A stretch of DNA of 64,000 bases, taken from Calditrichia bacterium (lineage in GTDB: Bacteria > Calditrichota > Calditrichia > RBG-13-44-9 > J075). Below the pieces are notes generated by a model that saw only the letters and a list, made by a program, of their open reading frames with translations, was not told where the DNA came from and did no database searches. The translations under genes and the position numbers were made by a program. Where the stretch lies: contig JBOEGD010000030.1 of the NCBI GenBank assembly GCA_050633245.1, forward strand, positions 64,001 through 128,000, in the 5' to 3' direction. Of the stretch, positions 1 through 64,000 are shown piece by piece. Each line of letters opens with the position of its first letter. Positions within the stretch are counted from its first letter, which is position 1.

Positions 1-39
1 TTTTGTTAACTTGTATCGATATACATCCGGGAGAACATA

Positions 40-351
40 ATGTTTATTAAACGACTTCCGCGGCATCGCGAATTTAAGTATAATCCAAGGGTTTACGATC
101 CTGCGAAAGATGAAGAAGAGCAGGTCAATCGCAGACGAAATGCCTCTATGCGTTTCAGACGCTCGACGCGAGCAGCAGACAAAGCAGAAACCCTGCGCAA
201 TACCGGAAGAAAAAGCTCGACATTAATGGGCATGCTGCACACTGCTTTACAATACATAACTAAACGCGGTAGTCTGCCGATAAAATGGGTTATTATGAGC
301 GGACTTGTTATTTTCCTGATGTACATACTGGATCAGCTCTCAAAAGTCTAA
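40..351 (+). CDS. Small hypothetical protein, basic N-terminus, C-terminal hydrophobic helix
   Basis: 103-aa ORF, GGGAG RBS before ATG, C-terminal TM-like WVIMSGLVIFLMYIL. Confidence 0.7.
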   Translation: MFIKRLPRHREFKYNPRVYDPAKDEEEQVNRRRNASMRFRRSTRAADKAETLRNTGRKSSTLMGMLHTALQYITKRGSLPIKWVIMSGLVIFLMYILDQLSKV

Positions 352-383
352 TACGATTTCTATTCTAACCGGGAGGTTAACGC

Positions 384-1463
384 ATGTTTCAGATTGCGGA
401 GGTGCTCAAGAAAGTTCCTTTCTTTCAAACGCTTGGACGCGACGGCATCGATTTTATTGTAGAACGATTGAAGTTTAAGCCCTATGACGGCGAAGAGCTT
501 ATTTGCCAGGCTGGTGACCCCGGCGATAAGATGTATATCGTTATCAATGGCGAGGTTAAAGTCGTCGTCAGCTCCGATGGCGGCGAAGAAAAGGTGATTG
601 CCTATCTCGCAACCGGAGATTATTTTGGTGAAATGTCTTTGCTTACCGGTGAGCCGCGCTCTGCTTCTGTCGTTACCACCAAGACCTCCGAAATGTTTGT
701 TTTGAACAAAAATGACTTCGATGTTATCATAGAAAAATTTCCCTCCATTACGCTTAGCATGAGTAAGATCATGAGTCAGCGGCTTCGCGAAACGAATCAA
801 AAAGCAGCAAATGCAGCGCCTGATAAATCCAGCAATATAAAAGGTGAGCTCTCTGAAAAAAGCCTTGTCGACGTAATGAAATTCTGCGAAGAAAATTCCC
901 TTAATGGCAAAGTTCTGATTCAAAATGGTGATGACAAGGGTCAGCTCCATTATGAAAAAGGTGAGCTTCAAAAGGTAGCCTTAAGCGACAAGCCGGAAGA
1001 CCAGGCGCTAGATTCGATGCTGAAGTGGAAAGTAGGACAGTTTGTCGTTGAACCCCGTCCGATGAAGCTCGATGAAAAAGAGCAAAAAAAACCGACTCCA
1101 CCGGCAGAGCCGCATCGCATTATTATCGTGAATAATAGCATGGTAGTGCAAAAGATTCTACAACGCGCCTTCGACAGCATGGGATATGAAGTTTATGCAA
1201 TCGAAAAAAGCTCTAAAGCATTAACCATGATTAAGTCTATGAAACCCAATTTGATTATTTCCGATACCAAGCTGCCCGATTCTTCCGGAAGTGAATTTCT
1301 GGCTTCCGCGCGTGAAGTCAGTCAGGTTCCCATCGTGATGCTAACGGAACAATCCAATCGCGCGCAGTTTGAGAATGATCTTAAAAACAATTCGAAGGTA
1401 TTTTTTACCAACTCTCAAGAGGTCGGGGAAGTTGTTAAAGTGGTTGAAAACGCTTTAAAGTAA
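384..1463 (+). CDS. cNMP-binding + DUF4388/PATAN-like + atypical receiver signalling protein
   Basis: cNMP motif GDYFGEMSLL..PRSASV; middle IKGELSEKSLVDVMKFCE...G.LHYEKGEL..MLKWKVGQF; C-terminal REC-like with VNNS instead of VDDS; RBS GGAGG. Confidence 0.85.
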   Translation: MFQIAEVLKKVPFFQTLGRDGIDFIVERLKFKPYDGEELICQAGDPGDKMYIVINGEVKVVVSSDGGEEKVIAYLATGDYFGEMSLLTGEPRSASVVTTKTSEMFVLNKNDFDVIIEKFPSITLSMSKIMSQRLRETNQKAANAAPDKSSNIKGELSEKSLVDVMKFCEENSLNGKVLIQNGDDKGQLHYEKGELQKVALSDKPEDQALDSMLKWKVGQFVVEPRPMKLDEKEQKKPTPPAEPHRIIIVNNSMVVQKILQRAFDSMGYEVYAIEKSSKALTMIKSMKPNLIISDTKLPDSSGSEFLASAREVSQVPIVMLTEQSNRAQFENDLKNNSKVFFTNSQEVGEVVKVVENALK

Positions 1464-1500
1464 GCACCATTTTATCCCTACCTGCTGCACCGGAGGTGTT

Positions 1501-1881
1501 GTGAACGCTCCAAACGTGTCACCTCAGCTTTTTGAACAGGTCTTTTTGGCTTGTTATGAATTTGCCGGTATGTTACTCGGTGAACGGAAAACCCGTCGAA
1601 TTTGCCATGATAGTTACATGGCACTCCTGCCCTATTTCTATCACCTCAATCGCTTCGACTTCAGCGCAAAGAATAAATTGGATGTGCTCATTGCCGAACC
1701 CGGCGACAACGAAGTGCTGGCTTTTGCCGTCTGGATGCAGCTTTTCCTGCGCTATATGCAAAACGAGCTGGCCGGGCTCGACGCCGTCGACATTCGCATC
1801 CTCACTGGAGAATATGCTCTGGATCTGGAGCCTACCAATTTTTACGACTACTATAACCACGCCGCTGAATTGCAATATTGA
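1501..1881 (+). CDS. Hypothetical protein
   Basis: 126 aa, GTG start after GGAGGT, co-oriented with the cNMP gene. Confidence 0.7.
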   Translation: MNAPNVSPQLFEQVFLACYEFAGMLLGERKTRRICHDSYMALLPYFYHLNRFDFSAKNKLDVLIAEPGDNEVLAFAVWMQLFLRYMQNELAGLDAVDIRILTGEYALDLEPTNFYDYYNHAAELQY

Positions 1882-1897
1882 TTTTCGAATCTTTTCA

Positions 1898-1930
1898 AAA
1901 GAGGAGCAGTTTTCAAAACTGCTCCTCTTT
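1898..1930. repeat. GGAGCA-family palindrome, probable terminator
   Basis: aaagaggagcagtttt-c-aaaactgctcctcttt perfect inverted repeat. Confidence 0.7.
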
Positions 1931-2011
1931 ATATTAGCGATGAGATTAGAATTTTTGTAGATTATTGCTCTCTACTACAGAACACTGAAACAGACCAGGC
2001 GAGGTTAGCAG

Positions 2012-3283
2012 ATGATAGACTTAAAGCGGATCCGGGAGAATCCTGAAGCGGTAAAAGAAGGCATTAAAAACAAGCGGGAAAAAGGCGATGTCGACCGTAT
2101 TTTAGAACTGGATGACAAGCGCCGTGCGCTTCTTCAGAATGCCGAGACTTTAAAAGCAGACCGAAATACATTCTCAAAAGAAGTAAATACATTAAAGCGG
2201 GAAGGCAAGAACGCCGATGAGCTCATTGCCAAAACCCGCGCCATTGGTGATAAAATCAAACAACTTGATGAGTCTTTAAAGGCAATCACCACCGAGCTGG
2301 GAGATCAGGTCGATCGCTTACCCAATTTACCTCATGCCAGTGTGCCAATCGGCCAAAATGAGACAGATAATGTTGAAGTAAAGACCTGGGGCGAAATCCC
2401 TACCTTCGATTTTAAGGTACGCGACCACATGGAACTCGGCGAAAATCTGGAGCTGTTCGATTTTGCTCGTGGTAGTAAGATCAGCGGACGTGGATTCCCG
2501 GTTTATACTGGTGCTGGTGCCAGACTCGAACGCGCGATGCTTAATTTTATGCTGGATCTGCATTCCGAACAGCATGGCTTTCGCGAAACTTTTCCGCCAT
2601 TTCTGGTCAATCGCGCCAGCATGCGCGGCACCGGACAGCTTCCCAAGATGGAAGAAGATATGTATCGTGCAGATAAAGATGACCTCTTCCTTATCCCGAC
2701 AGCTGAAGTTCCGGTAACCAATTTGCACCGTGATGAAATGCTGGATAAAAATGCTCTGCCAATCAAGTATTGTGCTTATACCGCTTGTTTTCGACGTGAA
2801 GCAGGCTCGTGGGGAAAAGACACGCGAGGTTTCTTGCGTCTCCACCAATTCAACAAGGTTGAATTGGTTAAATACGTCGATCCGGAAACATCCTACGATG
2901 AACTGGAAAGCCTGCTGATAAATGCCTGCCGCGTGCTGGAACTTCTGAAGGTTCCTTATCGCGTCATTGAACTCTGTAGCGGCGATCTTAGCTTTGCAGC
3001 CGCGAAGTGCTACGATATTGAAGTGTGGTCCCCGGCAGAGAATAATTGGCTGGAGGCATCATCCTGCAGTAATTTCGAAGACTTTCAGGCACGACGCATG
3101 AATATTCGTTTTAAGCGAGAAGCAAAGACAAAACCAGAGTTTGTACATACGCTCAATGGTTCCGGACTGGCGACGCCTCGTCTTCTTGTCGCTCTGCTGG
3201 AAAACAATCAACAGGAAGACGGCAGCGTAAAGATTCCGGAGCCGCTGCAAAAATACACCGGCTTTAGCATCCTAAAGCCCTAA
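2012..3283 (+). CDS. serS: Seryl-tRNA synthetase
   Basis: [12 protein letters not shown] start, [44 protein letters not shown]. Confidence 0.98.
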
Positions 3284-3302
3284 CGCGGGAAGAAAACGAA
3301 TC

Positions 3303-4025
3303 ATGAACGTGCTTCGAACTATTTTCACGTTTACCCTGCTTGGTTTGTACACTGTACCACTGGCAATTATCGTAATTGTCATTGGCTATTTTGTAAAATA
3401 CTCAGACTTCAGCTATGAAGTCATTGCCAAAGCCTGGTCTCGCTGGCAGCTTTGGTGCGCTGGCATCAAAGTGAATGTAAAAGGACAGGAAAACCTGCAG
3501 GATGATCAATCGTATATGATCGTCTGTAACCACCAAAGCCACTCCGACATTCCGGTTATGCTGGCTCATATGCCAATGCGAATGACAATAATCGCCAAGC
3601 AGGAACTGTTTAAAATTCCTTTTTTTGGCCCGGGAATACGCGCATTAGGTATTCTGCCTATTGACCGTAAGAATCGCGAAAAGGCCTTTCGCACTCTGAA
3701 GGAAGCGGCAAAGGTTATTCACGAACGCAATATTTCCGTTTTGGCTTTCCCCGAAGGCACACGCACTGATGATGGAAAGATGCAGCCATTTAAGAAGGGC
3801 CCCTTTATGTTGGCCGTTGATGCGGAAATTCCGATTTTACCCGTAACTATTGATGGCACATTTGCTATTTTTCCAAAAGGCAGTTATACCTTCAAGCCCG
3901 GAAACGTAACGCTAACCATCCACCCACCGATTTCTGTAGAAGGCTACTCACGAGCAAACAGAGATCAGCTGATGGCAATTGTCCATGAAACAATGAGCAG
4001 AGGACTCTATGAAACCGTGGAATAA
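3303..4025 (+). CDS. plsC: 1-acyl-sn-glycerol-3-phosphate acyltransferase
   Basis: NHQSHSD (HX4D), IDR, FPEGTR motifs. Confidence 0.9.
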   Translation: MNVLRTIFTFTLLGLYTVPLAIIVIVIGYFVKYSDFSYEVIAKAWSRWQLWCAGIKVNVKGQENLQDDQSYMIVCNHQSHSDIPVMLAHMPMRMTIIAKQELFKIPFFGPGIRALGILPIDRKNREKAFRTLKEAAKVIHERNISVLAFPEGTRTDDGKMQPFKKGPFMLAVDAEIPILPVTIDGTFAIFPKGSYTFKPGNVTLTIHPPISVEGYSRANRDQLMAIVHETMSRGLYETVE

Positions 4026-4650
4026 TAAGACCAACTGCTTTGTATCTGATCACCCGCTGATTGCAGATAAATTGACTGTATTACGAGACAAGAATACAGT
4101 TTCAGAAATTTTTCGATCCGGGCTGGAAACCATTAGCCAATTTTTGTTTTTTGAGGCATCACGTCACATGAAATGCCGGGTTACTCCAATTGAAACACCT
4201 CTTGAAGCAATTGATGGCCAGCAGCTGGAACAGCCAATCTTACTTGTTCCTATTCTGCGGGCCGGGCTAGCCATGTCCAACGCCATTCGCCAGGTTTGTC
4301 CTGCCAGTGTTGGCATGATAGGTATGTACCGCGATCACGAGACGCTCCAACCTGTAGAATATTATTTGAACCTTCCTGATAGCGCCCCCGAAATGGAAGT
4401 CTTTTTACTGGATCCGATGTTGGCAACAGGAGGAAGTGCCGTTGCTGCAATTGAGGCCATCCACAAACAAGGTGTGAAAAAGATTACCATGATCGCCCTT
4501 ATCGGCGCCCCGGAAGGCGCAGACAAAATACATGAATCCTTTGCCGACATCCCCATCTATCTCGCCGCAATGGATCGACAGTTAAACGACATCGGCTATA
4601 TTCTTCCCGGTCTTGGCGATGCCGGAGACCGCTATTTCGGCACAGAATAA
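4009..4650 (+). CDS. upp: Uracil phosphoribosyltransferase
   Basis: PILRAGL, LLDPMLATGGS, YILPGLGDAGDRYFGT. Confidence 0.97.
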   Translation: MKPWNNKTNCFVSDHPLIADKLTVLRDKNTVSEIFRSGLETISQFLFFEASRHMKCRVTPIETPLEAIDGQQLEQPILLVPILRAGLAMSNAIRQVCPASVGMIGMYRDHETLQPVEYYLNLPDSAPEMEVFLLDPMLATGGSAVAAIEAIHKQGVKKITMIALIGAPEGADKIHESFADIPIYLAAMDRQLNDIGYILPGLGDAGDRYFGTE

Positions 4651-4690
4651 TCCATCCAAGCTCCTGCTAACGCTTAAAAAGCGTTTACTA

Positions 4691-4770
4691 TTGACAATGA
4701 GAAATTATTCACTATATTGCCCTTGTGAAGAATATCACGATTGTTGTCCCACATTGTGAACTCTCTCGCA
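4691..4770 (+). promoter_or_regulatory. aceA sigma70-type promoter overlapped by three TGTGA-N6-TCACA-like boxes
   Basis: TTGACA 4691-4696, 16-nt spacer, TATATT 4713-4718; boxes at 4698-4713, 4724-4739, 4755-4770. Confidence 0.6.
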
Positions 4771-4811
4771 AAAAATAAACATCCTTTTCATCTCTATCGT
4801 TCTTAGCCCAT

Positions 4812-4846
4812 GTGATCTGTAGCCTACAGATCGCCTTTCTTTTTTA
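4812..4846 (+). repeat. Palindrome with T-rich tail in the aceA leader (REP-like or terminator-like)
   Basis: gtgatctgtag-c-ctacagatcgc followed by a T-rich run. Confidence 0.5.
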
Positions 4847-4925
4847 CTTAATTGTAGTTATAGAGATGTAAAAGCAGGTCGATTATTGTTAAATAAAATG
4901 CAATTTAAAAATGCCGTAAGGAGGT

Positions 4926-6218
4926 ATGATGAGTCGCCTGAAACAAGCAGAAATGATGGAAAAAGATTGGAAAGAGAACAAACGTTGGGCGGGAATTAAA
5001 CGCTCTTACACTGCCGAAGAAGTAACAAAAATGCAGGGATCAGTCGTGTTGGAATATACGCTGGGGCAGCTTGGAGCAAAGCGCCTATGGGATCTTATGC
5101 ACAGCGAAGACTTTGTGAATTCGCTCGGTGCGCTAACCGGCAACCAGGCCGTCGAGCAAATCCAGGCCGGGTTAAAAGCCATATACCTGAGTGGATGGCA
5201 AGTTGCTGCTGACGCAAACCATGCCGGAATTATGTATCCCGATCAGAGCCTTTATCCTGCAGACAGCGTGCCGGGCGTTGTGCGTAAGATTAACAACGCT
5301 CTGATGCGCGCAGATCAAATTGATCACATGAACGGCAATACCGATATTCACTGGTTGGCTCCAATCGTTGCCGATGCCGAAGCCGGATTTGGTGGCGCTC
5401 TAAACGCATTCGAACTCATGCGCGCCATGATCGAATCTGGTGCTGCCGGAGTTCACTTTGAAGATCAGCTGGCCTCCGCTAAAAAATGCGGCCACATGGG
5501 TGGAAAAGTTTTAGTACCTACCGATGAGTTTGTTCGCAAGCTAATCGCGGCGCGTCTGGCAAGCGATGTCATGGGTGTACCGACCGTCCTATTGGCAAGA
5601 ACAGATGCATTTAGCGCCACGCTTATTACCAGCGATGTAGATGAATACGATCATCAATTTATCGATTATGATGCAGAACGTACTATCGAAGGGTTTTATC
5701 GCCTTAAAGGCGGCCTAGATCGCGCAATTGCTCGTGGTCTTGCCTACGCGCCATATTGCGACGTTATCTGGTGCGAGACAGCAACACCCGATCTGGATGA
5801 TGCTCGAACGTTCGCCGAAGCAATCCACGATAAATTCCCAGGTAAACTTCTTGCATATAATTGCTCTCCATCTTTCAACTGGAAGCGCCATCTGGATGAA
5901 GCGACCATCGGAAAGTTCCAGCGTGAACTTGGCGCCATGGGATACAAATTCCAGTTCGTAACGCTGGCCGGATTCCATACGCTGAATACAAGTATGTTTG
6001 AGTTAGCTCTGGGCTATCGTGATAAAGGAATGGCTGCTTATTCGAAGCTACAGGAAAGAGAATTCGAGCTGGAACGCGATCATGGTTTTCGCGCTGTGAA
6101 GCATCAAAGTTTTGTAGGTGCAGGGTATTTTGATGAGATTCAGAATATCATTACCGGTGGAGCCGCATCAACCCGGGCACTGGAAGGCTCTACCGAAGAA
6201 GAGCAGTTTCACGACTAA
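4926..6218 (+). CDS. aceA: Isocitrate lyase
   Basis: [36 protein letters not shown]; RBS AAGGAGGT. Confidence 0.98.
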
Positions 6219-6299
6219 GTAACTCACAAACTATAGATATCACTTGAACGCAGCTTATTGCCAATTCAGGTGGTATCTACTCCCAAAACAATTTTGAGC

Positions 6300-6334
6300 A
6301 AAAAAAAACACGGCAGGCCAAAGACCTGCCGTGT
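6300..6334 (-). terminator. Intrinsic terminator
   Basis: 10-bp stem acacggcagg/cctgccgtgt followed by a U-run on the minus strand. Confidence 0.8.
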
Positions 6335-6455
6335 AACCCAAATAACCAAAACAAAGGAGAGAGAAGACTCACCTTCTTATGAGAATATACACCGTGAACT
6401 TACGTTACCATGTGATACCCTGCACAAAAAGTTTACTTTCTCCCCCTTGCAACCC
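6300..6455 (-). ncRNA. Candidate trans-acting small RNA
   Basis: Minus-strand promoter TTGTAA-17-TATCTT (6489-6461), GU-rich single-stranded tract, intrinsic terminator acacggcagg/cctgccgtgt plus U-run; no credible ORF. Confidence 0.55.
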
Positions 6456-6565
6456 AACTAAAGATACATCATTTTTTTTCTATTTACAATCCACAACATA
6501 TAATTCTTCAAAAAACGCTCATCAGGCGTTATCTTTGCCCCTGTAAACCACAAAGAAACAGCATG

Positions 6566-8266
6566 TTAGCGATTTTCAATCACAATTTTGAACGGACGCA
6601 CCTGATTTCGACCATTTTCTTTTGCAGCGTAAAGGGCACTGTCAGCAAACCGAATCAGCTCTTCGGAATGCAGAGAATCGTTGGGGAAATTGGCAACGCC
6701 AATTGATATCGTCACCTTTTTATGAGGCAGCTGTTCTTCCTGAGGGAAAGGCGAGGTGGCAATAATATTGCATATTTTTTCTGCAAGCCGGATACCGCCG
6801 GCTTTATCAAGCTCAGTGCATATTATTACGAATTCTTCGCCCCCGTAGCGAGCGACAATATCACTACTTCGCGTATTTTCCAGCAATAAGCGAGCAACCT
6901 TACGCAATACAACATCACCGGCCTGATGGCCAAATGTATCGTTATATACTTTAAAAAAATCGATATCCAGCATCAGCAAACAGAAGTTGGTTTGATTGCG
7001 TTCAGAACGACTGACTTCACGTAAAAGCTGTTGATGAAAATAGCGATAGTTATACAAACTGGTAAGATGATCGGTTATAGCATCTTTTTCGGCGCGAAGA
7101 AATAGTTCCGTAAGCTGCTGACGAAGCTGAAGGTTTTGATGTGCAAGACTGGCTGCATTTATCAACATCTCCAGCAGTTTTACATCGTAAGGGGTGATTC
7201 TTCCGCTTATCGGTCGATCGATATAGAGAAATCCACCAAAATAAAACATCTCCGAACTCAAGTATTCATGCAGCTGACTTCGCACCATTTCAATATCCCG
7301 CTCAGACTGATGATTAAGTCCCGGTAAAAGCGCATCAAGCTGACGGCGAATATTTGTCGTCCCCGGAAGAGCGTCTCCGGCGGGCATCGATGTGCCCAAT
7401 ATCCCGAATAAAAACTGAGTTGCGCTTATCTCGTCTAAAATGCGATTGAAGTTGTCATCTTTAACTTTTCTGGAGCTGCTTATATAAAGCAGTGGTTTCC
7501 GCGAAAACAGACTTTGCACGAGTGTCGCATGGTAGGGCAATCGAATTTTCGACGCTTCGATATCGCTGAAGCCCGTAGAATAGGTTACACCAATTTGCAT
7601 AGACTCGTGGTTCACCTCTAAAAATGCGCAGCGCTGAAAATTGAAGTGGCTACTTATTTGCTCAACCAGCTGATGTTTTACCTCTTCCGGCGAGGTACAA
7701 AGCTGAAGGCCAGCAATAATATGCAGTAAACTTTCCAGCTTACCCGAGTAATTACGCAGCTTATGCGTGCTGTCCTTCAACAAATAGTTTGCCGTCTGAA
7801 GCTGCTTGATTTTATCGGTAAGATGATTAATGAGTGTTCGCTGATACTCTTTTTTATAGAACGCTCGGGACTCTTCATCAAGCACTTCGCGTTTTCCTGC
7901 TAAAAATTCGCTGATCTGCCGGGAAAAATTTTTCGTATCGATTGGCTTGGTAATATAGCCATCACACCCTGCAGTTAGAGACAGCTCCCTGGCATGAGAC
8001 TCACGCGTTGCTGTCAGGGCGATAATAATGGTTTTAGAGAGCTCGGGAAGGGTTTTTAATTGAGTGGCAAGATCAATACCGCGCATATCCGGTAGGTTCA
8101 AATCCATCAGGATTAAATCAGGAATAATTTCCTGTGCCTTTTGCAGGCCACTCATTCCATCTGGCGCTTCGAAGCAGTCAAATGGAGAGTTATCCAAAAC
8201 TTTTGCTATCAACATTCGAGATGCGTGATCATCTTCCACATATAAAACTTTTGGCGCATTTACCAT
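6566..8266 (-). CDS. Response-regulator diguanylate cyclase (REC, degenerate GAF-like region, GGDEF)
   Basis: YVEDD..LMDLNLP..KP receiver; DIDFFK, RSSD I-site, RYGGEEF. Confidence 0.92.
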   Translation of the reverse strand: MVNAPKVLYVEDDHASRMLIAKVLDNSPFDCFEAPDGMSGLQKAQEIIPDLILMDLNLPDMRGIDLATQLKTLPELSKTIIIALTATRESHARELSLTAGCDGYITKPIDTKNFSRQISEFLAGKREVLDEESRAFYKKEYQRTLINHLTDKIKQLQTANYLLKDSTHKLRNYSGKLESLLHIIAGLQLCTSPEEVKHQLVEQISSHFNFQRCAFLEVNHESMQIGVTYSTGFSDIEASKIRLPYHATLVQSLFSRKPLLYISSSRKVKDDNFNRILDEISATQFLFGILGTSMPAGDALPGTTNIRRQLDALLPGLNHQSERDIEMVRSQLHEYLSSEMFYFGGFLYIDRPISGRITPYDVKLLEMLINAASLAHQNLQLRQQLTELFLRAEKDAITDHLTSLYNYRYFHQQLLREVSRSERNQTNFCLLMLDIDFFKVYNDTFGHQAGDVVLRKVARLLLENTRSSDIVARYGGEEFVIICTELDKAGGIRLAEKICNIIATSPFPQEEQLPHKKVTISIGVANFPNDSLHSEELIRFADSALYAAKENGRNQVRPFKIVIENR

Positions 8267-8397
8267 AGAAGTATATCCATTTACAAAAAGTTACCGCTGC
8301 CCTGTCAACAGCATCATTCCCTGATTAATAAAAATCTTTTTCCGCTCAAATGAGCGAAAATGTTGTATATTGCCTTCTTCAAAACGGAAAAAATTGA

Positions 8398-9768
8398 ATG
8401 CGACCTCCCCACAAATCGAATGAGTTGATTGAAGGCCCAATTTTAGCAAATGTTTTGAAATTAGCAACACCAATGATTGTTGCCTTTATTTTCATTACCA
8501 GCTATAACTTTATCGACCGGTTTTTTGTTAGCCAACTTGGTGATACTGCCACTGCTGCAATTGGAATGGCATTCATAGTTCAACTTACAATTATTTCTAT
8601 CGGAACCGGCATCAGCTCCGGCATAAAATCCTATATCTCCCGCAACCTTGGTGCTCAGCAAACAGATGATGCTGTTCAGGCTGCGCTGCATGCATTACTG
8701 CTTGCAGTCATTATCGGCATTTGCTTCGCAATCCTTGGAATTGCAATACAGCGGCCATTATTTCAAGCGATAGGAGCTGACGGAGAGCTGTTAGAATTCA
8801 TTATCAGCTATTTAACGATAATTTTCTTATTTACCCCGGTTAACCTGCTGTCCGTTTTTGGCAGCGGTATTTTTCAGGGGTGGGGCGATACGGTTTCTCC
8901 GATGAAGTTTTCTGTTGTGGGCACGTTGCTGAACATTGCGCTAGACCCTATCTTAATTTTCGGTTTATCTATTGTGCCAGGCATAGGCATTAAGGGGGCA
9001 GCACTTGCAACCGGGGTCGCTCGCACGGTTTCGTTACTATATATACTATTTCTTCTGTTCGTTCGCAAGAAGCCAGTTACTCTTTCTTTCCGCAACTTTC
9101 GTTATAGTCCCAGAATCATGCGCGGCATTATGGGGGTCGGTGCGCCATCCACAATCAGCCAGATATTAACCAGCATTTCTATGGGCGCTGTCTTTTGGCT
9201 GCTCGCTCCATTTGGCGAATCTGCAAAAGCAGCTTACACCATTGTTTTTACCTATGAGATGGTTATTTTTCTGCCGGCGATTGGACTAGCTCAGGCTGTG
9301 TCTATTATGACAGGACATAACTTTGGCGCGAATAAAAATGAACGAATTCCCAAAATCCACCATACCGGAATCGCCGCTTCCTTTTTAATAATGGGATGCA
9401 CTGCCGGATTGATTATGTTATTTCCGCGAGCATTCGCCGGAGTTTTTGCCCAAAGCGAAGAGGTATTGGCCATTAGCAGCCATGCGCTACAAATTACGGC
9501 GGTAGGTATCGTTTTTCTAAGCATCTACATCTGCAGCGTTACCAGCTTTTTAGGATTAGGACTCGGAAGACAATATTTGGCGGCCAACTTCCTGCGAATG
9601 TATGTATTGATGTTGCCATGTGCATATTTTGGCATCCAACAGTTTGGCATTGACGGCGTTTGGTATGGGCTGGCAGTCTCGAACATCGTAAGTTCGGTTG
9701 CATTGTTTTTCTGGCATAAGTATATTTTTAATTACAAAATTTTAACGGGTCAGATTAAGCCGTTGTAA
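8398..9768 (+). CDS. MATE family efflux transporter
   Basis: Many TM helices; LATPM..DRFFVSQLG, GDTVSPM..NIALDPILIFG..GIKGAALAT. Confidence 0.92.
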   Translation: MRPPHKSNELIEGPILANVLKLATPMIVAFIFITSYNFIDRFFVSQLGDTATAAIGMAFIVQLTIISIGTGISSGIKSYISRNLGAQQTDDAVQAALHALLLAVIIGICFAILGIAIQRPLFQAIGADGELLEFIISYLTIIFLFTPVNLLSVFGSGIFQGWGDTVSPMKFSVVGTLLNIALDPILIFGLSIVPGIGIKGAALATGVARTVSLLYILFLLFVRKKPVTLSFRNFRYSPRIMRGIMGVGAPSTISQILTSISMGAVFWLLAPFGESAKAAYTIVFTYEMVIFLPAIGLAQAVSIMTGHNFGANKNERIPKIHHTGIAASFLIMGCTAGLIMLFPRAFAGVFAQSEEVLAISSHALQITAVGIVFLSIYICSVTSFLGLGLGRQYLAANFLRMYVLMLPCAYFGIQQFGIDGVWYGLAVSNIVSSVALFFWHKYIFNYKILTGQIKPL

Positions 9769-9823
9769 AGATGCGCTTTTCTGACAGAGACGAAAACACA
9801 TAACACTGGATAGATTGCAGAAT

Positions 9824-12700
9824 ATGGCCTGGAAAACCAAGCTTGAACAACTTGTCGGTTTACTCGAAAAAGTGCCCCAGCCAAAATCCTTCGAAGCCAA
9901 GGAAGGTGTGTACGAACCCTACTTTCTCATTGAGCTGCGTTCCAGCAATTGGGAGATTGTCCCTTTTGCCAGCTATACAAGGCTCGATGGTTCTCCGGGT
10001 AGAGAAGTTCGATTGGCGCTTAGCGTAATTGATAACAGCAAAGTGAATATTAGCCAGAACGAGCTGGATGCGCTAATCTATCTCGAATCGGGAAGTTCGC
10101 CCAATTCTCGCGCGATATTCAACTACACTCAACCGGTTGGCTTTTTATTAAACTGGCTACGCGAAAGCACGCTGATGGTTAATGAGAATGGCCGCACTCC
10201 ATCAAAAATCACCCGTCATTCAGATAAGGCGAATCTTATTACCCGCTTAAAGAAAAAGCGTGGTGGATATATTCTTCAGCCTTCTCTGCTTTTCCCTGAC
10301 AATTCAATTGTTGCAATTGAAGGACCGGCCGTTATTCTGTCCTCAAACCCAATTTACTTGCTGTACAAGAACAAGCTTTACGAACTGGAATCCGCTTTAC
10401 CTGCGGTATTTTGGAACAATTATTTTCGCATTCGCGACGAATTTGCAATCCCAACGGCCGACCTTGGCGAGTTTATTCGTCTTTATCTGCCACACATCCT
10501 GCCGGTCTTTGATTGGGACAATCTGGGAGACAATATTCCGCAGGAATCGTTTCCAATGACGGAAAAGCGTATTGAGTTCAACGAGTGGAATAATAATCTG
10601 CAAATTGATGTAAAGTTTGTTTACGACAAGCATGAGTTCGCCGGATATCCAGCTTCCGATCGCAGTCTTGCGAATAAAGGACAAAATCTATTTGTCGTAC
10701 TGCGAGACAAAAAAGAAGAGGACGCCAGCCTGAAAATGCTGGAGGAGAATGGCCTTATTCTGCGCTCAGGCAGCTGGAGTATCGCTGCGGAGTATAACAC
10801 GCTCGATTGGATGAGACTCATTGTTCCAAAGCTCACTAAGGCAGGCTTCACCTTTACAAATGAAGAGGCCTTAAAACGTTATCGCGTCCATCGCCAAAAG
10901 CCCAAGCTACGCTTTAAGGTGAAATCAGGAATCGACTGGCTGGATCTATCATTCACTGTCTTTATTGGGCGCGAACAGGTCGAAATCCCCGAGCTACTTC
11001 AGCAGCTACAGGCAGAAAAAGAATATCTGCGTCTCTCCGACGGATCGCATGTGCACTTGTCCGAAGAGCAACGTGAACATCTGAGACGATTTTCCCTTTT
11101 TCTCGATCTGAAGAACGGCAACGGAGATCTAAAGCTTCCAATGGCTGGCATTGCACTTGTTAAGGAGCTGCAGGGCTTAAGCGAGATGGTAACGCTTGAC
11201 AGCAAGTCTGATAAGCTGGCAGAGAAATACCAGCAGTTTCGCGAAATAAGTAACCAACAGCCTCCTAAAGAACTTAATGCCACCCTGCGAAACTATCAGC
11301 AAGCAGGCCTGGATTGGCTGTATTTTTTATACGACTTCAACTTTGGCGGTATTTTAGCTGATGATATGGGATTGGGAAAAACTATTCAGGTCATCAGTCT
11401 TCTGCTAAAGGCAAAGGAAAATAAGACACTCAAAGGCCCCACAATGATTGTGGTTCCACTGACGCTTATTTTCAACTGGTGGGAAGAATTTAACAAATTT
11501 GCACCATCCATTAAGGTTCTGCGCTACTACGGAAGCAAAACCGAACGCAAAAAGCTAGCGGAGAAATTCAAAGATTTCGACGTCATTTTATGTAGCTATG
11601 GCGTTGTATTGCAGGATCAAAAACAGCTTTCTAATGAGACATTCAACCTTCTGGTATTGGATGAATCACAGAAAATCAAGAATCCGCAAACAAAAACCTA
11701 CAAAGCGATTGAGAAGCTGCAAACGCGACACAAGCTCGCCCTTACCGGAACACCGGTTGAGAACTCTCTGGTCGATCTGTGGGCTCAGATGAATTTCACG
11801 AATCCAGGCCTTCTCGGAACGCTAAAGCAGTTTCAGCGACGCTACATCGATATTGCAGATGAGGAGCGCGAAGAACAAATTGAAGCGCTTCGTAAGATAG
11901 TCTATCCCTTTATTTTGCGTCGTACGAAAGAAGAAGTCGAGAAAGAACTACCGCCGCTAACCGAGATCGTTCAATATATCGACATGACAGATTTGCAGCG
12001 CAAAACCTACAATCGCTGGCTCTCTCATTATCGCAATGAGATTTTCGAAAGCTTGGAGGAGGTTGGAATAAACCAAACCCGCATGAAAGTAGTTGAGGCG
12101 CTTACTTATCTTCGTCAGGTTGCATGTCATCCTGCGATCCTCAATGAAGAAGCAGATCTACAGGATTCCGGCAAGGTTGAGCTTCTGGAAGATATGCTGC
12201 GGCATCTTGCCCATAAAGGGCACAAGGTGTTGATTTTTTCTCAGTTTGTTCGATTCCTGGCACTTATTCGCAAGGTTATGGAAAATAACGACTGGAAATA
12301 TGAATATTTGGATGGAAAGACTCACAATAGAGCCAAACGCATTCACAACTTTCAAGAGAACGAGGATGTGACGGCATTCCTGATCTCGCTAAAAGCCGGT
12401 GGCCTCGGATTGAATCTAACCGCCGCGGACTACGTTATTCATCTGGATCCCTGGTGGAATCCGGCTGTTGAACAACAGGCAACCGATCGCGCACATCGCA
12501 TTGGACAAAAAAAGCGAGTATTTGCTTACAAATACATCGTAAAAGATAGCGTGGAAGAAAAGATTCTGCTGCTACAGAATCGCAAGAAACAGATCTCAGA
12601 AGAGTTGATCACCTCAGACAATGGTTTTGTAAAAACGCTCTCTCCGGATGATTTGGAAATGCTTTTTTCGATCGATAAAAGCGGGAAGTTAAAAGGATAA
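9824..12700 (+). CDS. SNF2-family helicase/ATPase
   Basis: LADDMGLGKT, DESQKIKN, LTGTPVEN, LRRTK, SLKAGGLGLNLT, QATDRAHRIGQ; start may be 9815 (TTG). Confidence 0.93.
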   Translation: MAWKTKLEQLVGLLEKVPQPKSFEAKEGVYEPYFLIELRSSNWEIVPFASYTRLDGSPGREVRLALSVIDNSKVNISQNELDALIYLESGSSPNSRAIFNYTQPVGFLLNWLRESTLMVNENGRTPSKITRHSDKANLITRLKKKRGGYILQPSLLFPDNSIVAIEGPAVILSSNPIYLLYKNKLYELESALPAVFWNNYFRIRDEFAIPTADLGEFIRLYLPHILPVFDWDNLGDNIPQESFPMTEKRIEFNEWNNNLQIDVKFVYDKHEFAGYPASDRSLANKGQNLFVVLRDKKEEDASLKMLEENGLILRSGSWSIAAEYNTLDWMRLIVPKLTKAGFTFTNEEALKRYRVHRQKPKLRFKVKSGIDWLDLSFTVFIGREQVEIPELLQQLQAEKEYLRLSDGSHVHLSEEQREHLRRFSLFLDLKNGNGDLKLPMAGIALVKELQGLSEMVTLDSKSDKLAEKYQQFREISNQQPPKELNATLRNYQQAGLDWLYFLYDFNFGGILADDMGLGKTIQVISLLLKAKENKTLKGPTMIVVPLTLIFNWWEEFNKFAPSIKVLRYYGSKTERKKLAEKFKDFDVILCSYGVVLQDQKQLSNETFNLLVLDESQKIKNPQTKTYKAIEKLQTRHKLALTGTPVENSLVDLWAQMNFTNPGLLGTLKQFQRRYIDIADEEREEQIEALRKIVYPFILRRTKEEVEKELPPLTEIVQYIDMTDLQRKTYNRWLSHYRNEIFESLEEVGINQTRMKVVEALTYLRQVACHPAILNEEADLQDSGKVELLEDMLRHLAHKGHKVLIFSQFVRFLALIRKVMENNDWKYEYLDGKTHNRAKRIHNFQENEDVTAFLISLKAGGLGLNLTAADYVIHLDPWWNPAVEQQATDRAHRIGQKKRVFAYKYIVKDSVEEKILLLQNRKKQISEELITSDNGFVKTLSPDDLEMLFSIDKSGKLKG

Positions 12701-12760
12701 ACAGTTCTCGCTGCCGCCGTTCATTAGTACAACATTTGAGGTATTAGAAGAGAGTACCGT

Positions 12761-12810
12761 TAGCAGTTAGCACCGAGTTGGCTTTAAGACCAACCAGGTG
12801 GTAACTGCTA
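12761..12810. repeat. Long imperfect hairpin between convergent genes (REP-like or terminator)
   Basis: tagcagttagcacc...ggtggtaactgcta with inner gttgg/ccaac stem. Confidence 0.6.
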
Positions 12811-12846
12811 TAGAAAGGGGCAAGGGGTTATGAAAGCGATTTCAAA

Positions 12847-13863
12847 TTAAAACGCAAACTGCGTATTTAGTACAATGAGGTGATTATCAAAGGAGCTCGC
12901 ATCAGCGTTGATTATATAGTTAATCCTCAGTTTTGTAATTGAAGTTGGCCAATAGTTATATCCGAATAAGAATAAACGATTCGCATCAACAGTTTCATCG
13001 AGATCAATTTGATCCCAACGAACCAAAAGCTGATGATCTGGTTTTACCTTATATCCTGCCGTTGCTTGAAATCCCTGAGGATTAGACTCGTCGATGGTAT
13101 TGCTTCTACTGTCAAGCGAAGCATAGATATATTCTCCGGTCAAGAGTAACGCATTTTGCTCAAAATAAATATCTGCACCCAGAATATTTCGCTTTCCGCT
13201 AAATCGTCTGCTGGCGTATACCACATTGTTATCGTTACTGGTTGCACCATTCACGCCCAGCTCAAGGGATCCACCTGCTATCTCGGGCATTACAGCCGCT
13301 CTTGCCATCACCATTAGGTCGTTATTATCATTTCTATTCCCACCGTACCCATTACCATTATAAACTCCGGCACTGACCTTAAAGATATCGTTATGCACGT
13401 CCAAGTGCATTCCGATTTGCCTTCCGGGAATTAACTGAGAAGCAATTTGAGAACGAGTTGTGAAATTCAAAGCGGGAATCCCGATAGAAAATTCTTTGCT
13501 GAAGAAGGTTCTATACAAACCGGCATTCAAGCGTACATTTGAATTTAACTTCCAATATAAACTCGCATCTAAAACGGCGACCGAGCTTAAGAAGTTGGTA
13601 TTTAATAAGTATCCGAGTTTCTTGTCGAGCTCACCGGTTACAACGATACGAGCCATTGGGATTCTGAAGCCATTGTTCCCGGCTGCAATGCGCTCAGATT
13701 GAAAATCCAGAGAAGTCTGCAAGAGCACACCGAGACTTAAGTATGGCTTTTTAAATGTCTCTATTAGTTTCTCTGCCAACGGCTCATCGTCAGGAGAAGC
13801 TTGTATGGGGGTGAATAAGAAGAACAAAAAGACCGTCATCCAAATTCGTAGTGTAGTTTTCAT
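12847..13863 (-). CDS. Outer-membrane porin (phosphate-selective porin O/P-like)
   Basis: Signal peptide, GFRIPMAR, GRQIG, AGVYNGNG, C-terminal QFAF beta-signal. Confidence 0.75.
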   Translation of the reverse strand: MKTTLRIWMTVFLFFLFTPIQASPDDEPLAEKLIETFKKPYLSLGVLLQTSLDFQSERIAAGNNGFRIPMARIVVTGELDKKLGYLLNTNFLSSVAVLDASLYWKLNSNVRLNAGLYRTFFSKEFSIGIPALNFTTRSQIASQLIPGRQIGMHLDVHNDIFKVSAGVYNGNGYGGNRNDNNDLMVMARAAVMPEIAGGSLELGVNGATSNDNNVVYASRRFSGKRNILGADIYFEQNALLLTGEYIYASLDSRSNTIDESNPQGFQATAGYKVKPDHQLLVRWDQIDLDETVDANRLFLFGYNYWPTSITKLRINYIINADASSFDNHLIVLNTQFAF

Positions 13864-13980
13864 TTTGGAGCCCTATAATTTGGGGTGAATAAGTTCCATC
13901 TTAGCCATTAACCTCTCCCTACCGCAAATTAGTATTCATCAAATCAATACAATGGCAATCGTGAAGAGTCCTATGACCGG

Positions 13981-14424
13981 TTATTTGTTTTTTTTAAATA
14001 ACCGGCCATAGACAGGCTTACGATAGAGAAACTGTAGATACAAAGCCGGGTAAAGCAAAATACTCACAAAGGGAAATTTACCGCGGAAGGTGATATCGTC
14101 AATAATCGTGCTGCCACTTCCCTTGCGAACAATTCGATGTTGATGACGCCAGTAGGAAAGAAAAAACGGCAGTGTACGTCCTTCATCGATAAAGTATATT
14201 TCGTCATCTGAGTTGCCGGAATCCACGATCTCACTGACCCACAGCTGTGGAAAGCCGGGAAATTTCAGCTTTAGATGTACTTCATCTCCCTTTATACAAC
14301 CATCGAAGCGCAGCAGCTCAACAGGTATTCCGGGAGGGTTGAGAGCAAGAAAAAGCTCTTCGGTAAATCCGGAGAAAACTTCGCTTACAGACTGCTCTAC
14401 GGTTGTTGTTATTCTGATTCGCAT
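13981..14424 (-). CDS. SRPBCC-fold protein
   Basis: WVSEI..FIDEG..LPFFLSYWRHQHRI..TIIDDITF pattern; start moved to internal ATG 14424. Confidence 0.75.
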   Translation of the reverse strand: MRIRITTTVEQSVSEVFSGFTEELFLALNPPGIPVELLRFDGCIKGDEVHLKLKFPGFPQLWVSEIVDSGNSDDEIYFIDEGRTLPFFLSYWRHQHRIVRKGSGSTIIDDITFRGKFPFVSILLYPALYLQFLYRKPVYGRLFKKNK

Positions 14425-14647
14425 TCTAAGCCGGGTATAGTAAGATAAAAAAACACGGATTCGCGGGATGGCACGCTCAGGCCGACAAAGCAAAAAGAGT
14501 GGCAGAATTTTCGAAATGCTTGAAAAGTCTCTTTCCAGCCTTGCCATTCAGTAACGTTTTACCTATGAATCCGTGTTTAAGACTATCCTTTAGACACTCA
14601 TACGATGTTTCATATCAGTGATCAATCTTCATATTCTTGTGGTAAGG

Positions 14648-15316
14648 CTAAACCGCCTCAACAAAGTTCAGTAAATGTCCTGACTTTTTTGCTTTTGTCT
14701 GTAAATATCCGCGATTAATGTCATTTGGTTCAATCTGCAGTGGAATGCGTTTACTGACATCAATACCAAATTCTTCCAATCCACGAATCTTATTGACGTT
14801 ATTTGTCAGAAGCTGTACAGAGTTTACGCCTAATGTTTTCAACATCTCGGCAGCAACATCATAGCGACGCAAATCATCTGGAAATCCCAAAAGATGGTTT
14901 GCCTCAACCGTATCATATCCTTCTTCTTGAAGAGCATAGGCACGAATCTTATTTCCAAGACCAATACCGCGACCTTCCTGTCGCATGTAAAGCACGATTC
15001 CACAATCACTATGATTGATATAGTTTAAACCTGCTTCGAGCTGTTCACGACAATCACACTTCAATGATCCGAGCACTTCACTCGTTAAGCACTCAGAATG
15101 AACACGAACCGGAACATTCTCACCATTGCTTATATCACCCTTCACAATCGCCAAGTGTTCCTTGTGGTCCAGCGTATTGCGAAAAACATAGACATCAAAA
15201 GCACCATGGGTTGTTGGCAGCTTTGTCTGGGCATAAATCCAGACGTTTTTCAAATTCTCTTTAATCACAGCGTACTCCGATCTGGCATGAGTCAAACAAC
15301 CAAAGTCCTCATGCAT
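14648..15316 (-). CDS. ribA: GTP cyclohydrolase II
   Basis: VRVHSECLTSEVLGSLKCDC, QEGRGIGLGNKIRAY, YLQTK..GHLL. Confidence 0.95.
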   Translation of the reverse strand: MHEDFGCLTHARSEYAVIKENLKNVWIYAQTKLPTTHGAFDVYVFRNTLDHKEHLAIVKGDISNGENVPVRVHSECLTSEVLGSLKCDCREQLEAGLNYINHSDCGIVLYMRQEGRGIGLGNKIRAYALQEEGYDTVEANHLLGFPDDLRRYDVAAEMLKTLGVNSVQLLTNNVNKIRGLEEFGIDVSKRIPLQIEPNDINRGYLQTKAKKSGHLLNFVEAV

Positions 15317-15456
15317 GAGTTAAATTTATATTTTGAGCCCTGCACAAGAATGTGCGCGAGGCGCTTGTATGTGTAATGTCAATATTTTCATCTTCGACGT
15401 TTGCCCATCCTCTATTAGTTTAGATGGATTTTTTAGCTAAAAGTTACCATGAATCG

Positions 15457-15619
15457 TACATACCAAAGGCCGACGGTGGAGTGTCGACCTCTGGCTTAAG
15501 CATTGGGGGAACAGGTTGGATATGTTGGAAGGCTTTATTAAGGAACAAGTTCCTTTGTTTAGATTATTTGGGTCAATTTTTATTTTTGTTATCCACATGA
15601 GCGTTTTGAACGTTTTCTT
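15457..15619 (-). ncRNA. Candidate ncRNA or long ribA leader
   Basis: Promoter TTGACA-17-TATTAT just upstream; 12-bp hairpin 15463-15494 that pairs through G-U only on the minus strand; 23-nt near-complement of the 6.3-kb sRNA at 15551-15573. Confidence 0.4.
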
Positions 15620-15625
15620 GTTTAT

Positions 15626-15654
15626 ATAATAACAATACATCGCCTACTTGTCAA
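15626..15654 (-). promoter_or_regulatory. Near-consensus sigma70 promoter
   Basis: TTGACA-agtaggcgatgtattgt-TATTAT with extended -10 TG. Confidence 0.7.
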
Positions 15655-15665
15655 GGGGAAAAATG

Positions 15666-15706
15666 AAAAAATCGCCCAAAACGCTCGATGCGTTTTTGGG
15701 CGATTT
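15666..15706 (-). terminator. gcvP terminator
   Basis: aaatcgcccaaaacgc/gcgtttttgggcgattt hairpin plus minus-strand U-run just after the gcvP stop. Confidence 0.75.
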
Positions 15707-15730
15707 CAATTCAAAAATTAGGAGTGATTG

Positions 15731-18637
15731 TTATTCTACTTCAGAATATTCCTCAAGTGGAGGGCAGGCGCAAACCAAATTTCGATCTCCAAAGGCATTG
15801 TCAATTCGACCAACAGTTGGCCAAAATTTTCTCAGGCGCACAAACGGTAGCGGATAGACCGCCTGCTCACGAGAATAAGCGTGTTCCCAATCCGATGACA
15901 GAGCCTCTGTAGCGGTATGAGGCGAATTCTTCAGCACATTGTCTTCCGCATCGGCAACGCCAAGCTTAACATCCTGTATTTCGCGATAAATAGATAACAT
16001 TGCTTCACAAAAGCGATCGAGCTCGGCTTTGGATTCACTTTCAGTTGGTTCAATCATCATCGTTCCGATAACCGGCCACGACATGGTCGGTGCATGAAAA
16101 CCGTAATCCATCAAACGCTTCGCAATATCCTCTGCGTCCACTCCCGCTTCACCTTTGAACACACGCGTATCAATAATCAGTTCATGAGCAACAAAACCAT
16201 TACTTCCGGTATAGAGCGCCTTATAGTAGCCTTCAAGACAAGCCTTGATATAATTTGCATTCAATATTGCATATCGCGTCGACTCGGTAATTCCCCGCAG
16301 CCCTAACATTTTTATGTAGGCATAGGAAATTAACAGAATCGAAGCGCTACCCCAGGGCGCGGCCGAAATCGCCGAAATCGCCTTGGAACCACCAGTCTCA
16401 ACCTCTACATGTCCGGGCAGGTACGGAGCAAGATGCTTAGCTACACAAATTGGTCCCATTCCGGGTCCACCACCACCATGCGGAATGCTAAACGTTTTGT
16501 GTAAGTTCAAGTGACACACATCTGCGCCAATTAATCCGGGATTGGTTAACCCAACCTGTGCATTCATATTTGCGCCATCCATGTATACCTGACCACCAAA
16601 CTCATGAACAATTGAGCAGGCTTCCTGAACTGTTTCCTCAAATACACCGTGAGTAGATGGATAGGTAATCATTAATGCAGAGAGCGCGTCTGCGTGCTTC
16701 TCCGCTTTTTCGCGAAGATCCTGCAAATCGATATTTCCATTGTCTTCGCAGCGAATAACAACAACCTTCATTCCCGCCATAATTGCGCTGGCAGGATTGG
16801 TACCATGTGCAGATGATGGAATCAGAGCCACATTGCGATGGTGATCGCCGTGGTTTTGGTGATAAGCACGAATCACCATCATGCCGGCGTATTCTCCCTG
16901 AGCACCGGAGTTTGGTTGAAGAGATACCGCATCAAAACCTGTTATCTGGCATAACATGCGTTCTAACTCAGTAAAGATTTCGCTGTATCCGGCAGCTTGC
17001 TCCTTTGGAACAAACGGATGAAGCTTGCCAAACTCTGGCCACGTTACCGGTATGAGTTCGGCGGCAGCATTTAATTTCATTGTGCAGGAGCCAAGTGGAA
17101 TCATAGAGTTTGTAAGCGAAAGGTCTTTTTCTTCCAGAGACTTTATATAACGCATCATGTCGGTTTCACTACGATGCTTATGAAAAACCGGGTGCTCCAT
17201 AAATGGCGTATTTCTTTTCAGCGAAGAGCTGAATCTTAAATCGTCATCGTTGAATGAATCCAGATTTACGGCAGAAGCAGAGGCGCCGGTTAACGTTGAA
17301 AAGACAGCAAGAATCGCGTCCACATCGGCAAGGTCGGTTGTCTCGTTTACAGAAATACCGACGTGCCTGCCATCGATATAGCGAAAGTTAATTCCGGAAG
17401 CCAGCGCCGCTTTTTGCAGATCATCTGCGGAATGATCCCCGAGAGCAATTTTGATCGTATCAAAATATGTTTTGTTCAACTGCTCGAAACCGAGGTCAGT
17501 CAGTTCAGTACTTAGAATTTTAGCCTGAGCATGAACGCGTTCAGCGATTTCCTTCAACCCCTCTGGCCCATGATAAACGGCATAGAAGCCAGCCATGTTT
17601 GCCAGTAATACCTGGGCAGTACAAATATTTGACGTTGCCTTTTCACGGCGAATATGCTGCTCACGTGTTTGCAGTGCCATACGATACGCCTTATTGCCAT
17701 GCCGATCTACCGAGACCCCTATCAAACGACCTGGCAGCTGTCGTTTGTAGGCTTCCTTGGTTGCCAGGAAGGCAGAGTGTGGCCCGCCATACCCCATTGG
17801 AACGCCAAAGCGCTGAGCTGAACCAACTACGGCATCTGCGCCCATGCTGCCGGGAGATTTTAATAAGACCAAGCTGAGCAAGTCTGCAGAAACAGTAACT
17901 AAAACATCTTTTTCATGTGCGGTGGCAATGAGATCAGAATAATCGTGCACGTTGCCATCGAGATCAGGGTATTGTAAGAGTGCACCAAACACATCATCGC
18001 TAAAGTTGAATTCTGAAGGTAGTTGTATTCGCAGCTCAATATCCATGGGAACAGAACGGGTCTTTAGAATATCAATCGTTTGCGGCAAGCAAGTACTGGA
18101 AACCAGAAAAACATTAGCATTCTGCTTGCGCTTTGCGGCTGAGCGCGCGCGATACAGCAAGACCATTGCTTCTGCCGCTGCCGTTCCTTCATCGAGCAGC
18201 GAAGCGTTAGAAATTTCCATTCCGGTAAGATCCGCAACCGCTGTTTGATAATTAATCAGTGCTTCAAGCCGTCCTTGAGAGATCTCTGCCTGATACGGCG
18301 TATAAGACGTATACCAACTGGGATTTTCCAACACGTTCCGCAAAATTACGTTCGGGACAATACAATCGTGATAGCCCATACCGATGTACGATTTATAGAT
18401 AGAGTTTTTTGCTGCCGTTGCTTTTAGCTCGGTAAGAAAATGATGTTCACTCTGAGCAGGATCTATCGCCAGTTCTTTTTTTAAGCGGATTGATTGCGGA
18501 ACAGTCTTATCGATAAGTTCATCTAAAGACGCTACCCCAACTTTTTGAAGCATTGCGGAGACATCGTTCGAGCTGGTATTCAGATGTCTGGACTCGAAAG
18601 ACTCGAACTGTCTGATATTCTTTTTAAGCTTGCTCAT
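15731..18637 (-). CDS. gcvP: Glycine dehydrogenase (decarboxylating), P protein
   Basis: [50 protein letters not shown]. Confidence 0.98.
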
Positions 18638-18995
18638 GGCACTCTCATATGTTGGTTATTTTATAGTAATTCTTTTCAAGTCACCCTATACCCGCGCCTG
18701 AGCGCGCCTAATCTTTCCCAAAATGCAATCGAAATTAAATCATTTTTAAATGACTTGCTACTGTTTTTTAAGACATTGAATGTAATTGGACGAACGAATG
18801 CCTTGCTGGAAGTTCACGCATTCTTTTTGGGAGAGAACAAAAACATTGTCATGATAAAAGTGTTAATACAATATTAGATCTACGTCTTTAACAAACGGAG
18901 AAAGTTTTTTGCAGAATCTTAAAGGTGGAGGTTTTTAAGAAAAAATTCAAAATTCTTTACTGATTAACAGAATATAGAGTACCCGTCTAGCTCAC

Positions 18996-19028
18996 AAGAT
19001 TGGAGCATTGTCAGAATGCTCCAATCTT
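18996..19028. repeat. GGAGCA-family palindrome or terminator
   Basis: aagattggagcatt-gtcag-aatgctccaatctt. Confidence 0.7.
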
Positions 19029-19035
19029 AGAAAAA

Positions 19036-20760
19036 TCAGCGAACGAGCAGCATCTTTTTTACCTCGATATTCCCATCAAACTGCATTCGGTAAAGATAGA
19101 CTCCGCTTGCGAGATTCGCAGCGTCAAAGGACAGCTGATACTGTCCGGCTGCGCGGGATTCGTTTAATAATATCGCTACGGTTCGACCAAGCGGGTCGAC
19201 AACATCAATGTAAATCGATCCCGATTGCCGGGTAGCAAACTCGATAGTCGTAGCCGGGTTAAACGGATTCGGATAGTTTTGCTTTAGTTCGAAGGATTTG
19301 GCAACAGCTGAAGTTGTAGGCTCAAGTCCTGTTAACACCGGAGACATTGAGCGAAAGACGCCACTACCATTGGTTCCGGCATAAACATGGCCAGCATTAT
19401 CAACCACAAAGGACCAGACGCCCGCATTTGTCAGACCGTCGTTAAAGGGCACCCAATTAGCACCTGCATCATCAGAGCGGAAAATGCCAGCCCCGTGGCT
19501 GGCAGCCAACATGTATGGTCCGGCTTCAAGAATATCCATTACGTGCGTATTGGGAAGAGCAATTTGCGACCAGCTAACTCCGGAATAGCGATAGATACCA
19601 TCAAACCAGGCACCCGCTAAAAAGCCGCCAGCGACATCAGGCTCTAACGTGCGCACATCAATTCCAGAGAGTCCAATAAGATCCCAGGAATCTCCACGAC
19701 TACTGCTGCTGTAAAGGCCTTCACCTGCCGTTCCGGCAAAAACATCACCAGATTGATCAACCGCAATCTTGTAAACAATGGTGCTCAATAAACTCGGGTC
19801 AGATTTATTCTCCCAATTTAGACCACTGTCTTCCGAACGAAAAACACCACTCAATACAGTTCCGGCATAAACTTCACCCGCAGGCGCTTCAGCCATAGTT
19901 AGAACAACTGAACTGCCCAAGCCATTATTTGCCTGTGTCCAATTCAACCCATTATCGTTACTTCGAAAAATGCCATCACCATTTGTAGCGGCGAACAGGT
20001 TACCAGACTGCGTGGCTATCAGATCTAAAACGTCGAGATTCGATAGGCCGGTATTTCGTTGGGTCCACTCGGACATGCCATTCTCGGAGAAGAATACGCC
20101 ACCGGTATCACTTGCAACAAAAACGCCATTAGACGTACTGACCATCGCATTCACAATAATATTATTCAGATCGGTGTGAATCCAGTCTACCCGCTCAATG
20201 TTACTGCCACCAGCTTCCAGAATCCACAGTCCACGCTCTGTATCCAGCGCAATTAAAACTCCATCGACAAATGCAATATCTGTCAGGAGCCTATTGTTTA
20301 AAGGAATATTTATCTCAGTCCAGGCACGCCGGTTTTTATAAATCACTACGATACGTTGATCATTGGTAAGGGCATAAAAGGCTTCATCTGAGACGGTAAT
20401 TGCAAGAGGTCTTTGAGAGGCCTCATAAGCAGGCACACGAAAGGAAGGTGATTTTGCATTCTCCTGCAGCTGTTTGTTAAATCGTGTTAGAAGAGTTGCT
20501 TCAATATTTTCAACCGTTCCATCGATGCGCACCCAGTTGAGTCCACGATCGGCGGATTGCCAAAAGCGTTGTCGACTTTCATGTGTGGCAGTAAGCAGGC
20601 GACCGTTATCGGATCCGGTGATTGAAACAGCTTCAGAAGGAAGCGCGCTCCCGGATTGTTGCCAGCTGGCAATCTGCGAATGGCCTGGTGTGATAAGGAA
20701 GAATAATAGCAGGCAAACGATTAAGCTGCCTGGGGCTATATGAAGAAATATGTTTTTCAT
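19036..20760 (-). CDS. Secreted BNR/Asp-box beta-propeller protein with T9SS-type C-terminal sorting domain
   Basis: Signal peptide; repeated G.FRS.D.G.NW; C-terminal QNYPNPFNP...ASGVYLYRM...KMLLVR. Confidence 0.85.
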   Translation of the reverse strand: MKNIFLHIAPGSLIVCLLLFFLITPGHSQIASWQQSGSALPSEAVSITGSDNGRLLTATHESRQRFWQSADRGLNWVRIDGTVENIEATLLTRFNKQLQENAKSPSFRVPAYEASQRPLAITVSDEAFYALTNDQRIVVIYKNRRAWTEINIPLNNRLLTDIAFVDGVLIALDTERGLWILEAGGSNIERVDWIHTDLNNIIVNAMVSTSNGVFVASDTGGVFFSENGMSEWTQRNTGLSNLDVLDLIATQSGNLFAATNGDGIFRSNDNGLNWTQANNGLGSSVVLTMAEAPAGEVYAGTVLSGVFRSEDSGLNWENKSDPSLLSTIVYKIAVDQSGDVFAGTAGEGLYSSSSRGDSWDLIGLSGIDVRTLEPDVAGGFLAGAWFDGIYRYSGVSWSQIALPNTHVMDILEAGPYMLAASHGAGIFRSDDAGANWVPFNDGLTNAGVWSFVVDNAGHVYAGTNGSGVFRSMSPVLTGLEPTTSAVAKSFELKQNYPNPFNPATTIEFATRQSGSIYIDVVDPLGRTVAILLNESRAAGQYQLSFDAANLASGVYLYRMQFDGNIEVKKMLLVR

Positions 20761-20949
20761 GGCGTCAGTTGGGTTTAGTGAAACTTCGATGATTTTGTTT
20801 ATTCACTTATATCGGCAGAATTTAATTCTACTTTTCCCGACAAATCGCCTGTTCCCGTAAAAAGATAAGGTACATCTTTGCTTTTTCAAAACGTGAAAGG
20901 CTTTTGCCTAAAATTCGATAAGACCCCTAAGAGTTCTCAAGTAATCTAC

Positions 20950-20966
20950 ATCAAATGCTATGCCAG
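20950..20966 (-). promoter_or_regulatory. sigma54 -24/-12 promoter (GA at -12)
   Basis: CTGGCATAGCATTTGAT on minus strand. Confidence 0.6.
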
Positions 20967-21065
20967 CTAATAGCAGCAAAGCAAAAAACAAACACAGGTT
21001 GTTGTTTATTAAAAACTTAAATCCAAAAATCCAGTTAAGCATTCTCGTATATAAAAAAGACTCGC

Positions 21066-21099
21066 TGCAAATTTTGCAGCGAGTCTTGCAGGATATGCA
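21066..21099. promoter_or_regulatory. Candidate bEBP enhancer pair; first site lies inside terminator-like hairpin 21057-21087
   Basis: TGCAAATTTTGCA and TGCAGGATATGCA, 21 bp apart. Confidence 0.5.
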
Positions 21100-21107
21100 A
21101 CTTTTAT

Positions 21108-21144
21108 GGAAAAGGCAGACCGGCTTAGCCGGCCCGCCTTTTCC
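21108..21144 (-). terminator. Hairpin after the DUF4397 gene
   Basis: Minus strand ggaaaaggcgggccggc-taa-gccggtctgccttttcc, G-U pairs on minus strand. Confidence 0.65.
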
Positions 21145-21170
21145 GGGGTCCGTCCCTTGGGTTCCATGGG

Positions 21171-24100
21171 TTATTTGGACAACACCATTTTTCGGGAGGA
21201 TACAAATGAGCCTGCATTTATTTGATAGAAATAAACACCCGACGGGAACTGTGCAGCATTAAAGTCCAGTGTGTAAGCACCAGCACTCTGACGCTCACTT
21301 ACCAGGGTTGCTACTTTCTGTCCGGCAATGTTGAAGATAGTAACAGTTACGTCGCTTGATTGCGGAATAGAGTAGCGGATCGTAGTCGTCGGGTTGAACG
21401 GATTCGGATAGTTCTGCTCAAGCTCGAAGTTATTGATCGTTCCATCGAGCAGATCATCCTCAATACCTACGATTGGCGAGAACTCTACTACATCGCCATT
21501 TGGCAGTGCAGCAAAGAGTCCAAAAGCAGGACCGTTCTGGTTTGCTGAAGGCGTTAGGAAGCCAGAGGCAAAAACCTGAGCGGCTCCACCGGCAAGACCG
21601 GAAAGGTCAGCAGTAAAAGAAGCCACTACGGTTGAACCACTCGCATCCGTTACATCGAGTGTGTATGAAGCAGCAGGGACGCCAACATATCCCGTAATGT
21701 CACCATATGCCGCGTCGTCTACCAAGGTTGCAACACCGCGCGCAACGACGTCGACAGTTGGTGCATCGGAGGAGCCATGCAGCGCAGAGAACTCAACTGT
21801 ATTAACATCAGTAGAAGCTTCTTGACCTGTTGGATTGATGAACAGACCGAAAGCAGTACTTCGTCCATCCGGGTTCGGAGCAAATGCACTCGGATCGAGA
21901 ACACCATTGGCAATAACCACATAGGTCTCACCAGGAGTCAGAGTTACATTGAAATTAGCTAATGTATCACCAACACCACCGCTATTCGGACCGGCAACAC
22001 CAATGTCAATCGGCGTGCCCGCAGGTGCATCAATAAATGCAGTGGCATCACGGAAGGCAAAATCATCAAGAAGAATTCCACCGTTAAGATAAATATCAAC
22101 AACTGCTGCGCCAGGATCAGCGGCATTGTGAATGACTTGAACACGCGCTGTGTTGATCGCAGGAAATTCTACGATGTCACCCGTTGGTAAGGCTGCGAAT
22201 AAACCGAAAGCTGCGCCATTTTGATTTGCTGAAGGATCTAAAAATCCGGAAGCGAAAACAGTAGCGGCTCCGCCGGCGAGTCCCGAAAGATCAGCGGCGA
22301 AGGATGCGACCGTTACTGCTCCGCTTCCATCTTTTACGTCTAATGTATATGCTGCAGGGGGAACACCAATATAGCCGGTGATGTCACCATATGCTGCGTT
22401 GTCTACCAGTGTCGCAACACCCCGCGCATCAACATCAACAGTCGGCGCATCGGAAGAACCATGAACAGCAGCGAATTCAACGGTTGCCGGATCGCTGGAA
22501 GCTTCCTGGCCAACCGGATTAATAAATAAACCAAAAGCAGTGCTACGGCCATCAGGGTTCGGAGCAAAAGCTGTTGGATCGAGAACACCATTGGCAATGA
22601 TTACATACGTTTCACCAGCTGTAAGCGTCGCAGTAAAGTTCGCAAGCGTATCGCCTACACCGCCACTGTTAGGGCCAGCAACACCAATATCAAGCGGCGT
22701 GCCCGCAGGAGCATCAATAAATGCTGTTGCATCGCGGAAAGCAAAGTCGTCTAGAAGAAGTCCGCCGTTTAGGTAGACATCGACAATCGCTGCTGCCGGG
22801 TCGGCTGCATTGTGAATAACTTGAACACGGGCGGTTGTGATTGCCGGGAACTCTACAACATCACCTGTAGGTAAGGCTGCAAATAGCCCGAAAGCTGCAC
22901 CGTTTTGATTTGCTGAAGGATCCAGAAAACCGGAGGCGAACACCTGGGCTGCCCCGCCGGCAAGTCCGGAAAGGTCAGCTGCAAAGGACGCTACGGTTAC
23001 AGTACCTGTTGCATCTTTTACATCAAGCGTATAAGCTGCTGGTGGGACACCAACGTAACCGGTAATGTCGCCATAAGCTGCATCATTTACCAGAGTAGCA
23101 ACGCCGCGGGCATCGACATCAACTGTGGGCGCATCGGAAGAGCCATGTAAGGCAGAAAACTCAACCGTCGCTGGATCGGTGGATGCTTCCTGACCGAGTG
23201 GGTTTACGAACAGGGTAAAAGCAGTACTACGACCATCAGGGTTCGGCGCGAAAGCTGTTGGATCAAGAACACCGTTGGCGACAACAACGTAGGTCTCACC
23301 TGGTGTCAAAGTCACATTAAAGTTAGCAAGCGTATCGCCTACGCCACCACTATTCGGGCCAGCGACACCTATATCAATTGGTGTACCTGCAGGCGCATCG
23401 ATAAATGAAGTAGCATCGCGGAAAGCAAAATCATCAAGAAGAAGACCGCCATTGAGATACACATCCACAAGCGCAGCGCCTGGATCAGCCGCATTGTGAA
23501 TTACCTGGACTCGAGCAGTATTCGCTGCAGCACTTCCTTTATGAATAACGTGATCGACCCACAAATTGTCTGATGAGCTTCCTGAAGGACCTCCATCAGT
23601 TATGTAATAATTGATGGCGACGAATGGCTCGCTACCGGCAAATGCAGACATATCAAACGCATAACGATTCCAGGAACTAACAGGGCCATCGACTTTAAAG
23701 TAGCCAACAAGGTCTGTAAAGCTACCAAGTGAACTGTCGGTAGTCGAAACCCAAACACGAAGCGAATCAGGAAAATTACCATCGATTGCGCCAGCATAAA
23801 AGATTAGACTATCACCAGACTCAACGGCCGGTAATTGAGGTGAGATGATATATTCATCAATCAGAAACCCATTCGCATTATTAAAGCTGCTGAAAAAGAA
23901 ACTTTGTCCGGCTTCCGGGAAAATAGAATCACCGCTGAGAAAACCGACATCTTGACGAAATTCCCATCCGGCACCACTGCCGTCGTTATCAATCAACTGC
24001 CAACCGGCGGGCAGCGTAGTGGTATCAAATGTTTCTTCAAACTTAACGTTTTTCTCAGCAGCAACTTCCTGATTGCCGGGAACACCGCGCTCAAATTCAG

Positions 24101-24200
24101 TCGCGCGAATGCGATCTACAATTTCATCCTGCGCCAATAACGACATTGGCAGAACAAAAGCTGCAATCAGCAAACCTCGTAGTAAAACAGTAAACTTCAT
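21171..24200 (-). CDS. Secreted protein: cleaved-adhesin/choice-of-anchor J-like domain, three tandem DUF4397 repeat units, T9SS-type sorting domain
   Basis: Signal peptide from MKFTVLL after GGAGG RBS; LPAGWQLIDNDG..DEYIISP; 3x ARVQVIHNAADP...HGSSDAPTVDV; QNYPNPFNP. Confidence 0.88.
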   Translation of the reverse strand: MKFTVLLRGLLIAAFVLPMSLLAQDEIVDRIRATEFERGVPGNQEVAAEKNVKFEETFDTTTLPAGWQLIDNDGSGAGWEFRQDVGFLSGDSIFPEAGQSFFFSSFNNANGFLIDEYIISPQLPAVESGDSLIFYAGAIDGNFPDSLRVWVSTTDSSLGSFTDLVGYFKVDGPVSSWNRYAFDMSAFAGSEPFVAINYYITDGGPSGSSSDNLWVDHVIHKGSAAANTARVQVIHNAADPGAALVDVYLNGGLLLDDFAFRDATSFIDAPAGTPIDIGVAGPNSGGVGDTLANFNVTLTPGETYVVVANGVLDPTAFAPNPDGRSTAFTLFVNPLGQEASTDPATVEFSALHGSSDAPTVDVDARGVATLVNDAAYGDITGYVGVPPAAYTLDVKDATGTVTVASFAADLSGLAGGAAQVFASGFLDPSANQNGAAFGLFAALPTGDVVEFPAITTARVQVIHNAADPAAAIVDVYLNGGLLLDDFAFRDATAFIDAPAGTPLDIGVAGPNSGGVGDTLANFTATLTAGETYVIIANGVLDPTAFAPNPDGRSTAFGLFINPVGQEASSDPATVEFAAVHGSSDAPTVDVDARGVATLVDNAAYGDITGYIGVPPAAYTLDVKDGSGAVTVASFAADLSGLAGGAATVFASGFLDPSANQNGAAFGLFAALPTGDIVEFPAINTARVQVIHNAADPGAAVVDIYLNGGILLDDFAFRDATAFIDAPAGTPIDIGVAGPNSGGVGDTLANFNVTLTPGETYVVIANGVLDPSAFAPNPDGRSTAFGLFINPTGQEASTDVNTVEFSALHGSSDAPTVDVVARGVATLVDDAAYGDITGYVGVPAASYTLDVTDASGSTVVASFTADLSGLAGGAAQVFASGFLTPSANQNGPAFGLFAALPNGDVVEFSPIVGIEDDLLDGTINNFELEQNYPNPFNPTTTIRYSIPQSSDVTVTIFNIAGQKVATLVSERQSAGAYTLDFNAAQFPSGVYFYQINAGSFVSSRKMVLSK
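21470..23520 (-). repeat. Three intragenic tandem repeats, 684-bp (228-aa) period
   Basis: gcattgtgaa at 23491, 22807 and 22123; near-identical protein units with many synonymous DNA differences. Confidence 0.9.
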
Positions 24201-24331
24201 AGAAGCCTCCAGATAAGATAGGGTTTTGGTTATTTGGGTTACACTTAAATTATCATACATACGTTGACTGCCTTGGGTTGAAGCAGACTTCGCTAAATAG
24301 TCAATTCGAAACCGCTTATGCCCGTTTTAAT

Positions 24332-24348
24332 ATCAAAGGTTGTGCCAA
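24332..24348 (-). promoter_or_regulatory. sigma54 -24/-12 promoter (GA at -12)
   Basis: TTGGCACAACCTTTGAT on minus strand. Confidence 0.7.
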
Positions 24349-24436
24349 CGACAAAAGGGGGACAAGCAAACCCATGCTAAATAGACACTTAGAACAAAAA
24401 AGGCGAGATGGGCCGAGTTAAGAGGATCTGCTGAAA

Positions 24437-24470
24437 TGCAAAATTTGCAGCAGTGATTGCAGAATTTGCG
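24437..24470. promoter_or_regulatory. Candidate bEBP enhancer pair
   Basis: TGCAAAATTTGCA and TGCAGAATTTGCG, 21 bp apart, about 116-149 nt upstream of the predicted start site. Confidence 0.6.
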
Positions 24471-24498
24471 AACGATAAGCGTTTTGCGCGTTCAGCAA

Positions 24499-25269
24499 TT
24501 AGAAGCGGATTGTAAGGCCAACTGAAGAAGTGGAGAGATTGGGCTGGATTGAGATAGATTCATCTTTAATCTGACTAAAGAATATTGCATCAATATGAGA
24601 ACTTAGCCATACGGATGCCAGGGCGTAGCCCCAGTAAAACTGACGCTGATATGAGTCATTGTATGTGTTGTAGCGAGATTCAAGAAGAGCGCGATCCGTT
24701 TCATTGATATACTCGTCGAAGCGGGTTTGTGTATTCAAGATAGACTGCCCGGTGCCGGTAATAGAAATTACTCCCATTGTAGCCCAGACAATGCCTTTAA
24801 TCTTATAGCCTCGGCGATATTGTTCCCAACCGGGAAAAACCAATGACCGCCAGGGTCGATTCTCTTTTTCAAAAGCCATTGCTGCTTCAATTGCGCTAAG
24901 GCGTTGTTGGATAGCAACAGCATAGTCCAGCTTAGCTTGTTGAAATACAAGTAAGATTTTGGGTGAAGTCGTTAATCGATCCAGCTCGATCGTCGGGTCG
25001 ATATCAAGCATCTGCCTGAAATAACTACGCGCAACTTCACTGTCATCGTTTTGGATGCGCTGAAAAGCACCGTAGCGATATATCTCTACCTGTACATCAG
25101 CCGGGTATTTTTGCGGTTGTTCGAAAGCTTTTTCGAGCAGACTATCTAATGCACTATAGTTGAAATTGTCGTAGGCAGATTTTAGCTCATCAGCCAGGCT
25201 TGATGACTGGCTAAAAACCGGAGCCACGAGAACAGACAGGAAAAGCGCTATGGTGAGTTTTTCTATCAT
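24499..25269 (-). CDS. Exported protein, TPR-like N-terminus and DUF5683-like membrane C-terminus
   Basis: Signal peptide; A.SYFRQML.IDP...SPKI; WRSLVFPGWEQY...KG; ends VGLTIRF. Confidence 0.7.
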   Translation of the reverse strand: MIEKLTIALFLSVLVAPVFSQSSSLADELKSAYDNFNYSALDSLLEKAFEQPQKYPADVQVEIYRYGAFQRIQNDDSEVARSYFRQMLDIDPTIELDRLTTSPKILLVFQQAKLDYAVAIQQRLSAIEAAMAFEKENRPWRSLVFPGWEQYRRGYKIKGIVWATMGVISITGTGQSILNTQTRFDEYINETDRALLESRYNTYNDSYQRQFYWGYALASVWLSSHIDAIFFSQIKDESISIQPNLSTSSVGLTIRF

Positions 25270-25394
25270 ACAGAGCTTATCTGAATCAAAGGGTTATCAG
25301 TTATTCCTAGCCTGTTAATATACGCAGGAAAAACGAATTCGCTTCAAAAAAAGTTCCGAGTTTTGCCGGAAAAAGAGTATCCTGAATTGAGAGC

Positions 25395-25625
25395 AACAGG
25401 AGCAGTTTCGAAAACTTCTCCTGTTTTGGAAAAGGGGTTTCTTTAAATTGTAAAAGAACAAACACTGGAGCATTGTCAGAATGGAGCAGTCTTGGGATTT
25501 TTGAGACTCTGTACTTAATTATAAAAAAGACATGAAATTTTGAAAAATATATTCAAAATCTCACATTGGAGCATTGTCAGAATGGAGCAGTCTTTATTAT
25601 AAAAAACACCGAAAATTTTGAAAAA
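25395..25625. repeat. Cluster of GGAGCA-family repeats with an imperfect ~100-bp direct duplication
   Basis: Hairpin 25395-25425; tggagcattgtcagaatggagcagtctt at 25466-25493 and 25567-25594, each followed by a similar attataaaaaa..aaattttgaaaaa tract. Confidence 0.75.
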
Positions 25626-25636
25626 AAAATAAAGTT

Positions 25637-27313
25637 TTAGCGCAAATTCAACGTCACACGACGTGTCAGCGTATCACCTTTTACAATCGTAATGCGGTCT
25701 TTTCGATTCTGTTGCGGATGTCGAAGCTCCAGCAAATATGAACCGGGTGCTAACATAAGAGGTTTTTTGAGGGGTGTAGTGCCGTACAGCTTATTATCAA
25801 TATACACATCTGCCCACGGACGAACCGAGAGCTCCAAATATCCCATATTATTATAAAACGACCAGCTTAACTCCCGTGAACTTCCCGCTTCTATAGTCAC
25901 CAAATTTACACTTGGCGGAAAGTTTGGATGTGTTAATCGAATGGAGTGCTGTCCCGCAGGTAAGCTGAGTTCCAAGTTTGATGCACGAGCCTCAACCTTT
26001 TTCTCATCAACAAATACCGAAGCCCAAGGATCAACATTCAAAATCAATTTCCCCGGCGCAACAGCTAAAACATCTTCCATCAAACTATCATTCGTTTGAA
26101 CCTCTCCACGCTCTGATTCCTCTTCAGAAAAGTCCTTTCGACTTAAACCACTGGACAAATCACTTTGTTGTTCAGGAACAATTTCGCCTAAACCCGCTTG
26201 CTCTTCCACGCCCCTTACAACACGAGAAATATCCGCGATTAGAGAATCGGACTGTATGAACGAGCTATCCACAAAGCTCTGCCCAGGATCTTCGTCAACT
26301 GAAATTTTTGCCGCAATTGACTGCTGCATCAGCACAGCGACAAAAGCCAGCAGCGTCAGTAGAGCAACACCGCCGGCAACCAGTGGCCAACGCTTTCTTC
26401 GTGCCACAACCGCAGCAATTTCTCCACTCGGTTTCAATACCCGTTGGTGTTGCTCTGCGAATTTTGACAATAGTTCGGATATTGCACCAAAGTCGCCTCT
26501 ACGCAAACCTTGCAGCGCATTCCGTGCTTCAGATGCCGAAGACCAACGTTCATCCGCGCGCTTCGCCAGCAGCTTTGTGATAAAGGCTATCTCTGTATCT
26601 GTTAGATCTTTACGTAGCTGAGCCAGAGGCTGAGGGTCTTCATTGAGAATCTTATGCAAACAAGCCGTAAAGCTCTCACCTTCAAACGCCTGCTTACCAG
26701 TAAGCAGCTCATACAAAACGCATCCAAGCGAAAATAAATCGGCGCGCCCATCAGGGTCGTCACCAGTAATTTGCTCTGGGGACATATAGGCCGGAGATCC
26801 AACCATCGCATCTTGGTGAGTCACGGTCGAGTCTCCTTCAACGCGTGCAAGCCCAAAATCCGTGACCTTTAGTTTGCCATTCATTGCGAGCAGCACATTA
26901 GCCGGCTTGATGTCTCGGTGTGTAACTCCGGCGGCATGCGCATAATTCAATGCCTGCAATATTTCATCTGCCATTTGGAAAACAACTTCGGCCTCCAGCT
27001 GACCATTCTTCTCCAAAAGCTCTTCGAGGTTTAGCCCATCGACGTATTCGAGTATAATGTAGTGATACCCTTGCTCTTCACCAAGCTTGTGCACGTCTAC
27101 AATATGAGGATGCTTTAACCTGGCACAAGCACGCGCTTCTTTCTGGAAACGCTTAACACGATCTTCCTCCCCCTCAATTCCGGGGCGCAGCAACTTCACC
27201 AATACTCTTCTTTGCAAATTGGACTGTTCGCCAATCGCGACAAGATTGTACGGACCAACATAAATTATGTTGGTCAATTGCACATCACCGATTGTTGAGA
27301 AGGGAAGATGCAT
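25637..27313 (-). CDS. Membrane Hanks-type Ser/Thr protein kinase with C-terminal PEGA-like domains
   Basis: VLVK, HRDIKPAN, DFGLA, YMSPEQ, DLFSLG; TM WPLVAGGVALLTLLAFVAVLM; 2x PWA.V.D..G PEGA pattern. Confidence 0.92.
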   Translation of the reverse strand: MHLPFSTIGDVQLTNIIYVGPYNLVAIGEQSNLQRRVLVKLLRPGIEGEEDRVKRFQKEARACARLKHPHIVDVHKLGEEQGYHYIILEYVDGLNLEELLEKNGQLEAEVVFQMADEILQALNYAHAAGVTHRDIKPANVLLAMNGKLKVTDFGLARVEGDSTVTHQDAMVGSPAYMSPEQITGDDPDGRADLFSLGCVLYELLTGKQAFEGESFTACLHKILNEDPQPLAQLRKDLTDTEIAFITKLLAKRADERWSSASEARNALQGLRRGDFGAISELLSKFAEQHQRVLKPSGEIAAVVARRKRWPLVAGGVALLTLLAFVAVLMQQSIAAKISVDEDPGQSFVDSSFIQSDSLIADISRVVRGVEEQAGLGEIVPEQQSDLSSGLSRKDFSEEESERGEVQTNDSLMEDVLAVAPGKLILNVDPWASVFVDEKKVEARASNLELSLPAGQHSIRLTHPNFPPSVNLVTIEAGSSRELSWSFYNNMGYLELSVRPWADVYIDNKLYGTTPLKKPLMLAPGSYLLELRHPQQNRKDRITIVKGDTLTRRVTLNLR

Positions 27314-27314
27314 G

Positions 27315-28802
27315 TTAATCCTGAATATCCCACTCTTTAGTTTTGTAGTGCACCCAGCGGAGGGAAACGCCCATCATCTCAGCGGTATGCGTTTTATTTC
27401 CTTCGCAAGATCGCAGTGTCTTCAACAGTAAAATACGAGAGACATCGTCTAACGTCATTCCAGAATCAATCCGATCTTGCTGCTGAAGACCGCGCACAAT
27501 AACATCCGATTCCTGAATTTCTTCCCCCGAAGACAATACAACAGCACGTTCAATTGCGTTTTCCAGTTCCCGCACATTGCCGGGCCAGCCATAAGCCTGT
27601 AATGAATCCATTACATCCGATGCAAACCCATGCCTGCGTTTCCCCATAGCAGTAGCAAACTTCTTCAGGAAGTGCTCGGCAAGCAGTGGAATATCACTTT
27701 TACGCTCACGCAGCGGTGGCAATTCGATTAGAATAATGCTCAGTCGATAATACAAATCTTCACGAAAGCGACCTTCGCGCACCTCATCGGCTAAATTGCG
27801 GTTCGTTGCCGCAATAATGCGCACATCAACTTTTTTAGGGGAGGCACCGCCAATAGGCATAATCTCTTTTTCCTGTAGGAAGCGCAGTAGCTTCGCCTGA
27901 AGACTCATTGGGATTTCAGCAATTTCATCTAAAAAAAGCGTTCCGGAGTTCGCAACCTCAATTAGACCTTTTTTATCGGCATTAGCACCGGTAAAAGCTC
28001 CCTTTTTGTAACCATACAGCTCGCTTTCCAACAAGTTTTCCGGTAGCGCGGCACAGTTAACGGGAATAAAGGGTCGGTCTTTACGCATGCCATTATAGTG
28101 AACCGCGCGGGCAATCAACTCTTTTCCGGTACCCGTTTCACCAACAATTAGCACCGTTGTCGAATTGTCCAGCACCTTCTTAATAATGTCAAAAACCGGC
28201 TGCATCGACTTGCTTGAACCAACGAGCTCTTTAAACGAGTAAATGCGATTCACTTCCTCTTTCAGCACTTCGTTTTCCTGCCGAAGCGATGCCAGAAGTC
28301 TGGCATTTTCAATCGCGATTCCTGCCTGGTTTGCAAACGCGGCCAAAAAGTCCAGGCTCTTTTGATTGAATCGCGCTTTCTGCCCACGACTGTCAATATA
28401 AATAGCGCCGATTAAAGTACCCTTTATTTCCAGTGGCACGCAGGCAATGGAACGAATTTTTTGCATCACCACCGAATGAGATTGATCAAACTGCTCATCC
28501 GTTAGTGCATCAAATGTAAGGATGGGCTTTTGAGCCTTTATCACACTTTCAATAGCCGTGCTGGAGATTTCACTGCTGTCTGCGCTCTTGCCGCTATCAT
28601 CTGTCCGCGAAGCTTTCGGAACGAGTTCTTCATCATCTCCTTCTTTCAACAACACAAACCCGCGTTCTGCCGAAAGCTGCTTAATGGCAATCTCAAGAAT
28701 GCGCGACAAGAGCGATTCCAGGTTCTGAATGGAATTAATCTCGGCACTCACTTCCACAAGTGCGGATAGATACTGTTCAGGAATGTTCAGAGCATTACTC
28801 AT
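27315..28802 (-). CDS. GAF-domain sigma54-dependent transcriptional activator (bEBP, Fis-type HTH)
   Basis: GAF (SIACVPL..IGAIYID); GETGTGKE, ESELYGYKKGAFTGA, LFLDEI, WPGNVRELEN; NKTHTAEMMGVS. Confidence 0.95.
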   Translation of the reverse strand: MSNALNIPEQYLSALVEVSAEINSIQNLESLLSRILEIAIKQLSAERGFVLLKEGDDEELVPKASRTDDSGKSADSSEISSTAIESVIKAQKPILTFDALTDEQFDQSHSVVMQKIRSIACVPLEIKGTLIGAIYIDSRGQKARFNQKSLDFLAAFANQAGIAIENARLLASLRQENEVLKEEVNRIYSFKELVGSSKSMQPVFDIIKKVLDNSTTVLIVGETGTGKELIARAVHYNGMRKDRPFIPVNCAALPENLLESELYGYKKGAFTGANADKKGLIEVANSGTLFLDEIAEIPMSLQAKLLRFLQEKEIMPIGGASPKKVDVRIIAATNRNLADEVREGRFREDLYYRLSIILIELPPLRERKSDIPLLAEHFLKKFATAMGKRRHGFASDVMDSLQAYGWPGNVRELENAIERAVVLSSGEEIQESDVIVRGLQQQDRIDSGMTLDDVSRILLLKTLRSCEGNKTHTAEMMGVSLRWVHYKTKEWDIQD

Positions 28803-28824
28803 ACAGCCTCTGCTTTCTATATAC

Positions 28825-29796
28825 TTAGTTTGAAATGATCAGGAAGCGTTCGCGAGAGCGGCTGCGATTGCCAATATTATCTTCTACCCCGATTGTCCAC
28901 TCGTAGCGGCCGTTTTGTAGTGCAGGAAGAGAATCCGGCCAAACAAGTTCCAGAGTTGAAGGCGAGATGTCTCTTGCGGTAAACCGCTCCACTGGAATCC
29001 CAAGATTCAACCGCACAACCTCCAGTGTAAAGCTATAGCTGAAGCCGGCAGAAAAGTTGTGCCATCTGAATAGTGGGCGTGCACTTGCGGTATCGGATTG
29101 TGCCGGAGCCAGAGCCAACGGAATATCGTTTATGATTCGTCGTAGAAAAAATGGCCCTGAAGTTACTCGACTTCCGGGAATATCGGTAAGTGTAAAAAAG
29201 GCATTCTTTTCAACAAGCGGTATCAGGCTAAGGCTAAATGCAGGATCAGTATCAGGAATGATCAGCTCAAACTGATTTGGCGCAACGCGATTCGCCGCAC
29301 GGCGGAATGGTATATCGGGGATTTCAATAATCAAGCTATCCAAATCAAAGTCGCCATCTGAGTCCTCTGCATTTAATGTGATAACCGCTTCCACAAAACG
29401 TCCCGGAATTGTGGTGTCGACATTTCGACTGGTATAGCTAAAGCTGCGGACCTCAGGCAGTCCATTCAGCACAAAGTTTCGATTCGAGATATTACCATTT
29501 GCCGGTAGATCCACGATAAGCGTATCAGCCTCAAATAATGGACGTTCTGCAATTGCGCGATACTGTCCCGGTGGAATACCGGTAAACTCGAAACGCCCAT
29601 CGGCATCGGTGAATACAAAGCGATCGAGCGGCTGCAGCGTAACCTTAACTCCGGAAAGCGGATCGCGAGGTTGATAAAAGGAAAATGCCCAACCCTCAAT
29701 ACTACCACTGGAAACACTGTCCAGTGGGTTTTCGCGAGGCGCATCAGGAACGCAACCAGCTGTAAGGAAAAATAATGTTAGCAGTATCCGTTTCAT
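28825..29796 (-). CDS. Lipoprotein with carboxypeptidase-regulatory-like (prealbumin-fold) domain
   Basis: Lipobox LTAGC; PRENPLD; TDADGRFEFTGIPPGQY; 22 nt from the bEBP start. Confidence 0.8.
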   Translation of the reverse strand: MKRILLTLFFLTAGCVPDAPRENPLDSVSSGSIEGWAFSFYQPRDPLSGVKVTLQPLDRFVFTDADGRFEFTGIPPGQYRAIAERPLFEADTLIVDLPANGNISNRNFVLNGLPEVRSFSYTSRNVDTTIPGRFVEAVITLNAEDSDGDFDLDSLIIEIPDIPFRRAANRVAPNQFELIIPDTDPAFSLSLIPLVEKNAFFTLTDIPGSRVTSGPFFLRRIINDIPLALAPAQSDTASARPLFRWHNFSAGFSYSFTLEVVRLNLGIPVERFTARDISPSTLELVWPDSLPALQNGRYEWTIGVEDNIGNRSRSRERFLIISN

Positions 29797-29858
29797 TTTT
29801 TCCAGTAACTCGGTGATCGATGATGAGTTTGCTCAACTATCAGGTTAAACCATCGCTT

Positions 29859-29884
29859 TGGCTTCGACTCCGCTCAGCCTGACG
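29859..29884. repeat. REP-like element of the CTTCGACTCCGCTCAG type
   Basis: tggcttcgactccgctcagcctgacg, a widespread short intergenic repeat type; single copy here. Confidence 0.5.
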
Positions 29885-29904
29885 CGAGTTAACGTCTTGC
29901 GCCG

Positions 29905-31212
29905 CTAAACCACATAGTTCTCGAGCGCATCTTTGTACGTTTTCAATACTCGCTCACGAGCAAATTTATGTTCTACAATCGCATTGGGATACTCTAACGA
30001 ATTAAGCTCTGGTACCCACTTTTTTATATACTTCAACTCTGAGTCAAACTTTTTAACCTGTGTGTACGGATTAAATACTCGAAAATAAGGTGCAGCATCA
30101 CATCCACAACCTGCAGACCATTGCCAGTTTCCATTATTAGCAGACAGCTCAAAATCCAGCAGCTTACGAGCAAAATATGCTTCGCCCCAACGCCAATCGA
30201 TTAACAAATGCTTCACGAGAAAACTTGCTGTAATCATACGAACGCGATTGTGCATAAATCCGGTGGTATTGAGTTCACGCATCCCGGCATCGACAATCGG
30301 ATAGCCCGTTTTACCATCGCACCACGCCTGAAATTCCCGCTCATTATTACGCCAGGGAATATCACTGTATTTTTTCTTAAACGGACTCCCAACGACATAA
30401 GGAAAATTCCAAAGAATCATCATAAAGAATTCACGCCAAATCAACTCATCCAGCCAGGTTTCGTTTAACTCCAGCGCTCGGCGAACCAGACGACGAATGC
30501 TTATCGTACCAAATCGCAGGTGAACACTCAAGCGCGTTGTACCATCTACGCTCGGAATATCTCTGGTATCGTGATAGCTCTGTACCAGCTCTTCACGAAG
30601 TTCAGCTGAAGGAAATTCCTGTCCTGCCGCTGCAAAGCCAAGTGACTCGAGGCTTGGTATTTCAAACGCAGTCGTCGACAGAAAGTTTTCCACCTCTTCC
30701 GATGGATGAGAGCGAATATGCTCTCCCATCAGGAAGCTGCGCCATTTATTCTTGAACGGTGTATAAACAGTGTATGGTGTTTCCTGCGCAGTCAAAATCT
30801 CCGTCTTTTCAAAAATTACCTGATCTTTGAAGGTGCGGAATTCAATTCCTTTTTCACGAAGCATCGCTTCAACAGCCTCATCACGAGAACGAGCGTAGGG
30901 TTCGTAATCGTGATTCGTATATACCGATGCAATTTCGAACTCATTCATAAGCTGCTGCCAGACTTCAATCGGCTTGCCATGGGCAACTAACAACGAACTC
31001 CCTTTTTCCTTGAGAGACCGATTGATTTCGCTAAGATGATGATGGATGAATTCGACACGACGATCATCTCGATCCTCTAACTTCTCCAGAATCGTCGAAT
31101 CGAAGATAAAAAGTGGTAATACGGGCAGCTCGCCCTTCAATGCAGCATGTAGTCCAACGTTATCTTCAAGACGAAGATCACGTCGAAACCAGAAAACGGC
31201 TATTTTTGACAT
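29905..31212 (-). CDS. phrB: Deoxyribodipyrimidine photolyase (CPD class I-like)
   Basis: WFRRDLRLEDN, ELIWREFF, GKTGYPIVDAGMREL, MHNRVRM, NNGNWQW, APYFRVFNP. Confidence 0.95.
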   Translation of the reverse strand: MSKIAVFWFRRDLRLEDNVGLHAALKGELPVLPLFIFDSTILEKLEDRDDRRVEFIHHHLSEINRSLKEKGSSLLVAHGKPIEVWQQLMNEFEIASVYTNHDYEPYARSRDEAVEAMLREKGIEFRTFKDQVIFEKTEILTAQETPYTVYTPFKNKWRSFLMGEHIRSHPSEEVENFLSTTAFEIPSLESLGFAAAGQEFPSAELREELVQSYHDTRDIPSVDGTTRLSVHLRFGTISIRRLVRRALELNETWLDELIWREFFMMILWNFPYVVGSPFKKKYSDIPWRNNEREFQAWCDGKTGYPIVDAGMRELNTTGFMHNRVRMITASFLVKHLLIDWRWGEAYFARKLLDFELSANNGNWQWSAGCGCDAAPYFRVFNPYTQVKKFDSELKYIKKWVPELNSLEYPNAIVEHKFARERVLKTYKDALENYVV

Positions 31213-31253
31213 CTGGTACTTTCAAAATGGATTGTTTTTTGGGTTTTCGGGTA

Positions 31254-31298
31254 TAAACAAACCGTGCAAAATTTACATGGTTAAATGTTTATAATCAA
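31254..31298 (-). promoter_or_regulatory. phrB promoter with overlapping 9-bp-periodic repeats
   Basis: TTGATT-17-TAAATT; TGTAAA-ttt-TGCACG-gtt-TGTTTA over -10 and start site. Confidence 0.45.
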
Positions 31299-31436
31299 GG
31301 AGGAAGAAAAACAGGAGTCAGAGAAGAAGGTCAGAGAAGGAAAGTGAGAGGCGGTAAAAAAAGAGAAACAGTTAGGCAGTTAGACAGTTCATTCCCCCCT
31401 TCTCCAAGTCTCCCTATCTCCCCGTTCCTATTTTCA

Positions 31437-32510
31437 TCATTTCCCCAATTCTTCTAACGGTCTCAGCTTTTCTACAACAGTCTCGCTGGAAACAGCTTCC
31501 ATGAATTCATCTGCAAGTTGCTGCCCGGCAGTGGCCACAGCTTCCCAGATCCGAATGCGTTCATCCTGTTCGTAGATATAAAAATCGTTACGGTCTGTAA
31601 TCTTGCCATTTGGCAGCTTGCTCACAAACTCAGGTGATGGAGCCAACATCAGAATATTGCGCAGATTCCTTTTACGCGGTTTTCGCCAGGAGAGAAATTT
31701 ATCGAACCAACCGGGAATAATGCGCGACATAAAGTGTGGATAAAGAACAATGCCATCGCCAGTGTTAAAGTTTGCTTCTATATGATAGTCTGCGATACCA
31801 CCATCATGATATGTTCCAGCAGGCGCATCCGGGATGTCCCGAATACCAGACATCACCAATGGAATAGACCCCGATGCCGTCAGCGCTTTTAAGATATTCT
31901 CATTGGTAAGGACAACATGCTTTGTAGGCATTGGGTTCGCTAATTCAGTTGGAAAGTTACTGCTCGGATGATGAAAGAGAATACGCTCAAAAAAGGCCGA
32001 CATTGTTCGCGGATGAATCGCATTAGCAGTAGCAGCGACTCCCAACATTGGCATCAAAAGCGGCTTCAGATCGGTTCCCAGCAGGTGACGGCTGCGCACG
32101 GTAATAATATTGTGTCTTAGAAACGGATGAGAAAGTAGCTCGGACTTTCCGGATTCACCCAGTAACTGATGAAGAATATGATCGACTACGCGTGTCACAT
32201 CTGCAGGTGATGGCTTTTGATCATAGTACTGATGAATATAATGATGCTGTAAGCGCCGGGTTGCCGCGGCAGGATCTTTCATACAGGCTGCAGCTAAACG
32301 CCATGAGGCTATCGAACCGCCCGTTAAGTGAATTGGATGCGATACGCCTTGCAGCCACTCTCCAAACAACACCTGATCGAGCTTACTAAGCAGCAACCAT
32401 TTCGGCCCACCCGCCGCACCGATGATCCAGCGAATTAAGTTGGGATGCAGACCATTCTGCTCAATGCGTTCGCGTGCTTCCGCGCCAGCATACCAATGAA
32501 GCATACTCAT
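31437..32510 (-). CDS. Patatin-like alpha/beta hydrolase
   Basis: AAGGPKWL, GGSIASWR (GxSxG variant), ASGSIP, YHDGG; start uncertain (ORF open to 32579). Confidence 0.8.
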   Translation of the reverse strand: MSMLHWYAGAEARERIEQNGLHPNLIRWIIGAAGGPKWLLLSKLDQVLFGEWLQGVSHPIHLTGGSIASWRLAAACMKDPAAATRRLQHHYIHQYYDQKPSPADVTRVVDHILHQLLGESGKSELLSHPFLRHNIITVRSRHLLGTDLKPLLMPMLGVAATANAIHPRTMSAFFERILFHHPSSNFPTELANPMPTKHVVLTNENILKALTASGSIPLVMSGIRDIPDAPAGTYHDGGIADYHIEANFNTGDGIVLYPHFMSRIIPGWFDKFLSWRKPRKRNLRNILMLAPSPEFVSKLPNGKITDRNDFYIYEQDERIRIWEAVATAGQQLADEFMEAVSSETVVEKLRPLEELGK

Positions 32511-32624
32511 AGGAAAGACCTTCTTACTTATGGAGTTTTCTTTGGCTAAAAGATAATGGAAGGAGAGCAAATAAACCAAGGGATCGACTGCGATTTCGAT
32601 GTTTAAAATCGCAGTCGAAAAAAA

Positions 32625-33695
32625 TTAAGCCTGCGGCTTCATATATGTTGCAAGATTGTCTTTATAAGACTTCTCTTCCGGATTCAACTCGGACGCTTTC
32701 TTCATTGCCTTAATGGCTGCCTCTGCATTGCCATTCGCAAAATGAAGTTGACCCAGCGTATCCCAAATCGCATCAGCTTCGGGTTCTAACTTCAGCGCTG
32801 CTTCGGCAACTTCAATCGCACGGTCGTACTGCTTATCCATTTTACCTTTAAAGACAAACCAGGCATAGGCATTCATCATATTTGCGTTTTCCGGCATACG
32901 CTTAATCGCGGCTTCATAGGCGGCAACGGCACCCTCGGAATCGTCGTTCCTTGCACTTTGGCGCGCGAGGCTACTATAGCTGCGCGACAGGAATGGACTA
33001 TCGTCAGGCAGAGAAGCGATCAGATTCTTTAGCTTACTCATATCACCCTTAGCGGCAGCATAACCTGCCAGACGGTATTTCGCCTCGTCCGCCAAGCCTT
33101 TCTCATTATTTGGATCTAAACTGAGAAGAGCTTCATAATACTTTGCGGCACTTTCATCATCTTTTCGCATGGAGTATTTATCGGCAATTTGCTTTGCCAA
33201 CTCTGCACTCTTATTGCTTTCAAACTGACTGGTTAAATCAGAAAGTGTGCCCGTGCCTTTGAGGTAATCTTTTACCTTCTGAACATACTCATCTTTATCG
33301 CCACCAAACCCAACCAGGCGATCAATTTCATTGCCATCTTTATCCAAAAAGATAACGGTTGGATATCCGGCAACGCTAAACTTCTTCATGAGATCCGGGC
33401 CTTCACCCTTCTCTCCATCAATTTTCATGCTAACAAAATTGGTGTTAAAAAACTCTCCTGCTTCACTGTCCTGAAAGACCGACCGGTCTAAACGTTTACA
33501 GGGACCTCACCATACGGCAAAGAAATCGAGCATCATCATTTTCTGCTTGTCGGCAGCCATTTTGGTTGTCTCATCAAATGAAGTCTTTACAAACTGGACT
33601 CCATTTGAAGCAACTTCAGTAGACGGACTTTCCGTCTCGTAGCCACCACAGGCAAGCAAAAACAACAACGCTGTTAGTAAAAGCGGCTGTTTCAT
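32625..33695 (-). CDS. Probable selenoprotein: thioredoxin (UGPC)-TPR lipoprotein, 356 aa, Sec at codon 63
   Basis: ORFs 33507-33695 and 32625-33428 share a frame; read-through gives LDFFAVW-U-GPCKRLDRSVFQDSEAGEFFNTNFVSMKIDGEKGEG; lipobox LLAC; GYPT cis-Pro motif; TPR NAYAW..WDTLG. Confidence 0.85.
33468..33505 (-). promoter_or_regulatory. Bacterial SECIS-like hairpin
   Basis: After UGA: lower stem GUCC(C)UG/CAGGAC, upper stem AGACC/GGUCU, apical loop GGUC starting 23 nt downstream. Confidence 0.7.
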
Positions 33696-33820
33696 GCGTT
33701 TCTCCTCTGGTTGTTAATATGACAGGACTTAGTAGAACAAAAATAATACATCAACTTATAAATAACGTCAATATACCACAAAAGATTCATTCGCCTGCCA
33801 GAGTCAAACTCTGGTGCGAC

Positions 33821-34759
33821 TTATTTATTCTTATCGTTCTTCAAAGACTCTCGCAATGCCTTGGCATCCTGCTTTACCTTATCACTGGGACGCTTAAACA
33901 GTTTCTTTCCTTCGGCATAAACACGTGCTGGTGGCGTGCGTAAGTCCCAAACAATGCGAAACCAGGACAGCACCCGCAAACCATAATGTGCCGGATCAAA
34001 CTCCCACCAGTAAAAGCCCTGACGCTCCGAGGACGGAAAACGGTGATGGTTATTATGCCATCCTTCACCCAGGGTAATAATGGAAATCAGCAAGCTGTTG
34101 CGACTATCATCATCTGTCTTAAAACGCTTGCGCCCGTAAACATGAGTAAGCGAATTTACCGTAAAGGTGCCGTGATACAACAGCGTTGTACTGATGAAAA
34201 ATCCCCAAACCACCATTTGAAAACCCGATGTGCCGAGCTCCGGAAAAAATGAGTTCAGCGTATAACCAATTCCGTACATAATTCCAGCCAGCGTAACCGG
34301 TGGAATCCAGTAAAAACGATCCAGGAAATTCAACTCGGGAAATTTAATTAAATCTTTTACCAGCTTCGTATGCGTACATTTGTATTTATCACACAAGATC
34401 CAACCAACATGCGACCAAACAAATCCTTTTCTTGGGGAATGTATATCCTCCTCGGTGTCGGAGTGCTTGTGATGATGGCGGTGATGCGCTGCCCACCAAA
34501 GCGGGCCTTTTTGTGCAGCAGACGTCCCGAGATAAGCCATCATAAATTGAAAAACGCGGGTGGTTTTATACGTACGGTGTGAAAAATAGCGATGGTAGCC
34601 GGCAACTATTCCGAACATGCGAATACTATACGTCAACAATAATGCGACAATTGCTACCCAGCTAACGCCTGCCCATATGACTAATACGCAGGCAATGTGA
34701 ACTAAAAAAAACGGAATACCTTGAAACCAATTTGTGACTTCATCTGATGGTCGTGACAT
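33821..34759 (-). CDS. Acyl-CoA/acyl-lipid delta-9-type fatty acid desaturase
   Basis: His boxes YHRYFSH, HHRHHHKHSD, GEGWHNNHH; start at MSRPS after GAGGA. Confidence 0.92.
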   Translation of the reverse strand: MSRPSDEVTNWFQGIPFFLVHIACVLVIWAGVSWVAIVALLLTYSIRMFGIVAGYHRYFSHRTYKTTRVFQFMMAYLGTSAAQKGPLWWAAHHRHHHKHSDTEEDIHSPRKGFVWSHVGWILCDKYKCTHTKLVKDLIKFPELNFLDRFYWIPPVTLAGIMYGIGYTLNSFFPELGTSGFQMVVWGFFISTTLLYHGTFTVNSLTHVYGRKRFKTDDDSRNSLLISIITLGEGWHNNHHRFPSSERQGFYWWEFDPAHYGLRVLSWFRIVWDLRTPPARVYAEGKKLFKRPSDKVKQDAKALRESLKNDKNK

Positions 34760-34866
34760 GAAGTAATCCTCAATGTTAAAACAGTTACTCACCGGTACAT
34801 CAACCGGCTAAACAATTCTGATTAAAAATATAGCCGTTTTAGCACGATTTACCAATCATTTTGAAA

Positions 34867-34984
34867 CAGAACTCAGAACTCAGAACTCAGAACTCAGAAC
34901 TCAGAACTCAGAACTCAGAACTCACAACTCAGAACTCAGAACTAAGAACTCAGAACTCAGAACTCAGAACTCAGAACTCAGAAC
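34867..34984. repeat. Heptamer tandem repeat (CAGAACT) x about 17
   Basis: 118 bp, two variant units (CACAACT, AAGAACT); then (GACAATC) x about 3 at 35001-35020. Confidence 0.95.
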
Positions 34985-35265
34985 AGTATAAAGTTCAATG
35001 GACAATCGACAATCGACAATATAAAGTGCAATGATTCGAAAATTAAGTTGTCAAACGAATGTGCGGCAGTAGTATCGCACAGGAGTGCTTACCAGTTGCG
35101 TGGAGCTACTGCAAAAAAGATTGCCGGGGTGGAATAATAACGTTAGATTAAAGTGATACTTCTGCCAGAACCAAATGGAACATGCGGCGTTATATTGAAT
35201 AGCAGGTGTCAGGAAGCAAAACATATCAACAAGCAGAAGAACAACTAAGAGTTGAAGCATCATTC

Positions 35266-36231
35266 ATGAATAATATATCTTCGATGAAAAACCGCGAACG
35301 AAACACATACGCAACATCAGTGGTGCTATCCATTCTGCTGCACTTGTTGCTGCTGTTTCTAATCGGTTTATTTCAACTGCTTTCTCCTTCGGCTCAGGCA
35401 CAGCCGGAAACACAACCGATCGTGCTGGAGTTCGAACAACCGGCACAGCCCCCCCCCCCACAACCAATTCAACAACAGCAGCCGCTACCGGAGAAGCTCT
35501 ATGAAGTTGTGGAAAACCCAAATGCCGATAAGCAGAAGGCATTGGATGGTTCATTGCTTGCCGCACAGTCATCGCGTTCTGCTGCACCAGACATCAGCAA
35601 ACCGGAAAAATCGCAGGCTCCTAAAACAAAGCCTGAACTAAGCAATGAGGTAACGCTACCATCTGAAGCGTCTTCAAGTGCTGAAAAAGCCCCGGAAGAA
35701 GCATTCGATATGGATGGAACAATAGAAGCATTTCTGCGCAAAAATCAGCCCCGCTTTTCCAAAAAACTCCTGACGCAAAACAAAAAAAATGACAGCGGAT
35801 CCAGCCAAAACTCAGCTCAATCCGAAACCGGATATGTTCAAACAGAGTTTGATGCTGAGTTTGTCGGTGAAATGCGATTCAACACCTACGAATGGGATTG
35901 GGCACCATGGTGGTTGAAGTTTCGCGAAAAACTCATTCGCTTTTGGGTTTTAAACGTTCCCAGTATGTATAACCGTCTTGGTCTTATAGATGGTCGCACA
36001 TATGTTACTATTCAAATTGATCAAGATGGAAAATTAATCCAGTACAAGATCAATGAACATGTTGGGCACGAATCACTCTACCACAGTAGCGTCGGAACAA
36101 TAGAAGGCGTATTTCCTTTTAAAGCACTGCCGCCTGATTTTCCCGAAGAATTTCTCGAACTTAATTTTGTTATGATATATCCTAACCTAAGAGAACTGAG
36201 CGAAAAGTATCCTGATCGATTTCGAAAATAG
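35266..36231 (+). CDS. TonB/TolA-like energy transducer
   Basis: N-terminal anchor S..LHLLLL, Pro/Gln-rich linker, C-terminal domain with PFKALPPDFP; directly upstream of exbB-exbD. Confidence 0.75.
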   Translation: MNNISSMKNRERNTYATSVVLSILLHLLLLFLIGLFQLLSPSAQAQPETQPIVLEFEQPAQPPPPQPIQQQQPLPEKLYEVVENPNADKQKALDGSLLAAQSSRSAAPDISKPEKSQAPKTKPELSNEVTLPSEASSSAEKAPEEAFDMDGTIEAFLRKNQPRFSKKLLTQNKKNDSGSSQNSAQSETGYVQTEFDAEFVGEMRFNTYEWDWAPWWLKFREKLIRFWVLNVPSMYNRLGLIDGRTYVTIQIDQDGKLIQYKINEHVGHESLYHSSVGTIEGVFPFKALPPDFPEEFLELNFVMIYPNLRELSEKYPDRFRK

Positions 36232-36280
36232 ATAATCCGTTCTCTCGATTATAGACAACTCTTTTACATACGGACAAACA

Positions 36281-36928
36281 ATGCTCGAACTATTTGAAAC
36301 AGGCGGAATAATGATGTATCCGCTGGTGTTGTGCTCTTTTCTAACGCTAACCGTGTTTTTTGAACGCCTCTGGAGTATGCGCAGAGCAAAAATAATGATA
36401 CCGGAAGTTATTACCGTTGTGGAGCAACTTAACAAGAAAGAAGACCTGAACCTGGCGAAATCCGTTTGCGAGAAGTTCGACGGTCCTTTTCCAAACATCA
36501 TTGTCTCCACAATCAACAACTTCAACCTTGCACCGGAAGACCTGCGCGTAACGGTCGAAGATGAAGGCCGCCAGCAGGTACGCACCCTGTCGCGTGGATT
36601 GAGCATACTGGAAACAGTCGCTGGAATTGCACCGCTTCTTGGTTTGCTCGGAACCGTATTGGGAATGATAGAAGTCTTTAACGTAATCGAAGAGCTCGGT
36701 GTAGGACAAGCCAAGGCACTTTCCGGTGGAATCGCTGAGGCTCTTGTAACCACAGCCACCGGACTGTTTATTGGAATCCCGGCACTAATCGCGTTTAACT
36801 ATTTCAATACGCGTTCCGAAGGCTTAATTCTTGATATCGAAAATTATGTGCTGATCCTTGTTAATAAGATCATTCATCTAAAGAATGAAGAAGCCGAGCC
36901 GGTTGAAGTGAGGTTACGCTCCGAATGA
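36281..36928 (+). CDS. exbB: MotA/TolQ/ExbB proton channel
   Basis: GGIMMYPL, IAPLLGLLGTVLGMI, GIAEALVTTATGL. Confidence 0.9.
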   Translation: MLELFETGGIMMYPLVLCSFLTLTVFFERLWSMRRAKIMIPEVITVVEQLNKKEDLNLAKSVCEKFDGPFPNIIVSTINNFNLAPEDLRVTVEDEGRQQVRTLSRGLSILETVAGIAPLLGLLGTVLGMIEVFNVIEELGVGQAKALSGGIAEALVTTATGLFIGIPALIAFNYFNTRSEGLILDIENYVLILVNKIIHLKNEEAEPVEVRLRSE

Positions 36929-37323
36929 AGTTAATAGACAAGCAAAAAGCAAAGGCTGTTTTGAATATTACACCGTTGATAGACGTGCTGTTTATTCTAA
37001 TCATCTTCTTTACCATCACCTCGACCTTTTTGGAGCAGCCGGGATTAAAACTGGATCTGCCCAAAGCGGCAACCGGTGAACTGCAAAAAGTAGAGAAGGC
37101 AGTACTCACTATTGCCGATGGCTCCCGAATGCAGTTTGGCGATCAAGACGTTACAAAGACCAGTCTTCCTGATATTTTGAAATCTGCCATGGAAGAACGC
37201 GGCGATAAGAGCTTAATAATCAGTGCAGATAAGAAGGTAGAACATGGGATGGTTGTGGAGATTATGGACATAGCCCGCCAGAACGGCGTAGAAAAGCTGG
37301 TTATTTCAACAGAAAGCCGATAG
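36925..37323 (+). CDS. exbD: ExbD/TolR biopolymer transport protein
   Basis: NITPLIDVLFILIIFF, ADKKV.HG.VV.IMD; ATGA overlap with exbB. Confidence 0.9.
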   Translation: MKLIDKQKAKAVLNITPLIDVLFILIIFFTITSTFLEQPGLKLDLPKAATGELQKVEKAVLTIADGSRMQFGDQDVTKTSLPDILKSAMEERGDKSLIISADKKVEHGMVVEIMDIARQNGVEKLVISTESR

Positions 37324-37329
37324 CGGTTT

Positions 37330-38199
37330 TTAATCCAGCAGCAGCTCCTGAAATGACTGCAGATTACGCACTATCGCCGAGCTGTCGATGCGAAGTTGAG
37401 AAAATCCTCGGCCACCCAGAAATGCAGACGACCGATGCATTCCGCAAAGTTCCAGAGCCTCATCCAAATACATCTGTGTCTCTTTTTGATTCATTACATA
37501 CGTGCTGCTAAAATAGACCCGATTGGGCTGTATCCGCTCGAATAGCGAAGCGAGCTTAAAGTTAGGTGTTGGCATTGCGCCCCCAAAGAACACCTCGAAC
37601 CCTCGCTCTTCCAATACATAATCTGTCATTTTCAGCGCTACGTAATGCGTATCATTTGGCAAAACCAGGCACAACACCCGCCCGCGCGTCGGATTGGGAA
37701 TACGCACAATCCCCTGTAGTCGGGAAAGCGAATCACACAGCGTATCGGTCGCCAAATGTTCATCAAGTATTTCAATTTTCCCCTCATGCCATAGAATACC
37801 AATACGATGCAGAACCGGGGTTATTAGCTCATCAAAAATTTGATGCAGCGGTACCTGACTCAAGTACAAGCCGCTCAATACCTTCTGAACCTGCTTACGT
37901 TGACTTTTCAAGGCGCACTTTTCCACATAGTCAATTAGCACAGGAAAATTCATTTTTAGAACATTCGTCGCGATTTCCACATCATCCGGACTTTCGATGG
38001 GAAACAAATTGATCTTTTTTGTTTGTGATTTGTTGTTCTGAATAAAGGCGGTAAGGTGACTCATTAAAAATTTGCGATGCCCACCTGCAGTACGGATACA
38101 TTCCAATCGACCGGCGTCTGTCCAACGTTTTACCGATGACACGTTTACGCCAAATAATTTGGCAACTTCAAGACTATTTAGACTCTTTTGCATACTCAC
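37330..38199 (-). CDS. CarH/LitR-like B12-binding transcriptional regulator with excisionase/MerR-type HTH
   Basis: VAKLFGVNVSSVKRW..G.L..RTAGGHRKF; W-x9-EH (WHEGKIEILDEH); DTH and GGRG B12-binding motifs. Confidence 0.8.
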   Translation of the reverse strand: MSMQKSLNSLEVAKLFGVNVSSVKRWTDAGRLECIRTAGGHRKFLMSHLTAFIQNNKSQTKKINLFPIESPDDVEIATNVLKMNFPVLIDYVEKCALKSQRKQVQKVLSGLYLSQVPLHQIFDELITPVLHRIGILWHEGKIEILDEHLATDTLCDSLSRLQGIVRIPNPTRGRVLCLVLPNDTHYVALKMTDYVLEERGFEVFFGGAMPTPNFKLASLFERIQPNRVYFSSTYVMNQKETQMYLDEALELCGMHRSSAFLGGRGFSQLRIDSSAIVRNLQSFQELLLD

Positions 38200-38611
38200 A
38201 CCACCTTCTACACAAGATCCAACCTGAACGATTTGCGCGAATTCATGTTACATGAAAACAACATCGTACAACTTGTGCAAGAGATTTCTTCAGGAAAAAC
38301 AGGTGTCAGGTGTCAGGCATGCGTTACTTTTTTTAGCCACTTTCTTTAATTAGAGAAGAAGAAACGACACCGTTTTCTACTTTTTCAGGGCGATTTAAAT
38401 TAAAATGTAAAAAGATTCATAACCCTGAACACTTAATGCTAATATAGATTAAAACGCCAGTAACAAGTTATCCTCTCATTGACACTTGCTTAATCAAGAG
38501 TGTTCTTCTACAAGGTATATCACGTGATGACTTTTGCGTTTTTAAGAATAGGTTAAGTAAGCCTGCTCGCTAACAAAAAGCCTTTTAAGGAGGTGAGTTA
38601 ATGTATGGCAT

Positions 38612-38651
38612 AAAAAAATGCCCATCCTGATGCGGACACATCCGGATGGGC
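38612..38651 (-). terminator. Orphan minus-strand intrinsic terminator
   Basis: gcccatcc..ggatgggc stem plus U7 with no minus-strand ORF upstream. Confidence 0.6.
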
Positions 38652-38892
38652 GAATGCAGGTAAAATACCGGTATAGGGCATTTTAATCGTTCCTACAGAG
38701 GTACAACTTACGAAAGTTTTACTTATTTCAAAGTTTTTGCCCTCTGTATTCTACCCCCTACCCCGGTCAGCCTTACAAATTCAGTATACAATTTATTTTT
38801 CAACCTCTGCTTAAATCGTTTTAAAGGAAACTCCTTATCGATTCTCTATGCAGTTGAAAAACCATATTTCAATTCAAAAAGCCGGAGTCGTT

Positions 38893-39918
38893 ATGAAAAA
38901 CTATTCATTTATTATATTACTGACCGTTTTAATCTTTTCACTTAATCCTCTATTTGCCCAGTCAAATTGGGTGCCAACCTCAAATACGATGTATTTGATA
39001 CCCACCAGTGCCAAAGTTGGGATTGGTACAACAAATCCATTGCAAAAGCTGGATGTTAACGGAGGCCTTCGTTTAACCGGTTCACTGATGGGCTATGATG
39101 CCAGCGACAAGCTATCCATCTTTCAAAACACAAATGCCGGCAACAGCCGCAGCTGGATTGAGTTATGGGATCAGGATGGAGCCGGCAGCAGAATTGGTGA
39201 GCTAACCATGGCCGGCACTTATGTAGATCTGCGCTATGGCTCAACAAACGTCAGTTCCGGTTCTACTGGCTTGCGCCTCAACAGTAGCGGAAATGTTGGG
39301 ATTGGTACAACAAATCCTCAGGACAAGCTGCATGTGGCAGGAGCACTTCGATTAGATAGTAATATTCGTAGAAACCTTACCGGAACAAGCGGCACGGCAT
39401 GGGGAATTTATAGTGAAACAGGATCCACTAACAGCCGTGCCTGGATTGAATTCTGGCGGCAAAACAATTCTGGTAGCAGGATAGGTGAGCTTACCCTTGC
39501 AGGAACCTATATCGATTTCTTTTACAACTCCACAAGTACAGGTGCTGGAAGTGTTGGGATGCGACTTAACTCCAGTGGAAATGTTGGTATCGGTACAATT
39601 GGAGATATTACTGAGAAGCTAACAGTTAATGGCACTGTTCGCGCAGAAGAAGTGATTGTTGAAAATATAAGTGCAGACTTCGTCTTTGAAGATGACTATA
39701 AACTGCGCTCGCTTGAAGAAGTGGAAAGTTTTATAGAAGAGAATAAGCATTTACCCGACATGCTCCCCGCTATAGAGATGGAAAAAGGCATTGGCGTCAG
39801 CGAAATGCAAACTCTCCTGTTGCAAAAAGTGGAAGAACTCACCCTTTATTTAATCGAAATCAAAAAAGAAAACGTGGAGCTGCGTAAGCACATTACAACT
39901 ACACAGGTAGGCAATTAG
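38893..39918 (+). CDS. Exported fibre-like protein with GNVGIGT repeats and C-terminal S74-chaperone-like coiled-coil domain
   Basis: Signal peptide; two internal repeats NSR.WIE.W.Q...SRIGELT.AGTY; ADFVFEDDYKLRSLEEVE..HLP..LLQKVEELTLY. Confidence 0.8.
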   Translation: MKNYSFIILLTVLIFSLNPLFAQSNWVPTSNTMYLIPTSAKVGIGTTNPLQKLDVNGGLRLTGSLMGYDASDKLSIFQNTNAGNSRSWIELWDQDGAGSRIGELTMAGTYVDLRYGSTNVSSGSTGLRLNSSGNVGIGTTNPQDKLHVAGALRLDSNIRRNLTGTSGTAWGIYSETGSTNSRAWIEFWRQNNSGSRIGELTLAGTYIDFFYNSTSTGAGSVGMRLNSSGNVGIGTIGDITEKLTVNGTVRAEEVIVENISADFVFEDDYKLRSLEEVESFIEENKHLPDMLPAIEMEKGIGVSEMQTLLLQKVEELTLYLIEIKKENVELRKHITTTQVGN

Positions 39919-40003
39919 TCATTTAAACATTCTCTTCAACATAAAAGATTTTTTATAAATCCTGATATAAATAACTCTGATAATAGTTTGGAGAACCATT
40001 ACG

Positions 40004-42595
40004 ATGAAGATCATAAATATATATGCAAAGCTATTGCTGATCTTTGTGCTAATGACTTTGTTCACTACGACGCATCTAAACGCGTACGGTTTTGCGAGTC
40101 ATATGGCACATAAAGATGAAATACTAGCAATATACCCACCAGGCACTCCAATAGGAGATCTCATTACAACCCATGAAGCTTATTTTCTGTATGGCAGTAT
40201 CTTTCCAGATGCTCAATTTGCAAACCGCCTCAAAAGTAGCTTAACGGATATTTATGATGAGGTAGAGGGAACCTTTGGGGTAAAAAGAGTCACATATAAA
40301 ATACTTGTCGACAATGTACCTGATGGTGACTTTCCCTTTGGTTTTGATACTCACCACCCGCTATACGGACTCGACTTTGCCGAGTTTATGTTACAACAAG
40401 CGAATCTACCGAATCCTCCCGGACCAAATCCACCAGAAGGATCTAATTGGATAACAAATCCTGCGCGAGGTGAAAAGCTTGCCTTTGCTTTGGGTTATTA
40501 TGCCCATCTAAGTGAGGACATTGTAGCACATGAGTTTTTTGTACCTGAAATTCTTGCAGGGTCAAATATTGGAGCATTATCTATTCTTAAGGTTGAGGAG
40601 AACGACCCGAACAACCTGATAGAGATTCCCGGAGAAAGCGAAACAGCAATTGAAATTAATACTGATTATAGGTTGGGTAGCACTGCTTCAGATTTGGTAG
40701 AGGATGTGGTTTTTAATGATTTTTGGGTTAAAGTTGGGCAGCTTGAGCCGCCAGTGCCCTTAATAATTTATATTAATGGAATCGCTATTGAATTCTATAA
40801 GGGAGGAACAAATCCCACGCTTAAATTTTTTCAGGAATGTGTTCAACAATGGAATACTATGCATCCCGAATATTTCGAAAACCCTCCTATAAACCTATTG
40901 GGGTTAGTTCAGATGTGCCATATGTTCCGTTTTCAAAATCGTTTTTATGGAGAAGCTGTTGGCCATGGCTCTCTTCCCGATGAATTGACTGATTGGATCG
41001 TAAATCACATTGATTGGGAAACATGGGTCGATTTAACACCAGCTTTCCTTGCTGCTACAATTGGAGTAATTAAGGCAATCGTTTTAAAAGAATTTTTTGA
41101 TGATTTTGTCGAAGGTACGGTTCTCGGTCAAAGTAAGGAAAAAGCACTTGAAGCATCAAAAACATTTTTTGGGATAATGAATAACGATGTAGGAGAGACG
41201 AACGCATATACCAGCAGCAAGCCAGACTTGTTTAATTTGGATGAATATAATATTTTCAAACAAAGCCCGGTATATTCAAGCTCTTCCTTTTTATTAGATC
41301 CCTTCAATAGTAGATACAAGGCCTTGGGCGCTAAGGTATTTGAGGATGTTGGCCCGGGTTCAAACTGGAACACCTCATGGTCTCCAAGAAATGTGAATTC
41401 ACTACGTGGGGCTGTACAAACATCGTTAAACAATCAACTTACGCAAGACTACGAAGCAAGAAACGATCTCGCTGTGTACGATTGCTATTTTACAGTAAAT
41501 GGTATCCGTGTGGCCGAGCAAAGCATTGATTATTCAGAGCTTGGTATCAACAATGTTCAAGCTGTTGCAGAGTTGTACAACTTAGTAGATACTTCTCCAA
41601 TTAATGTGACGCTCAAAGTTCGTGCACTAAATAATTCACCGCCAAATAATATAATTTCGCAATCATCAGTAACAATCAACCATGATCCGCTTACTTATAC
41701 ATCAACTAACCGAACAGAGATATTCACAACTTTCGGTCTGACTGAATTGGCAAAACACCTGTCTGTTCAAGATGGATTTGTAATCGAGTTATTCGCAAAT
41801 GGTAATACAAAGCCCTTCTTTACAACACTTTGGGATATATACTCTACCGTTCCCCAAGTCGATCCATTACCAAAGGCAATATATCGAGAGTTTAACACCT
41901 ATCAATATTGGCCACATTCTTTACTTATTGAAAGTTCAACTCCTGTTAATCTAACACTCTCGAACCTTGTGATTAATTATAGCACAGACTATACAGCAAT
42001 TAACAGCATTACTGCCGGGCCAAACTTTACAATCACCAACACAGGGGATGTATCACTAAATTCGGGTTCACAAATCCGTTTGGTTAATGGTTTTACCGCA
42101 GTTGCCGGGTCAGGATTTTCTGCCAAGATCGATCAAAATATCTCTTCACCAATCTTAGCGAATGTAGATAATCAACTGCGATCAAAAGGAAGTATTCATT
42201 CTGGTCAAACAGAAAGACGGCAAAAGCCTGGTTTTGACAAGGCAAAAATCCGGTATTCCCCGCAAGAAGTTTATGCTAAGGGAACAATAAATAAGCAGTC
42301 AGAAACAAAGCTTCCGGAACGATTTGAGCTAGAAGCAAATTATCCTAATCCTTTCAATCCTTCAACTACAATATCATATGCTATTAAGTATGAAACGCCA
42401 GTTATTTTAACCATATACGATGTACTGGGAAAGGAAGTAGCAACTCTCGTTGACAAGCCACAAGCAGCTGGCTATTATTCGGTTACTTGGGATGGAATTA
42501 ACCAGCACGGAGCATTGGTTGGTTCAGGAGTTTATGTCTATAGGATTAATGCTGGCGACTTTACAAAAAGCCACAGAATGGTATTTATGAAATAA
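40004..42595 (+). CDS. Secreted zinc-dependent phospholipase C/S1-P1-like protein with 3-coathanger-like stack and T9SS-type sorting domain
   Basis: Signal peptide then YGFASH; GSIFPD; THH; GYYAHLSEDIVAH; SGSQIRLVNGFTAVAGSGFSAKI; NYPNPFNP. Confidence 0.75.
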   Translation: MKIINIYAKLLLIFVLMTLFTTTHLNAYGFASHMAHKDEILAIYPPGTPIGDLITTHEAYFLYGSIFPDAQFANRLKSSLTDIYDEVEGTFGVKRVTYKILVDNVPDGDFPFGFDTHHPLYGLDFAEFMLQQANLPNPPGPNPPEGSNWITNPARGEKLAFALGYYAHLSEDIVAHEFFVPEILAGSNIGALSILKVEENDPNNLIEIPGESETAIEINTDYRLGSTASDLVEDVVFNDFWVKVGQLEPPVPLIIYINGIAIEFYKGGTNPTLKFFQECVQQWNTMHPEYFENPPINLLGLVQMCHMFRFQNRFYGEAVGHGSLPDELTDWIVNHIDWETWVDLTPAFLAATIGVIKAIVLKEFFDDFVEGTVLGQSKEKALEASKTFFGIMNNDVGETNAYTSSKPDLFNLDEYNIFKQSPVYSSSSFLLDPFNSRYKALGAKVFEDVGPGSNWNTSWSPRNVNSLRGAVQTSLNNQLTQDYEARNDLAVYDCYFTVNGIRVAEQSIDYSELGINNVQAVAELYNLVDTSPINVTLKVRALNNSPPNNIISQSSVTINHDPLTYTSTNRTEIFTTFGLTELAKHLSVQDGFVIELFANGNTKPFFTTLWDIYSTVPQVDPLPKAIYREFNTYQYWPHSLLIESSTPVNLTLSNLVINYSTDYTAINSITAGPNFTITNTGDVSLNSGSQIRLVNGFTAVAGSGFSAKIDQNISSPILANVDNQLRSKGSIHSGQTERRQKPGFDKAKIRYSPQEVYAKGTINKQSETKLPERFELEANYPNPFNPSTTISYAIKYETPVILTIYDVLGKEVATLVDKPQAAGYYSVTWDGINQHGALVGSGVYVYRINAGDFTKSHRMVFMK

Positions 42596-42764
42596 CGACC
42601 ACTGCTACCCCATGCAATAAGGACAATGCATTAACAATCACTATCCCTCTTTCAAAAGCTCAGGAAAGAGGGATGGTATTCTCCCTACAAAGCCCAATTA
42701 TCTATTGCCCCCAAAACTCAAATACCTTAGCTTATTCCTTTATCAAAACACTGAGCGGAAATAC

Positions 42765-43865
42765 ATGTCTACAGTTTTTGCACCAGAACTTGGTCATACA
42801 GAGAATCAGAAAGAGCTGCTAATCGGCATCAAGCAAAACCGTTTGCCGCACGCCTTTCTTTTTCACGGCCCTGAGGGAAGTGGCAAAGAAGCATTTGCCC
42901 TCGCACTCGCACAGCTGCTCAACAGCACCGCCGGTGTTCTGGATCCGAACGACCCGCCTCAACGCAAAATCAGCACGCTACAACATCCGGATGTAAAACT
43001 TGTCTTTCCCACTCCAGCCAAGACTAATATGAAGGAAGGCGACTATCTGGAGGTGTTAAAAGAGAAAGCGTCGAATCCATTTAAGCGAAGTGAGTTTCGC
43101 GGAAAAAATACCTTTATCGGAATCAACACTATTCGTGAGTTAAAAAGGGAATCGGCCTTTAAACTTTATGAAGGCAAGCGCAAGGTGTTCATCATTACCG
43201 AAGCACACACTATGCGGGTTGAAGCTGCGAATGCCTTACTAAAACTTCTTGAAGAACCACCGGACAATCTGGTGCTTATCCTCATCACATCGAATATCTA
43301 CAAAATTCTTACCACTATAAAGTCACGCTGTCAGATCATGTATTTTGCCAGCCTTGGTGAAGGACAACTCACCCATCTGATGGAAAAGTACGCCGGTGAT
43401 GTCCCGGATGAGAAGCGACGTTTGCTGATACGTTTATCCGGATACAATATCAAACGCGTTTTCGATTTTCTCGATCGCGATGTATTGGCCATCCGCGAGT
43501 CGGCAATAGACCTGTTACGCAAATCCATTCTCATTCACCGCGGACAGGAACTATTTAGCGTCTTGGAGCCCATCGCTCGCAACAAAGACAAAGCAGAAAC
43601 GCGACTGGTTCTCTGGTTTCTACTATTGTGGTTTCAGGACATTCTGCACTTAAAATACGGTGCTCAGGATCGCACCGGACTGTTCAATCGCGATAAGCTG
43701 GAAACTCTGCAAAAGTTCTGGGCCTATATTCCCAATGCCGATCTTCCGGAAGTTGTTTGGCACATTGAAAAAGCGCTACAGGATTTGAATGACACCAGGA
43801 ATTTTAATCCGTTATTGCTTTTAACCAACCTTACGGTTAAAATAAACTTATGTCTTAAAAAATAG
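42765..43865 (+). CDS. holB: DNA polymerase III subunit delta-prime
   Basis: HAFLFHGPEGSGK, HPDV, AANALLKLLEEPP, TIKSRC; upstream of the PSP1 gene. Confidence 0.9.
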   Translation: MSTVFAPELGHTENQKELLIGIKQNRLPHAFLFHGPEGSGKEAFALALAQLLNSTAGVLDPNDPPQRKISTLQHPDVKLVFPTPAKTNMKEGDYLEVLKEKASNPFKRSEFRGKNTFIGINTIRELKRESAFKLYEGKRKVFIITEAHTMRVEAANALLKLLEEPPDNLVLILITSNIYKILTTIKSRCQIMYFASLGEGQLTHLMEKYAGDVPDEKRRLLIRLSGYNIKRVFDFLDRDVLAIRESAIDLLRKSILIHRGQELFSVLEPIARNKDKAETRLVLWFLLLWFQDILHLKYGAQDRTGLFNRDKLETLQKFWAYIPNADLPEVVWHIEKALQDLNDTRNFNPLLLLTNLTVKINLCLKK

Positions 43866-44007
43866 ACATTTGGGGACATTGTAAACATCATTTATATAGA
43901 GCATTGGCAGGGCTGGCGGCTTGTACATGTCGCACGTCAATGCAATTTTTCCGTTCGTTGGTTAGTTTCTTTTCGCTACGTTCAGGAAGGATGAAAGGAA
44001 TTGCCCA

Positions 44008-44823
44008 ATGGCAGTTGAAATCTTAGAGGTCGCTTTTAAAGCCGGCCGAATTGGCGTGTACGTCAATAAATCAGAAATAGATATTACGTCTGAAGACTAT
44101 ATCATCGTTGAGGCTCAAAAAGGTTATGATATTGGCCGGACGCTTCAGCAAGGACAGCTATTCTACGAAGAAGGTCTGAATGAGGATCTGAAGAACGTAG
44201 TTCGCAAAGCCACTGAAGCCGATCTTTCAAAGATGAAAGAGAATCGCAGACTTGAAGAAGATGCGATTCGCACCTGCAAGCAAAAGATCCATGCCCATAA
44301 GCTGAACATGAACCTGGTAGATGCAGAATATCAGCTCGACCATAGTAAGCTCTCCTTTTATTTCACCTCCGAACAACGCGTAGACTTCCGAAAGTTGGTT
44401 CGTGATCTGGCTTCACAATTTCGCACCCGTATTGAGCTACGCCAGATTGGCGTTCGCGATGCCGCCCGCCACGTCAGTGGTTATGGCGCATGTGGTTGCC
44501 AGCTATGCTGCACGACGTTTATCAAGAAATTCGAGAACATCACAACTCAATACGTGAAAAATCAGCTCATCCCGATGAGCCCCTCCCGGCTAACCGGAAT
44601 TTGCGGTCGCCTGAAATGCTGCCTGGCCTACGAGAACGATTTCTATCTCGAAGAACTTGCCAAGCACCCAGCCGTCGATTCAAAAGTCGAAACGCCGGAC
44701 GGCCAGGGTTATGTTCACAAAATCGACATCTTCAACTCAATTATTTATGTGCGCTTTAAAAGCGGTGATATTGAGAAGTACGAAGCGGATGTACTCGCGG
44801 GTGTAACCACAGACAATGGATGA
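44008..44823 (+). CDS. ricT: PSP1-domain protein (RicT/YaaT family)
   Basis: RVDFRKLVRDLA, RIELRQIGVRD, G.CG..LCC, CGRLKCCLAYE. Confidence 0.9.
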   Translation: MAVEILEVAFKAGRIGVYVNKSEIDITSEDYIIVEAQKGYDIGRTLQQGQLFYEEGLNEDLKNVVRKATEADLSKMKENRRLEEDAIRTCKQKIHAHKLNMNLVDAEYQLDHSKLSFYFTSEQRVDFRKLVRDLASQFRTRIELRQIGVRDAARHVSGYGACGCQLCCTTFIKKFENITTQYVKNQLIPMSPSRLTGICGRLKCCLAYENDFYLEELAKHPAVDSKVETPDGQGYVHKIDIFNSIIYVRFKSGDIEKYEADVLAGVTTDNG

Positions 44824-45165
44824 GTTATGATTCATGAATGATGAATTCACCACTCATCGCTTGTATAAAAAGTCGTTGTCAATACCATTATATTTTCTAT
44901 TATCTATCATCAGTCAATAAATCGCTTTTATTGTGCTTATTCACATTATTAGCCCTTCCTTCCGTTCCACAGTCACATTCCACTTTTAAAACCCTTTAGA
45001 TTATCAGTCTTAGTTCTGCAATCGTATTCTATCTTTCGAATCTTTTAAATCATCATTCATTAATCATCATTCATCAATTCTATTGAATTCCCCTCCGAAT
45101 ATCGCTATTTTGTGGCCTCCTATTTTTCTATTGTAATCACTGATTTGTAATCCTGAGGTTTTCAC

Positions 45166-47268
45166 GTGAGACGCGAATTTACATATACCCCCAAAAGTAA
45201 CAAAAAACTATCCGATAAGAAGCGCTACATGCTGACCAGTGCGCTACCGTATGCCAACGGTCCGATCCATCTTGGACATTTGGCTGGGGCTTACCTTCCC
45301 GGAGACATTTATGCGCGTTACTGCCGTTTGAAAAAACGCGATGTCGTGTATATCTGTGGATCGGATGAACACGGCGTAGCAATTCAAATTCGCGCACGCA
45401 AAGATGGTGTTACGCCACGTGAAATTATAGATCGTTATCATCCGCTGATAAAAGAGAGCTTTGAGCGCGTGGGAATGTCCTTCGATTATTATGGCCGCAC
45501 CTCAGCGGAGATCCATCATAAAACCAGTCAGGACTTTTTTCGCACTGTCGCTGAAAACGGTCATTTTCAGGTCAAAAGTGAAGAACAATTATTTGACCCT
45601 GAAGCAAATATGTTTCTGGCCGATCGCTTTGTAATAGGGACCTGTCCAAACTGTTCATTCGAAAATGCCTATGGAGATCAGTGTGAAAATTGCGGCACAG
45701 CACTCAGCCCAAAAGAGCTGGTTAACCCTCGCAGTACAATTACGGATGCCAAGCCGGAACTTCGCACCACAACTCACTGGTATTTGCCGTTAGATAAATT
45801 CCAGAGTGAACTGGAAAAATACATCGAGAGCCACCCGGAGTGGCGCAAGAACGTGCTGGGCCAAATCGGAAGCTGGTTTAAATCGGGACTACAGCCACGC
45901 TCAATTACTCGAGATCTGAGCTGGGGAATTCAGGTTCCGCAGGATGTTGCTGACAAAGAAGGCGTCGACGCCAGCGGTAAAAAACTGTACGTCTGGTTCG
46001 ATGCGCCAATCGGTTATATTTCCGCAACCAAAGAATGGGCAGTTCAACAGGGCAACCCTGATGCCTGGGAGGCGTATTGGAAAAATAAAGATACCGCGCT
46101 GGTTCACTTCATTGGCAAAGACAACATCGTATTTCACTGCCTTACCTTTCCGGCAATTCTAATGGCGCACGGCGATTATATTTTGCCTGAAAACGTTCCG
46201 GCGAACGAATTTCTGAATCTGGAAGGCAACAAATTCTCTACAAGTCGCGACTATGCAGTATGGCTAAACGACTATCTCGACCGTTTCGACCCTGACCCTT
46301 TACGCTATACGCTGGCCATTGGTATGCCGGAGTCTAAGGATGGGGATTTTTCGTGGAAGGAATTTCAATCGCGCCACAACAACGAACTCGCAGACGTGCT
46401 GGGGAACTTTGTTAATCGCACCTTTACCTTCGTGAAAAAATATTTTGAAGACGGTGTTCCCGCTGCCGAGACGCATGACGATTTAGATAAAGAGCTCTTC
46501 GGCGCTATAGAATCGGCGCAACAAGAAATGGGTCAGGCTCTCGATGAGTTCGAATTCAAAAAAGCGACGAAGCGTCTGATGGAACTTGGTCGATTCGCCA
46601 ATAAATATTTTAACGATCGCGAACCATGGAAAACCCGCAAGAGCGCTCCCGAAGTTTGCGCCACCAGCCTGAACAATTGCGTGCAGGCGACTCGTGCGCT
46701 GGCTGTATTGATGAGCCCGTTTATTCCTTTTAGCGCCGAGAAGATCTGGCAAATGCTGCAGCTGGAAGGCAAAGCTGCTGACGCCGAGTGGGAAAGCGTC
46801 GCGGAACGTCATATTCAGCCCGGCCATAAGATTGGCGAGCTGGTTATTCTGTTCCAGAAGTTGGAAGATAACGTTATCGATGCAGAGATTGAGCGCCTAA
46901 ACAGCGCCCTAAAAACCGAACCGGATACACCGGTTGAGGAGAGTAATTTGATCAGCTTTGAAGATTTTCAAAATATTGACCTGCGCACAGCAAAAGTAAT
47001 TGAAGCCGAGGCAGTGCCGAAAGCAAATCGCCTGCTGCGGTTACAGGTCGACTTAGGCAGCGAGAAGCGACAGATTGTTGCCGGGCTGGCAGAGAACTAT
47101 CAGCCGGAAGACCTGATTGGCAAAACTGTTGTTGTCGTTGCCAATCTAAAACCCGCAACGATTCGCGGTGTAGAATCGCAGGGCATGCTACTGGCCGTGA
47201 AAGATGAGAGCGGTTTAACAATCGTTTCTCCGGAAAAAGACGTTGCACCTGGAAACAGTGTGGCATAA
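45166..47268 (+). CDS. metG: Methionyl-tRNA synthetase with C-terminal tRNA-binding domain
   Basis: SALPYANGPIHLGH, GSDEHG, CPNC..CENC, YVWFDAPIGY, KFSTS, ESQGMLL. Confidence 0.98.
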   Translation: MRREFTYTPKSNKKLSDKKRYMLTSALPYANGPIHLGHLAGAYLPGDIYARYCRLKKRDVVYICGSDEHGVAIQIRARKDGVTPREIIDRYHPLIKESFERVGMSFDYYGRTSAEIHHKTSQDFFRTVAENGHFQVKSEEQLFDPEANMFLADRFVIGTCPNCSFENAYGDQCENCGTALSPKELVNPRSTITDAKPELRTTTHWYLPLDKFQSELEKYIESHPEWRKNVLGQIGSWFKSGLQPRSITRDLSWGIQVPQDVADKEGVDASGKKLYVWFDAPIGYISATKEWAVQQGNPDAWEAYWKNKDTALVHFIGKDNIVFHCLTFPAILMAHGDYILPENVPANEFLNLEGNKFSTSRDYAVWLNDYLDRFDPDPLRYTLAIGMPESKDGDFSWKEFQSRHNNELADVLGNFVNRTFTFVKKYFEDGVPAAETHDDLDKELFGAIESAQQEMGQALDEFEFKKATKRLMELGRFANKYFNDREPWKTRKSAPEVCATSLNNCVQATRALAVLMSPFIPFSAEKIWQMLQLEGKAADAEWESVAERHIQPGHKIGELVILFQKLEDNVIDAEIERLNSALKTEPDTPVEESNLISFEDFQNIDLRTAKVIEAEAVPKANRLLRLQVDLGSEKRQIVAGLAENYQPEDLIGKTVVVVANLKPATIRGVESQGMLLAVKDESGLTIVSPEKDVAPGNSVA

Positions 47269-47282
47269 TAAAGGAGAACGGC

Positions 47283-47531
47283 ATGGCAGTCAAAATTCAG
47301 GATGATATAAAGGAGAAATTACGTGGTTCAGTTCAGCGTTATTTCGATGAAGAGCTCGATATGGAAATCGGTGATCTAAAATCTGAACTGATTCTCGACT
47401 TTATTCTGAAAGAAGCAGGTCCGGTTATTTACAATCAGGCCATTAAAGATGCGCAGGCCTTTATATCAGATAAGGCTGATGACATGGATGCCACACTCTA
47501 TCACGTCGAATTCGCCTACTGGAAAAAATGA
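47283..47531 (+). CDS. DUF2164-family protein
   Basis: YFDEELD.EIG...LDF...GP.IYNQAI.DA pattern; AGGAG RBS. Confidence 0.8.
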   Translation: MAVKIQDDIKEKLRGSVQRYFDEELDMEIGDLKSELILDFILKEAGPVIYNQAIKDAQAFISDKADDMDATLYHVEFAYWKK

Positions 47532-48250
47532 GTTATCAACAAGACCTCGCCTATGTTCACCATACCGGCTATGGTAGCTTTGCCGAGAATGCTGCGCGTG
47601 AACTGATTTCCATACTACAAAAATACAATATTCACAACGGACAGATTCTCGATCTCGGTTGTGGTAGCGGCATCACCTCACGTATATTCACCGATGCAGG
47701 TTATGACGTTCACGGAATCGACTATTCGCAGGATCTAATCGGTCTGGCAAAAAAAAATGCACCAAAAGCGACCTTTCAAACGGCTTCGTTTTATGATTGC
47801 GCCCTACCCGATTCCTCCGCAGTGGTTTGCCTGAGTGAATGCCTTAACTATCTATTCGACGCCGATGCTGAAAAGAAGCTCTTTGCACTTTTCCAAACAA
47901 TCTATGAATCGTTGCCAAAGAACGGTGTATTTATTTGTGATGTTATTGAGCCGGGCGTGAACGGAAAAGAGGCGCTGGTCCGCACGTATTCCAAGGGAGA
48001 AGACTGGGCTATTTTGCTCGAAAAGGAGGAGTTTCCCAGAGAGCGCATGCTGGAACGCAGGATGACAATCTTCCGAAAAACTGGCGAGCTATGGCGCAGA
48101 AGTGAGGAAACGCATCGCGTTCGACTCTATAAAAGCACTACCTTTGCAAAGCTCTTAAGAAAAGCGAACTTCAGCGTTCGTACTGTTCGAGGCTATGGCG
48201 CTCTGCGTTTCCGCAAAGGCCAGGTCGGATTTATTGCGCGAAAAAGATAG
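47528..48250 (+). CDS. Class I SAM-dependent methyltransferase
   Basis: ILDLGCGSG, GIDYS. Confidence 0.88.
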   Translation: MSYQQDLAYVHHTGYGSFAENAARELISILQKYNIHNGQILDLGCGSGITSRIFTDAGYDVHGIDYSQDLIGLAKKNAPKATFQTASFYDCALPDSSAVVCLSECLNYLFDADAEKKLFALFQTIYESLPKNGVFICDVIEPGVNGKEALVRTYSKGEDWAILLEKEEFPRERMLERRMTIFRKTGELWRRSEETHRVRLYKSTTFAKLLRKANFSVRTVRGYGALRFRKGQVGFIARKR

Positions 48251-48274
48251 GATCAACCTATGTGTAATATTAGC

Positions 48275-48296
48275 GGGCAGACACATAGGTCTGCCC
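48275..48296. repeat. REP-like palindrome
   Basis: gggcagac-acatag-gtctgccc; partial inverted copy acctatgtgt at 48257; related to 49721-49752. Confidence 0.6.
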
Positions 48297-48319
48297 TTCA
48301 ATACCATGAGAGGAGAGTT

Positions 48320-48490
48320 ATGAGAAAGTTAATGGTTTTATTTATGTTATGTGGGGCTTCCTTCATGATTATGCCGGGTTGTTCCGGAGGCGGGGAAGAG
48401 ACCGAGACGGCAGCAGCCTGTTCTGATTGTGAAGGACATGAGTGTTCCTGTAAAGCTGGCGAGTGCAAATGCGATGGCTGTGGAGGCTAA
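48320..48490 (+). CDS. 56-aa Cys-rich metallothionein-like putative lipoprotein
   Basis: GAGGAG RBS, signal peptide ending MPGC, C-terminal CSDC-EGHE-CSC-KAGE-CKC-DG-C; stop abuts the next start. Confidence 0.7.
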   Translation: MRKLMVLFMLCGASFMIMPGCSGGGEETETAAACSDCEGHECSCKAGECKCDGCGG

Positions 48491-48982
48491 ATGGCTACCA
48501 ATGAAGTAAAGTCATATTTTCAGGATAAGATGACCAAAAATCACTGCTTCGGCTGCGGCATAGATAATAAAAACGGTCTGCAGATCAAAAGCTATTGGAG
48601 CGGTGAGAAAGAATCCACCTGCATTTTCCAGCCGAAAAAGCATCACGCAGCCGGACCGATACAATTTATGAACGGCGGCATTTCTGCAACTATTATCGAC
48701 TGCCATACTGTCTGTACGGCTATGGCAAGGCACTACCGGGATGAGGGGCGGGAAATTGGTTCCGGCGACCTTATCTGGTGCGTAACCGGATCTCTGGAGC
48801 TACAGTATAAGCGACCGGTTCCGCTTAATAAACCGGTACGCCTTCTAGCCAGAATTGAAAAAGAAGAAGGTCAAAAGACCTTCCTAAACTGCGGACTCTA
48901 TTCTGGGGAAACCCTTTGTGTAACCGCCACGGTTTTGGCTATTCGCGTAAACGATGAGTGGTTAAAAGCAAACCCCAATTAG
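48491..48982 (+). CDS. PaaI/hotdog-fold thioesterase
   Basis: CFGCG..N..GL, NGGISATIIDCH, VTGSLELQYKRP. Confidence 0.85.
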   Translation: MATNEVKSYFQDKMTKNHCFGCGIDNKNGLQIKSYWSGEKESTCIFQPKKHHAAGPIQFMNGGISATIIDCHTVCTAMARHYRDEGREIGSGDLIWCVTGSLELQYKRPVPLNKPVRLLARIEKEEGQKTFLNCGLYSGETLCVTATVLAIRVNDEWLKANPN

Positions 48983-49090
48983 CACTTTCCCAAATTTCTC
49001 CTGCGTTAGTTAATAGACGGATCATTTAAAAGACACAAGAGCAGCTCTCGTCTGATTAACAACCATTCATTCATATGCAGGGGAACTATT

Positions 49091-49696
49091 ATGAAATCAT
49101 TGCGCCTCATTTCGTTATTTCTGTTTTTCGCATTAAGTGCGTTAAACGCCCAGGAAAAAGCTCGGGAAATTGGAATCACTCTTTTTGGTGGCGGGTTCTC
49201 AGCTACCTCAGAAATTATTGCCGAAGACCTTGGTCTATTTGGTGAAGCCACCGCAAAACATGTTTCCGCCACTGCTTTCGGTGCACATGTTACAAACTGG
49301 GTAAGCCCAAACATTGGGGTTGAATCGACCGTGGCATTTACGCCGAGTGCCGTTGAGGTATCTGGCCTGGGTCTTGAAGAACAAATTTCGGCAGGCCTAT
49401 TTTTTAGCTCTATTAAATTTTTGGTTGGCGGCGGTACATCGTCGCGCTTTCATCTTGGCTTTGGAATCGGGTTGGTTACCAGTAGTTATGATGAGTTTCT
49501 TGGCGGTGATACACATCTTACCGGAGCTCTGGGAGCTGCCGTTTCCATTCCGATAGGAAAAAGCATAGCGCTTCGGCTTGGAGTCGACAATAACATTCAT
49601 ACTGTTTTTTGGGAATTTGATGGTGTAGAGTCCGAATCCAAACTGCAAAATGACCTGGTATTTGGATTAGGCCTTACGGTAAGAAATACGTATTGA
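49091..49696 (+). CDS. Small outer-membrane beta-barrel protein
   Basis: Signal peptide, alternating amphipathic strands, C-terminal FGLGLTVR. Confidence 0.7.
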   Translation: MKSLRLISLFLFFALSALNAQEKAREIGITLFGGGFSATSEIIAEDLGLFGEATAKHVSATAFGAHVTNWVSPNIGVESTVAFTPSAVEVSGLGLEEQISAGLFFSSIKFLVGGGTSSRFHLGFGIGLVTSSYDEFLGGDTHLTGALGAAVSIPIGKSIALRLGVDNNIHTVFWEFDGVESESKLQNDLVFGLGLTVRNTY

Positions 49697-49720
49697 TAAA
49701 ACGTTGAGCATAAAGCGTAT

Positions 49721-49752
49721 AACAGAGGCTGACATATAGGTCAGCCTCTGTT
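49721..49752. terminator. REP-like hairpin, probable terminator between convergent genes
   Basis: aacagaggctgac-atatag-gtcagcctctgtt. Confidence 0.7.
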
Positions 49753-49762
49753 TATATACCCA

Positions 49763-50227
49763 TCATTTGCCTGTCGAACCAATTCCACCACGGGTTGGGC
49801 CGGCAAAATCAGCAGAATTCATTTCCTGCCATTCTACTTGTGAAGCATAATTCTTTTCGAAAATAATCTGCGCGATTCGCGTGCCTTTCTCAATAATAAA
49901 CGGCTCATCCTTTTTCGCATCGCGGGGATTGTACAAACGTACCATCGCAATTTTCAGCTCATCTTCCGGACCGCAATAATCTTCGTCAATAATGCCAACA
50001 TCATTCGCCAGACAAATTCCATTTTTAATCGCAACGCTGCTGCGAATATGGATTTTATAAAAGAATCCCCGTGGTGGTTCAATAATCAAGCCGGTCGGAA
50101 TGACCACCACCTCACCCGGCCAAAGCTCGGTTGTTGCCGACGCGTGCACGTCCAACCCGGCAGAACCAGGCGTTTGACATTTCGGCAATGCCACTGATTT
50201 ATCTTTGCGATAGATTCTAACTTTCAC
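49763..50227 (-). CDS. dut: Trimeric dUTPase
   Basis: AGLDV, RSS, GIIDEDY.G, RIAQ, RGGIGSTG. Confidence 0.92.
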   Translation of the reverse strand: MKVRIYRKDKSVALPKCQTPGSAGLDVHASATTELWPGEVVVIPTGLIIEPPRGFFYKIHIRSSVAIKNGICLANDVGIIDEDYCGPEDELKIAMVRLYNPRDAKKDEPFIIEKGTRIAQIIFEKNYASQVEWQEMNSADFAGPTRGGIGSTGK

Positions 50228-50230
50228 AAT

Positions 50231-51484
50231 CTACTCGTCGTATTTTTTGAACACTGCAATGGCATTGTGCCCACCAAAGCCAAAGGTATTACTCATAGCA
50301 ACGTTAATTGTCTTTTCCTTCTTTTTGCCAAGCGTCAGGTCAATCCTTGTCTCCATATCAGGGTCGAGAGTATGGTGATTAATCGTCGGTGGAACGACAT
50401 TGTCATGAATTGCCAGCACGGTTGCCATTCCTTCGATTGCTCCGGCAGCACCAAGTAAGTGTCCTGTCATAGATTTCGTTGCACTAACGTTGATCTTATC
50501 AACCGTCTCGGCAAAAACTTTCTCAATGGCCTTTACTTCACTGACGTCTCCAACCGGAGTAGCCGTCGCATGCGCATTAATATAGTCGACATCGTTTGGA
50601 TGCAACCCGGCATCGTCAAGCGCCGCATTCATGCCGAGCACCGCTCCCAATCCTTCCGGATGTGTCGAGGTAATATGATAGGCATCTGCTGCCATTCCTC
50701 CACCAACCACTTCTGCATAAATGGTTGCGCCTCGTGCTTTCGCGTGTTCCATTTCTTCCAGAATCAACGCCACGCCACCTTCACCGAGCACAAAACCGTC
50801 ACGGTCTTTGCAAAAAGGACGCGAGGCTGTTTTCGGATCATCGTTACGTTCAGACAAGGCGCGCATTGCACTAAATCCACCCATACCGCTTTCCGTAACG
50901 GCCGCTTCCGAGCCACCGGAGACAATAATATTTGCCTTACCGTAGCGAATAGCATTAAATCCATCGATTAGCGCATTTGTAGAGGATGCACAGGCTGAGA
51001 CCGTTGCATAATTGGGACCGCGGAAACCATTCTTAATGGAAATCATTCCCGCAGCCAGATCTACAATCAGGCGCGTAATAAAAAATGGCGTAAAGCGTGG
51101 CTTGCCATTATTCTTTGCGTGCTTATATACTTCTTCCTGAAAGGAAAATAATCCACCTACTCCGGAAGCCCAAATTACACCAACGCGATTTTTATCAATC
51201 TTTTCCAGGTCCAAACCAGAATCGTTGAGAGCCTCATCAGCAGCAATCATCGCATAATGAACGAAGAAATCATTCTTACGTGCTTCCTTGCGATCAAAAT
51301 AATTTAGCGGGTCGTAGTTTTTAACCTCGCAGGCAAAACGGGTTTTATATTGACTGGCATCGAAGCGGGTAATTTCCGCAGCACCGCTCTCACCTGCCTG
51401 CATAGCTTTCCACGTTTCCTGCCAGGTATTGCCTAACGGCGTAAGGGCGCCTAATCCCGTTACAGCAACTCGTTTTAATTCCAT
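50231..51484 (-). CDS. fabF: 3-oxoacyl-ACP synthase II
   Basis: SACASS, NAHATATPVGD, KSMTGHLLGAAG, NTFGFGGHN. Confidence 0.96.
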   Translation of the reverse strand: MELKRVAVTGLGALTPLGNTWQETWKAMQAGESGAAEITRFDASQYKTRFACEVKNYDPLNYFDRKEARKNDFFVHYAMIAADEALNDSGLDLEKIDKNRVGVIWASGVGGLFSFQEEVYKHAKNNGKPRFTPFFITRLIVDLAAGMISIKNGFRGPNYATVSACASSTNALIDGFNAIRYGKANIIVSGGSEAAVTESGMGGFSAMRALSERNDDPKTASRPFCKDRDGFVLGEGGVALILEEMEHAKARGATIYAEVVGGGMAADAYHITSTHPEGLGAVLGMNAALDDAGLHPNDVDYINAHATATPVGDVSEVKAIEKVFAETVDKINVSATKSMTGHLLGAAGAIEGMATVLAIHDNVVPPTINHHTLDPDMETRIDLTLGKKKEKTINVAMSNTFGFGGHNAIAVFKKYDE

Positions 51485-51716
51485 TGGAATTCTCCTGCAA
51501 TTGATCGCATTTTATATTTCTATTCTATAGTTATATCTTATTACTCAAACAAGCAGTGCAGAGCTTGCCTATAAATGCGTCTTAAACTACATTCCTCAAA
51601 TATGGTTGTGCAATCAAAAAAGAAAAACACTGTTCAGAAGTCAGAACAATTTTATTTTTTTACCTCTCTAATGCAAACGGGCAGCACTGATATCAATAAA
51701 ATCATGAGGTTGTGAA

Positions 51717-52241
51717 ATGACACCAGCACAAGAGTTATTAGCAGAGCTTATATTAGAAGCAGAGGTAACGCGCAGCTACCTGGAAAAGGTACCATTCAAC
51801 GAAGCCGACTTTCAACCACACAAGAAGTCTGAAAAGCTTGGACGACTTGCGATCCACGTGGCGGAAATAATAGGCTGGTGGAAAGAATGCGTTGCTCATG
51901 ATCATCTGGACTTTATAGATTTTGAGCCAGAGCAGATTAAAACAACATCAGAACTTTTGGCTTATTTTGATAAATTGCTCGGAGAAGCAAAGGAAACATT
52001 GAACAAGGCCACCGACGCAGACTTTGATAGGCAATGGTCAATGCGCTATGGCGACGAAGTTCTTTTTACTCTGCCTAAAAAACAGGTAATTCGAATCTTT
52101 TGCATGAATCACCTTATTCACCATCGCGCTCAGTTGGGCGTTTACCTGCGTCTCCTTGACATAGAGATCCCGGCAACCTATGGGCCTTCTGCTGATGATG
52201 AGAATGTGATTCTCGTTCAGGAGTTTTCAAAAAGAGTCTAG
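51717..52241 (+). CDS. DinB/YfiT family protein
   Basis: LAIHVAE, NHLIHHRAQLGVYLRLL.I.IP.TYGPSAD. Confidence 0.9.
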   Translation: MTPAQELLAELILEAEVTRSYLEKVPFNEADFQPHKKSEKLGRLAIHVAEIIGWWKECVAHDHLDFIDFEPEQIKTTSELLAYFDKLLGEAKETLNKATDADFDRQWSMRYGDEVLFTLPKKQVIRIFCMNHLIHHRAQLGVYLRLLDIEIPATYGPSADDENVILVQEFSKRV

Positions 52242-52271
52242 TTCAACAACCAGATTTCAAGGAGAAAAACA

Positions 52272-52697
52272 TTGATTGTTCGCGAGATGACACTGGAAGA
52301 TGCTAAACAAACAACAAGCCTTGCCAACCAGCTCGGTTATAGTGTTCCGGAAGAATCCGTCACCGCGCACATCAAAGAGATCGCTGCGCACTCCGACCAT
52401 TTTATATTTGTTGCAATTCTGGACAATAGAGTAATCGGCTTTATTCACGGATGCCGGATGCTTCGACTCACCTCACTTCCGTTTTTGGAAATTTGCGGTC
52501 TTGTAGTCAGCATAGAACACCGCAGAGAAGGAATCGGTAAAAAGCTGGTTCGACATTTGGAAACATTTTCAGAAAACATGCCTGTACGCGTACGATGTAA
52601 TATCAAGCGGACATCTGCACATGAGTTTTATCAACACCTCGGCTATTCCGAGAAAAAAGAACAAAAAGTGTTCATCGCCCAAAGATCAGCAGGGTAA
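52272..52697 (+). CDS. GNAT N-acetyltransferase
   Basis: LVVSIEHRREGIGKKL, AHEFYQHLGY; TTG start after AAGGAG. Confidence 0.88.
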   Translation: MIVREMTLEDAKQTTSLANQLGYSVPEESVTAHIKEIAAHSDHFIFVAILDNRVIGFIHGCRMLRLTSLPFLEICGLVVSIEHRREGIGKKLVRHLETFSENMPVRVRCNIKRTSAHEFYQHLGYSEKKEQKVFIAQRSAG

Positions 52698-52730
52698 TCT
52701 TCTCATTCACCCAAAACAACGTTAAAGCCC

Positions 52731-53546
52731 GTGAAGCCAGCATCCGAACTAAGACAACTCTACACGCCAATTCAGCCGACGGTAAAACAGGCGGCCGAGA
52801 ACGTAACATATCGCGAATATCTTCCAAATGAAAAACTACAGTCTTTTATCTACTGCTACTGGGAACTGAAAACAACACGGGTTCTGAAAAAGAACTTCAA
52901 CTACCGGGTGGTGGCCGATGGCTGCATCGATATCTTCTTTGAGCTGAACAGACCTTCAGAGAACTTTGTCATGGGGTTTTGCAAAAAGTACACCGAGTTT
53001 TTGCTGGATAATTCATTCCATCACTTCGGCGTTCGCTTTCTTCCAACAATGTTTCCCCAATTCTTTACTGTCGACGCCTCTGAGCTTAGTAATCGCTACG
53101 AAGCACTGGAAATGGTTGCTCCTAAAACCGGGCATTATATTTCAACTATTCTTTCCGCAGAACAGAACGGTTCTCAAATCTGTAAGCTGCTGGATGCACA
53201 TTTCCTCAACATTCTTGCAGATATGGATTTCAATTCTGATTCCCGGCTTTATGAGGCGATCCATATTATTCTGCAAAAGTCTGGTGTATTAAATGTGCAA
53301 ACTGACTTAGATACCGGCATTAGTCCAAGACAGTTACGACGCCTCTTCAAATATTATATTGGGGATACTGCCAAGACATTTTCCAAAGTTGTTCGCTTTC
53401 AAAACATCCTTCGGGCAAAGCCTTCTACACAAAGCCTAAAAGAGAACAAGCTTTTCTTTGATGGTGGTTACTATGATCAAGCACATTTCATCAAAGAATT
53501 CAAAAACTTTTATGGCGTTACTCCCGGCAAAGCCTTTGGCAGATAA
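52731..53546 (+). CDS. AraC-family regulator (DUF6597-like N-terminus)
   Basis: ADGCIDIFF; SPRQLRRLF..IG; GYYDQAHFIKEFKNFYGVTP. Confidence 0.9.
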   Translation: MKPASELRQLYTPIQPTVKQAAENVTYREYLPNEKLQSFIYCYWELKTTRVLKKNFNYRVVADGCIDIFFELNRPSENFVMGFCKKYTEFLLDNSFHHFGVRFLPTMFPQFFTVDASELSNRYEALEMVAPKTGHYISTILSAEQNGSQICKLLDAHFLNILADMDFNSDSRLYEAIHIILQKSGVLNVQTDLDTGISPRQLRRLFKYYIGDTAKTFSKVVRFQNILRAKPSTQSLKENKLFFDGGYYDQAHFIKEFKNFYGVTPGKAFGR

Positions 53547-53624
53547 GAATGTCCGTTTTATACAATACTTCGCGACTTCCAATAAGTATGTTTATCTAAA
53601 CACTAAAACAAAAGGGAGTATCTT

Positions 53625-54005
53625 ATGAAGTTAAATGCAGGCGTTCTTACCGAAAAAATTGCTGAGAGCAAAGAGTTTTATACGAGTAAATTAGGATTTG
53701 GTGTAACGTTTGAGAATGAGTTTTATTTACTTCTTCATACACCAGACAGATCTGCTGAAATCAGTTTTCTTCTACCAAACCACCCGTCGCAACAGCCCTT
53801 CTTCCACAAGCCGTTTACCGGTGAGGGAATGTATTTGACAATTGAAGTCGAGGATGTTGATTCGATCTACCAAGACATAAAAAGTAAGGATGTTGATATA
53901 AAGGTTGAAATTCGCGATGAGCCCTGGGGAGACCGACACTTTGCTATCCAGGACCCCAACGGCATTGGAATCGACATTGTAAAGTATTCTCCGCCCGAAA
54001 GCTAA
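53625..54005 (+). CDS. VOC/glyoxalase family protein
   Basis: FY..LGF, EVEDVD, EPWGDRHFAIQDPNG. Confidence 0.9.
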   Translation: MKLNAGVLTEKIAESKEFYTSKLGFGVTFENEFYLLLHTPDRSAEISFLLPNHPSQQPFFHKPFTGEGMYLTIEVEDVDSIYQDIKSKDVDIKVEIRDEPWGDRHFAIQDPNGIGIDIVKYSPPES

Positions 54006-54194
54006 ACAACTCGGGCTAAGAGAGCTTAGATTATTTTGCAATCTTTTACAAACGCGCTGCAATCATCATCCCCGGACATGGCAAAGTTGGGGATCAGAGC
54101 CTTTTGGAATACACCGGAAACATGTTTAAATAATAAGCAGTAGAACGAGACTAATAGAATTATTCTAAAAGAATCCGAGGTGGAGTAGAAATTT

Positions 54195-54305
54195 ATGGCA
54201 GAATCTATTTATCCGTGTCTGTGGTTTAACGGCAAGGCCAAAGAAGCAGCTGAATTCTATGGAGCCATCTTCCGAGACAAAGGCGGCTTTAGCGGAATTC
54301 TTTAA
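54195..54305 (+). pseudogene. 5' remnant of a PhnB/3-demethylubiquinone-9 3-methyltransferase-like VOC gene
   Basis: GAGGTGGAG RBS then MAESIYPCLWFNGKAKEAAEFYGAIF; stops after 36 codons. Confidence 0.7.
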
Positions 54306-54570
54306 TTGGGACAATCCCGGTTTTAAGAAAATCGAAGTTCAAGCTCTAATTATTACAGAGCAGATTATTGATGGAAAAAAAGTCACCACCAAAGGTTACT
54401 TCACTCCATTTAAATGGGGAGAAGCTCGTTTCGAGACAATGCACTTCACGACGCTATTAACGTTCAATGAGCAGGGAAAAATTATTAAACAAGTAGACTG
54501 GATAAACTACCCAACGACCCTGCTGGACTATAATAAGAGAAAAAACTCCAATGAAGATATTGCAAATTGA
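54275..54570 (+). pseudogene. 3' remnant of an NTF2/SnoaL-like gene
   Basis: KAALAEFFNW...HFTTLLTFNEQGKIIKQVDWINY; lacks the N-terminal part and its own RBS. Confidence 0.55.
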
Positions 54571-54582
54571 TTGGGTGCATCC

Positions 54583-55563
54583 ATGTCCCTTATAATTACC
54601 AACGGCGACAGCGCCGTACATCGTCTAAGAGCCTCCGGTTTTAGCGCCGAGATACTCCCCTGGCGGGATATTCTGCATGACGGCCCGGTGCCGAAAGACC
54701 TAACGCTTTCGGAACTTTCGAAGGTTCGCGCACTATTTATTGCTGAAATCAACCTGGGCGATTTTAGTGAGATCAGACAATCGTTCCAGCACCGCGATGC
54801 GATCGTGCAAAACCTGGACAAGTTTGAAGAAGTTATTCTTTGCTTCGAACACGACCTCTACGATCAGCTTCAGCTTCTGCAACTTCTAGACTGGTTATAT
54901 CACCATCCATCGCCAAATCAAAAGAGAACACTCATTTGTGAGGAAGAGTTTCTCGGTGAAATGTCCGTTGAACGTTTAAAAGAACTATACGCCAATCGCT
55001 CCAAGATTACAGATATACAGTTAGAGACAGCGAAACTCGGTTGGCAGGCATTTCGTTCAGACAATCCTGCAGAGTTAAACGAACTGATAATACAACCTCA
55101 TCCCGAACTGCCCTTTCTCAACAATGCGCTCATCCGTCTCATCGAAGAATATCCTTCCAGTCAAAATGGACTCGCCCGCAACGAAAACCAAATCTGTACG
55201 CTCATTTCAAATGGCGTCACGCAACCGGTCGAGCTTTTTCAAAAAGTGCAGGTCATGGAGGAAGCCAAATATCTTGGGGACTGGTCTTTTTGGCGCTATA
55301 TACAGAATTTGGCAAACACCGAGAATCCGCTAATTGCTACGCAGAATAATACCCCCTTCTGTTTTCCTCAGGAACCATTTCCCGATAAAGCCTTCAACTT
55401 GCAGGAGCTACAGCTGACAGAGCTTGGGGAAGACGTTCTGGCTGGGAAAGAAGATCGAGTCACGGTATGCGGTATCGACAAGTGGATTGGCGGAGTTCAT
55501 TTGACGACAAAGAACGATTGGCGTTGGGATAAACAAAAGACGGCAATGAAAAGACGGCAATGA
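54583..55563 (+). CDS. DUF1835-family protein
   Basis: ITNGDSA, WRDILHDGPV, FEHDLYDQLQL, DKWIGGVHL. Confidence 0.8.
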   Translation: MSLIITNGDSAVHRLRASGFSAEILPWRDILHDGPVPKDLTLSELSKVRALFIAEINLGDFSEIRQSFQHRDAIVQNLDKFEEVILCFEHDLYDQLQLLQLLDWLYHHPSPNQKRTLICEEEFLGEMSVERLKELYANRSKITDIQLETAKLGWQAFRSDNPAELNELIIQPHPELPFLNNALIRLIEEYPSSQNGLARNENQICTLISNGVTQPVELFQKVQVMEEAKYLGDWSFWRYIQNLANTENPLIATQNNTPFCFPQEPFPDKAFNLQELQLTELGEDVLAGKEDRVTVCGIDKWIGGVHLTTKNDWRWDKQKTAMKRRQ

Positions 55564-55574
55564 AAAGACGGCAA
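55535..55574 (+). repeat. 14-bp tandem repeat x about 3 across the stop codon
   Basis: aaaagacggcaatg aaaagacggcaatg aaaagacggcaa. Confidence 0.9.
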
Positions 55575-55580
55575 ATTCAT

Positions 55581-55750
55581 TTGACTCTTAATAAATATTG
55601 AATATATTCATTGAACACAGACATGCAACCTTGTGTTGCGCACCTGCTTTCTAACTTTAAGGAAGACCATCGGGGAAACAGGTGAATTCTTACGGAAAAC
55701 CTCCGTATACCTTAAATCAATTTAATTGATAGGGTGTGCGGAGGTTTTTT
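55581..55750 (+). promoter_or_regulatory. Promoter, 20-aa leader ORF (55623-55685) and attenuator-like terminator
   Basis: TTGACT-16-TATATT; MQPCVAHLLSNFKEDHRGNR; stem aaaacctccgtatacctt/agggtgtgcggaggtttt ending in a T-run; competing hairpin tacgga/tccgta. Confidence 0.6.
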
Positions 55751-55769
55751 AGTTCTACCGAGGAGAAAA

Positions 55770-56735
55770 ATGATTACACGCAGCGATATCACCAACACGT
55801 ACCGGTACATTAAAGACGATATCTACAAAACACCGCTGGTTCTTTCCCGTAAGCTAAGCGAGCTTTCTGGTGCCAATGTCTATCTGAAGATGGAGCAGCT
55901 GCAACACAGTGGCTCGTTCAAAATTCGCGGGGTCTTAAGCAAATTTCATACAATTAAGAAAGCCGATTTTAACAAACCATTTGTCGCAGCATCAACCGGC
56001 AACCACGGCGCGGCATTTTGTCATGCAGCAGACAAGCTCAATGTTAAAGGCGTTCTCTTCCTCCCGGAAGATACCAGCCCGGCAAAAGTACAGGCTCTGG
56101 AGGGCTCTGATGTAGAGATTATCTTCCACGGAGCAAACTGCATGGATGCCGAATCAAAAGCCGGCACGTATGCCAAGGAAGTAAACGGAATCCTCATCCA
56201 CCCCTATAATGATCTGGAAATAATAAAAGGGCAGGGCACAATAGGCCTCGAAATTGCCGAACAGCTGCCAGAAGTGAATACCATTCTGGCACCAATTGGC
56301 GGAGGAGGTCTTATTGGAGGAATTGCATCATATTTCAAAGATCTTCCGGATATCGATGTTGTTGGATGCCAACCGACAAACGCGGCGGAGATGTATCATT
56401 CGATAAAGGCAGGGCATATCGTACCACCAAGTACGCTGCACACAATATCCGATGCAACAGCTGGTGGGATCGAAGAGAAGTCGATCACCTTCGACATATG
56501 TAATAAGCTGCTCGATGGAATTGAACTCATTGATGAAGAAGACATTAAAAAGGCGCTGGCTTTCATTGTAAAATATCATCAAACGCTGATTGAACCCGCC
56601 TGCGCTATGCCTGTAGCGGCACTCCTCAACTCAAAACGCTATGCGGGAACAAATATCGTTTTGGTGCTCACCGGAAAGAAAGTCAACATCACCTTACTAA
56701 AAGAGATTTTAAATGCCTATTCCGATTGTTATTGA
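55770..56735 (+). CDS. PLP-dependent threonine/serine dehydratase (racemase) family
   Basis: KMEQLQHSGSFKIRG, ASTGNHG, GQGTIGLE, PIGGGGLI; GAGGAG RBS. Confidence 0.9.
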   Translation: MITRSDITNTYRYIKDDIYKTPLVLSRKLSELSGANVYLKMEQLQHSGSFKIRGVLSKFHTIKKADFNKPFVAASTGNHGAAFCHAADKLNVKGVLFLPEDTSPAKVQALEGSDVEIIFHGANCMDAESKAGTYAKEVNGILIHPYNDLEIIKGQGTIGLEIAEQLPEVNTILAPIGGGGLIGGIASYFKDLPDIDVVGCQPTNAAEMYHSIKAGHIVPPSTLHTISDATAGGIEEKSITFDICNKLLDGIELIDEEDIKKALAFIVKYHQTLIEPACAMPVAALLNSKRYAGTNIVLVLTGKKVNITLLKEILNAYSDCY

Positions 56736-57666
56736 CAAACAAGAAATCATCTCTGCTCTCGAGAGTATCGACATAATCTCCGCGATGCAAGCCGGTTTCA
56801 TTGCCTACAGCAATGGACAAGCAGTCGTTCCTCCAGTTGGCGAATTACTCTTCGAGCAACCAAAGGGTGAAGCGCATATCAAATACGGGTATATCAAAAG
56901 CGAGCCGTATTACGTCATTAAAATTGCCTCCGGCTTTTATGACAATCCACAGATGGGTCTTTCCTCCAGCCAGGGTTTAATGCTTCTCTTTAGTCAGCAA
57001 ACCGGACAGGCTATTGCCATTTTGCTCGATGAAGGTCATTTAACAGACGTGCGCACAGCAGCAGCCGGCGCACTGGCAGCAAAATACTTCGCTCCAAACG
57101 AGGTAAATGCTATCGGTATTCTCGGAACCGGCATACAGGCCAGATTTCAGTTGGAATATCTTCAACACGTCAGGCCATGCAAAAATGTTTGGATTTGGGG
57201 AAGAACGCCAGAGAATGTTCAAAAGCTTAAAGTAGATTTGAATAAGGATTTCGATATCCAGATCGCGGGTAGCCCGGCAGAAGTTGCACATCATGCCAAC
57301 CTAATTGTCACAACAACGCCATCCGGAACACCACTATTAAAAGCGGATGATATTCGTCCCGGTACTCATATAACAGCTGTTGGATCAGACACATCGACAA
57401 AACAGGAATTGCAAAGTGAGATCCTGGAAAGAGCAGACCTGGTTATTGCTGATAGTATCCCACAATCAAAAAGTCGCGGCGAAATATTCCGCGCTCTAAA
57501 AGCAGGTGTTTTGTTAGATGAAAACATCACTGAGCTCGGTATCGCCCTGCAAAACAATACTCTACGACGAACCAATGAAACGCAAATCAGCATCGTCGAT
57601 TTAACCGGCGTGGCAGTGCAAGACATAATGATCGCCAGCGCGGTGTATAACGCATTTAAGAGATAG
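56713..57666 (+). CDS. Ornithine cyclodeaminase/mu-crystallin family
   Basis: LTDVRTAAAG, GTGIQA, HITAVGSD, DLTGVAVQD. Confidence 0.9.
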   Translation: MPIPIVIDKQEIISALESIDIISAMQAGFIAYSNGQAVVPPVGELLFEQPKGEAHIKYGYIKSEPYYVIKIASGFYDNPQMGLSSSQGLMLLFSQQTGQAIAILLDEGHLTDVRTAAAGALAAKYFAPNEVNAIGILGTGIQARFQLEYLQHVRPCKNVWIWGRTPENVQKLKVDLNKDFDIQIAGSPAEVAHHANLIVTTTPSGTPLLKADDIRPGTHITAVGSDTSTKQELQSEILERADLVIADSIPQSKSRGEIFRALKAGVLLDENITELGIALQNNTLRRTNETQISIVDLTGVAVQDIMIASAVYNAFKR

Positions 57667-57677
57667 GAGAAAAAATC

Positions 57678-58796
57678 ATGAACATTCGCATCTTTGAACT
57701 GGAACGCGTCCAATCGCTCTATGAAAACACCGTTGACTACAATCTTACTGAAAGCGGCTTTCATCCATATACGCTCAGCGAGTTGCTTACAAAGAACCAG
57801 CTGGATGAGCTGAACAACACCGTTTTGGGATATGGGCAAACGAATGGCTCCATTCCGCTGCGCCGGCGAATTGCTGCCATGTATAATGGTGCAACAGAAG
57901 ACCATGTTCTGGTAACAAACGGCTCTGCGGAAGCCAATTTTATTGCCTGTCATAGCCTGCTGGAAAAAGGCGATGAAGTGGTTATGATGGTTCCCAACTA
58001 TATGCAGATCTGGGGAATCGCCGAAGAGATGGGATGCATACCCAAAGCCTGGCATTTGCGGGAAGAGAATAAGTGGGCTCCTGATTTAGATGAATTACGT
58101 TCGCTGGTTACGTCCAAAACAAAAATGATTGCTGTTTGCAATCCAAACAACCCAACCGGTTATACGCTTACTACTGCGGAGATGCAGGAAATTATCGATA
58201 TTGCAGAATCGGTCGGCGCCTGGGTATATGGTGATGAGGTGTATCGCGGTGCGGAACTAAACGGACAAACAATCCAAAGCTTCTTTGGCAAGTACGACAA
58301 AGTACTGGTCAACGGCGGACTTTCGAAAGCCTATGCCTTGCCGGGTCTGCGCCTGGGTTGGCTGGTTGGCCCGGAGAAAACTATTTCGGATACCTGGGCC
58401 TATAGCGACTACACCTCAATAACCGCTGGAATTATGAGTCATTATATTGGTGAAATAGCCCTCCGCCCACAAAAGCGCATGGAAATTTTAACCCGCAACC
58501 GAACTATGCTAAACGAAAATTTGATTGCGGTAAAGCAGTGGCTCGATCAATACGGCAGCCTATTTGAATATGTTGAGCCAAAGGCGGGCGGCATGTTTTT
58601 CATAAAATATCATCTGGATATTAATTCGACCGAACTGGCAGAATGGCTACGCACTGAGAAGAGTGTTTTTATCGTGGCGGGCGATTGCTATGGAATGGAT
58701 TATCATTTTAGAATCGGTATTGGTGAGCGCAAGGAGTATATTCTGGCAGGATTGGAAAGAATTAAACAGGCGTTAAAAGAGCGGTTTAATCTGTAG
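57678..58796 (+). CDS. Class I/II PLP aminotransferase
   Basis: NPNNPTG, DEVY, GLSKAYALPGLRLGW. Confidence 0.9.
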   Translation: MNIRIFELERVQSLYENTVDYNLTESGFHPYTLSELLTKNQLDELNNTVLGYGQTNGSIPLRRRIAAMYNGATEDHVLVTNGSAEANFIACHSLLEKGDEVVMMVPNYMQIWGIAEEMGCIPKAWHLREENKWAPDLDELRSLVTSKTKMIAVCNPNNPTGYTLTTAEMQEIIDIAESVGAWVYGDEVYRGAELNGQTIQSFFGKYDKVLVNGGLSKAYALPGLRLGWLVGPEKTISDTWAYSDYTSITAGIMSHYIGEIALRPQKRMEILTRNRTMLNENLIAVKQWLDQYGSLFEYVEPKAGGMFFIKYHLDINSTELAEWLRTEKSVFIVAGDCYGMDYHFRIGIGERKEYILAGLERIKQALKERFNL

Positions 58797-58900
58797 CGAA
58801 ATACACAGGGCTCAGGTGGAAAAGTTAAGGTAACTTTCGATCTCGTCTTTCGTATTTTCAGGCAGACATCTTTCTACATCAAACCCGGATTTTTCTTCGT

Positions 58901-60382
58901 ATGAAAAAAAGCTACCTGCTCATCGCTGTGCTCGCTGTAATAAAACTTGTCATTCAACTGCTCGGAAACCGCAATTATGGGTTTCATCGCGACGAGCTTC
59001 TTCATTTATCCGTCAGCGAGCATCTCGATTGGGGATTCATGGAGTTCCCGCCATTTATTGGCCTGGCTGGTAAGTTATCGTATCTGTTTTTCGACTACTC
59101 TCTCATGGGAACGCGTTTTTTTCCAACGCTCGCCGGAGTTGCAATACTCGTTTTGTGCTGTCTGATGGCCAGAGAGTTTAAAGGCTCATTCAAAGCAATG
59201 CTCCTTGCCGGTGTTTGTGTGCTGGCGTTTCTGCCATTCTACAGGAACCACACCCTGTTTCAGCCGGTCGCCTTCGATCAGCTGTTCTGGACACTTGGGT
59301 TTTATTTCTGGATTCGCTTTATCAACACGGAAGACAAAAATTATTTGCTACTCACCGGCTTGACTCTCGGCGCCGGGTTAATGAATAAATACACCATCAT
59401 TATTTGGGCATTTGGAATCTTTTCAGGAATACTTTTGTCGGATCAAAAGAGCCTGCTGAAAGACAAATGGCTATACCTTTCCGGGTTATTAGCACTTGCT
59501 ATCTTTCTGCCGAATATTATCTGGCAGCTCGAAAACGGCGTTCCTTTTATCAGACATCTTCAAGAGTTGAGCAGCAGTCAACTGGACGAAATAAGCTGGT
59601 ATGATTTTGGACTTCAGCAGCTGGCCTTTCCGGTAACGCTTATCATCAGTATTATCGGCGTAAATGCACTGATCCGCGGAAAGACGTACCGATCCGTCGG
59701 CGTGGCGGCAATTATCATTTTTATCACCATGTGGGCACTCAAATCCAAAGCCTACTATGTTTTTGCACTTTATCCGGTACTGTTCGCTGCCGGCTCTGCT
59801 AAAGTTGAGGCCATGTTGTCTGCCAGAAACCCAATATGGATTTATACTTCCTCCGCTATTCTTTTTCTGTCAATTGTCCCTTTCATTCCTCACCTGACTC
59901 CTGTATTACCAATCGATCAATTCATAAAGTATGCGGATATCAACGCGGAAGCCGGTCGCTATGAACTCACCGGCGACTACGCAGATATGTTTGGCTGGGA
60001 AGAGCAAGCCGCTCTTGTAGACAGTGTTTATGGAGCGCTGAGTGATGAAGAACGCGCCAATTGCGTTCTTTGGGCTGAGAATTACGGCGAAGCCGGGGCT
60101 CTAAAAATATTGGGAAGGAAATATGGTTTACCAAATCCAATTAGTCGGCACGGCAGTTTTTGGTCCTGGGGCCACGGTAATGCGAATGCTTCGGTCTGGA
60201 TAAGCCTTGGCAATGAACAGGATGCCGTTGAGTGGATTTTTAATGACGTTGAACTCGTCACAACAATTACTCATCCATATGCCATTGGTGAAGAGAATGG
60301 CATCCCGCTTTACGTTTGCCGAACACCAAAGCGAGATGTCGCTCAGTGGTGGAAAGACTATGAGCCATATATTTTTGATTAA
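58901..60382 (+). CDS. Membrane glycosyltransferase, GT39/ArnT-like
   Basis: YGFHRDE, WGFMEFPP, KYT, PNIIWQ, multiple TM helices. Confidence 0.85.
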   Translation: MKKSYLLIAVLAVIKLVIQLLGNRNYGFHRDELLHLSVSEHLDWGFMEFPPFIGLAGKLSYLFFDYSLMGTRFFPTLAGVAILVLCCLMAREFKGSFKAMLLAGVCVLAFLPFYRNHTLFQPVAFDQLFWTLGFYFWIRFINTEDKNYLLLTGLTLGAGLMNKYTIIIWAFGIFSGILLSDQKSLLKDKWLYLSGLLALAIFLPNIIWQLENGVPFIRHLQELSSSQLDEISWYDFGLQQLAFPVTLIISIIGVNALIRGKTYRSVGVAAIIIFITMWALKSKAYYVFALYPVLFAAGSAKVEAMLSARNPIWIYTSSAILFLSIVPFIPHLTPVLPIDQFIKYADINAEAGRYELTGDYADMFGWEEQAALVDSVYGALSDEERANCVLWAENYGEAGALKILGRKYGLPNPISRHGSFWSWGHGNANASVWISLGNEQDAVEWIFNDVELVTTITHPYAIGEENGIPLYVCRTPKRDVAQWWKDYEPYIFD

Positions 60383-60587
60383 CAGACAGTATTAGTCGTT
60401 TGTTCCAAATCGTAATTTCCACTTGTTTTCAAACCATCGACGTCTGCAAAAACTGAATCAGGTTTTATCGCAGTTTCAACTGCGCTTCTTAGAGCTAACC
60501 GGGCAGGAAGAGTTGATGAAAACGCTATATGAAGATGCGATCAAACAAATGAAACAGTAGCACGTAAGCTAAAGGAAACTCATTTTT

Positions 60588-61100
60588 ATGGAGAAAAGCA
60601 TGCCCCGACATGTCCATTATCGAAGCGGACTTACAATCCTTGCGATCATTTTTTTTGTGCTATCTTGTCAGACATCCCACTCTTCTTCAATTGCCGAGGA
60701 AAAAGAGCAAATATTAAAATTGCACCACGCTCAAAGGGACTATCACTTCAAAAAAGATTCCGTTGCCTTCGCCAATCAACTCTCAGACAATTTTATTTCT
60801 GTGAACAGAGGCGTAATTACCACACCAAAACGAGAAGAAACCATTGCACGATATAATGGCTACTTCTCGGCAGTTGAGTTCTTGAAATGGGATGATGTAT
60901 CCGACCCGATTATCCGATTTTCAGATGACGGTAGTATGGCCTATACAATCGTCGATAAAATTGTCGCCACAACAAGTCCAGATGAACAGGGCAATAATAT
61001 AGAGGGGTCAACTCATTTCGCCTGGACTGCCATTTACCGCAAGCATAATGGCGCTTGGAAAATTGATTGTGTTACATCGACCAATAAACCGATTGAGTAA
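60588..61100 (+). CDS. NTF2-fold (DUF4440-like) lipoprotein
   Basis: Lipobox VLSC; WTAIYRKHNGAWKI. Confidence 0.75.
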   Translation: MEKSMPRHVHYRSGLTILAIIFFVLSCQTSHSSSIAEEKEQILKLHHAQRDYHFKKDSVAFANQLSDNFISVNRGVITTPKREETIARYNGYFSAVEFLKWDDVSDPIIRFSDDGSMAYTIVDKIVATTSPDEQGNNIEGSTHFAWTAIYRKHNGAWKIDCVTSTNKPIE

Positions 61101-61248
61101 ACCATTCATTAAAGATGCTTGGCAGGAACAATTTCGTATTGCCCTCAACAGGATACGGATCTATATTTCATGCATCATTACAAGAACAACCGACACATTT
61201 TTCCATCGAAGCATTACGCATTTCTAAACTCAAGAGTTGGAGAGAACT

Positions 61249-61944
61249 ATGAGCATAAGATCAATTATCCAAACACCGGCAAACGATCTAAGCAAAAGCC
61301 TTGAATTTTATACCAAGCTAAAATTCAGTATCGTTTCCGAAAAAGATCCGGTTATCGTCTCCGATGGAAAAGCCTTTATTGAAATTACCACTAATAAATT
61401 TACCCGGGCCGGGATAAAACTACTTAGCCCAAGCTGGGAGCGTATAGTGCCTGAGATTGAAAAGCTGACCAGTGTTATAAAAATTGACACGGGTTATCTT
61501 CTGAGCGATACGTCCGGCATGTGGATCTATCTTATTGAACACCCGGACGAGTTTGACCTCAAGCCATCAGAGTCTTCAACTTCAGTACTGGGTAACTATG
61601 CCGGTATTAGCTTGGAAACCGTCGATATCGAAAAGTCGATTGAGGTTTTTACTCTTCTTGGCTTTATGAAAACTGCCGGCGATGCCGATCAGGGTTGGCT
61701 TACGCTAAAAAACGATGACGATCTTGGCATTAGCGTTATGAAGCCCAATTTCTGTCCACATTTATTCACCAACCCTTCGTTAACCTACTTTAACGGCGGC
61801 AAGAACGAACCGGTCATTCAAAACATCAGAGATTTGAATATTCCTATCACGGAAGAAATTACCCACTTCAACGATGCTGGAATCGTAGACAATGTGATCA
61901 TAAAAGATCCTGGTGGATTCGGGTTCTTTATTTTTAATGATTAG
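61249..61944 (+). CDS. Hypothetical tandem VOC-like protein
   Basis: DL.KSLEFY..L.F-like motif twice; DPGG.GFFIF; GGAG RBS before ATG 61249. Confidence 0.7.
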   Translation: MSIRSIIQTPANDLSKSLEFYTKLKFSIVSEKDPVIVSDGKAFIEITTNKFTRAGIKLLSPSWERIVPEIEKLTSVIKIDTGYLLSDTSGMWIYLIEHPDEFDLKPSESSTSVLGNYAGISLETVDIEKSIEVFTLLGFMKTAGDADQGWLTLKNDDDLGISVMKPNFCPHLFTNPSLTYFNGGKNEPVIQNIRDLNIPITEEITHFNDAGIVDNVIIKDPGGFGFFIFND

Positions 61945-61959
61945 AATCGGGAGTCGGGA

Positions 61960-62406
61960 TCAGTTTTTCTCCAAAAAGCTTTTCAGATGGGTGGCAATAT
62001 AGCTGCCCCACGTTCTTGAACAAACGTCGTAACAGATAAAATCCGGGACCAGACCCTCGTGGTAGAAGCTTACTTCTACAGTTTCAGCATCCATTCGCTT
62101 TACATCCCAATGCTGCTTGGTTCCCACCCATTCCTTCTCGACCCCCTGCAAACCAGAAATAATTTGCCTCGAGTCGATACATTCCCAGCTTATTTTTTCA
62201 TCCGGCTTAAAGTCGATTACTTTAAATCGGTACCATGGTTCTCCCCAGGAAACGGTAAATTCATCGCTTAACCCGCTTACAGGCCTGTCCGTTTTTCCCC
62301 ACCAGCTATCGATATGTTTGGTTAGTCCCTCAAAAACTGAGCGCTGATTCGCCTTTATGATAACGGATGTTTTGTAGCCCAGCTGCTTACTTTCAAGTGT
62401 AGCCAT
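61960..62406 (-). CDS. SRPBCC/AHSA1-like protein
   Basis: VFEGLT..WWG, ISWEC, EWVGT, HEGLVP...CY.VC..TW. Confidence 0.82.
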   Translation of the reverse strand: MATLESKQLGYKTSVIIKANQRSVFEGLTKHIDSWWGKTDRPVSGLSDEFTVSWGEPWYRFKVIDFKPDEKISWECIDSRQIISGLQGVEKEWVGTKQHWDVKRMDAETVEVSFYHEGLVPDFICYDVCSRTWGSYIATHLKSFLEKN

Positions 62407-62417
62407 TTTGCCTATCC

Positions 62418-62481
62418 TTTCTGGTTGCAAATTTAAAGCAGTTGCAATTTAGGCCATCTGATTGTATTTTGCAACCAGAAA
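62418..62481. promoter_or_regulatory. Candidate operator of the divergent HxlR regulator
   Basis: 14-bp perfect inverted repeat tttctggttgcaaa / tttgcaaccagaaa with a third GTTGCAA between. Confidence 0.55.
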
Positions 62482-62511
62482 TACTAAAACCACTAATTCG
62501 ACGGAATACCA

Positions 62512-62928
62512 ATGAAAAAACCCAGGTCCAACTGTCCGCAAAATCTAATTCTGGAAGTTATAGGAGATCGCTGGACGCTGCTGATTATCCGCGATATGAT
62601 TATTAACGGAAAGCACTACTTTCGCGAATTTATGAAGTCCGATGAAAAAATCGCATCAAACATTCTGGCTGCCAGATTAAAAATGTTGGAAGAAGAAGGC
62701 ATTATCCACCAACAGGATGACCCACAGCATAAACAAAAGATACGCTACTCACTGACGCAGAAAGGTATCGATCTCTTTCCCATTTTGATGGAAAATGCAC
62801 GCTGGAGCCTGAAATACAAAGCCGTTGATCCGGCAGATGCACAAATCGCCCAACAGATTCTGGATGCTGGGCCAAGCGCCATTCAGTCCATAATGGAGAA
62901 TCTCGCCAAAGAACATCTTAATTCGTAG
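62512..62928 (+). CDS. HxlR-family winged-HTH regulator
   Basis: RSNCP..LEVIGDRWTLLIIRD, IASNILAARLK.LE, YSLTQKG. Confidence 0.92.
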   Translation: MKKPRSNCPQNLILEVIGDRWTLLIIRDMIINGKHYFREFMKSDEKIASNILAARLKMLEEEGIIHQQDDPQHKQKIRYSLTQKGIDLFPILMENARWSLKYKAVDPADAQIAQQILDAGPSAIQSIMENLAKEHLNS

Positions 62929-62940
62929 CGACGCGCAATC

Positions 62941-62978
62941 GTGTAGTAGAGGCGCAAAATCGTGAGCCTCTACTACAC
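62941..62978. repeat. GTAG-type REP palindrome
   Basis: gtgtagtagaggc-gcaaaatcgtga-gcctctactacac. Confidence 0.7.
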
Positions 62979-63111
62979 ATCATTTCTGATTGTTCTTTAG
63001 CATATCACACCATATATTCAATCTATTCCTTACTACTCTCCCCGCTTTTCTCAACGTGCAATGATATATCGCCTAATTCATTCACTGAGAATTAAACAAG
63101 AGGAATCGCAA

Positions 63112-64000
63112 ATGAAGATCGCCCCTTTTAACCGTCTTACATTATTCTTAACTCTCTTACTCGCCAGTTTACTAATGAATTGTCAGCGCCAGTCTATCGA
63201 TGCATCGAATTATCATGCCGACATGCTGAATGATTGGAATAAGAAAGTTATGGAAATCGCCATCACAGAAGATAAACTGCTCACGATGAAAGGTGTTCGC
63301 ACGGAAGCATTGATGCATATCGCCATTCACGATGCATTAAATTCCATAAAGCCGATGTATTCTCCCTATTCTTATTCAGAACCTTCTACAAATGCAAACC
63401 CAATTGCGGCGACAGCACAAGCAGCCTATGACATAGCAATTAGTCAATATCCCGATAAACAAAAGGACTTCGAAAAGGAGTTGAACAAGTGGCTGATTAC
63501 AGTCGATGAAGGAACAGCAAAGACGGCTGGAATTGCATTGGGAAGTGCCAGTGCAGCCAGCATTCTAGCCAAGCGCAGCAATGACAAATGGAATGGCGAG
63601 GCCGATTATACCTGGCATCCTATGGCACCGGGCGTCTATGCCGAGTTTAATGAGCATAGCGGGACACCGGAAGGGTTCATTTTTGGTGCCGGCTGGGCAG
63701 CGGCGAAACCTTTTGTTTTGCCAAGTCAGGATCATTTCCGCTCACCTGCGCCTCCCGAAATAAACAGTGCCGATTATACCTCAGCATTTAATGAAGTAAA
63801 AGAATTTGGAAGTACCAAAAGCACAGTACGCACAGACGATCAGGCACACCTGGCAATGTGGTGGAAAGATTTTGTTGAGAGTTCACATAACCGGTTGGCA
63901 AGAGAACTCGTGGTAAAGGAAAAGTTAAACCTCTGGCAAGCAGCGAGAGTTTTCGCCTTATTGAACATGACAACCTGCGATGCCTATATTAACGTTTTTA
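63112..64000 (+). CDS. Vanadium-dependent haloperoxidase/PAP2-like lipoprotein, runs off the window (missing from the ORF track)
   Basis: GAGGA RBS; open to window end; lipobox-like LMNC; DWN..RTEALMHIAIHDALNSI, FRSPAPPEINSADY..AFNEVKEFG..RTDDQ..A.WW. Confidence 0.8.
   Translation, partial: MKIAPFNRLTLFLTLLLASLLMNCQRQSIDASNYHADMLNDWNKKVMEIAITEDKLLTMKGVRTEALMHIAIHDALNSIKPMYSPYSYSEPSTNANPIAATAQAAYDIAISQYPDKQKDFEKELNKWLITVDEGTAKTAGIALGSASAASILAKRSNDKWNGEADYTWHPMAPGVYAEFNEHSGTPEGFIFGAGWAAAKPFVLPSQDHFRSPAPPEINSADYTSAFNEVKEFGSTKSTVRTDDQAHLAMWWKDFVESSHNRLARELVVKEKLNLWQAARVFALLNMTTCDAYINVF

What the first reader, a model, noticed from the sequence alone, without database searches (positions are those of the whole stretch)
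6300..6489. Candidate trans-acting sRNA with a perfect 22-nt target 18 kb away
Seen: a minus-strand unit with promoter TTGTAA-17-TATCTT, an anti-SD-like CUCUCCUU, a GU-rich tract and a strong terminator. Its segment GUUUUGGUUAUUUGGGUUACAC (6352-6331) is the exact complement of the leader of the DUF4397 secreted-protein mRNA (24244-24223, GUGUAACCCAAAUAACCAAAAC), 12 nt upstream of that gene's GGAGG RBS, which the CUCC could also pair. Shorter complements lie just before other starts: gcvP (10 nt, 18652-18661), phrB (11/12, 31234-31245) and the beta-propeller gene (7 nt, 20769-20775); these short ones could be chance. Inference: a multi-target translational repressor, GcvB-like in style, that I do not recognise as a described family.
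Basis: partly seen in the sequence, partly recalled or inferred. Interest (0 to 1): 0.8.

Follow-up and report, generated by a model that had tools for sequence, protein, structure and literature searches.

The report
Conserved small RNA matching an adhesin leader
An intergenic stretch in a probable Calditrichota bacterium looks like a real, strongly conserved small regulatory RNA gene whose exposed 22-letter stretch is the exact mirror of the leader of a secreted adhesin-like protein's message, but nobody has yet shown that it is made or what it does.

Summary
The 22-mer at 6331-6352 (-) has one exact inverted partner at 24223-24244. These are the only two copies in the 6.35-Mb genome (BLAST E 1e-4).

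The locus has the anatomy of an sRNA gene:
- A promoter-like TTGTAA-17-TATCTT fits this organism's own tRNA promoter pattern.
- A long 5' hairpin is followed by a 16-nt unpaired GU-rich seed and a 12-bp terminator (z -7).

Two metagenome relatives are syntenic. Their flanking genes are only 45-50% identical at third codon positions, yet they keep 75 of 76 bases of 6377-6302. L116 also keeps both promoter hexamers and has 4 compensatory pairs.

In one closer relative (run X2, about 91% identity) the target 22-mer is intact while 8 changes fall around it.

Not supported: a multi-target, GcvB-like regulon, any Rfam family, Hfq or ProQ.

Not tested: expression, the target's transcription start, and the direction of regulation.

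Verdict: a probable new sRNA family of a narrow clade with one convincing target. Confidence 0.55, interest moderate.

The parts
6461..6489 (-). Promoter-like TTGTAA-N17-TATCTT
   Evidence: Read. It fits TTGnnn-N16-18-TAnnTT, which is found upstream of 19 of 35 tRNA genes of this genome (shuffles mean 1.6, max 7). Both hexamers are identical in L116, while 5 of the 29 positions from the first hexamer to the second, all in the spacer, differ. The pattern alone occurs 0.41 times per kb in the window.
6300..6454 (-). Predicted sRNA of about 155 nt (start inferred, not mapped)
   Evidence: The start is inferred as about 7 nt after the -10-like hexamer. The 3' end is the U-run of the terminator. 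MFE is -62.6 kcal/mol, z -7.05, and 0 of 200 shuffles fold as well.
6351..6450 (-). Long 5' hairpin; GCAAGGGGGAGA pairs with UCUCUCUCCUUUGU
   Evidence: RNAalifold consensus of window and L116 gives 47 pairs, 4 of them with both sides changed and the pair kept, all in the apical stem.
6335..6350 (-). Unpaired GU-rich seed UUUUGGUUAUUUGGGU
   Evidence: Unpaired in both the MFE and the consensus structure. Invariant in window, L116 and L117.
6331..6352 (-). The 22-mer complementary to the target leader
6299..6334 (-). Intrinsic terminator (12-bp stem, loop of 3, U9)
   Evidence: The stem is identical in all three sequences; one loop base differs in L116.
6302..6377 (-). Ultra-conserved block, 75 of 76 columns invariant in three lineages
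   Evidence: Flanking intergenic DNA is 31-52% identical. Third codon positions of the neighbouring genes are 45-50% identical.
24223..24244 (-). Target site in the leader of the DUF4397/T9SS gene, -44 to -23 from the ATG
   Evidence: It is intact in the X2 contig (about 91% identity), whereas 8 differences lie at 24211-24217 and 24247-24260. The leader is not more structured than shuffles (z +0.58).
21171..24200 (-). Target gene: 1009-aa secreted protein
   Evidence: Pfam: DUF4397 (6 stretches), Cleaved_Adhesin and Por_Secre_tail. The signal peptide is read. GGAGG lies at 24210-24206.
15551..15573 (-). Second, imperfect complement (21/23 identity; marginal)
   Evidence: blastn-short E 1.7 genome-wide. 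It lies downstream of TTGACA-17-TATTAT (11 of 12) in the long leader of a GTP cyclohydrolase II gene. Not shown to be more than chance.

Best explanation
The region 6454-6300 on the minus strand is probably a gene for a small regulatory RNA of about 155 nt. It is restricted to a narrow clade of a probable Calditrichota lineage.

Inferred mechanism:
1. The RNA is transcribed from its own TTGTAA-17-TATCTT promoter and ends at a strong intrinsic terminator.
2. It folds into a long 5' hairpin, leaving a 16-nt GU-rich stretch unpaired just before the terminator.
3. That stretch nucleates a perfect 22-bp duplex with the C/A-rich, unstructured leader of the mRNA for a type-IX-secreted, adhesin-like DUF4397 protein. 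The site is at -44 to -23 from the start codon.
4. The most likely outcome is lower expression. This could happen by masking a C/A-rich enhancer or ribosome standby region, or because a 22-bp perfect duplex is a substrate for RNase III, which the genome encodes.

Shown here: the sequence match, conservation, the predicted fold, and conservation of the target site in one relative. Inferred: transcription, pairing in vivo, and the direction and mechanism of regulation.
For: - The 22-mer pair is unique in the genome and beyond chance.
- The terminator is strong.
- The fold is far more stable than shuffles and leaves the seed unpaired.
- There are 4 compensatory pairs between window and L116.
- Two metagenome relatives (L116, L117) are syntenic at about 74% nucleotide identity. 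They keep 75 of 76 bases of 6377-6302, and L116 keeps both promoter hexamers. Third codon positions of the flanking genes are only 45-50% identical.
- The promoter fits the genome's own tRNA promoter pattern.
- The locus lies between convergent gene ends, so there is no downstream gene to lead into.
- The target 22-mer is intact in the X2 contig, with 8 differences in the 60 nt before the ATG, all of them outside it.
- The target leader is unstructured.
- This organism uses SD sequences, and an RNase III gene is present.
Against: - No expression data. No RNA run holding the stretch was listed, and the one read-laying run went to DNA contigs.
- The target's transcription start is unknown. No TTGnnn-N16-18-TAnnTT pattern occurs in the 300 nt before its ATG, so part of the site might lie outside the mRNA.
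- The metagenome scan found the exact 22-mer only at the two sRNA loci, not at any target-like locus, although L117 comes from a 408-kb contig. The perfect match may therefore be confined to closer relatives, while the seed is conserved more widely for another reason. How much of that contig is stored is unknown.
- For X1 and X7, private differences were not listed, so only X2 counts.
- The site is upstream of the usual ribosome-occlusion window.
- Hfq and ProQ were not found (genome 97% complete).
- The one syntenic family relative (G004) has only an 85-nt spacer with a terminator.
- The covariance model found no homologue in the 36 other genomes of the order.
Confidence: 0.55

Rival explanations
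1. It is a real sRNA, but the DUF4397 leader is not its main or a functional target. The seed would be conserved for other targets or for a protein partner, and the 22-nt match would be a lineage-specific by-product, for example a short copied segment.
For: The seed and the whole 76-nt block, terminator stem included, are invariant in relatives at about 74% identity. The exact complement was not found at any target-like locus in the metagenome collection. Invariance of the terminator stem goes beyond what base pairing to one target needs.
Against: A chance 22-mer is very unlikely (E 1e-4). The site is placed in a leader, on the sense strand, 12 nt before the SD. It is kept in X2 while its flanks change. 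No other target class stands out.
Confidence: 0.2
2. It is the 3' untranslated region of the response-regulator diguanylate cyclase mRNA (6566-8266, minus strand). In this reading the conserved structure and terminator act in cis on that mRNA, or an sRNA is cut from it, and there is no promoter of its own.
For: It lies directly 3' of that gene on the same strand. Only a weak hairpin-plus-T-run (about 6527-6505) separates them, and the terminator scan does not call it.
Against: Promoter-like hexamers that fit the organism's pattern are conserved in L116, while the 76 nt between the stop codon and the -35 hexamer are only 52% identical. A 3'UTR-derived sRNA would still act in trans through the same seed, so this rival changes the biogenesis more than the function.
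Confidence: 0.12
3. The conserved block is not an RNA regulator. It would encode a small hydrophobic peptide (GTG ORF 6372-6277, 31 aa) or be a DNA-level site, such as a protein-binding or recombination site, that happens to occur twice.
For: The ORF exists. The two 22-mers are inverted copies 18 kb apart.
Against: There is no synonymous change in about 25 codons, where neighbouring genes are 45-50% identical at third positions. The ORF runs through the terminator, and its start abuts the SD-like AGG with no spacing. L116 is colinear with window 12678-4469 across the locus, so there is no island or insertion boundary there. Pfam named no recombinase among the 7 ORFs scanned of the 9 ORFs of 100 aa or more between the copies.
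Confidence: 0.05

Closest known systems
GcvB (Rfam RF00022), enterobacterial Hfq-dependent sRNA
   Same: A G/U-rich single-stranded seed that would pair with a C/A-rich stretch upstream of the SD of a target mRNA, followed by a terminator. The description of GcvB is recalled knowledge, not from a call.
   Different: No Rfam match at gathering score in the window, and none to GcvB at E up to 10 in 6150-6650. No Hfq gene was found. It is not next to a gcvA-type regulator. No regulon signal. The pairing is 22 perfect base pairs rather than a short imperfect seed.
Cis-encoded antisense RNAs and other RNase III-dependent perfect duplexes
   Same: Long perfect complementarity (22 bp) of the kind RNase III can cut. 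An RNase III gene is present. The length RNase III needs is recalled.
   Different: It is encoded 18 kb from its target rather than opposite it. Only 22 nt match, and nothing beyond.
Hfq-independent sRNAs of the Bacteroidota/FCB group (for example GibS of Bacteroides; recalled)
   Same: The related superphylum lacks Hfq. The sRNA stands alone with a single-stranded seed and a terminator.
   Different: No sequence or Rfam relationship. This organism uses SD sequences, unlike typical Bacteroidia (recalled).
CsrB/RsmZ-type CsrA-sponging RNAs
   Same: The genome encodes CsrA, and the RNA is structured.
   Different: There is only one GGA-containing stretch (GGGGGAGAA) and no array of GGA loops. 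This was considered and rejected.

Membership tests
Trans-acting base-pairing sRNA (general class) | Discrete transcript with its own start and end | tested here: inconclusive
   A promoter-like motif fits the genome's tRNA promoter pattern and is conserved in L116. The terminator is strong. No RNA data were seen.
Trans-acting base-pairing sRNA (general class) | Conserved, accessible seed | tested here: met
   The 16-nt unpaired stretch 6350-6335 is invariant in 3 of 3 sequences.
Trans-acting base-pairing sRNA (general class) | Complementarity to an mRNA encoded elsewhere, near its translation start | tested here: met
   22 of 22 nt at -44 to -23 of the DUF4397 gene, 18 kb away.
Trans-acting base-pairing sRNA (general class) | Seed and target site conserved together in relatives | tested here: inconclusive
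Relatives at 74% identity keep the seed, but their target loci could not be fetched.
Trans-acting base-pairing sRNA (general class) | Regulatory effect on the target | not testable with these tools
   This needs reporter or knock-out experiments.
GcvB (RF00022) | Match to the Rfam covariance model | tested here: not met
   0 matches at gathering score in the window. GcvB is not among the 4 sub-threshold matches in 6150-6650.
GcvB (RF00022) | Hfq-dependent, many C/A-rich targets | tested here: not met
   Hfq PF17209 was not found. Leaders show no excess of anti-seed k-mers or duplex energies over shuffles.
Cis-antisense RNA | Encoded on the opposite strand of its target locus | tested here: not met
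   The loci are 17.9 kb apart.
CsrA-sponging RNA | Several GGA motifs in loops | tested here: not met
   The sequence and fold show one GGA-containing stretch, and it is paired.
3'UTR-derived sRNA | Lies in the 3' region of an mRNA and shares its terminator | tested here: inconclusive
   The position fits. A conserved promoter-like motif argues for independent transcription. Processing cannot be tested here.

The most novel reading that the evidence does not exclude
In a phylum without Hfq or ProQ, a trans-encoded sRNA silences a single type-IX-secreted adhesin-like gene through a perfect 22-bp, antisense-grade duplex at or near the mRNA's 5' end. The duplex would be cut by RNase III. The 76-nt invariance, terminator stem included, would reflect an as yet unknown RNA-binding partner that reads the seed-terminator module. 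The gene's position beside a response-regulator diguanylate cyclase would tie it to a surface-attachment switch.
Probability: 0.2. Interest if true: 0.65.

Novelty: new member of a known kind. Interest (0 to 1): 0.5.

Why it matters
Regulatory RNAs are essentially undescribed in Calditrichota. A full-text search for 'Caldithrix' with 'small RNA' gave 3 papers, and none is on this subject judging by title and abstract start in the listing.

This candidate comes with a specific, testable target: a type-IX-secretion cargo with adhesin and DUF4397 domains. It also shows an unusual mode for a trans-encoded sRNA, namely 22 perfect base pairs in an organism where no Hfq or ProQ gene was found.

If confirmed, it would give an entry point to post-transcriptional control in this lineage. 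It would also be a natural example of how a trans sRNA and its target acquire extended complementarity.

Tried and rejected
- Dispersed repeat: rejected. There are only 2 copies in the genome at up to 3 mismatches.
- Mobile element or island ends: rejected. L116 is colinear across the locus, and Pfam named no recombinase among the 7 ORFs scanned of the 9 ORFs of 100 aa or more between the copies.
- Rfam: 0 matches at gathering score in 64 kb. The sub-threshold rows (L20_leader 25.4 bits against 58.7, RsaE 25.2 against 79) are taken as chance or terminator-driven.
- Family relatives: a DNA search in 40 other genomes gave only two short matches of 27-34 nt, in G008 and G020. By their coordinates these fall on the terminator and U-run.
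- GGDEF orthologues were found in 9 of 15 family genomes. Only G004 keeps the convergent isocitrate lyase neighbour, and its spacer is 85 nt without the element.
- Covariance model R1, built from 2 sequences: no homologue in the 36 other genomes of the order. The best hit scores 26.6 bits and is terminator-driven.
- Genome-contig scan for the 22-mer: 0 matches.
- Regulon prediction with RNAduplex on 5,011 crude leaders: the real seed gives a minimum of -37.5 and 6 leaders at or below -30. Of 4 shuffled seeds, 2 gave minima of -36.0 and -37.9 with 7 leaders each at or below -30. The method therefore does not discriminate.
- Anti-seed k-mers in leaders: for k=10, 10 against 11.3 +/- 3.7 in shuffles. 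For k=11, 5 against 2.4 +/- 1.3.
- Core 9-mers are 2-3 times more often in leaders than the leader share of the genome, but leaders are A/C-rich anyway.
- CsrA sponge: rejected.
- Small ORF: rejected (see rival explanations).
- RNA runs: no RNA holder was listed.
- Read laying: X6 laid nothing. X1 and X7 cover the site, but their private differences were cut from the table.
- Papers were seen only as search listings; none was read. Supplementary files were not consulted.
- The Calditrichota placement rests on the best named matches of two proteins (isocitrate lyase 74%, part of RpoB 72%). It is an inference.

Full report
**1. The observation**

The 22-mer occurs at 6331-6352 on the minus strand and at 24223-24244 on the plus strand. 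There is no further match in the window at up to 3 mismatches, and 0 of 100 shuffles gave two matches.

In the whole genome (6,345,459 bases, 59 contigs, 97% complete) these are the only two places at up to 3 mismatches. It is therefore not a dispersed repeat. blastn-short puts the match at E = 1.1e-4.

On the minus strand the second copy lies 12 nt before GGAGG. That in turn precedes an ATG at 24200, which opens a clear signal peptide. The ORF lister's earlier ATG at 24260 is not the likely start.

**2. Setting**

The 347-nt spacer 6219-6565 lies between two convergent gene ends. One is an isocitrate lyase (4926-6218, plus strand). The other is a response-regulator diguanylate cyclase (6566-8266, minus strand). 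Nothing lies downstream on the minus strand, so the element cannot be a leader.

The target gene encodes a 1009-aa protein with a Cleaved_Adhesin domain, six DUF4397 stretches and a type-IX-secretion C-terminal sorting domain.

The organism uses Shine-Dalgarno sequences: GGAG and related motifs peak at -14 to -8 in 3,089 crude ORFs. The best named matches of isocitrate lyase (74%) and part of RpoB (72%) are Calditrichaeota MAGs. I take it as a probable Calditrichota member, by inference.

Hfq and ProQ were not found. CsrA and RNase III are present.

**3. Anatomy**

- The terminator scan finds one site: 6334-6308, 12 pairs, 8 of them G-C, loop of 3, then T9.
- The generic sigma-70 scan finds no promoter. 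However, 19 of 35 tRNA genes of this genome carry TTGnnn-N16-18-TAnnTT upstream (shuffles mean 1.6, max 7), mostly with TATATT as the second hexamer. TTGTAA-17-TATCTT fits that pattern. On its own the pattern is common, at 0.41 per kb.
- Folding 6456-6298 gives -62.6 kcal/mol, z = -7.05, and 0 of 200 shuffles fold as well. The structure is a long 5' hairpin (6450-6351), then an unpaired UUUUGGUUAUUUGGGU (6350-6335), then the terminator.
- In the hairpin GCAAGGGGGAGA pairs with UCUCUCUCCUUUGU.

**4. Conservation**

The genus has only this genome among the species representatives. A DNA search of 40 other genomes found nothing beyond two short matches of 27-34 nt that, by their coordinates, fall on the terminator and U-run.

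Among the 9 of 15 family genomes with an orthologue of the cyclase, only G004 keeps the convergent isocitrate lyase neighbour. Its spacer is 85 nt with a terminator only.

A scan of metagenome contigs for the exact 22-mer found two contigs, L116 and L117. Both are colinear with the sRNA locus at about 74% nucleotide identity.

In the three-way alignment, 75 of the 76 columns of 6377-6302 are invariant. The exception is one base in the terminator loop.

Identity of the window to the two contigs, by segment (the first three segments are not held in L117):

| Segment | Window vs L116 | Window vs L117 |
|---|---|---|
| Stop codon to -35 hexamer | 52% | not held |
| -35 to -10 hexamer (both hexamers identical) | 83% | not held |
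| 5' part of the RNA | 71% | not held |
| 6391-6300 | 95% | 96% |
| Immediately downstream | 31% | 37% |

The neighbouring genes are 84-91% identical in protein but only 45-50% at third codon positions. The block is therefore under nucleotide-level selection. This also argues against the 31-codon GTG ORF that overlaps it.

Between window and L116, four pairs of the apical stem changed on both sides and stayed paired. That is only two sequences, so it is modest evidence.

A covariance model built from these two sequences found no homologue in the 36 other genomes of the order.

**5. The target site in relatives**

Reads were laid on 23700-24800, with contigs of four runs.

The X2 contig (3,462 nt) covers 23890-24800 with 84 other letters and 5 gaps, about 91% identity. 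The table kept 40 rows. All 40 are X2 differences, in ascending order from 23921 to 24260. I therefore read X2's differences as completely listed up to 24260.

In the 60 nt before the ATG, X2's differences are at 24211, 24216, 24217, 24255, 24258, 24259 and 24260, plus a deletion at 24247. None lies in 24218-24246.

If 8 changes fell at random in 60 nt, missing a given 22-mer has a probability of about 0.03. That figure is my own arithmetic. It is suggestive rather than strong.

X1 and X7 also cover the site, but their private differences were not listed. X6 laid nothing.

That X2 carries the seed is inferred from the seed's invariance in more distant relatives.

Against the pairing hypothesis, the exact 22-mer was found at no target-like locus in the metagenome collection, although L117 belongs to a 408-kb contig. 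I could not fetch more of that contig and do not know how much of it is stored.

**6. Other targets**

I also found a 21/23 match at 15551-15573. It lies in the long leader of a GTP cyclohydrolase II gene, behind an 11-of-12 promoter. Its BLAST E is 1.7 genome-wide.

Neither RNAduplex energies nor anti-seed k-mer counts over 5,011 crude leaders exceed shuffled seeds. A regulon is not shown.

The leader of the G011 orthologue of the target is also C/A-rich, with ACCAATAACCAAAAACC-like repeats. C/A-rich leaders may therefore be an older feature of this gene.

**7. Mechanism**

The target leader is no more structured than shuffles, so the site should be accessible. The duplex lies at -44 to -23, upstream of the region a bound ribosome covers (recalled knowledge).

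The likely modes are masking of a C/A-rich enhancer or standby site, or RNase III cleavage of the 22-bp duplex. Both are inferences. Activation cannot be excluded.

**8. Comparison and novelty**

There is no Rfam family. It works like a base-pairing sRNA with a GU-rich seed, GcvB-like in style only, and it fails the GcvB membership tests.

It is best filed as a new sRNA family of a known kind, in a phylum for which my search found no sRNA literature (listing only).

Confidence that it is a real conserved RNA element is about 0.9. Confidence that it regulates the DUF4397 gene by pairing is about 0.55.

Noticed in passing
window 15551-15573 (minus strand), promoter 15654-15626: A 21/23 complement to the same seed sits in a roughly 300-nt leader between an 11-of-12 TTGACA-17-TATTAT promoter and a GTP cyclohydrolase II gene (14648-15316). 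No FMN riboswitch or other Rfam family was found there. The covariance model gives a weak plus-strand hit at 15535-15589 (14.7 bits, E 0.66).
   Followed up: partly
window 24437-24451; L007, L009, L010, L022, L024: An A/T-rich palindrome TGCAAATTTTGCA-like motif recurs 200-300 nt upstream of DUF4397 genes in 5 of the 10 loci searched, from 4 family genomes. In L007 it looks like a hairpin followed by a T-run, so it is probably the upstream gene's terminator rather than an operator.
   Followed up: partly
L008 1280-1365 (G011): The leader of the G011 orthologue of the target is a run of C/A-rich repeats (ACCAATAACCAAAAACC, AACCAAACCAAAGGAG) right up to the SD.
   Followed up: no
whole genome G000, tRNA upstream regions: Promoters upstream of tRNA genes follow TTGnnn-N16-18-TATATT, often extended to TATATTTG. 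This is a hybrid of the sigma-70 -10 box and the Bacteroidota-type TAnnTTTG box (the Bacteroidota motif is recalled).
   Followed up: partly
L112-L114 (G015, G013, G010), downstream of the GGDEF orthologue: Tandem short repeats of the type TAATGCGTAA / ACGCAATACGCAAT follow the stop codon in the three g11 genomes.
   Followed up: no
window 24326-24416: In the X7 contig 89 bases are replaced by 90 unrelated letters, and the X1 contig diverges after 24353. The region upstream of about 24326 is thus a variable spacer, while 24108-24326 is kept.
   Followed up: no
run list: The runs that hold parts of this stretch are labelled coral metagenome, marine metagenome and two coded host organisms. This hints at a marine, possibly host-associated habitat. 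Shares are 0.05-0.25, and only X1, X2 and X7 were laid.
   Followed up: no

Follow-up and report, generated by a model that had tools for sequence, protein, structure and literature searches.

A candidate envelope-controlled sigma-54 cassette next to type IX-sorted proteins in a Calditrichia bacterium

Genes of the locus and their conservation

The window analysed here is a 64,000-nucleotide stretch of DNA from a Calditrichia bacterium. At 19036-29796 it holds a four-gene cassette and its cargo, six co-oriented open reading frames on the minus strand, in agreement with the gene set, coordinates and shared orientation given in an earlier, sequence-only reading. The cassette runs in the order lipoprotein, sigma-54 activator (bEBP), membrane Ser/Thr kinase and p256-type membrane protein, and the features are the following.

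28825-29796, minus strand: lipoprotein, 323 aa; Pfam CarboxypepD_reg (39.8 bits, cut-off 32.3)
27315-28802, minus strand: bEBP, 495 aa; Pfam GAF, Sigma54_activat, AAA_lid_14, HTH_8
25637-27313, minus strand: Hanks-type Ser/Thr kinase, 558 aa; Pfam Pkinase, PEGA
25270-25636, minus strand: gap of 368 nt from the kinase to the p256 gene, with two direct repeat copies
24499-25269, minus strand: p256, membrane protein, 256 aa (AF2 model, alignment)
21171-24260, minus strand: T9SS cargo 1, 1029 aa; Pfam Cleaved_Adhesin, six DUF4397, Por_Secre_tail
19036-20760, minus strand: T9SS cargo 2, 574 aa; Pfam Por_Secre_tail and sub-threshold BNR/propeller matches

The signal peptide of the lipoprotein ends in Cys15, which is conserved at a level of at least 90% in an alignment of 38 sequences. 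In the same alignment it is followed by an invariant APRxNPxD tether peptide, after which come three beta-sandwich domains, of which the first resembles CarboxypepD_reg. The AF2 model (pLDDT 92.3, pTM 0.80) is all-beta with three blocks, and Foldseek returned only generic tandem Ig/FN3 matches for it.

For the bEBP, Pfam places GAF at 27-165, Sigma54_activat at 193-359 (238.8 bits), AAA_lid_14, and HTH_8 at 450-491. The intact GAFTGA motif claimed earlier is present in the translation, and the C-terminal HTH is of the Fis type, with a recognition helix of the '...GVSLRW...' type. In the kinase, a cytoplasmic kinase domain (Pfam Pkinase at 22-260, 165.8 bits) is followed by a single hydrophobic helix at about 309-330 and, after a low-complexity linker, by two PEGA domains in the periplasm (Pfam PEGA in two stretches, 38.9 bits). 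Receiver, FHA and histidine-kinase domains had been described as missing from the cassette, and Pfam indeed finds none of them there; nor does it find a phosphatase within the cassette.

The fourth protein, p256, consists of a signal peptide, a TPR-like helical domain, two long helices, hydrophobic at their ends, and a tail that is disordered; SPK and PG motifs are invariant in its family. Its AF2 model (pLDDT 87.8) matches TPR/peptide-binding domains in Foldseek at E≥0.09 only, and the protein has no Pfam family at E≤0.01. Of the earlier label "TPR-like/DUF5683-like", the TPR-like part stands, while the likeness to DUF5683 is weak and below cut-off (E=0.023, 15.2 bits, cut-off 26.7); DUF5683 is matched by 21 of the 38 family members, with a best E of 2.7e-5. 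The match to the TssQ family is also weak (E 5.8e-4, 20.4 bits, cut-off 65).

A repeat insertion sets the window p256 gene apart from the rest of the operon. The gap contains two copies (25567-25592 and 25466-25491) of a 26-nt repeat that occurs in 46 dispersed copies across the genome, and it is much shorter in orthologous loci without a Kelch gene. A loose promoter scan of the gap gave no convincing sigma-54 element, only a weak CGGAAC-N5-TTGAA at 25358, and no recognisable promoter was found for the window p256 gene.

In cargo 1, six DUF4397 repeats accompany a choice-of-anchor J/Cleaved_Adhesin domain (NCBIfam choice_anch_J, 75.7 bits), and cargo 2 has a BNR/sortilin-like beta-propeller. 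Both carry a type A sorting domain (NCBIfam TIGR04183, cut-off 23; 47.3 bits in cargo 1 and 32.6 bits in cargo 2). The genome has SprA and two PorU homologues above the family cut-off. It also has rpoN (198 bits, 496-aa open frame), on which the earlier proposal of sigma-54 control depended.

To examine the gene order, 51 loci were collected by lipoprotein motifs alone, and the count was restricted to the 41 with at least 7 kb beyond the lipoprotein start. The lipoprotein, bEBP, kinase and p256-type genes are co-oriented within 8.5 kb in 40 of these 41, although the locus counts overstate independence because many loci are near-duplicates (e.g. L066/L072 and L053-L058). The order suggested as a check by the sequence-only reading is thus kept, usually adjoining sorting-domain genes, in loci from Calditrichota, Ignavibacteria and other FCB-group lineages, and the present genome has four paralogous copies. 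A sorting-domain or CarboxypepD_reg-repeat gene lies immediately downstream in only 24 of the 40 loci. In one Ignavibacteria group the next gene encodes a 364-aa protein without a Pfam family, and a Kelch-T9SS gene, absent from the window copy, is found in 18 of the 40. Literature searches found no description of the cassette, which is conserved across the FCB group and apparently undescribed so far.

A quite different reading is that of an anti-phage defence system built around the Ser/Thr kinase. In PADLOC, the models PD-T4-6 and mad6 recognise the kinase domain, and RtcR-type models the AAA+ domain. These matches are, however, at the domain level only, with none for the lipoprotein, p256 and both cargo proteins, and the kinase possesses a membrane helix as well as PEGA domains on the periplasmic side. 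Furthermore, the cassette is widespread in the phylum, where 65 of the 86 genomes searched match the lipoprotein profile at E≤1e-55, whereas defence islands are patchy. We give a defence role almost no credence.

Promoters and enhancers of the cargo genes

Both cargo genes are preceded by a TGGCAY-N5-TTGAT element and, about 100 nt upstream of it, by two TGCA-N5-TGCA-type palindromes 21 bp apart.

24437-24470: candidate enhancer pair of cargo gene 1, CGCAAATTCTGCA (24458-24470) and TGCAAATTTTGCA (24437-24449), centres 21 bp apart
24332-24347, minus strand: sigma-54-type promoter of cargo gene 1, TGGCACAACCTTTGAT; distance to the first ATG 72 nt
21057-21099: candidate enhancer pair of cargo gene 2, TGCATATCCTGCA (21087-21099) and TGCAAAATTTGCA (21066-21078), centres 21 bp apart
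20950-20965, minus strand: sigma-54-type promoter of cargo gene 2, TGGCATAGCATTTGAT; distance to the ATG 190 nt

Before cargo gene 1, about 97 nt separate the -24 GG from the centre of the proximal site upstream of it, and the distal site is imperfect (CGCA...TGCA). Before cargo gene 2, the proximal site falls within a hairpin of 14 pairs with a T-run behind it (21057-21087), a strong terminator-like structure that is likely the terminator of cargo gene 1.

It is conceivable that these motifs are chance matches or plain terminators and that the cargo is expressed from ordinary promoters. The pattern TGGCAYN5TTGMW has two matches in the 64 kb, both upstream of cargo genes, at an expected count of 0.61; this number is not significant alone, because 13 of 100 shuffles give at least two. 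Similarly, the three TGCA-N5-TGCA matches in the window, all 97-135 nt upstream of the two promoter elements, compare with 2.04 expected and are not significant alone (at least three in 32 of 100 shuffles). That one palindrome falls within the terminator hairpin fits such a reading too, as does the -12 element, which in both promoters is TTGAT and not the canonical TTGC. In genome-wide counts, the non-coding enrichment per base of TGGCAY-N5- is about 5-fold with TTGA, about 15-fold with TTGC and 0.6-fold with TTGG. In our assessment, the significance of the window motifs rests on position and cross-genome conservation, not on counts.

The sigma-54-like regular expression, run over 1.78 Mb (both strands) of orthologous loci, gave 50 matches, 28 of which are at two fixed cassette positions: 9 in the kinase-Kelch gap and 19 in the 0-600 nt that follow the p256-type gene. 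The cargo-1 promoter position is kept in orthologous loci, and so is the paired-enhancer architecture. After the p256-type gene, 12 of 40 loci gave no match, even by a position matrix trained on the found sites.

The palindrome type was found to change with the DNA-reading helix of the activator. Loci with an 'SVRW' HTH carry CGAA-N5-TTCG, which in exact form occurs 32 times in 890 kb; 9 of these copies fall in the 7.3 kb of sequence upstream of the promoters, all in SVRW loci. The 'SLRW/SLRS' loci, the window included, carry TGCA-N5-TGCA, often in pairs 19-21 bp apart. This rule therefore predicts CGAA-N5-TTCG for the SVRW paralogue in the present genome, and the prediction held: within 20 kb there is a single exact copy, situated in the gap where it was expected and some 105 nt upstream of TGGCATGATATATGTA.

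Across the genome, 108 sites match the strict promoter pattern, and 7 of them are preceded by an exact TGCA-N5-TGCA no more than 260 nt away; given that the genome has 253 palindromes of this kind, about 1.1 would be expected by our estimate. Among these seven is a site distant from the window whose palindrome is the same as the window's; it fronts a DUF4397 lipoprotein gene followed by a second DUF4397 gene. A position conserved across phyla, the covariation with the HTH and its confirmation in the paralogue, and the recurrence of the motif pair at the DUF4397 operon all argue against chance matches, which we consider very unlikely. The earlier assignment of sigma-54 promoters with TGCA-N5-TGCA pairs is backed by the cross-genome position and the HTH covariation, and these comparisons give good support to a sigma-54-dependent expression of the cargo that is driven by the activator.

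Proposed control of the activator

One base separates the bEBP stop (27315-27317) from the kinase ATG (27313), exactly the 1-nt spacing noted before, and in 43 of 45 loci no more than 20 nt lie between stop and start. The kinase is presumably translationally coupled to the activator. The genome encodes 33 bEBPs and 18 Hanks kinases, and a co-oriented Hanks-kinase neighbour is present for 6 of the 8 GAF-bearing bEBPs, compared to 0 of the 25 others, 16 of which have receiver domains. The sensor architectures of the six adjacent kinases are PEGA (four), CHASE2 (one) and FG-GAP/BNR (one). Judging by the topology from domains and models, the bEBP is the sole wholly cytoplasmic cassette protein within the reach of the kinase domain. 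From the tight coupling and the exclusive kinase/GAF-bEBP association in this genome, we infer that the kinase controls the activator.

The best explanation of the whole, which we hold with moderate confidence, is a GAF-activator/sigma-54 switch of T9SS cargo that is kinase-controlled by an envelope cue. The membrane kinase would sense an envelope or surface cue, its two PEGA domains facing the periplasm together with the three-domain lipoprotein and the TPR domain of p256, three parts that might form a relay. It would control the GAF domain of the activator, most likely by phosphorylation, freeing the AAA+ ring from repression. The well-supported part is that the activator binds the paired TGCA-N5-TGCA palindromes about 100 nt upstream of the -24/-12 promoters and, together with sigma-54 RNA polymerase, turns on the two adjoining T9SS-sorted proteins and, most likely, the distant operon of DUF4397 proteins as well. 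The cassette thus probably turns surface proteins on upon an envelope signal.

Another option is that the bEBP acts alone, with the GAF domain sensing a cytoplasmic small molecule, and that the kinase, lipoprotein and p256 constitute a separate co-expressed envelope module, which may for example phosphorylate T9SS or envelope-biogenesis targets. The GAF domains of NifA-/NorR-type activators are known to sense small ligands with no kinase involved (PMC2941729). Among the NCBIfam models, the bEBP matches nifA best (414.2 bits over residues 10-442, under the equivalog cut-off of 528.85), Pfam finds no FHA or other phospho-reader domain, and the GAF residues Ser80 and Ser110 are invariant in the 51 sequences over which bEBP conservation was assessed, with nothing that flags them as phospho-acceptors. 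The short bEBP-kinase distance across the loci points the other way, however, and the confinement of kinase adjacency to GAF bEBPs, over three unrelated sensor architectures, is hardly explained by co-expression alone. We regard an independent bEBP as rather unlikely.

The kinase could also be an anti-activator that acts by direct binding in the NifL-NifA style, its autophosphorylation state setting the binding. Partner proteins classically control GAF-bEBPs, as in NifL-NifA (PMC12998190), and the tight coupling of the two genes fits stoichiometric co-production. However, the catalytic residues K40, E59, H132-R133-D134, K136, N139, D152-F153-G154 and P179-E180 are all invariant in 34 sequences, which argues that phosphotransfer is under selection, and binding alone is in our view improbable.

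Comparison with known systems

The NifA/NorR-type activators have the same domain order as the bEBP, from GAF through AAA+ with GAFTGA to a Fis-type HTH, and share activation from palindromic sites about 100 nt upstream of a -24/-12 promoter. Apart from the sub-cut-off score, the differences are in the targets, nif or nor genes as opposed to T9SS cargo, and in the partner, which is NifL or absent there and constantly a Hanks kinase here.

The sequence-only reading drew an analogy to FecARI, which is a loose one. The broad idea of envelope proteins relaying to an alternative-sigma promoter is shared, but the FecARI components are missing, since Pfam detects neither a TonB-dependent outer-membrane transducer nor an ECF sigma or anti-sigma factor among the cassette proteins, and the logic differs because sigma-54 needs an ATPase activator. 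A closer parallel is a membrane kinase of the PknB or PpkA style that works with accessory envelope proteins. The threonine phosphorylation pathway of the Pseudomonas aeruginosa H1-T6SS, TagQRST-PpkA-PppA-Fha1, acts post-translationally on the secretion machine via an FHA protein. It likewise has a membrane Hanks kinase with a periplasmic domain, envelope accessories including a lipoprotein, and a secretion-related output, whereas the output of the cassette would be transcription via GAF-bEBP and sigma-54, without an FHA protein or phosphatase.

In myxobacteria, bEBPs linked to Ser/Thr kinases carry FHA domains, while the FCB cassette has no FHA domain and is tied to T9SS cargo. A Myxococcota cluster is found among the p256 look-alikes in the ESM Atlas (score 0.95, rank 11), as a lead only.

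PrsK-PrsR regulates PEP-CTERM/exosortase genes, PrsR being a response regulator that has a receiver domain and a histidine kinase as its partner. It is likewise a sigma-54 activator dedicated to proteins with a common C-terminal sorting signal, but the window bEBP scores 365.1 against the PrsR (TIGR02915) cut-off of 502.6, and it has GAF and no receiver. Finally, PorX-PorY-SigP of Porphyromonas gingivalis is a two-component system with an ECF sigma that acts on T9SS machinery genes. It shares with the cassette a dedicated regulation linked to type IX secretion within the same superphylum, and differs from it in that the cassette is a kinase/GAF-bEBP/sigma-54 unit on neighbouring cargo genes.

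Genes of the cassette and their products

The segment 19036-29796 holds six ORFs, all co-oriented on the minus strand (ORF listing and translation).

Genes of the cassette (coordinates, strand, product)
28825-29796, minus, lipoprotein, 323 aa: signal peptide ending in Cys, CarboxypepD_reg (Pfam/NCBIfam)
27315-28802, minus, sigma-54 activator (bEBP), 495 aa: GAF, Sigma54_activat, AAA_lid and HTH_8, GAFTGA present (Pfam/NCBIfam)
25637-27313, minus, kinase, 558 aa: Pkinase, one hydrophobic helix, two PEGA stretches (Pfam/NCBIfam)
24499-25269, minus, p256, a two-helix membrane protein, 256 aa: no family at E<=0.01 (Pfam)
21171-24260, minus, cargo 1, 1029 aa: choice-of-anchor J/Cleaved_Adhesin, six DUF4397 repeats, T9SS type A sorting domain
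19036-20760, minus, cargo 2, 574 aa: BNR/sortilin-like propeller, T9SS type A sorting domain

These Pfam and NCBIfam identities agree with the six ORFs and domains described by the sequence-only reading, which thus described the genes correctly. The six proteins contain neither a receiver nor an FHA or histidine-kinase domain (Pfam/NCBIfam scan), and the ATG of the kinase lies one base past the stop codon of the activator. The cassette is flanked by unrelated genes, a glycine dehydrogenase and a photolyase (Pfam). Rfam gives no match at E<=0.1 within 18500-30500, no RNA dataset containing the window was found, and the best DNA datasets share at most 0.13 of its words. A role in anti-phage defence was rejected, since PADLOC gave domain-level matches only, to the kinase and to AAA+.

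The AAA+ domain of the activator scores 238.8 bits with Sigma54_activat (residues 193-359, Pfam), and the GAFTGA, GETGTGKE and LFLDEI blocks are found in its translation and conserved across 51 sequences. With its HTH_8 domain (residues 450-491, Pfam), candidate binding sites and sigma-54, the protein has the features expected of a bEBP. Its architecture is that of the NifA/NorR-type bEBPs, and its scores are below all NCBIfam equivalog cut-offs; as a NifA equivalog (TIGR01817) it was rejected at 414.2 bits, under the cut-off of 528.85. Ser80, Ser110, Ser118 and Ser138 of the activator are conserved and would be candidate phosphosites.

The kinase is of the Hanks Ser/Thr type, with a Pkinase score of 165.8 bits (Pfam) and all catalytic motifs in place. 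Lys40, Glu59, His-Arg-Asp132-134, Asn139, Asp-Phe-Gly152-154 and Pro-Glu179-180 are invariant among 34 sequences, and Thr165 and Thr173 of the activation segment almost so; the glycine-rich loop is degenerate in the window translation. Judged by these motifs, the kinase is an active enzyme and no pseudokinase. Its extracytoplasmic domains are of the PEGA and not the PASTA type (Pfam), and assignment to the PknB/Stk1 PASTA type (NF033483) failed at 276.2 bits against a cut-off of 450, with the kinase domain alone covered.

The predicted structure of the lipoprotein consists of three beta-sandwich domains (pLDDT 92.3, pTM 0.80), for which Foldseek returned nothing beyond generic tandem Ig/FN3 ectodomains. 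Its best-conserved stretch is the peptide right behind the lipidated Cys, where A19, P20, R21, N23, P24 and D26 are invariant. The model of p256 (pLDDT 87.8) comprises a signal helix, a pair of TPR-like hairpins and three long helices, two of them hydrophobic at their ends; Foldseek gave no match at E<=0.001, and weak ones (E>=0.09) to TPR peptide-binding domains. Membership of p256 in DUF5683 (PF18935) was rejected at 15.2 bits (E 0.023) against a gathering threshold of 26.7. Since 21 of 38 members of its family match DUF5683 at E<=1, the best at 2.7e-5 and below threshold, p256 is likely a distant relative that is not a member under the Pfam rule. Identity with the T6SS lipoprotein TagQ/TssQ (NF038027) was likewise rejected (20.4 bits, cut-off 65), and a Myxococcota look-alike of p256 is a lead from the ESM Atlas only. 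From the models we infer a periplasmic location for the lipoprotein, for PEGA and for the TPR domain, and a cytoplasmic one for the activator and the kinase domain.

The sorting domains of cargo 1 and cargo 2 score 47.3 and 32.6 bits with TIGR04183, for which the cut-off is 23 (NCBIfam). The genome has the T9SS machinery (two PorU homologues over cut-off, plus SprA), so that both proteins have what is expected of T9SS type A cargo. The rpoN gene, on which the sequence-only reading depended, is also present. T9SS sorting domains are abundant in this genome, with ~245 tblastn segments matching the C-terminal domain of either cargo.

Conservation of the cassette and its paralogues

With the six window proteins as tblastn queries against the 6.3-Mb genome, three further co-oriented lipoprotein/activator/kinase sets were found, on contigs C36, C7 and C4. 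Two of these have a tblastn match to p256, and in the third its counterpart was located by ORF listing and alignment. All three also encode a Kelch-repeat protein of ~440 aa, bearing a T9SS sorting domain, which is not present in the window copy.

Of the 86 genomes searched for this phylum, all have a match at E<=1e-5 to a profile built from the four lipoproteins, and 65 have one at E<=1e-55, often several per genome. The lipoprotein family has 898 representatives at E<=1e-30 (50%-identity clusters), giant repeat proteins included. A locus search with a single lipoprotein returned only look-alikes sharing the CarboxypepD_reg domain, from unrelated phyla, and an alignment query was used instead. 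A scan of public genomes for two motifs conserved in the lipoprotein gave 51 loci, chosen by the lipoprotein alone, from Calditrichota, Ignavibacteria/Melioribacteraceae, other Bacteroidota and one Rubrivirga. Caldithrix, Ignavibacterium and Melioribacter are represented in this set.

The gene order, whose conservation the earlier reading had proposed as a check, is kept. Of the 51 loci, 41 have at least 7 kb past the lipoprotein start, and 40 of these encode an activator, a kinase and a p256-type protein in the same orientation within 8.5 kb, in addition to the four copies in the window's genome; it is important to note that many of the 51 loci are near-duplicate metagenome bins, so that these counts overstate independence. 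The Kelch gene is present in 18 of the 40 complete cassettes and absent from 22. Directly after the p256-type gene, 24 of 40 loci have a gene for a sorting-domain or CarboxypepD_reg-repeat protein. Among 20 external downstream proteins (Pfam), 12 are CarboxypepD_reg-repeat proteins, three have VWA domains, two are BNR/sortilin propellers, one is an M14 peptidase, and the remaining two have a sorting domain only. The conserved lipoprotein-activator-kinase-p256 set and the diversity of the proteins behind it indicate, at the level of gene content, that the regulatory part of the cassette is constant and the cargo variable.

In a quick maximum-likelihood tree of the 51 activators, the classes of recognition helix fall into separate, mostly well-supported clades, and the branch of the window is long. 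The four copies of the window's genome are spread over different classes, which indicates that, by this tree, the paralogues diverged long ago and are probably insulated from one another.

In one Ignavibacteria group, the p256-type gene is followed by a 364-aa protein with no Pfam family (L053:15100-16463 and the near-identical L054-L058). Its gene is preceded by TGGCAC-N5-TAGCA, with the canonical -12 GC kept, and is followed by a gene for a WG-repeat protein.

Promoter-like elements, enhancers and the predicted regulon

The pattern TGGCAYN5TTGMW has two matches in the 64 kb, at 24332-24347 and 20950-20965, on the coding strand and one before each cargo gene. TGCA-N5-TGCA has three matches, every one 97-135 nt upstream of these two promoter-like elements; if one mismatch is tolerated, two palindromes with centres 21 bp apart precede each promoter. 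The counts alone are not significant, being reached by 13 of 100 shuffles for the promoter and 32 of 100 for the palindrome, and the case rests on position and on the comparison with other genomes.

In both window promoters the -12 element is TTGAT, not TTGC. Genome-wide, the non-coding enrichment per base of TGGCAY-N5- followed by TTGA is ~5-fold, as compared to ~7.5 for TTGT, ~15 for TTGC and ~0.6 for TTGG, which makes TTGA a plausible -12 variant in this genome. The proximal palindrome of cargo 2 is located within a 14-pair hairpin with a T-run (21057-21087), the strongest terminator-like site of the region, and the same stretch may thus serve as both terminator and activator site.

Across the 51 loci (1.78 Mb, both strands), a sigma-54-like regular expression has 50 matches, of which 19 lie just past the p256-type gene and nine between the kinase and Kelch genes. 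In Kelch-bearing cassettes, the Kelch gene thus seems to make up a sigma-54 unit of its own together with p256. A position-matrix promoter scan is trained on the sites that it finds, and was for this reason used only for missing promoters.

Two classes of palindrome occur upstream of the promoters in the 51 loci, and they follow the recognition helix of the activator. Loci with '...GVSVRW...' have CGAA-N5-TTCG, and loci with '...SLRW...' or '...SLRS...', the window included, have TGCA-N5-TGCA, commonly paired 19-21 bp apart. These two classes emerged from a GC-filtered count of gapped palindromes; the count without the filter gave A/T runs only. Of the exact palindromes in 890 kb, 9 of 32 CGAA-type and 3 of 20 TGCA-type ones lie in the DNA upstream of the promoters, which totals 7.3 kb, each in a locus of the matching class, with no cross-class case among them. 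The rule also predicted the C7 paralogue correctly: this copy is of the SVRW class, and over 20 kb an exact CGAA-N5-TTCG is found only once, ~105 nt ahead of TGGCATGATATATGTA, in the gap that follows its p256-type gene and precedes the next gene for a T9SS protein. The C7 kinase and Kelch genes have a CGGTAT-N5-TTGCA element between them.

The sigma-54 promoters and paired enhancers that the sequence-only reading placed before the cargo genes are thus backed by their position across genomes and by their covariation with the helix, and sigma-54- and activator-dependent expression of the adjacent T9SS cargo is a well supported prediction. It makes the cassette a concrete, testable regulatory unit with defined activator sites, promoters and targets, all predicted. 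The code (SVRW with CGAA-N5-TTCG, SLRW/SLRS with TGCA-N5-TGCA) can be used now for regulon prediction in metagenome-assembled genomes.

Of the 108 strict promoter matches in the genome, seven are preceded by an exact TGCA-N5-TGCA at most 260 nt upstream, compared with an estimated ~1.1 expected from the 253 such palindromes present. The window itself accounts for two of the seven, and another precedes the gene of a DUF5666-repeat T9SS protein. A further candidate target is located far from the window.

DUF4397 operon on contig C9 (coordinates in L101, G000:C9:56001-61000)
2659-3981, minus, 440-aa DUF4397 lipoprotein, related to cargo 1
1684-2478, minus, 264-aa DUF4397 protein

In front of this operon are the palindrome TGCAAATTTTGCA, as in the window, a second site 21 bp off and TGGCAC-N5-TTGTC. 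The operon is therefore, going by these motifs, a likely member of the regulon of the window activator.

Beside the C36 paralogue (L025 ~4030-4260, G000:C36 ~54030-54260) TGGCACGACAATTGAT occurs, preceded by TGCATACTTTGCA at a distance of 119 nt. This element is directed away from the cassette, toward a 297-aa membrane protein with weak cytochrome b561/ferric-reductase-like matches; on the opposite strand, a second element lies ~300 nt before the lipoprotein gene.

A 26-nt sequence has 46 copies in the genome at up to 5 mismatches, often as two direct copies ~100 nt apart and intergenic, and is apparently a small dispersed repeat element. The gap between the kinase and p256 genes is filled by one such pair (25466-25592), and a hairpin-shaped variant is found at ~19026, after the stop of cargo 2.

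Possible coupling of kinase and activator, and known systems

The FecARI analogy of the sequence-only reading turned out to be a poor model, because none of the three defining parts (TonB-dependent transducer, anti-sigma factor and ECF sigma factor) is present: Pfam finds no such domain in the six cassette proteins and four flanking ones. Closer in spirit are TagQRST-PpkA of the Pseudomonas T6SS, the myxobacterial links between kinases and FHA-bEBPs, and the PrsK-PrsR control of PEP-CTERM proteins through sigma-54, although the cassette differs from each of them in a defining part.

To our knowledge, little is established about what sigma-54 does in Calditrichota and Ignavibacteria, or about the regulation of T9SS cargo beyond a few Bacteroidia models. 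The literature searched, which did not extend to subscription-only papers and bioRxiv supplements, yielded no description of the cassette. For sigma-54 together with type IX secretion and threonine kinases, it yielded only an unrelated paper. No paper was found that joins PEGA domains or Hanks-type kinases to enhancer-binding proteins, or Caldithrix to sigma-54, and none of the matches listed for GAF domain, threonine kinase and sigma54 pairs a kinase with a GAF-bEBP. Among the matches listed for Ignavibacteria, sigma-54 and T9SS, none is relevant by title or abstract, and for DUF5683 and DUF4397 nothing functional was found. The passages of PMC12316311 that match the search terms mention neither these lineages nor T9SS.

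The distance from activator stop to kinase start is at most 20 nt in 43 of 45 loci (starts taken from the longest ORF). In the window's genome, 33 activators and 18 Hanks kinases were counted, among which there are six co-oriented neighbour pairs, all with GAF-type activators; a single genome underlies these statistics, and four of the pairs are paralogues of each other. The 27 activators that have no kinase neighbour comprise 16 with a receiver, one with CHASE2, eight with no recognised sensor and two with GAF. The paired kinases have sensor parts of three unrelated kinds: PEGA in four, CHASE2 in one (659 aa) and FG-GAP/BNR in one (1397 aa). The two non-PEGA pairs, on C5 (L029:8825-12628) and C8 (L028:9835-15763), each consist of a Hanks kinase and a GAF-bEBP, and sigma-54-like elements lie next to both pairs. 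This restriction to GAF activators, across three kinds of sensor, suggests that in this lineage GAF may serve Hanks kinases in the way that receiver domains serve histidine kinases.

Control of the activator by the kinase is plausible, as is a periplasmic sensing complex. The cassette is found in the majority of genomes in at least one phylum, often with several putatively insulated copies each. If the kinase does control the activator, this would represent a widespread coupling of Ser/Thr kinases to sigma-54 without FHA or receiver domains. It would also offer a handle on the surface signals that these uncultured lineages sense.

A joint reading, which we hold as a whole to be possible but rather doubtful, would make the Hanks kinase and GAF activator a general two-component-like class of Calditrichota, Ignavibacteria and relatives. 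GAF would act as the receiver for Ser/Thr kinases with interchangeable sensors (PEGA, CHASE2, FG-GAP/BNR). In the PEGA version, the tri-Ig lipoprotein and the PEGA domains would make up a three-part periplasmic sensor with the TPR domain of p256, which may dock the invariant APRxNPxD tether of the lipoprotein. Each genome would carry several insulated paralogues, each with its own enhancer code and its own set of T9SS cargo.

As a separate observation, the C4 cassette is closely followed, behind a TM2-domain gene, by the gene of an 841-aa protein (L027:7152-9677, also in L105) in which CHASE2 is fused directly to a sigma-54 activator core.

Follow-up and report, generated by a model that had tools for sequence, protein, structure and literature searches.

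A putative lipid-anchored thioredoxin-TPR selenoprotein gene interrupted by an in-frame UGA in an uncultured Calditrichia bacterium

Codon 63 of a gene from an uncultured Calditrichia bacterium, an in-frame UGA, appears to be recoded as selenocysteine (Sec), and the gene appears to have been split in two by gene callers; judged from sequence, we place the probability of this reading at about 0.9. The source genome (label G000) comprises 6.35 Mb in 59 contigs and is 97% complete, and the gene lies on the minus strand of the window, by which we mean the whole 64,000-nt stretch of DNA that was analyzed. Translation table 11 yields two ORFs there in a common frame, one of 62 aa (33695..33507) whose stop is the TGA at 33509-33507 and one of 267 aa (33428..32625), and when the TGA is read through, these become one gene of 356 codons plus a TAA stop (32627-32625) that occupies 33695..32625. 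The principal features of this frame are:

32625..33695, minus strand: whole predicted selenoprotein gene, with ATG at 33695-33693 and AGAGGAGA directly upstream; full-length orthologues of 341-390 aa span both halves
33507..33509, minus strand: UGA codon 63, putatively read as Sec, at the first position of W-U-G-P-C; matched in the alignment by Cys in the Cys forms and by TGA in 14 further loci
33500-33498, minus strand: predicted resolving Cys66, at the second Cys position of W-U-G-P-C

The minus-strand DNA around the UGA reads TTT GCC GTA TGG TGA GGT CCC TGT AAA CGT, or F-A-V-W-[TGA]-G-P-C-K-R. The TGA is the sole codon that departs from table 11 across the 356-aa frame, and 26 codons (64-89) lie between it and the Met that opens the 267-aa ORF. 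A preliminary description of this DNA had proposed the same layout, with the TGA at the first Cys position of a WCGPC motif, the frame open over 26 further codons into the 267-aa ORF, and a single 356-aa product, and both the minus-strand codons and the read-through translation agree with it. The description had also held that TGA is a normal stop elsewhere and that the recoding is site-specific, and this stands as well: of the 33 frames in the window that run 250 codons or more from stop to stop, 5 end in TGA, so TGA has not been reassigned and the code is standard. A reassigned TGA code is thus ruled out for this organism's window, in which TGA serves as an ordinary stop.

Comparison with orthologues provides the main line of evidence that the UGA is a functional codon. 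At codon 63, orthologues carry either TGC/TGT or TGA, with 15 TGA loci seen as DNA against more than 150 Cys loci, and the in-frame stop at this codon is TGA in every case and never TAA or TAG. Several families of the phylum, as well as other phyla, contribute the 14 TGA loci beyond the window gene. Among 41 related genomes, full-length orthologues without a stop were found in four (G014, G004, G008, and G012), and orthologues with one TGA were found in G037 and G033 and in the more distant G039 and G040; in read-through translation, the Cys motifs VWCGPC and DWCVPC share one alignment column with DGUGGC, DWUPSC, DWUGSC, and the VWUGPC of the window. A search of 86 genomes from the phylum gave matches at E<=1e-25 in 12, of which six hold TGA forms (G000, G081, G037, G033, G078, and G080) and six have no stop. 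A survey of genome contigs that took one genome per species recovered 80 loci, of which 72 have a Cys codon, 5 have TGA, and 3 are without the family motif, and it placed the family in Calditrichota, Ignavibacteriota/Bacteroidota (mostly with W-C-K-W-C), and Fidelibacterota. Of 81 motif matches at 80 loci of metagenome contigs, three are TGA forms; one of these, L133, is a 77%-identical relative of the window gene, and another, L210, is possibly the same sequence as L111. Sequence is conserved both upstream and downstream of the TGA across the orthologues, and each Cys-form orthologue is one undivided protein of about 360 aa.

The distribution of Cys and Sec on a tree points to repeated exchange. 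The tree comprised 33 rows: 14 Sec forms, with the split locus L125 and the probable duplicate L210 left out; 8 Cys rows from Calditrichota and the closest metagenome contigs, with the duplicates L037 and L038 left out; and 11 of the approximately 150 Ignavibacteriota/Bacteroidota-type Cys forms, which were picked arbitrarily. The Cys/Sec label requires five changes on this tree, and the well-supported branches force at least three.

These data bear directly on whether the TGA is merely a nonsense mutation or a miscalled base, either of which would have turned TGC or TGT into TGA and left a pseudogene or an assembly error. The assembly is that of an uncultured organism in 59 contigs and could carry a base error, and a single substitution turns TGC into TGA; contigs from four other sequencing runs cover the UGA region, and the 40 of 108 differences listed for them, none at 33507-33509, weigh neither for nor against the TGA in those relatives. 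That 14 further loci, drawn from several families and other phyla, have TGA and no other stop at codon 63 argues against a dead gene or an error, as do the conservation of both flanks, a conserved downstream hairpin with a codon bias specific to TGA forms, and a full set of Sec machinery in the genome (both described below), and we consider either accident very remote. Of the sequencing runs listed as matches, none is an RNA run, and even the best have no more than 0.24 of the sampled words in common.

Public annotation bears the mark that recoding would be expected to leave. None of 40 homologues found in the protein database is named as a selenoprotein, and 9 of the 26 that were aligned are shortened calls that start just past the CxxC, which is what a gene caller does at an in-frame TGA. 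The two calls might instead be taken at face value, as a 62-residue exported lipopeptide and an independent 267-residue TPR protein initiated at Met90, given that table 11 yields both ORFs, that databases contain calls of 267-291 aa for the second part, and that a weak promoter-like match lies inside the gene at 33448-33421. In the structural model, however, a start at Met90 would lie well inside the thioredoxin fold, where helix H77-86 gives way to strand E87-93, and the 267-aa piece would be without a signal peptide; the Cys-form orthologues, for their part, are undivided, and the 26 linking codons are both open and conserved. Two separate products are therefore very unlikely, and a single recoded frame is the reading that we carry forward.

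The genome is equipped to insert selenocysteine. A profile search identified SelA (475.6 bits), with selB immediately following selA (359.8 bits, above cut-off), and selD, which has one in-frame TGA of its own; the SelA, SelB, and SelD protein matches all exceed curated cut-offs, and a tRNA-Sec with anticodon tca (selC) is present. The gene for the formate dehydrogenase alpha subunit (fdhA) likewise has one in-frame TGA and is of the Sec type. The preliminary description had named a genome devoid of Sec machinery, together with close homologues that all have TGC/TGT, as the findings that would speak against it; selA, selB, selD, and selC were sought and all were present, and TGA alternates with TGC/TGT at codon 63. 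SelA was detected in 71 of the 86 phylum genomes, including 8 of 8 Calditrichota genomes with the TGA form and 6 of 6 with the Cys form, so its co-occurrence with TGA forms discriminates little.

Bacterial SECIS elements are hairpins that lie directly 3' of the UGA, inside the coding sequence, and have a small apical loop containing G. A candidate of this kind follows codon 63:

33468..33505, minus strand: SECIS-like element, with lower stem GUCC(C)UG/CAGGAC and apical hairpin AGACC-GGUC-GGUCU at 33489-33476

The arms of the apical stem (33489-33485 and 33480-33476) enclose the loop GGUC (33484-33481), and the apical hairpin begins 18 nt past the UGA, with the first G of the loop 23 nt past the A of the UGA; the hairpin that the preliminary description had noted 23 nt after the UGA, with a G-starting loop of 4 nt, is accordingly real at the level of the AGACC/GGUCU arms and GGUC loop. 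The folding of the surrounding 76 nt is ordinary relative to shuffled sequences (z = -1.46, with 17 of 200 shuffles folding as well), so the signal resides in the position and the loop of the hairpin and not in the total folding energy. Hairpins with a GGUC(U) loop and a stem of at least 4 bp number 712 on both strands of the 6.35-Mb genome, from which we calculated a probability of about 6e-4 that a given TGA would have one 17-27 nt away by chance, and just six of the genome's TGAs have both such a hairpin 17-27 nt downstream and 60 open codons on each side. Those six include the TGAs of fdhA and the window gene, as well as that of a C-P-F-[TGA] frame on contig C26. In the same genome, CAGUCC-GGUC-GGGCUG stands downstream of the UGA in selD and GGCC-GGUCU-GGUC downstream of that in fdhA, such that a CC-GGUC-GG core is common to selD, fdhA, and the window gene. 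The element resembles the SECIS of the Escherichia coli fdhF type in being a coding-sequence hairpin directly 3' of the UGA, with a small G(U) apical loop approximately 20-26 nt away, and differs in the GGUC(U) loop consensus of this genome and in that no Rfam family was matched: an Rfam E-value scan of 33380-33580 returned no SECIS family and only three matches at chance level (snoRNA and ToxI).

The same arrangement recurs among the TGA forms. All of the first 10 TGA forms compared have a hairpin of 4-6 bp with a loop of 4-6 nt, G at loop position 1 or 2, and a loop start 20-26 nt from the U of the UGA, and a comparable hairpin is present in the phylum TGA forms L123-L125 and the metagenome forms L133 and L136. 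Folding of nt 13-45 averaged -6.3 kcal/mol in the 10 TGA forms vs -3.1 in 76 Cys forms (Mann-Whitney p 4e-6, a value that overstates the difference because the rows are related). In the core clade, the stem is built by the Asp and Val codons of a conserved L-D-x-x-V-F/Y segment, so some pairing of the GAC/GUC stem is expected from coding alone; the pair GAC (Asp) and GTC (Val) occurs in 9 of 9 core-clade TGA forms vs 0 of 8 Cys rows (6 distinct). Between these two codons, the TGA forms have the G-rich CGG-TCG, CAG-TTG, CGT-GAA, CGT-GAT, or AGG-TCA, and the Cys rows encode K-A, K-I, or R-A. In L133, synonymous changes relative to the window gene surround an identical hairpin. In the TGA forms, codon choice enforces the downstream hairpin.

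Read-through of another kind, through near-cognate suppression by Trp or Cys or through the reassignment dismissed above, would also keep the frame open, as would any sense reading of TGA. Such a reading is so improbable as to be nearly negligible, given the number of long frames in the window that end in TGA, the coincidence of the codon with a redox Cys position, the match of the hairpin to those of selD and fdhA in the same genome, and the presence of tRNA-Sec. Selenocysteine therefore remains our assignment for codon 63.

The full-length product is predicted to be an exported lipoprotein with two folded domains:

33648..33695, minus strand: predicted signal peptide with lipobox L-L-A-C, residues 1-16, a hydrophobic stretch followed by Cys
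33650-33648, minus strand: predicted lipidated N-terminus, Cys16 of the lipobox-like L-L-A-C
33261..33596, minus strand: thioredoxin-fold domain of the DsbD-gamma/Thioredoxin_7 type, residues ~34-145, from Pfam, PDB, and Foldseek matches
32640..33248, minus strand: TPR superhelix of 12 helices, residues ~150-352, from Pfam TPR_2, TPR_14, TPR_19, and others

Lipoprotein signal peptides end in a lipobox, whose Cys is invariant, and the N-terminus here, MKQPLLLTALLFLLAC-GG, is compatible with one. A Cys follows a hydrophobic N-terminal stretch in most core-clade orthologues and is absent from some distant relatives. Residues 17-33 are predicted to form a disordered tether, with pLDDT <50 at residues 1-7 and 11-29. 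In an AlphaFold model built with 27 sequences (pLDDT 91.8, pTM 0.82), roughly the first 30 residues are disordered, and the thioredoxin fold that comes next is followed by 12 helices. Pfam placed thioredoxin families at residues ~36-139, namely PF13899 (Thioredoxin_7; 48.9 bits vs a cut-off of 27), PF00085 (46.3 vs 23.5), and Thioredoxin_2 (46.5), and several TPR families at ~210-350; the TPR assignment draws further support from model helices H151-H352 and from Foldseek matches to consensus TPR proteins. The W-U-G-P-C motif precedes helix H64-74 in the model, as is characteristic of thioredoxin-fold oxidoreductases. The thioredoxin and TPR domains read from the sequence in the preliminary description are thus supported by the Pfam matches and a confident model. 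No NCBIfam model reached its cut-off; outside the TPR models, TsoB and DsbD matched best, each through its C-terminal domain. The window selenoprotein is not named by any family model.

The gene is probably transcribed alone, given a promoter-like match ahead of it and a terminator-like hairpin where it stops:

33743..33771, minus strand: sigma-70-like promoter match TTGACG-17-TATTAT, a consensus match only, with 4 sites in the region vs 2.3 expected
32584..32639, minus strand: 3' end signals, a short hairpin over the stop followed by a T run (32639-32617), and a 13-bp inverted repeat at 32618-32584

A signal scan flagged the terminator-like site at 32639-32627, and the inverted repeat at 32618-32584 was read directly from the sequence. 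Neighbors of the orthologous loci vary among the 12 loci compared; a fatty-acid desaturase, which adjoins the gene both here and in L021, is the sole repeated neighbor, and Pfam scans of 32 flanking ORFs in the window and 11 other loci identified no conserved partner gene.

Among solved structures, the nearest relative of the thioredoxin domain is 2KUC, a putative disulfide isomerase of Bacteroides thetaiotaomicron (2kuc_A, E 1.2e-36), which Foldseek aligned with a target TM of 0.83 and 45% identity, and the C-terminal (gamma) domain of DsbD matches the domain with E about 1e-20. DsbD-gamma and 2KUC are domains of periplasmic reducing pathways; both differ from the window protein in using Cys. 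The protein does not belong to DsbD itself: NF001419 scored 59.1 bits vs a cut-off of 330, over the C-terminal domain only, and the membrane domain is lacking. CnoX/YbbN (PDB 3QOU and 3QDN) were the sole solved proteins with thioredoxin and TPR domains for which the Foldseek alignment took in both (316-332 columns). At TM 0.26-0.32 and rmsd 21 A, and with a predicted signal peptide in the window protein, CnoX/YbbN membership is likewise rejected; CnoX is not known to have a signal peptide. A separate cytoplasmic CnoX-like gene, with thioredoxin (WCGPC) and TPR domains, is present on contig C24 of the genome.

A more specialized function was weighed in light of these domains, in which the protein would be a genuine selenoprotein devoted to cytochrome c maturation, combining a CcmG/ResA-like apocytochrome thioreductase with a CcmI/CcmH-like TPR chaperone, and would not be a general envelope reductase. 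Pfam PF23914 (TPR_CcmH_CycH) scored 41.7 bits against a cut-off of 42, there is weak NCBIfam similarity to ResA, TlpA, and DsbE, and the Foldseek match 3f9u is the C-terminal domain of an exported protein related to cytochrome c biogenesis. Generic TPR families score equally well or better, however, the ResA, TlpA, and DsbE scores fall far under their cut-offs, and none of the 12 loci examined has cytochrome-maturation neighbors; the combination of scores over cut-off and ccm/res linkage by which membership among cytochrome c maturation thioreductases and chaperones was judged was not found. We regard this specialization as unlikely and return to the broader role of a reductase of the envelope.

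W-x-G-P-C is the classical motif of reducing thioredoxins, and the protein is plausibly a periplasmic selenol/thiol reductase with a client-binding TPR arm. The sequence comparisons and the model show the setting for recoding, the Sec genes, the Cys/Sec alternation, the conserved hairpin, and the fold. Export and lipidation we infer from the predicted signal peptide, and we likewise infer which way electrons flow, what donates them, and which client is served. In the mechanism that we propose, SelB with Sec-tRNA(Sec) would bind the hairpin 18-34 nt past the UGA, within the coding sequence, and selenocysteine would be inserted at codon 63 in place of termination. The product would be exported and tethered by the lipidated Cys16 via a predicted flexible linker of about 15 residues. 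Within W-U-G-P-C, Sec would be the nucleophile that attacks and Cys66 the residue that resolves, and the most likely targets would be disulfides or sulfenic acids of envelope proteins, which would be reduced via a selenenylsulfide intermediate. Recharging would probably fall to a DsbD-like membrane protein whose gene lies at another place in the genome; the DsbD-like gene at G000 C16:151484-152629 encodes a candidate electron donor, and the C-terminal TPR superhelix probably holds a client or partner protein.

UxxC proteins of the thioredoxin fold are the commonest kind of bacterial selenoprotein, and some are exported, so the window protein adds a member to this class and establishes no new principle. 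The thioredoxin selenoprotein (pfam00085) is a small, single-domain protein that is not known to carry a signal peptide, to which the window protein adds a lipoprotein signal, a domain of the Thioredoxin_7/DsbD-gamma type, and a TPR domain of 200 residues. The excerpt of the 2022 review PMC9312934 consulted here counts more than 80 prokaryotic selenoprotein families, mostly with a thioredoxin-like fold, and its table includes an experimentally verified Thioredoxin (pfam00085, UxxC), a predicted "Thiol:disulfide interchange protein" (Thioredoxin_2, UxxC), and a predicted "PDZ domain-containing protein" (Thioredoxin_7, CxxU). As far as these entries go, the window protein shares with the first the thioredoxin fold, Sec at the first Cys of CxxC, Cys homologues, and a SECIS just past the UGA; it shares with the other two the standing of a predicted thioredoxin-fold selenoprotein from related Pfam families. 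According to the table description, the PDZ entry is set apart by Sec in the second position (CxxU) and by PDZ instead of TPR. Similar selenoprotein families are listed, and Cys/Sec exchange is noted to be frequent, in the portion of PMC1794560 consulted, and extracytoplasmic selenoproteins with signal peptides are described in the portion of the 2022 preprint 10.1101/2022.07.06.499078 consulted, so export is not new. A selenoprotein that fuses thioredoxin to TPR was found neither in the excerpted table of PMC9312934 nor in full-text literature searches, and to this extent the preliminary description was fair in suggesting that the architecture may be poorly described. Full-text searches also returned nothing that joins Calditrichaeota with selenocysteine, and a single unrelated paper for Caldithrix with selenoprotein.

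Taken further, and only tentatively, these proteins could constitute an undescribed subfamily of lipid-anchored, extracytoplasmic Sec "chaperedoxins," with the window protein as its founding example, in which a DsbD-gamma-like domain and a TPR clamp would rescue oxidized envelope proteins as a counterpart of CnoX outside the cytoplasm. Under this proposal, at least 3-5 Cys/Sec switches would have occurred in Calditrichota, Fidelibacterota, and allies, with the SECIS made each time from the codons of the conserved Leu-Asp-x-x-Val-Phe/Tyr segment.

The window gene leaves knowledge of recoding and of thioredoxin chemistry unchanged. Its reading as a selenoprotein corrects a recurring error of public annotation, in which at least nine homologues are stored as N-terminally shortened "TPR proteins." Because the same protein segment occurs with and without the hairpin, the family lends itself well as a natural training set for programs that find SECIS elements and selenoproteins, and the contrast between Cys and Sec forms shows a SECIS carved from conserved codons. 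The family would add to the bacterial selenoproteome a subfamily that combines a lipoprotein signal with Thioredoxin_7 and TPR domains, for which we found no description, and it adds a set of selenoproteins for Calditrichota.

A hairpin with a GGUC loop, like the one that follows the UGA codon of the selenoprotein gene, was also found behind in-frame TGA codons elsewhere in the genome containing the window (G000), at the following positions outside the window:

C14:56308-57231, minus strand, selD, with an in-frame TGA in the context K-T-C-G-[TGA]-A-A-K
C26:110824-111420, plus strand, open frame whose in-frame TGA stands in a C-P-F-[TGA] (CxxU-type) context
C5:102827-103279, TGA with the hairpin downstream, frame open on both sides
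C27:122240-122698, TGA with the hairpin downstream, frame open on both sides
C35:15171-15557, TGA with the hairpin downstream, frame open on both sides

The SelD of this genome is itself a selenoprotein, given this in-frame TGA with CAGUCC-GGUC-GGGCUG behind it. On contig C26, the hairpin lies 20 nt downstream of the C-P-F-[TGA] codon, and the frame is probably another thiol-oxidoreductase-like selenoprotein. The frames on C5, C27, and C35 may be chance matches; the F-P-N-P-F-[TGA] of the C5 frame resembles a secretion-tail motif.

Among the contigs of two sequencing runs (X3 and X4), one of 4773 nt matches window positions 32600-33800 twice, with a spacing of 194 nt, one match being a close copy and the other diverged, so that relatives have two tandem paralogues. 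Two database homologues of 267 aa each (P0003 and P0019), which originate from the same 7384-nt contig, are consistent with this arrangement. In the related genome G080, the orthologue is in two pieces, which points to a frameshift there or to a break in the assembly:

C13:318968-320003, orthologue in two pieces (loci L125 and L128), with the TGA in piece 319560-320003 and none in piece 318968-319528

When neighboring genes were compared at 12 orthologue loci, none recurred apart from a fatty-acid desaturase gene, present in the window and beside a distant orthologue:

Window 33821-34792, minus strand, fatty-acid desaturase gene adjoining the selenoprotein gene
L021:2257-3255, fatty-acid desaturase gene adjoining the distant orthologue in genome G040

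Upstream of the desaturase gene in the window, a short ORF (34861-35034, plus strand) is built of tandem seven-residue units, Q-N-S-E-L-R-T, and corresponds to an intergenic 21-nt tandem DNA repeat.

G000 also encodes a second thioredoxin-TPR protein outside the window:

C24, about 339.7-340.6 kb, plus strand, thioredoxin (WCGPC) and TPR protein of the CnoX/YbbN type

This protein has no signal peptide and is cytoplasmic; it is the cytoplasmic, Cys-containing counterpart of the exported Sec protein of the window.
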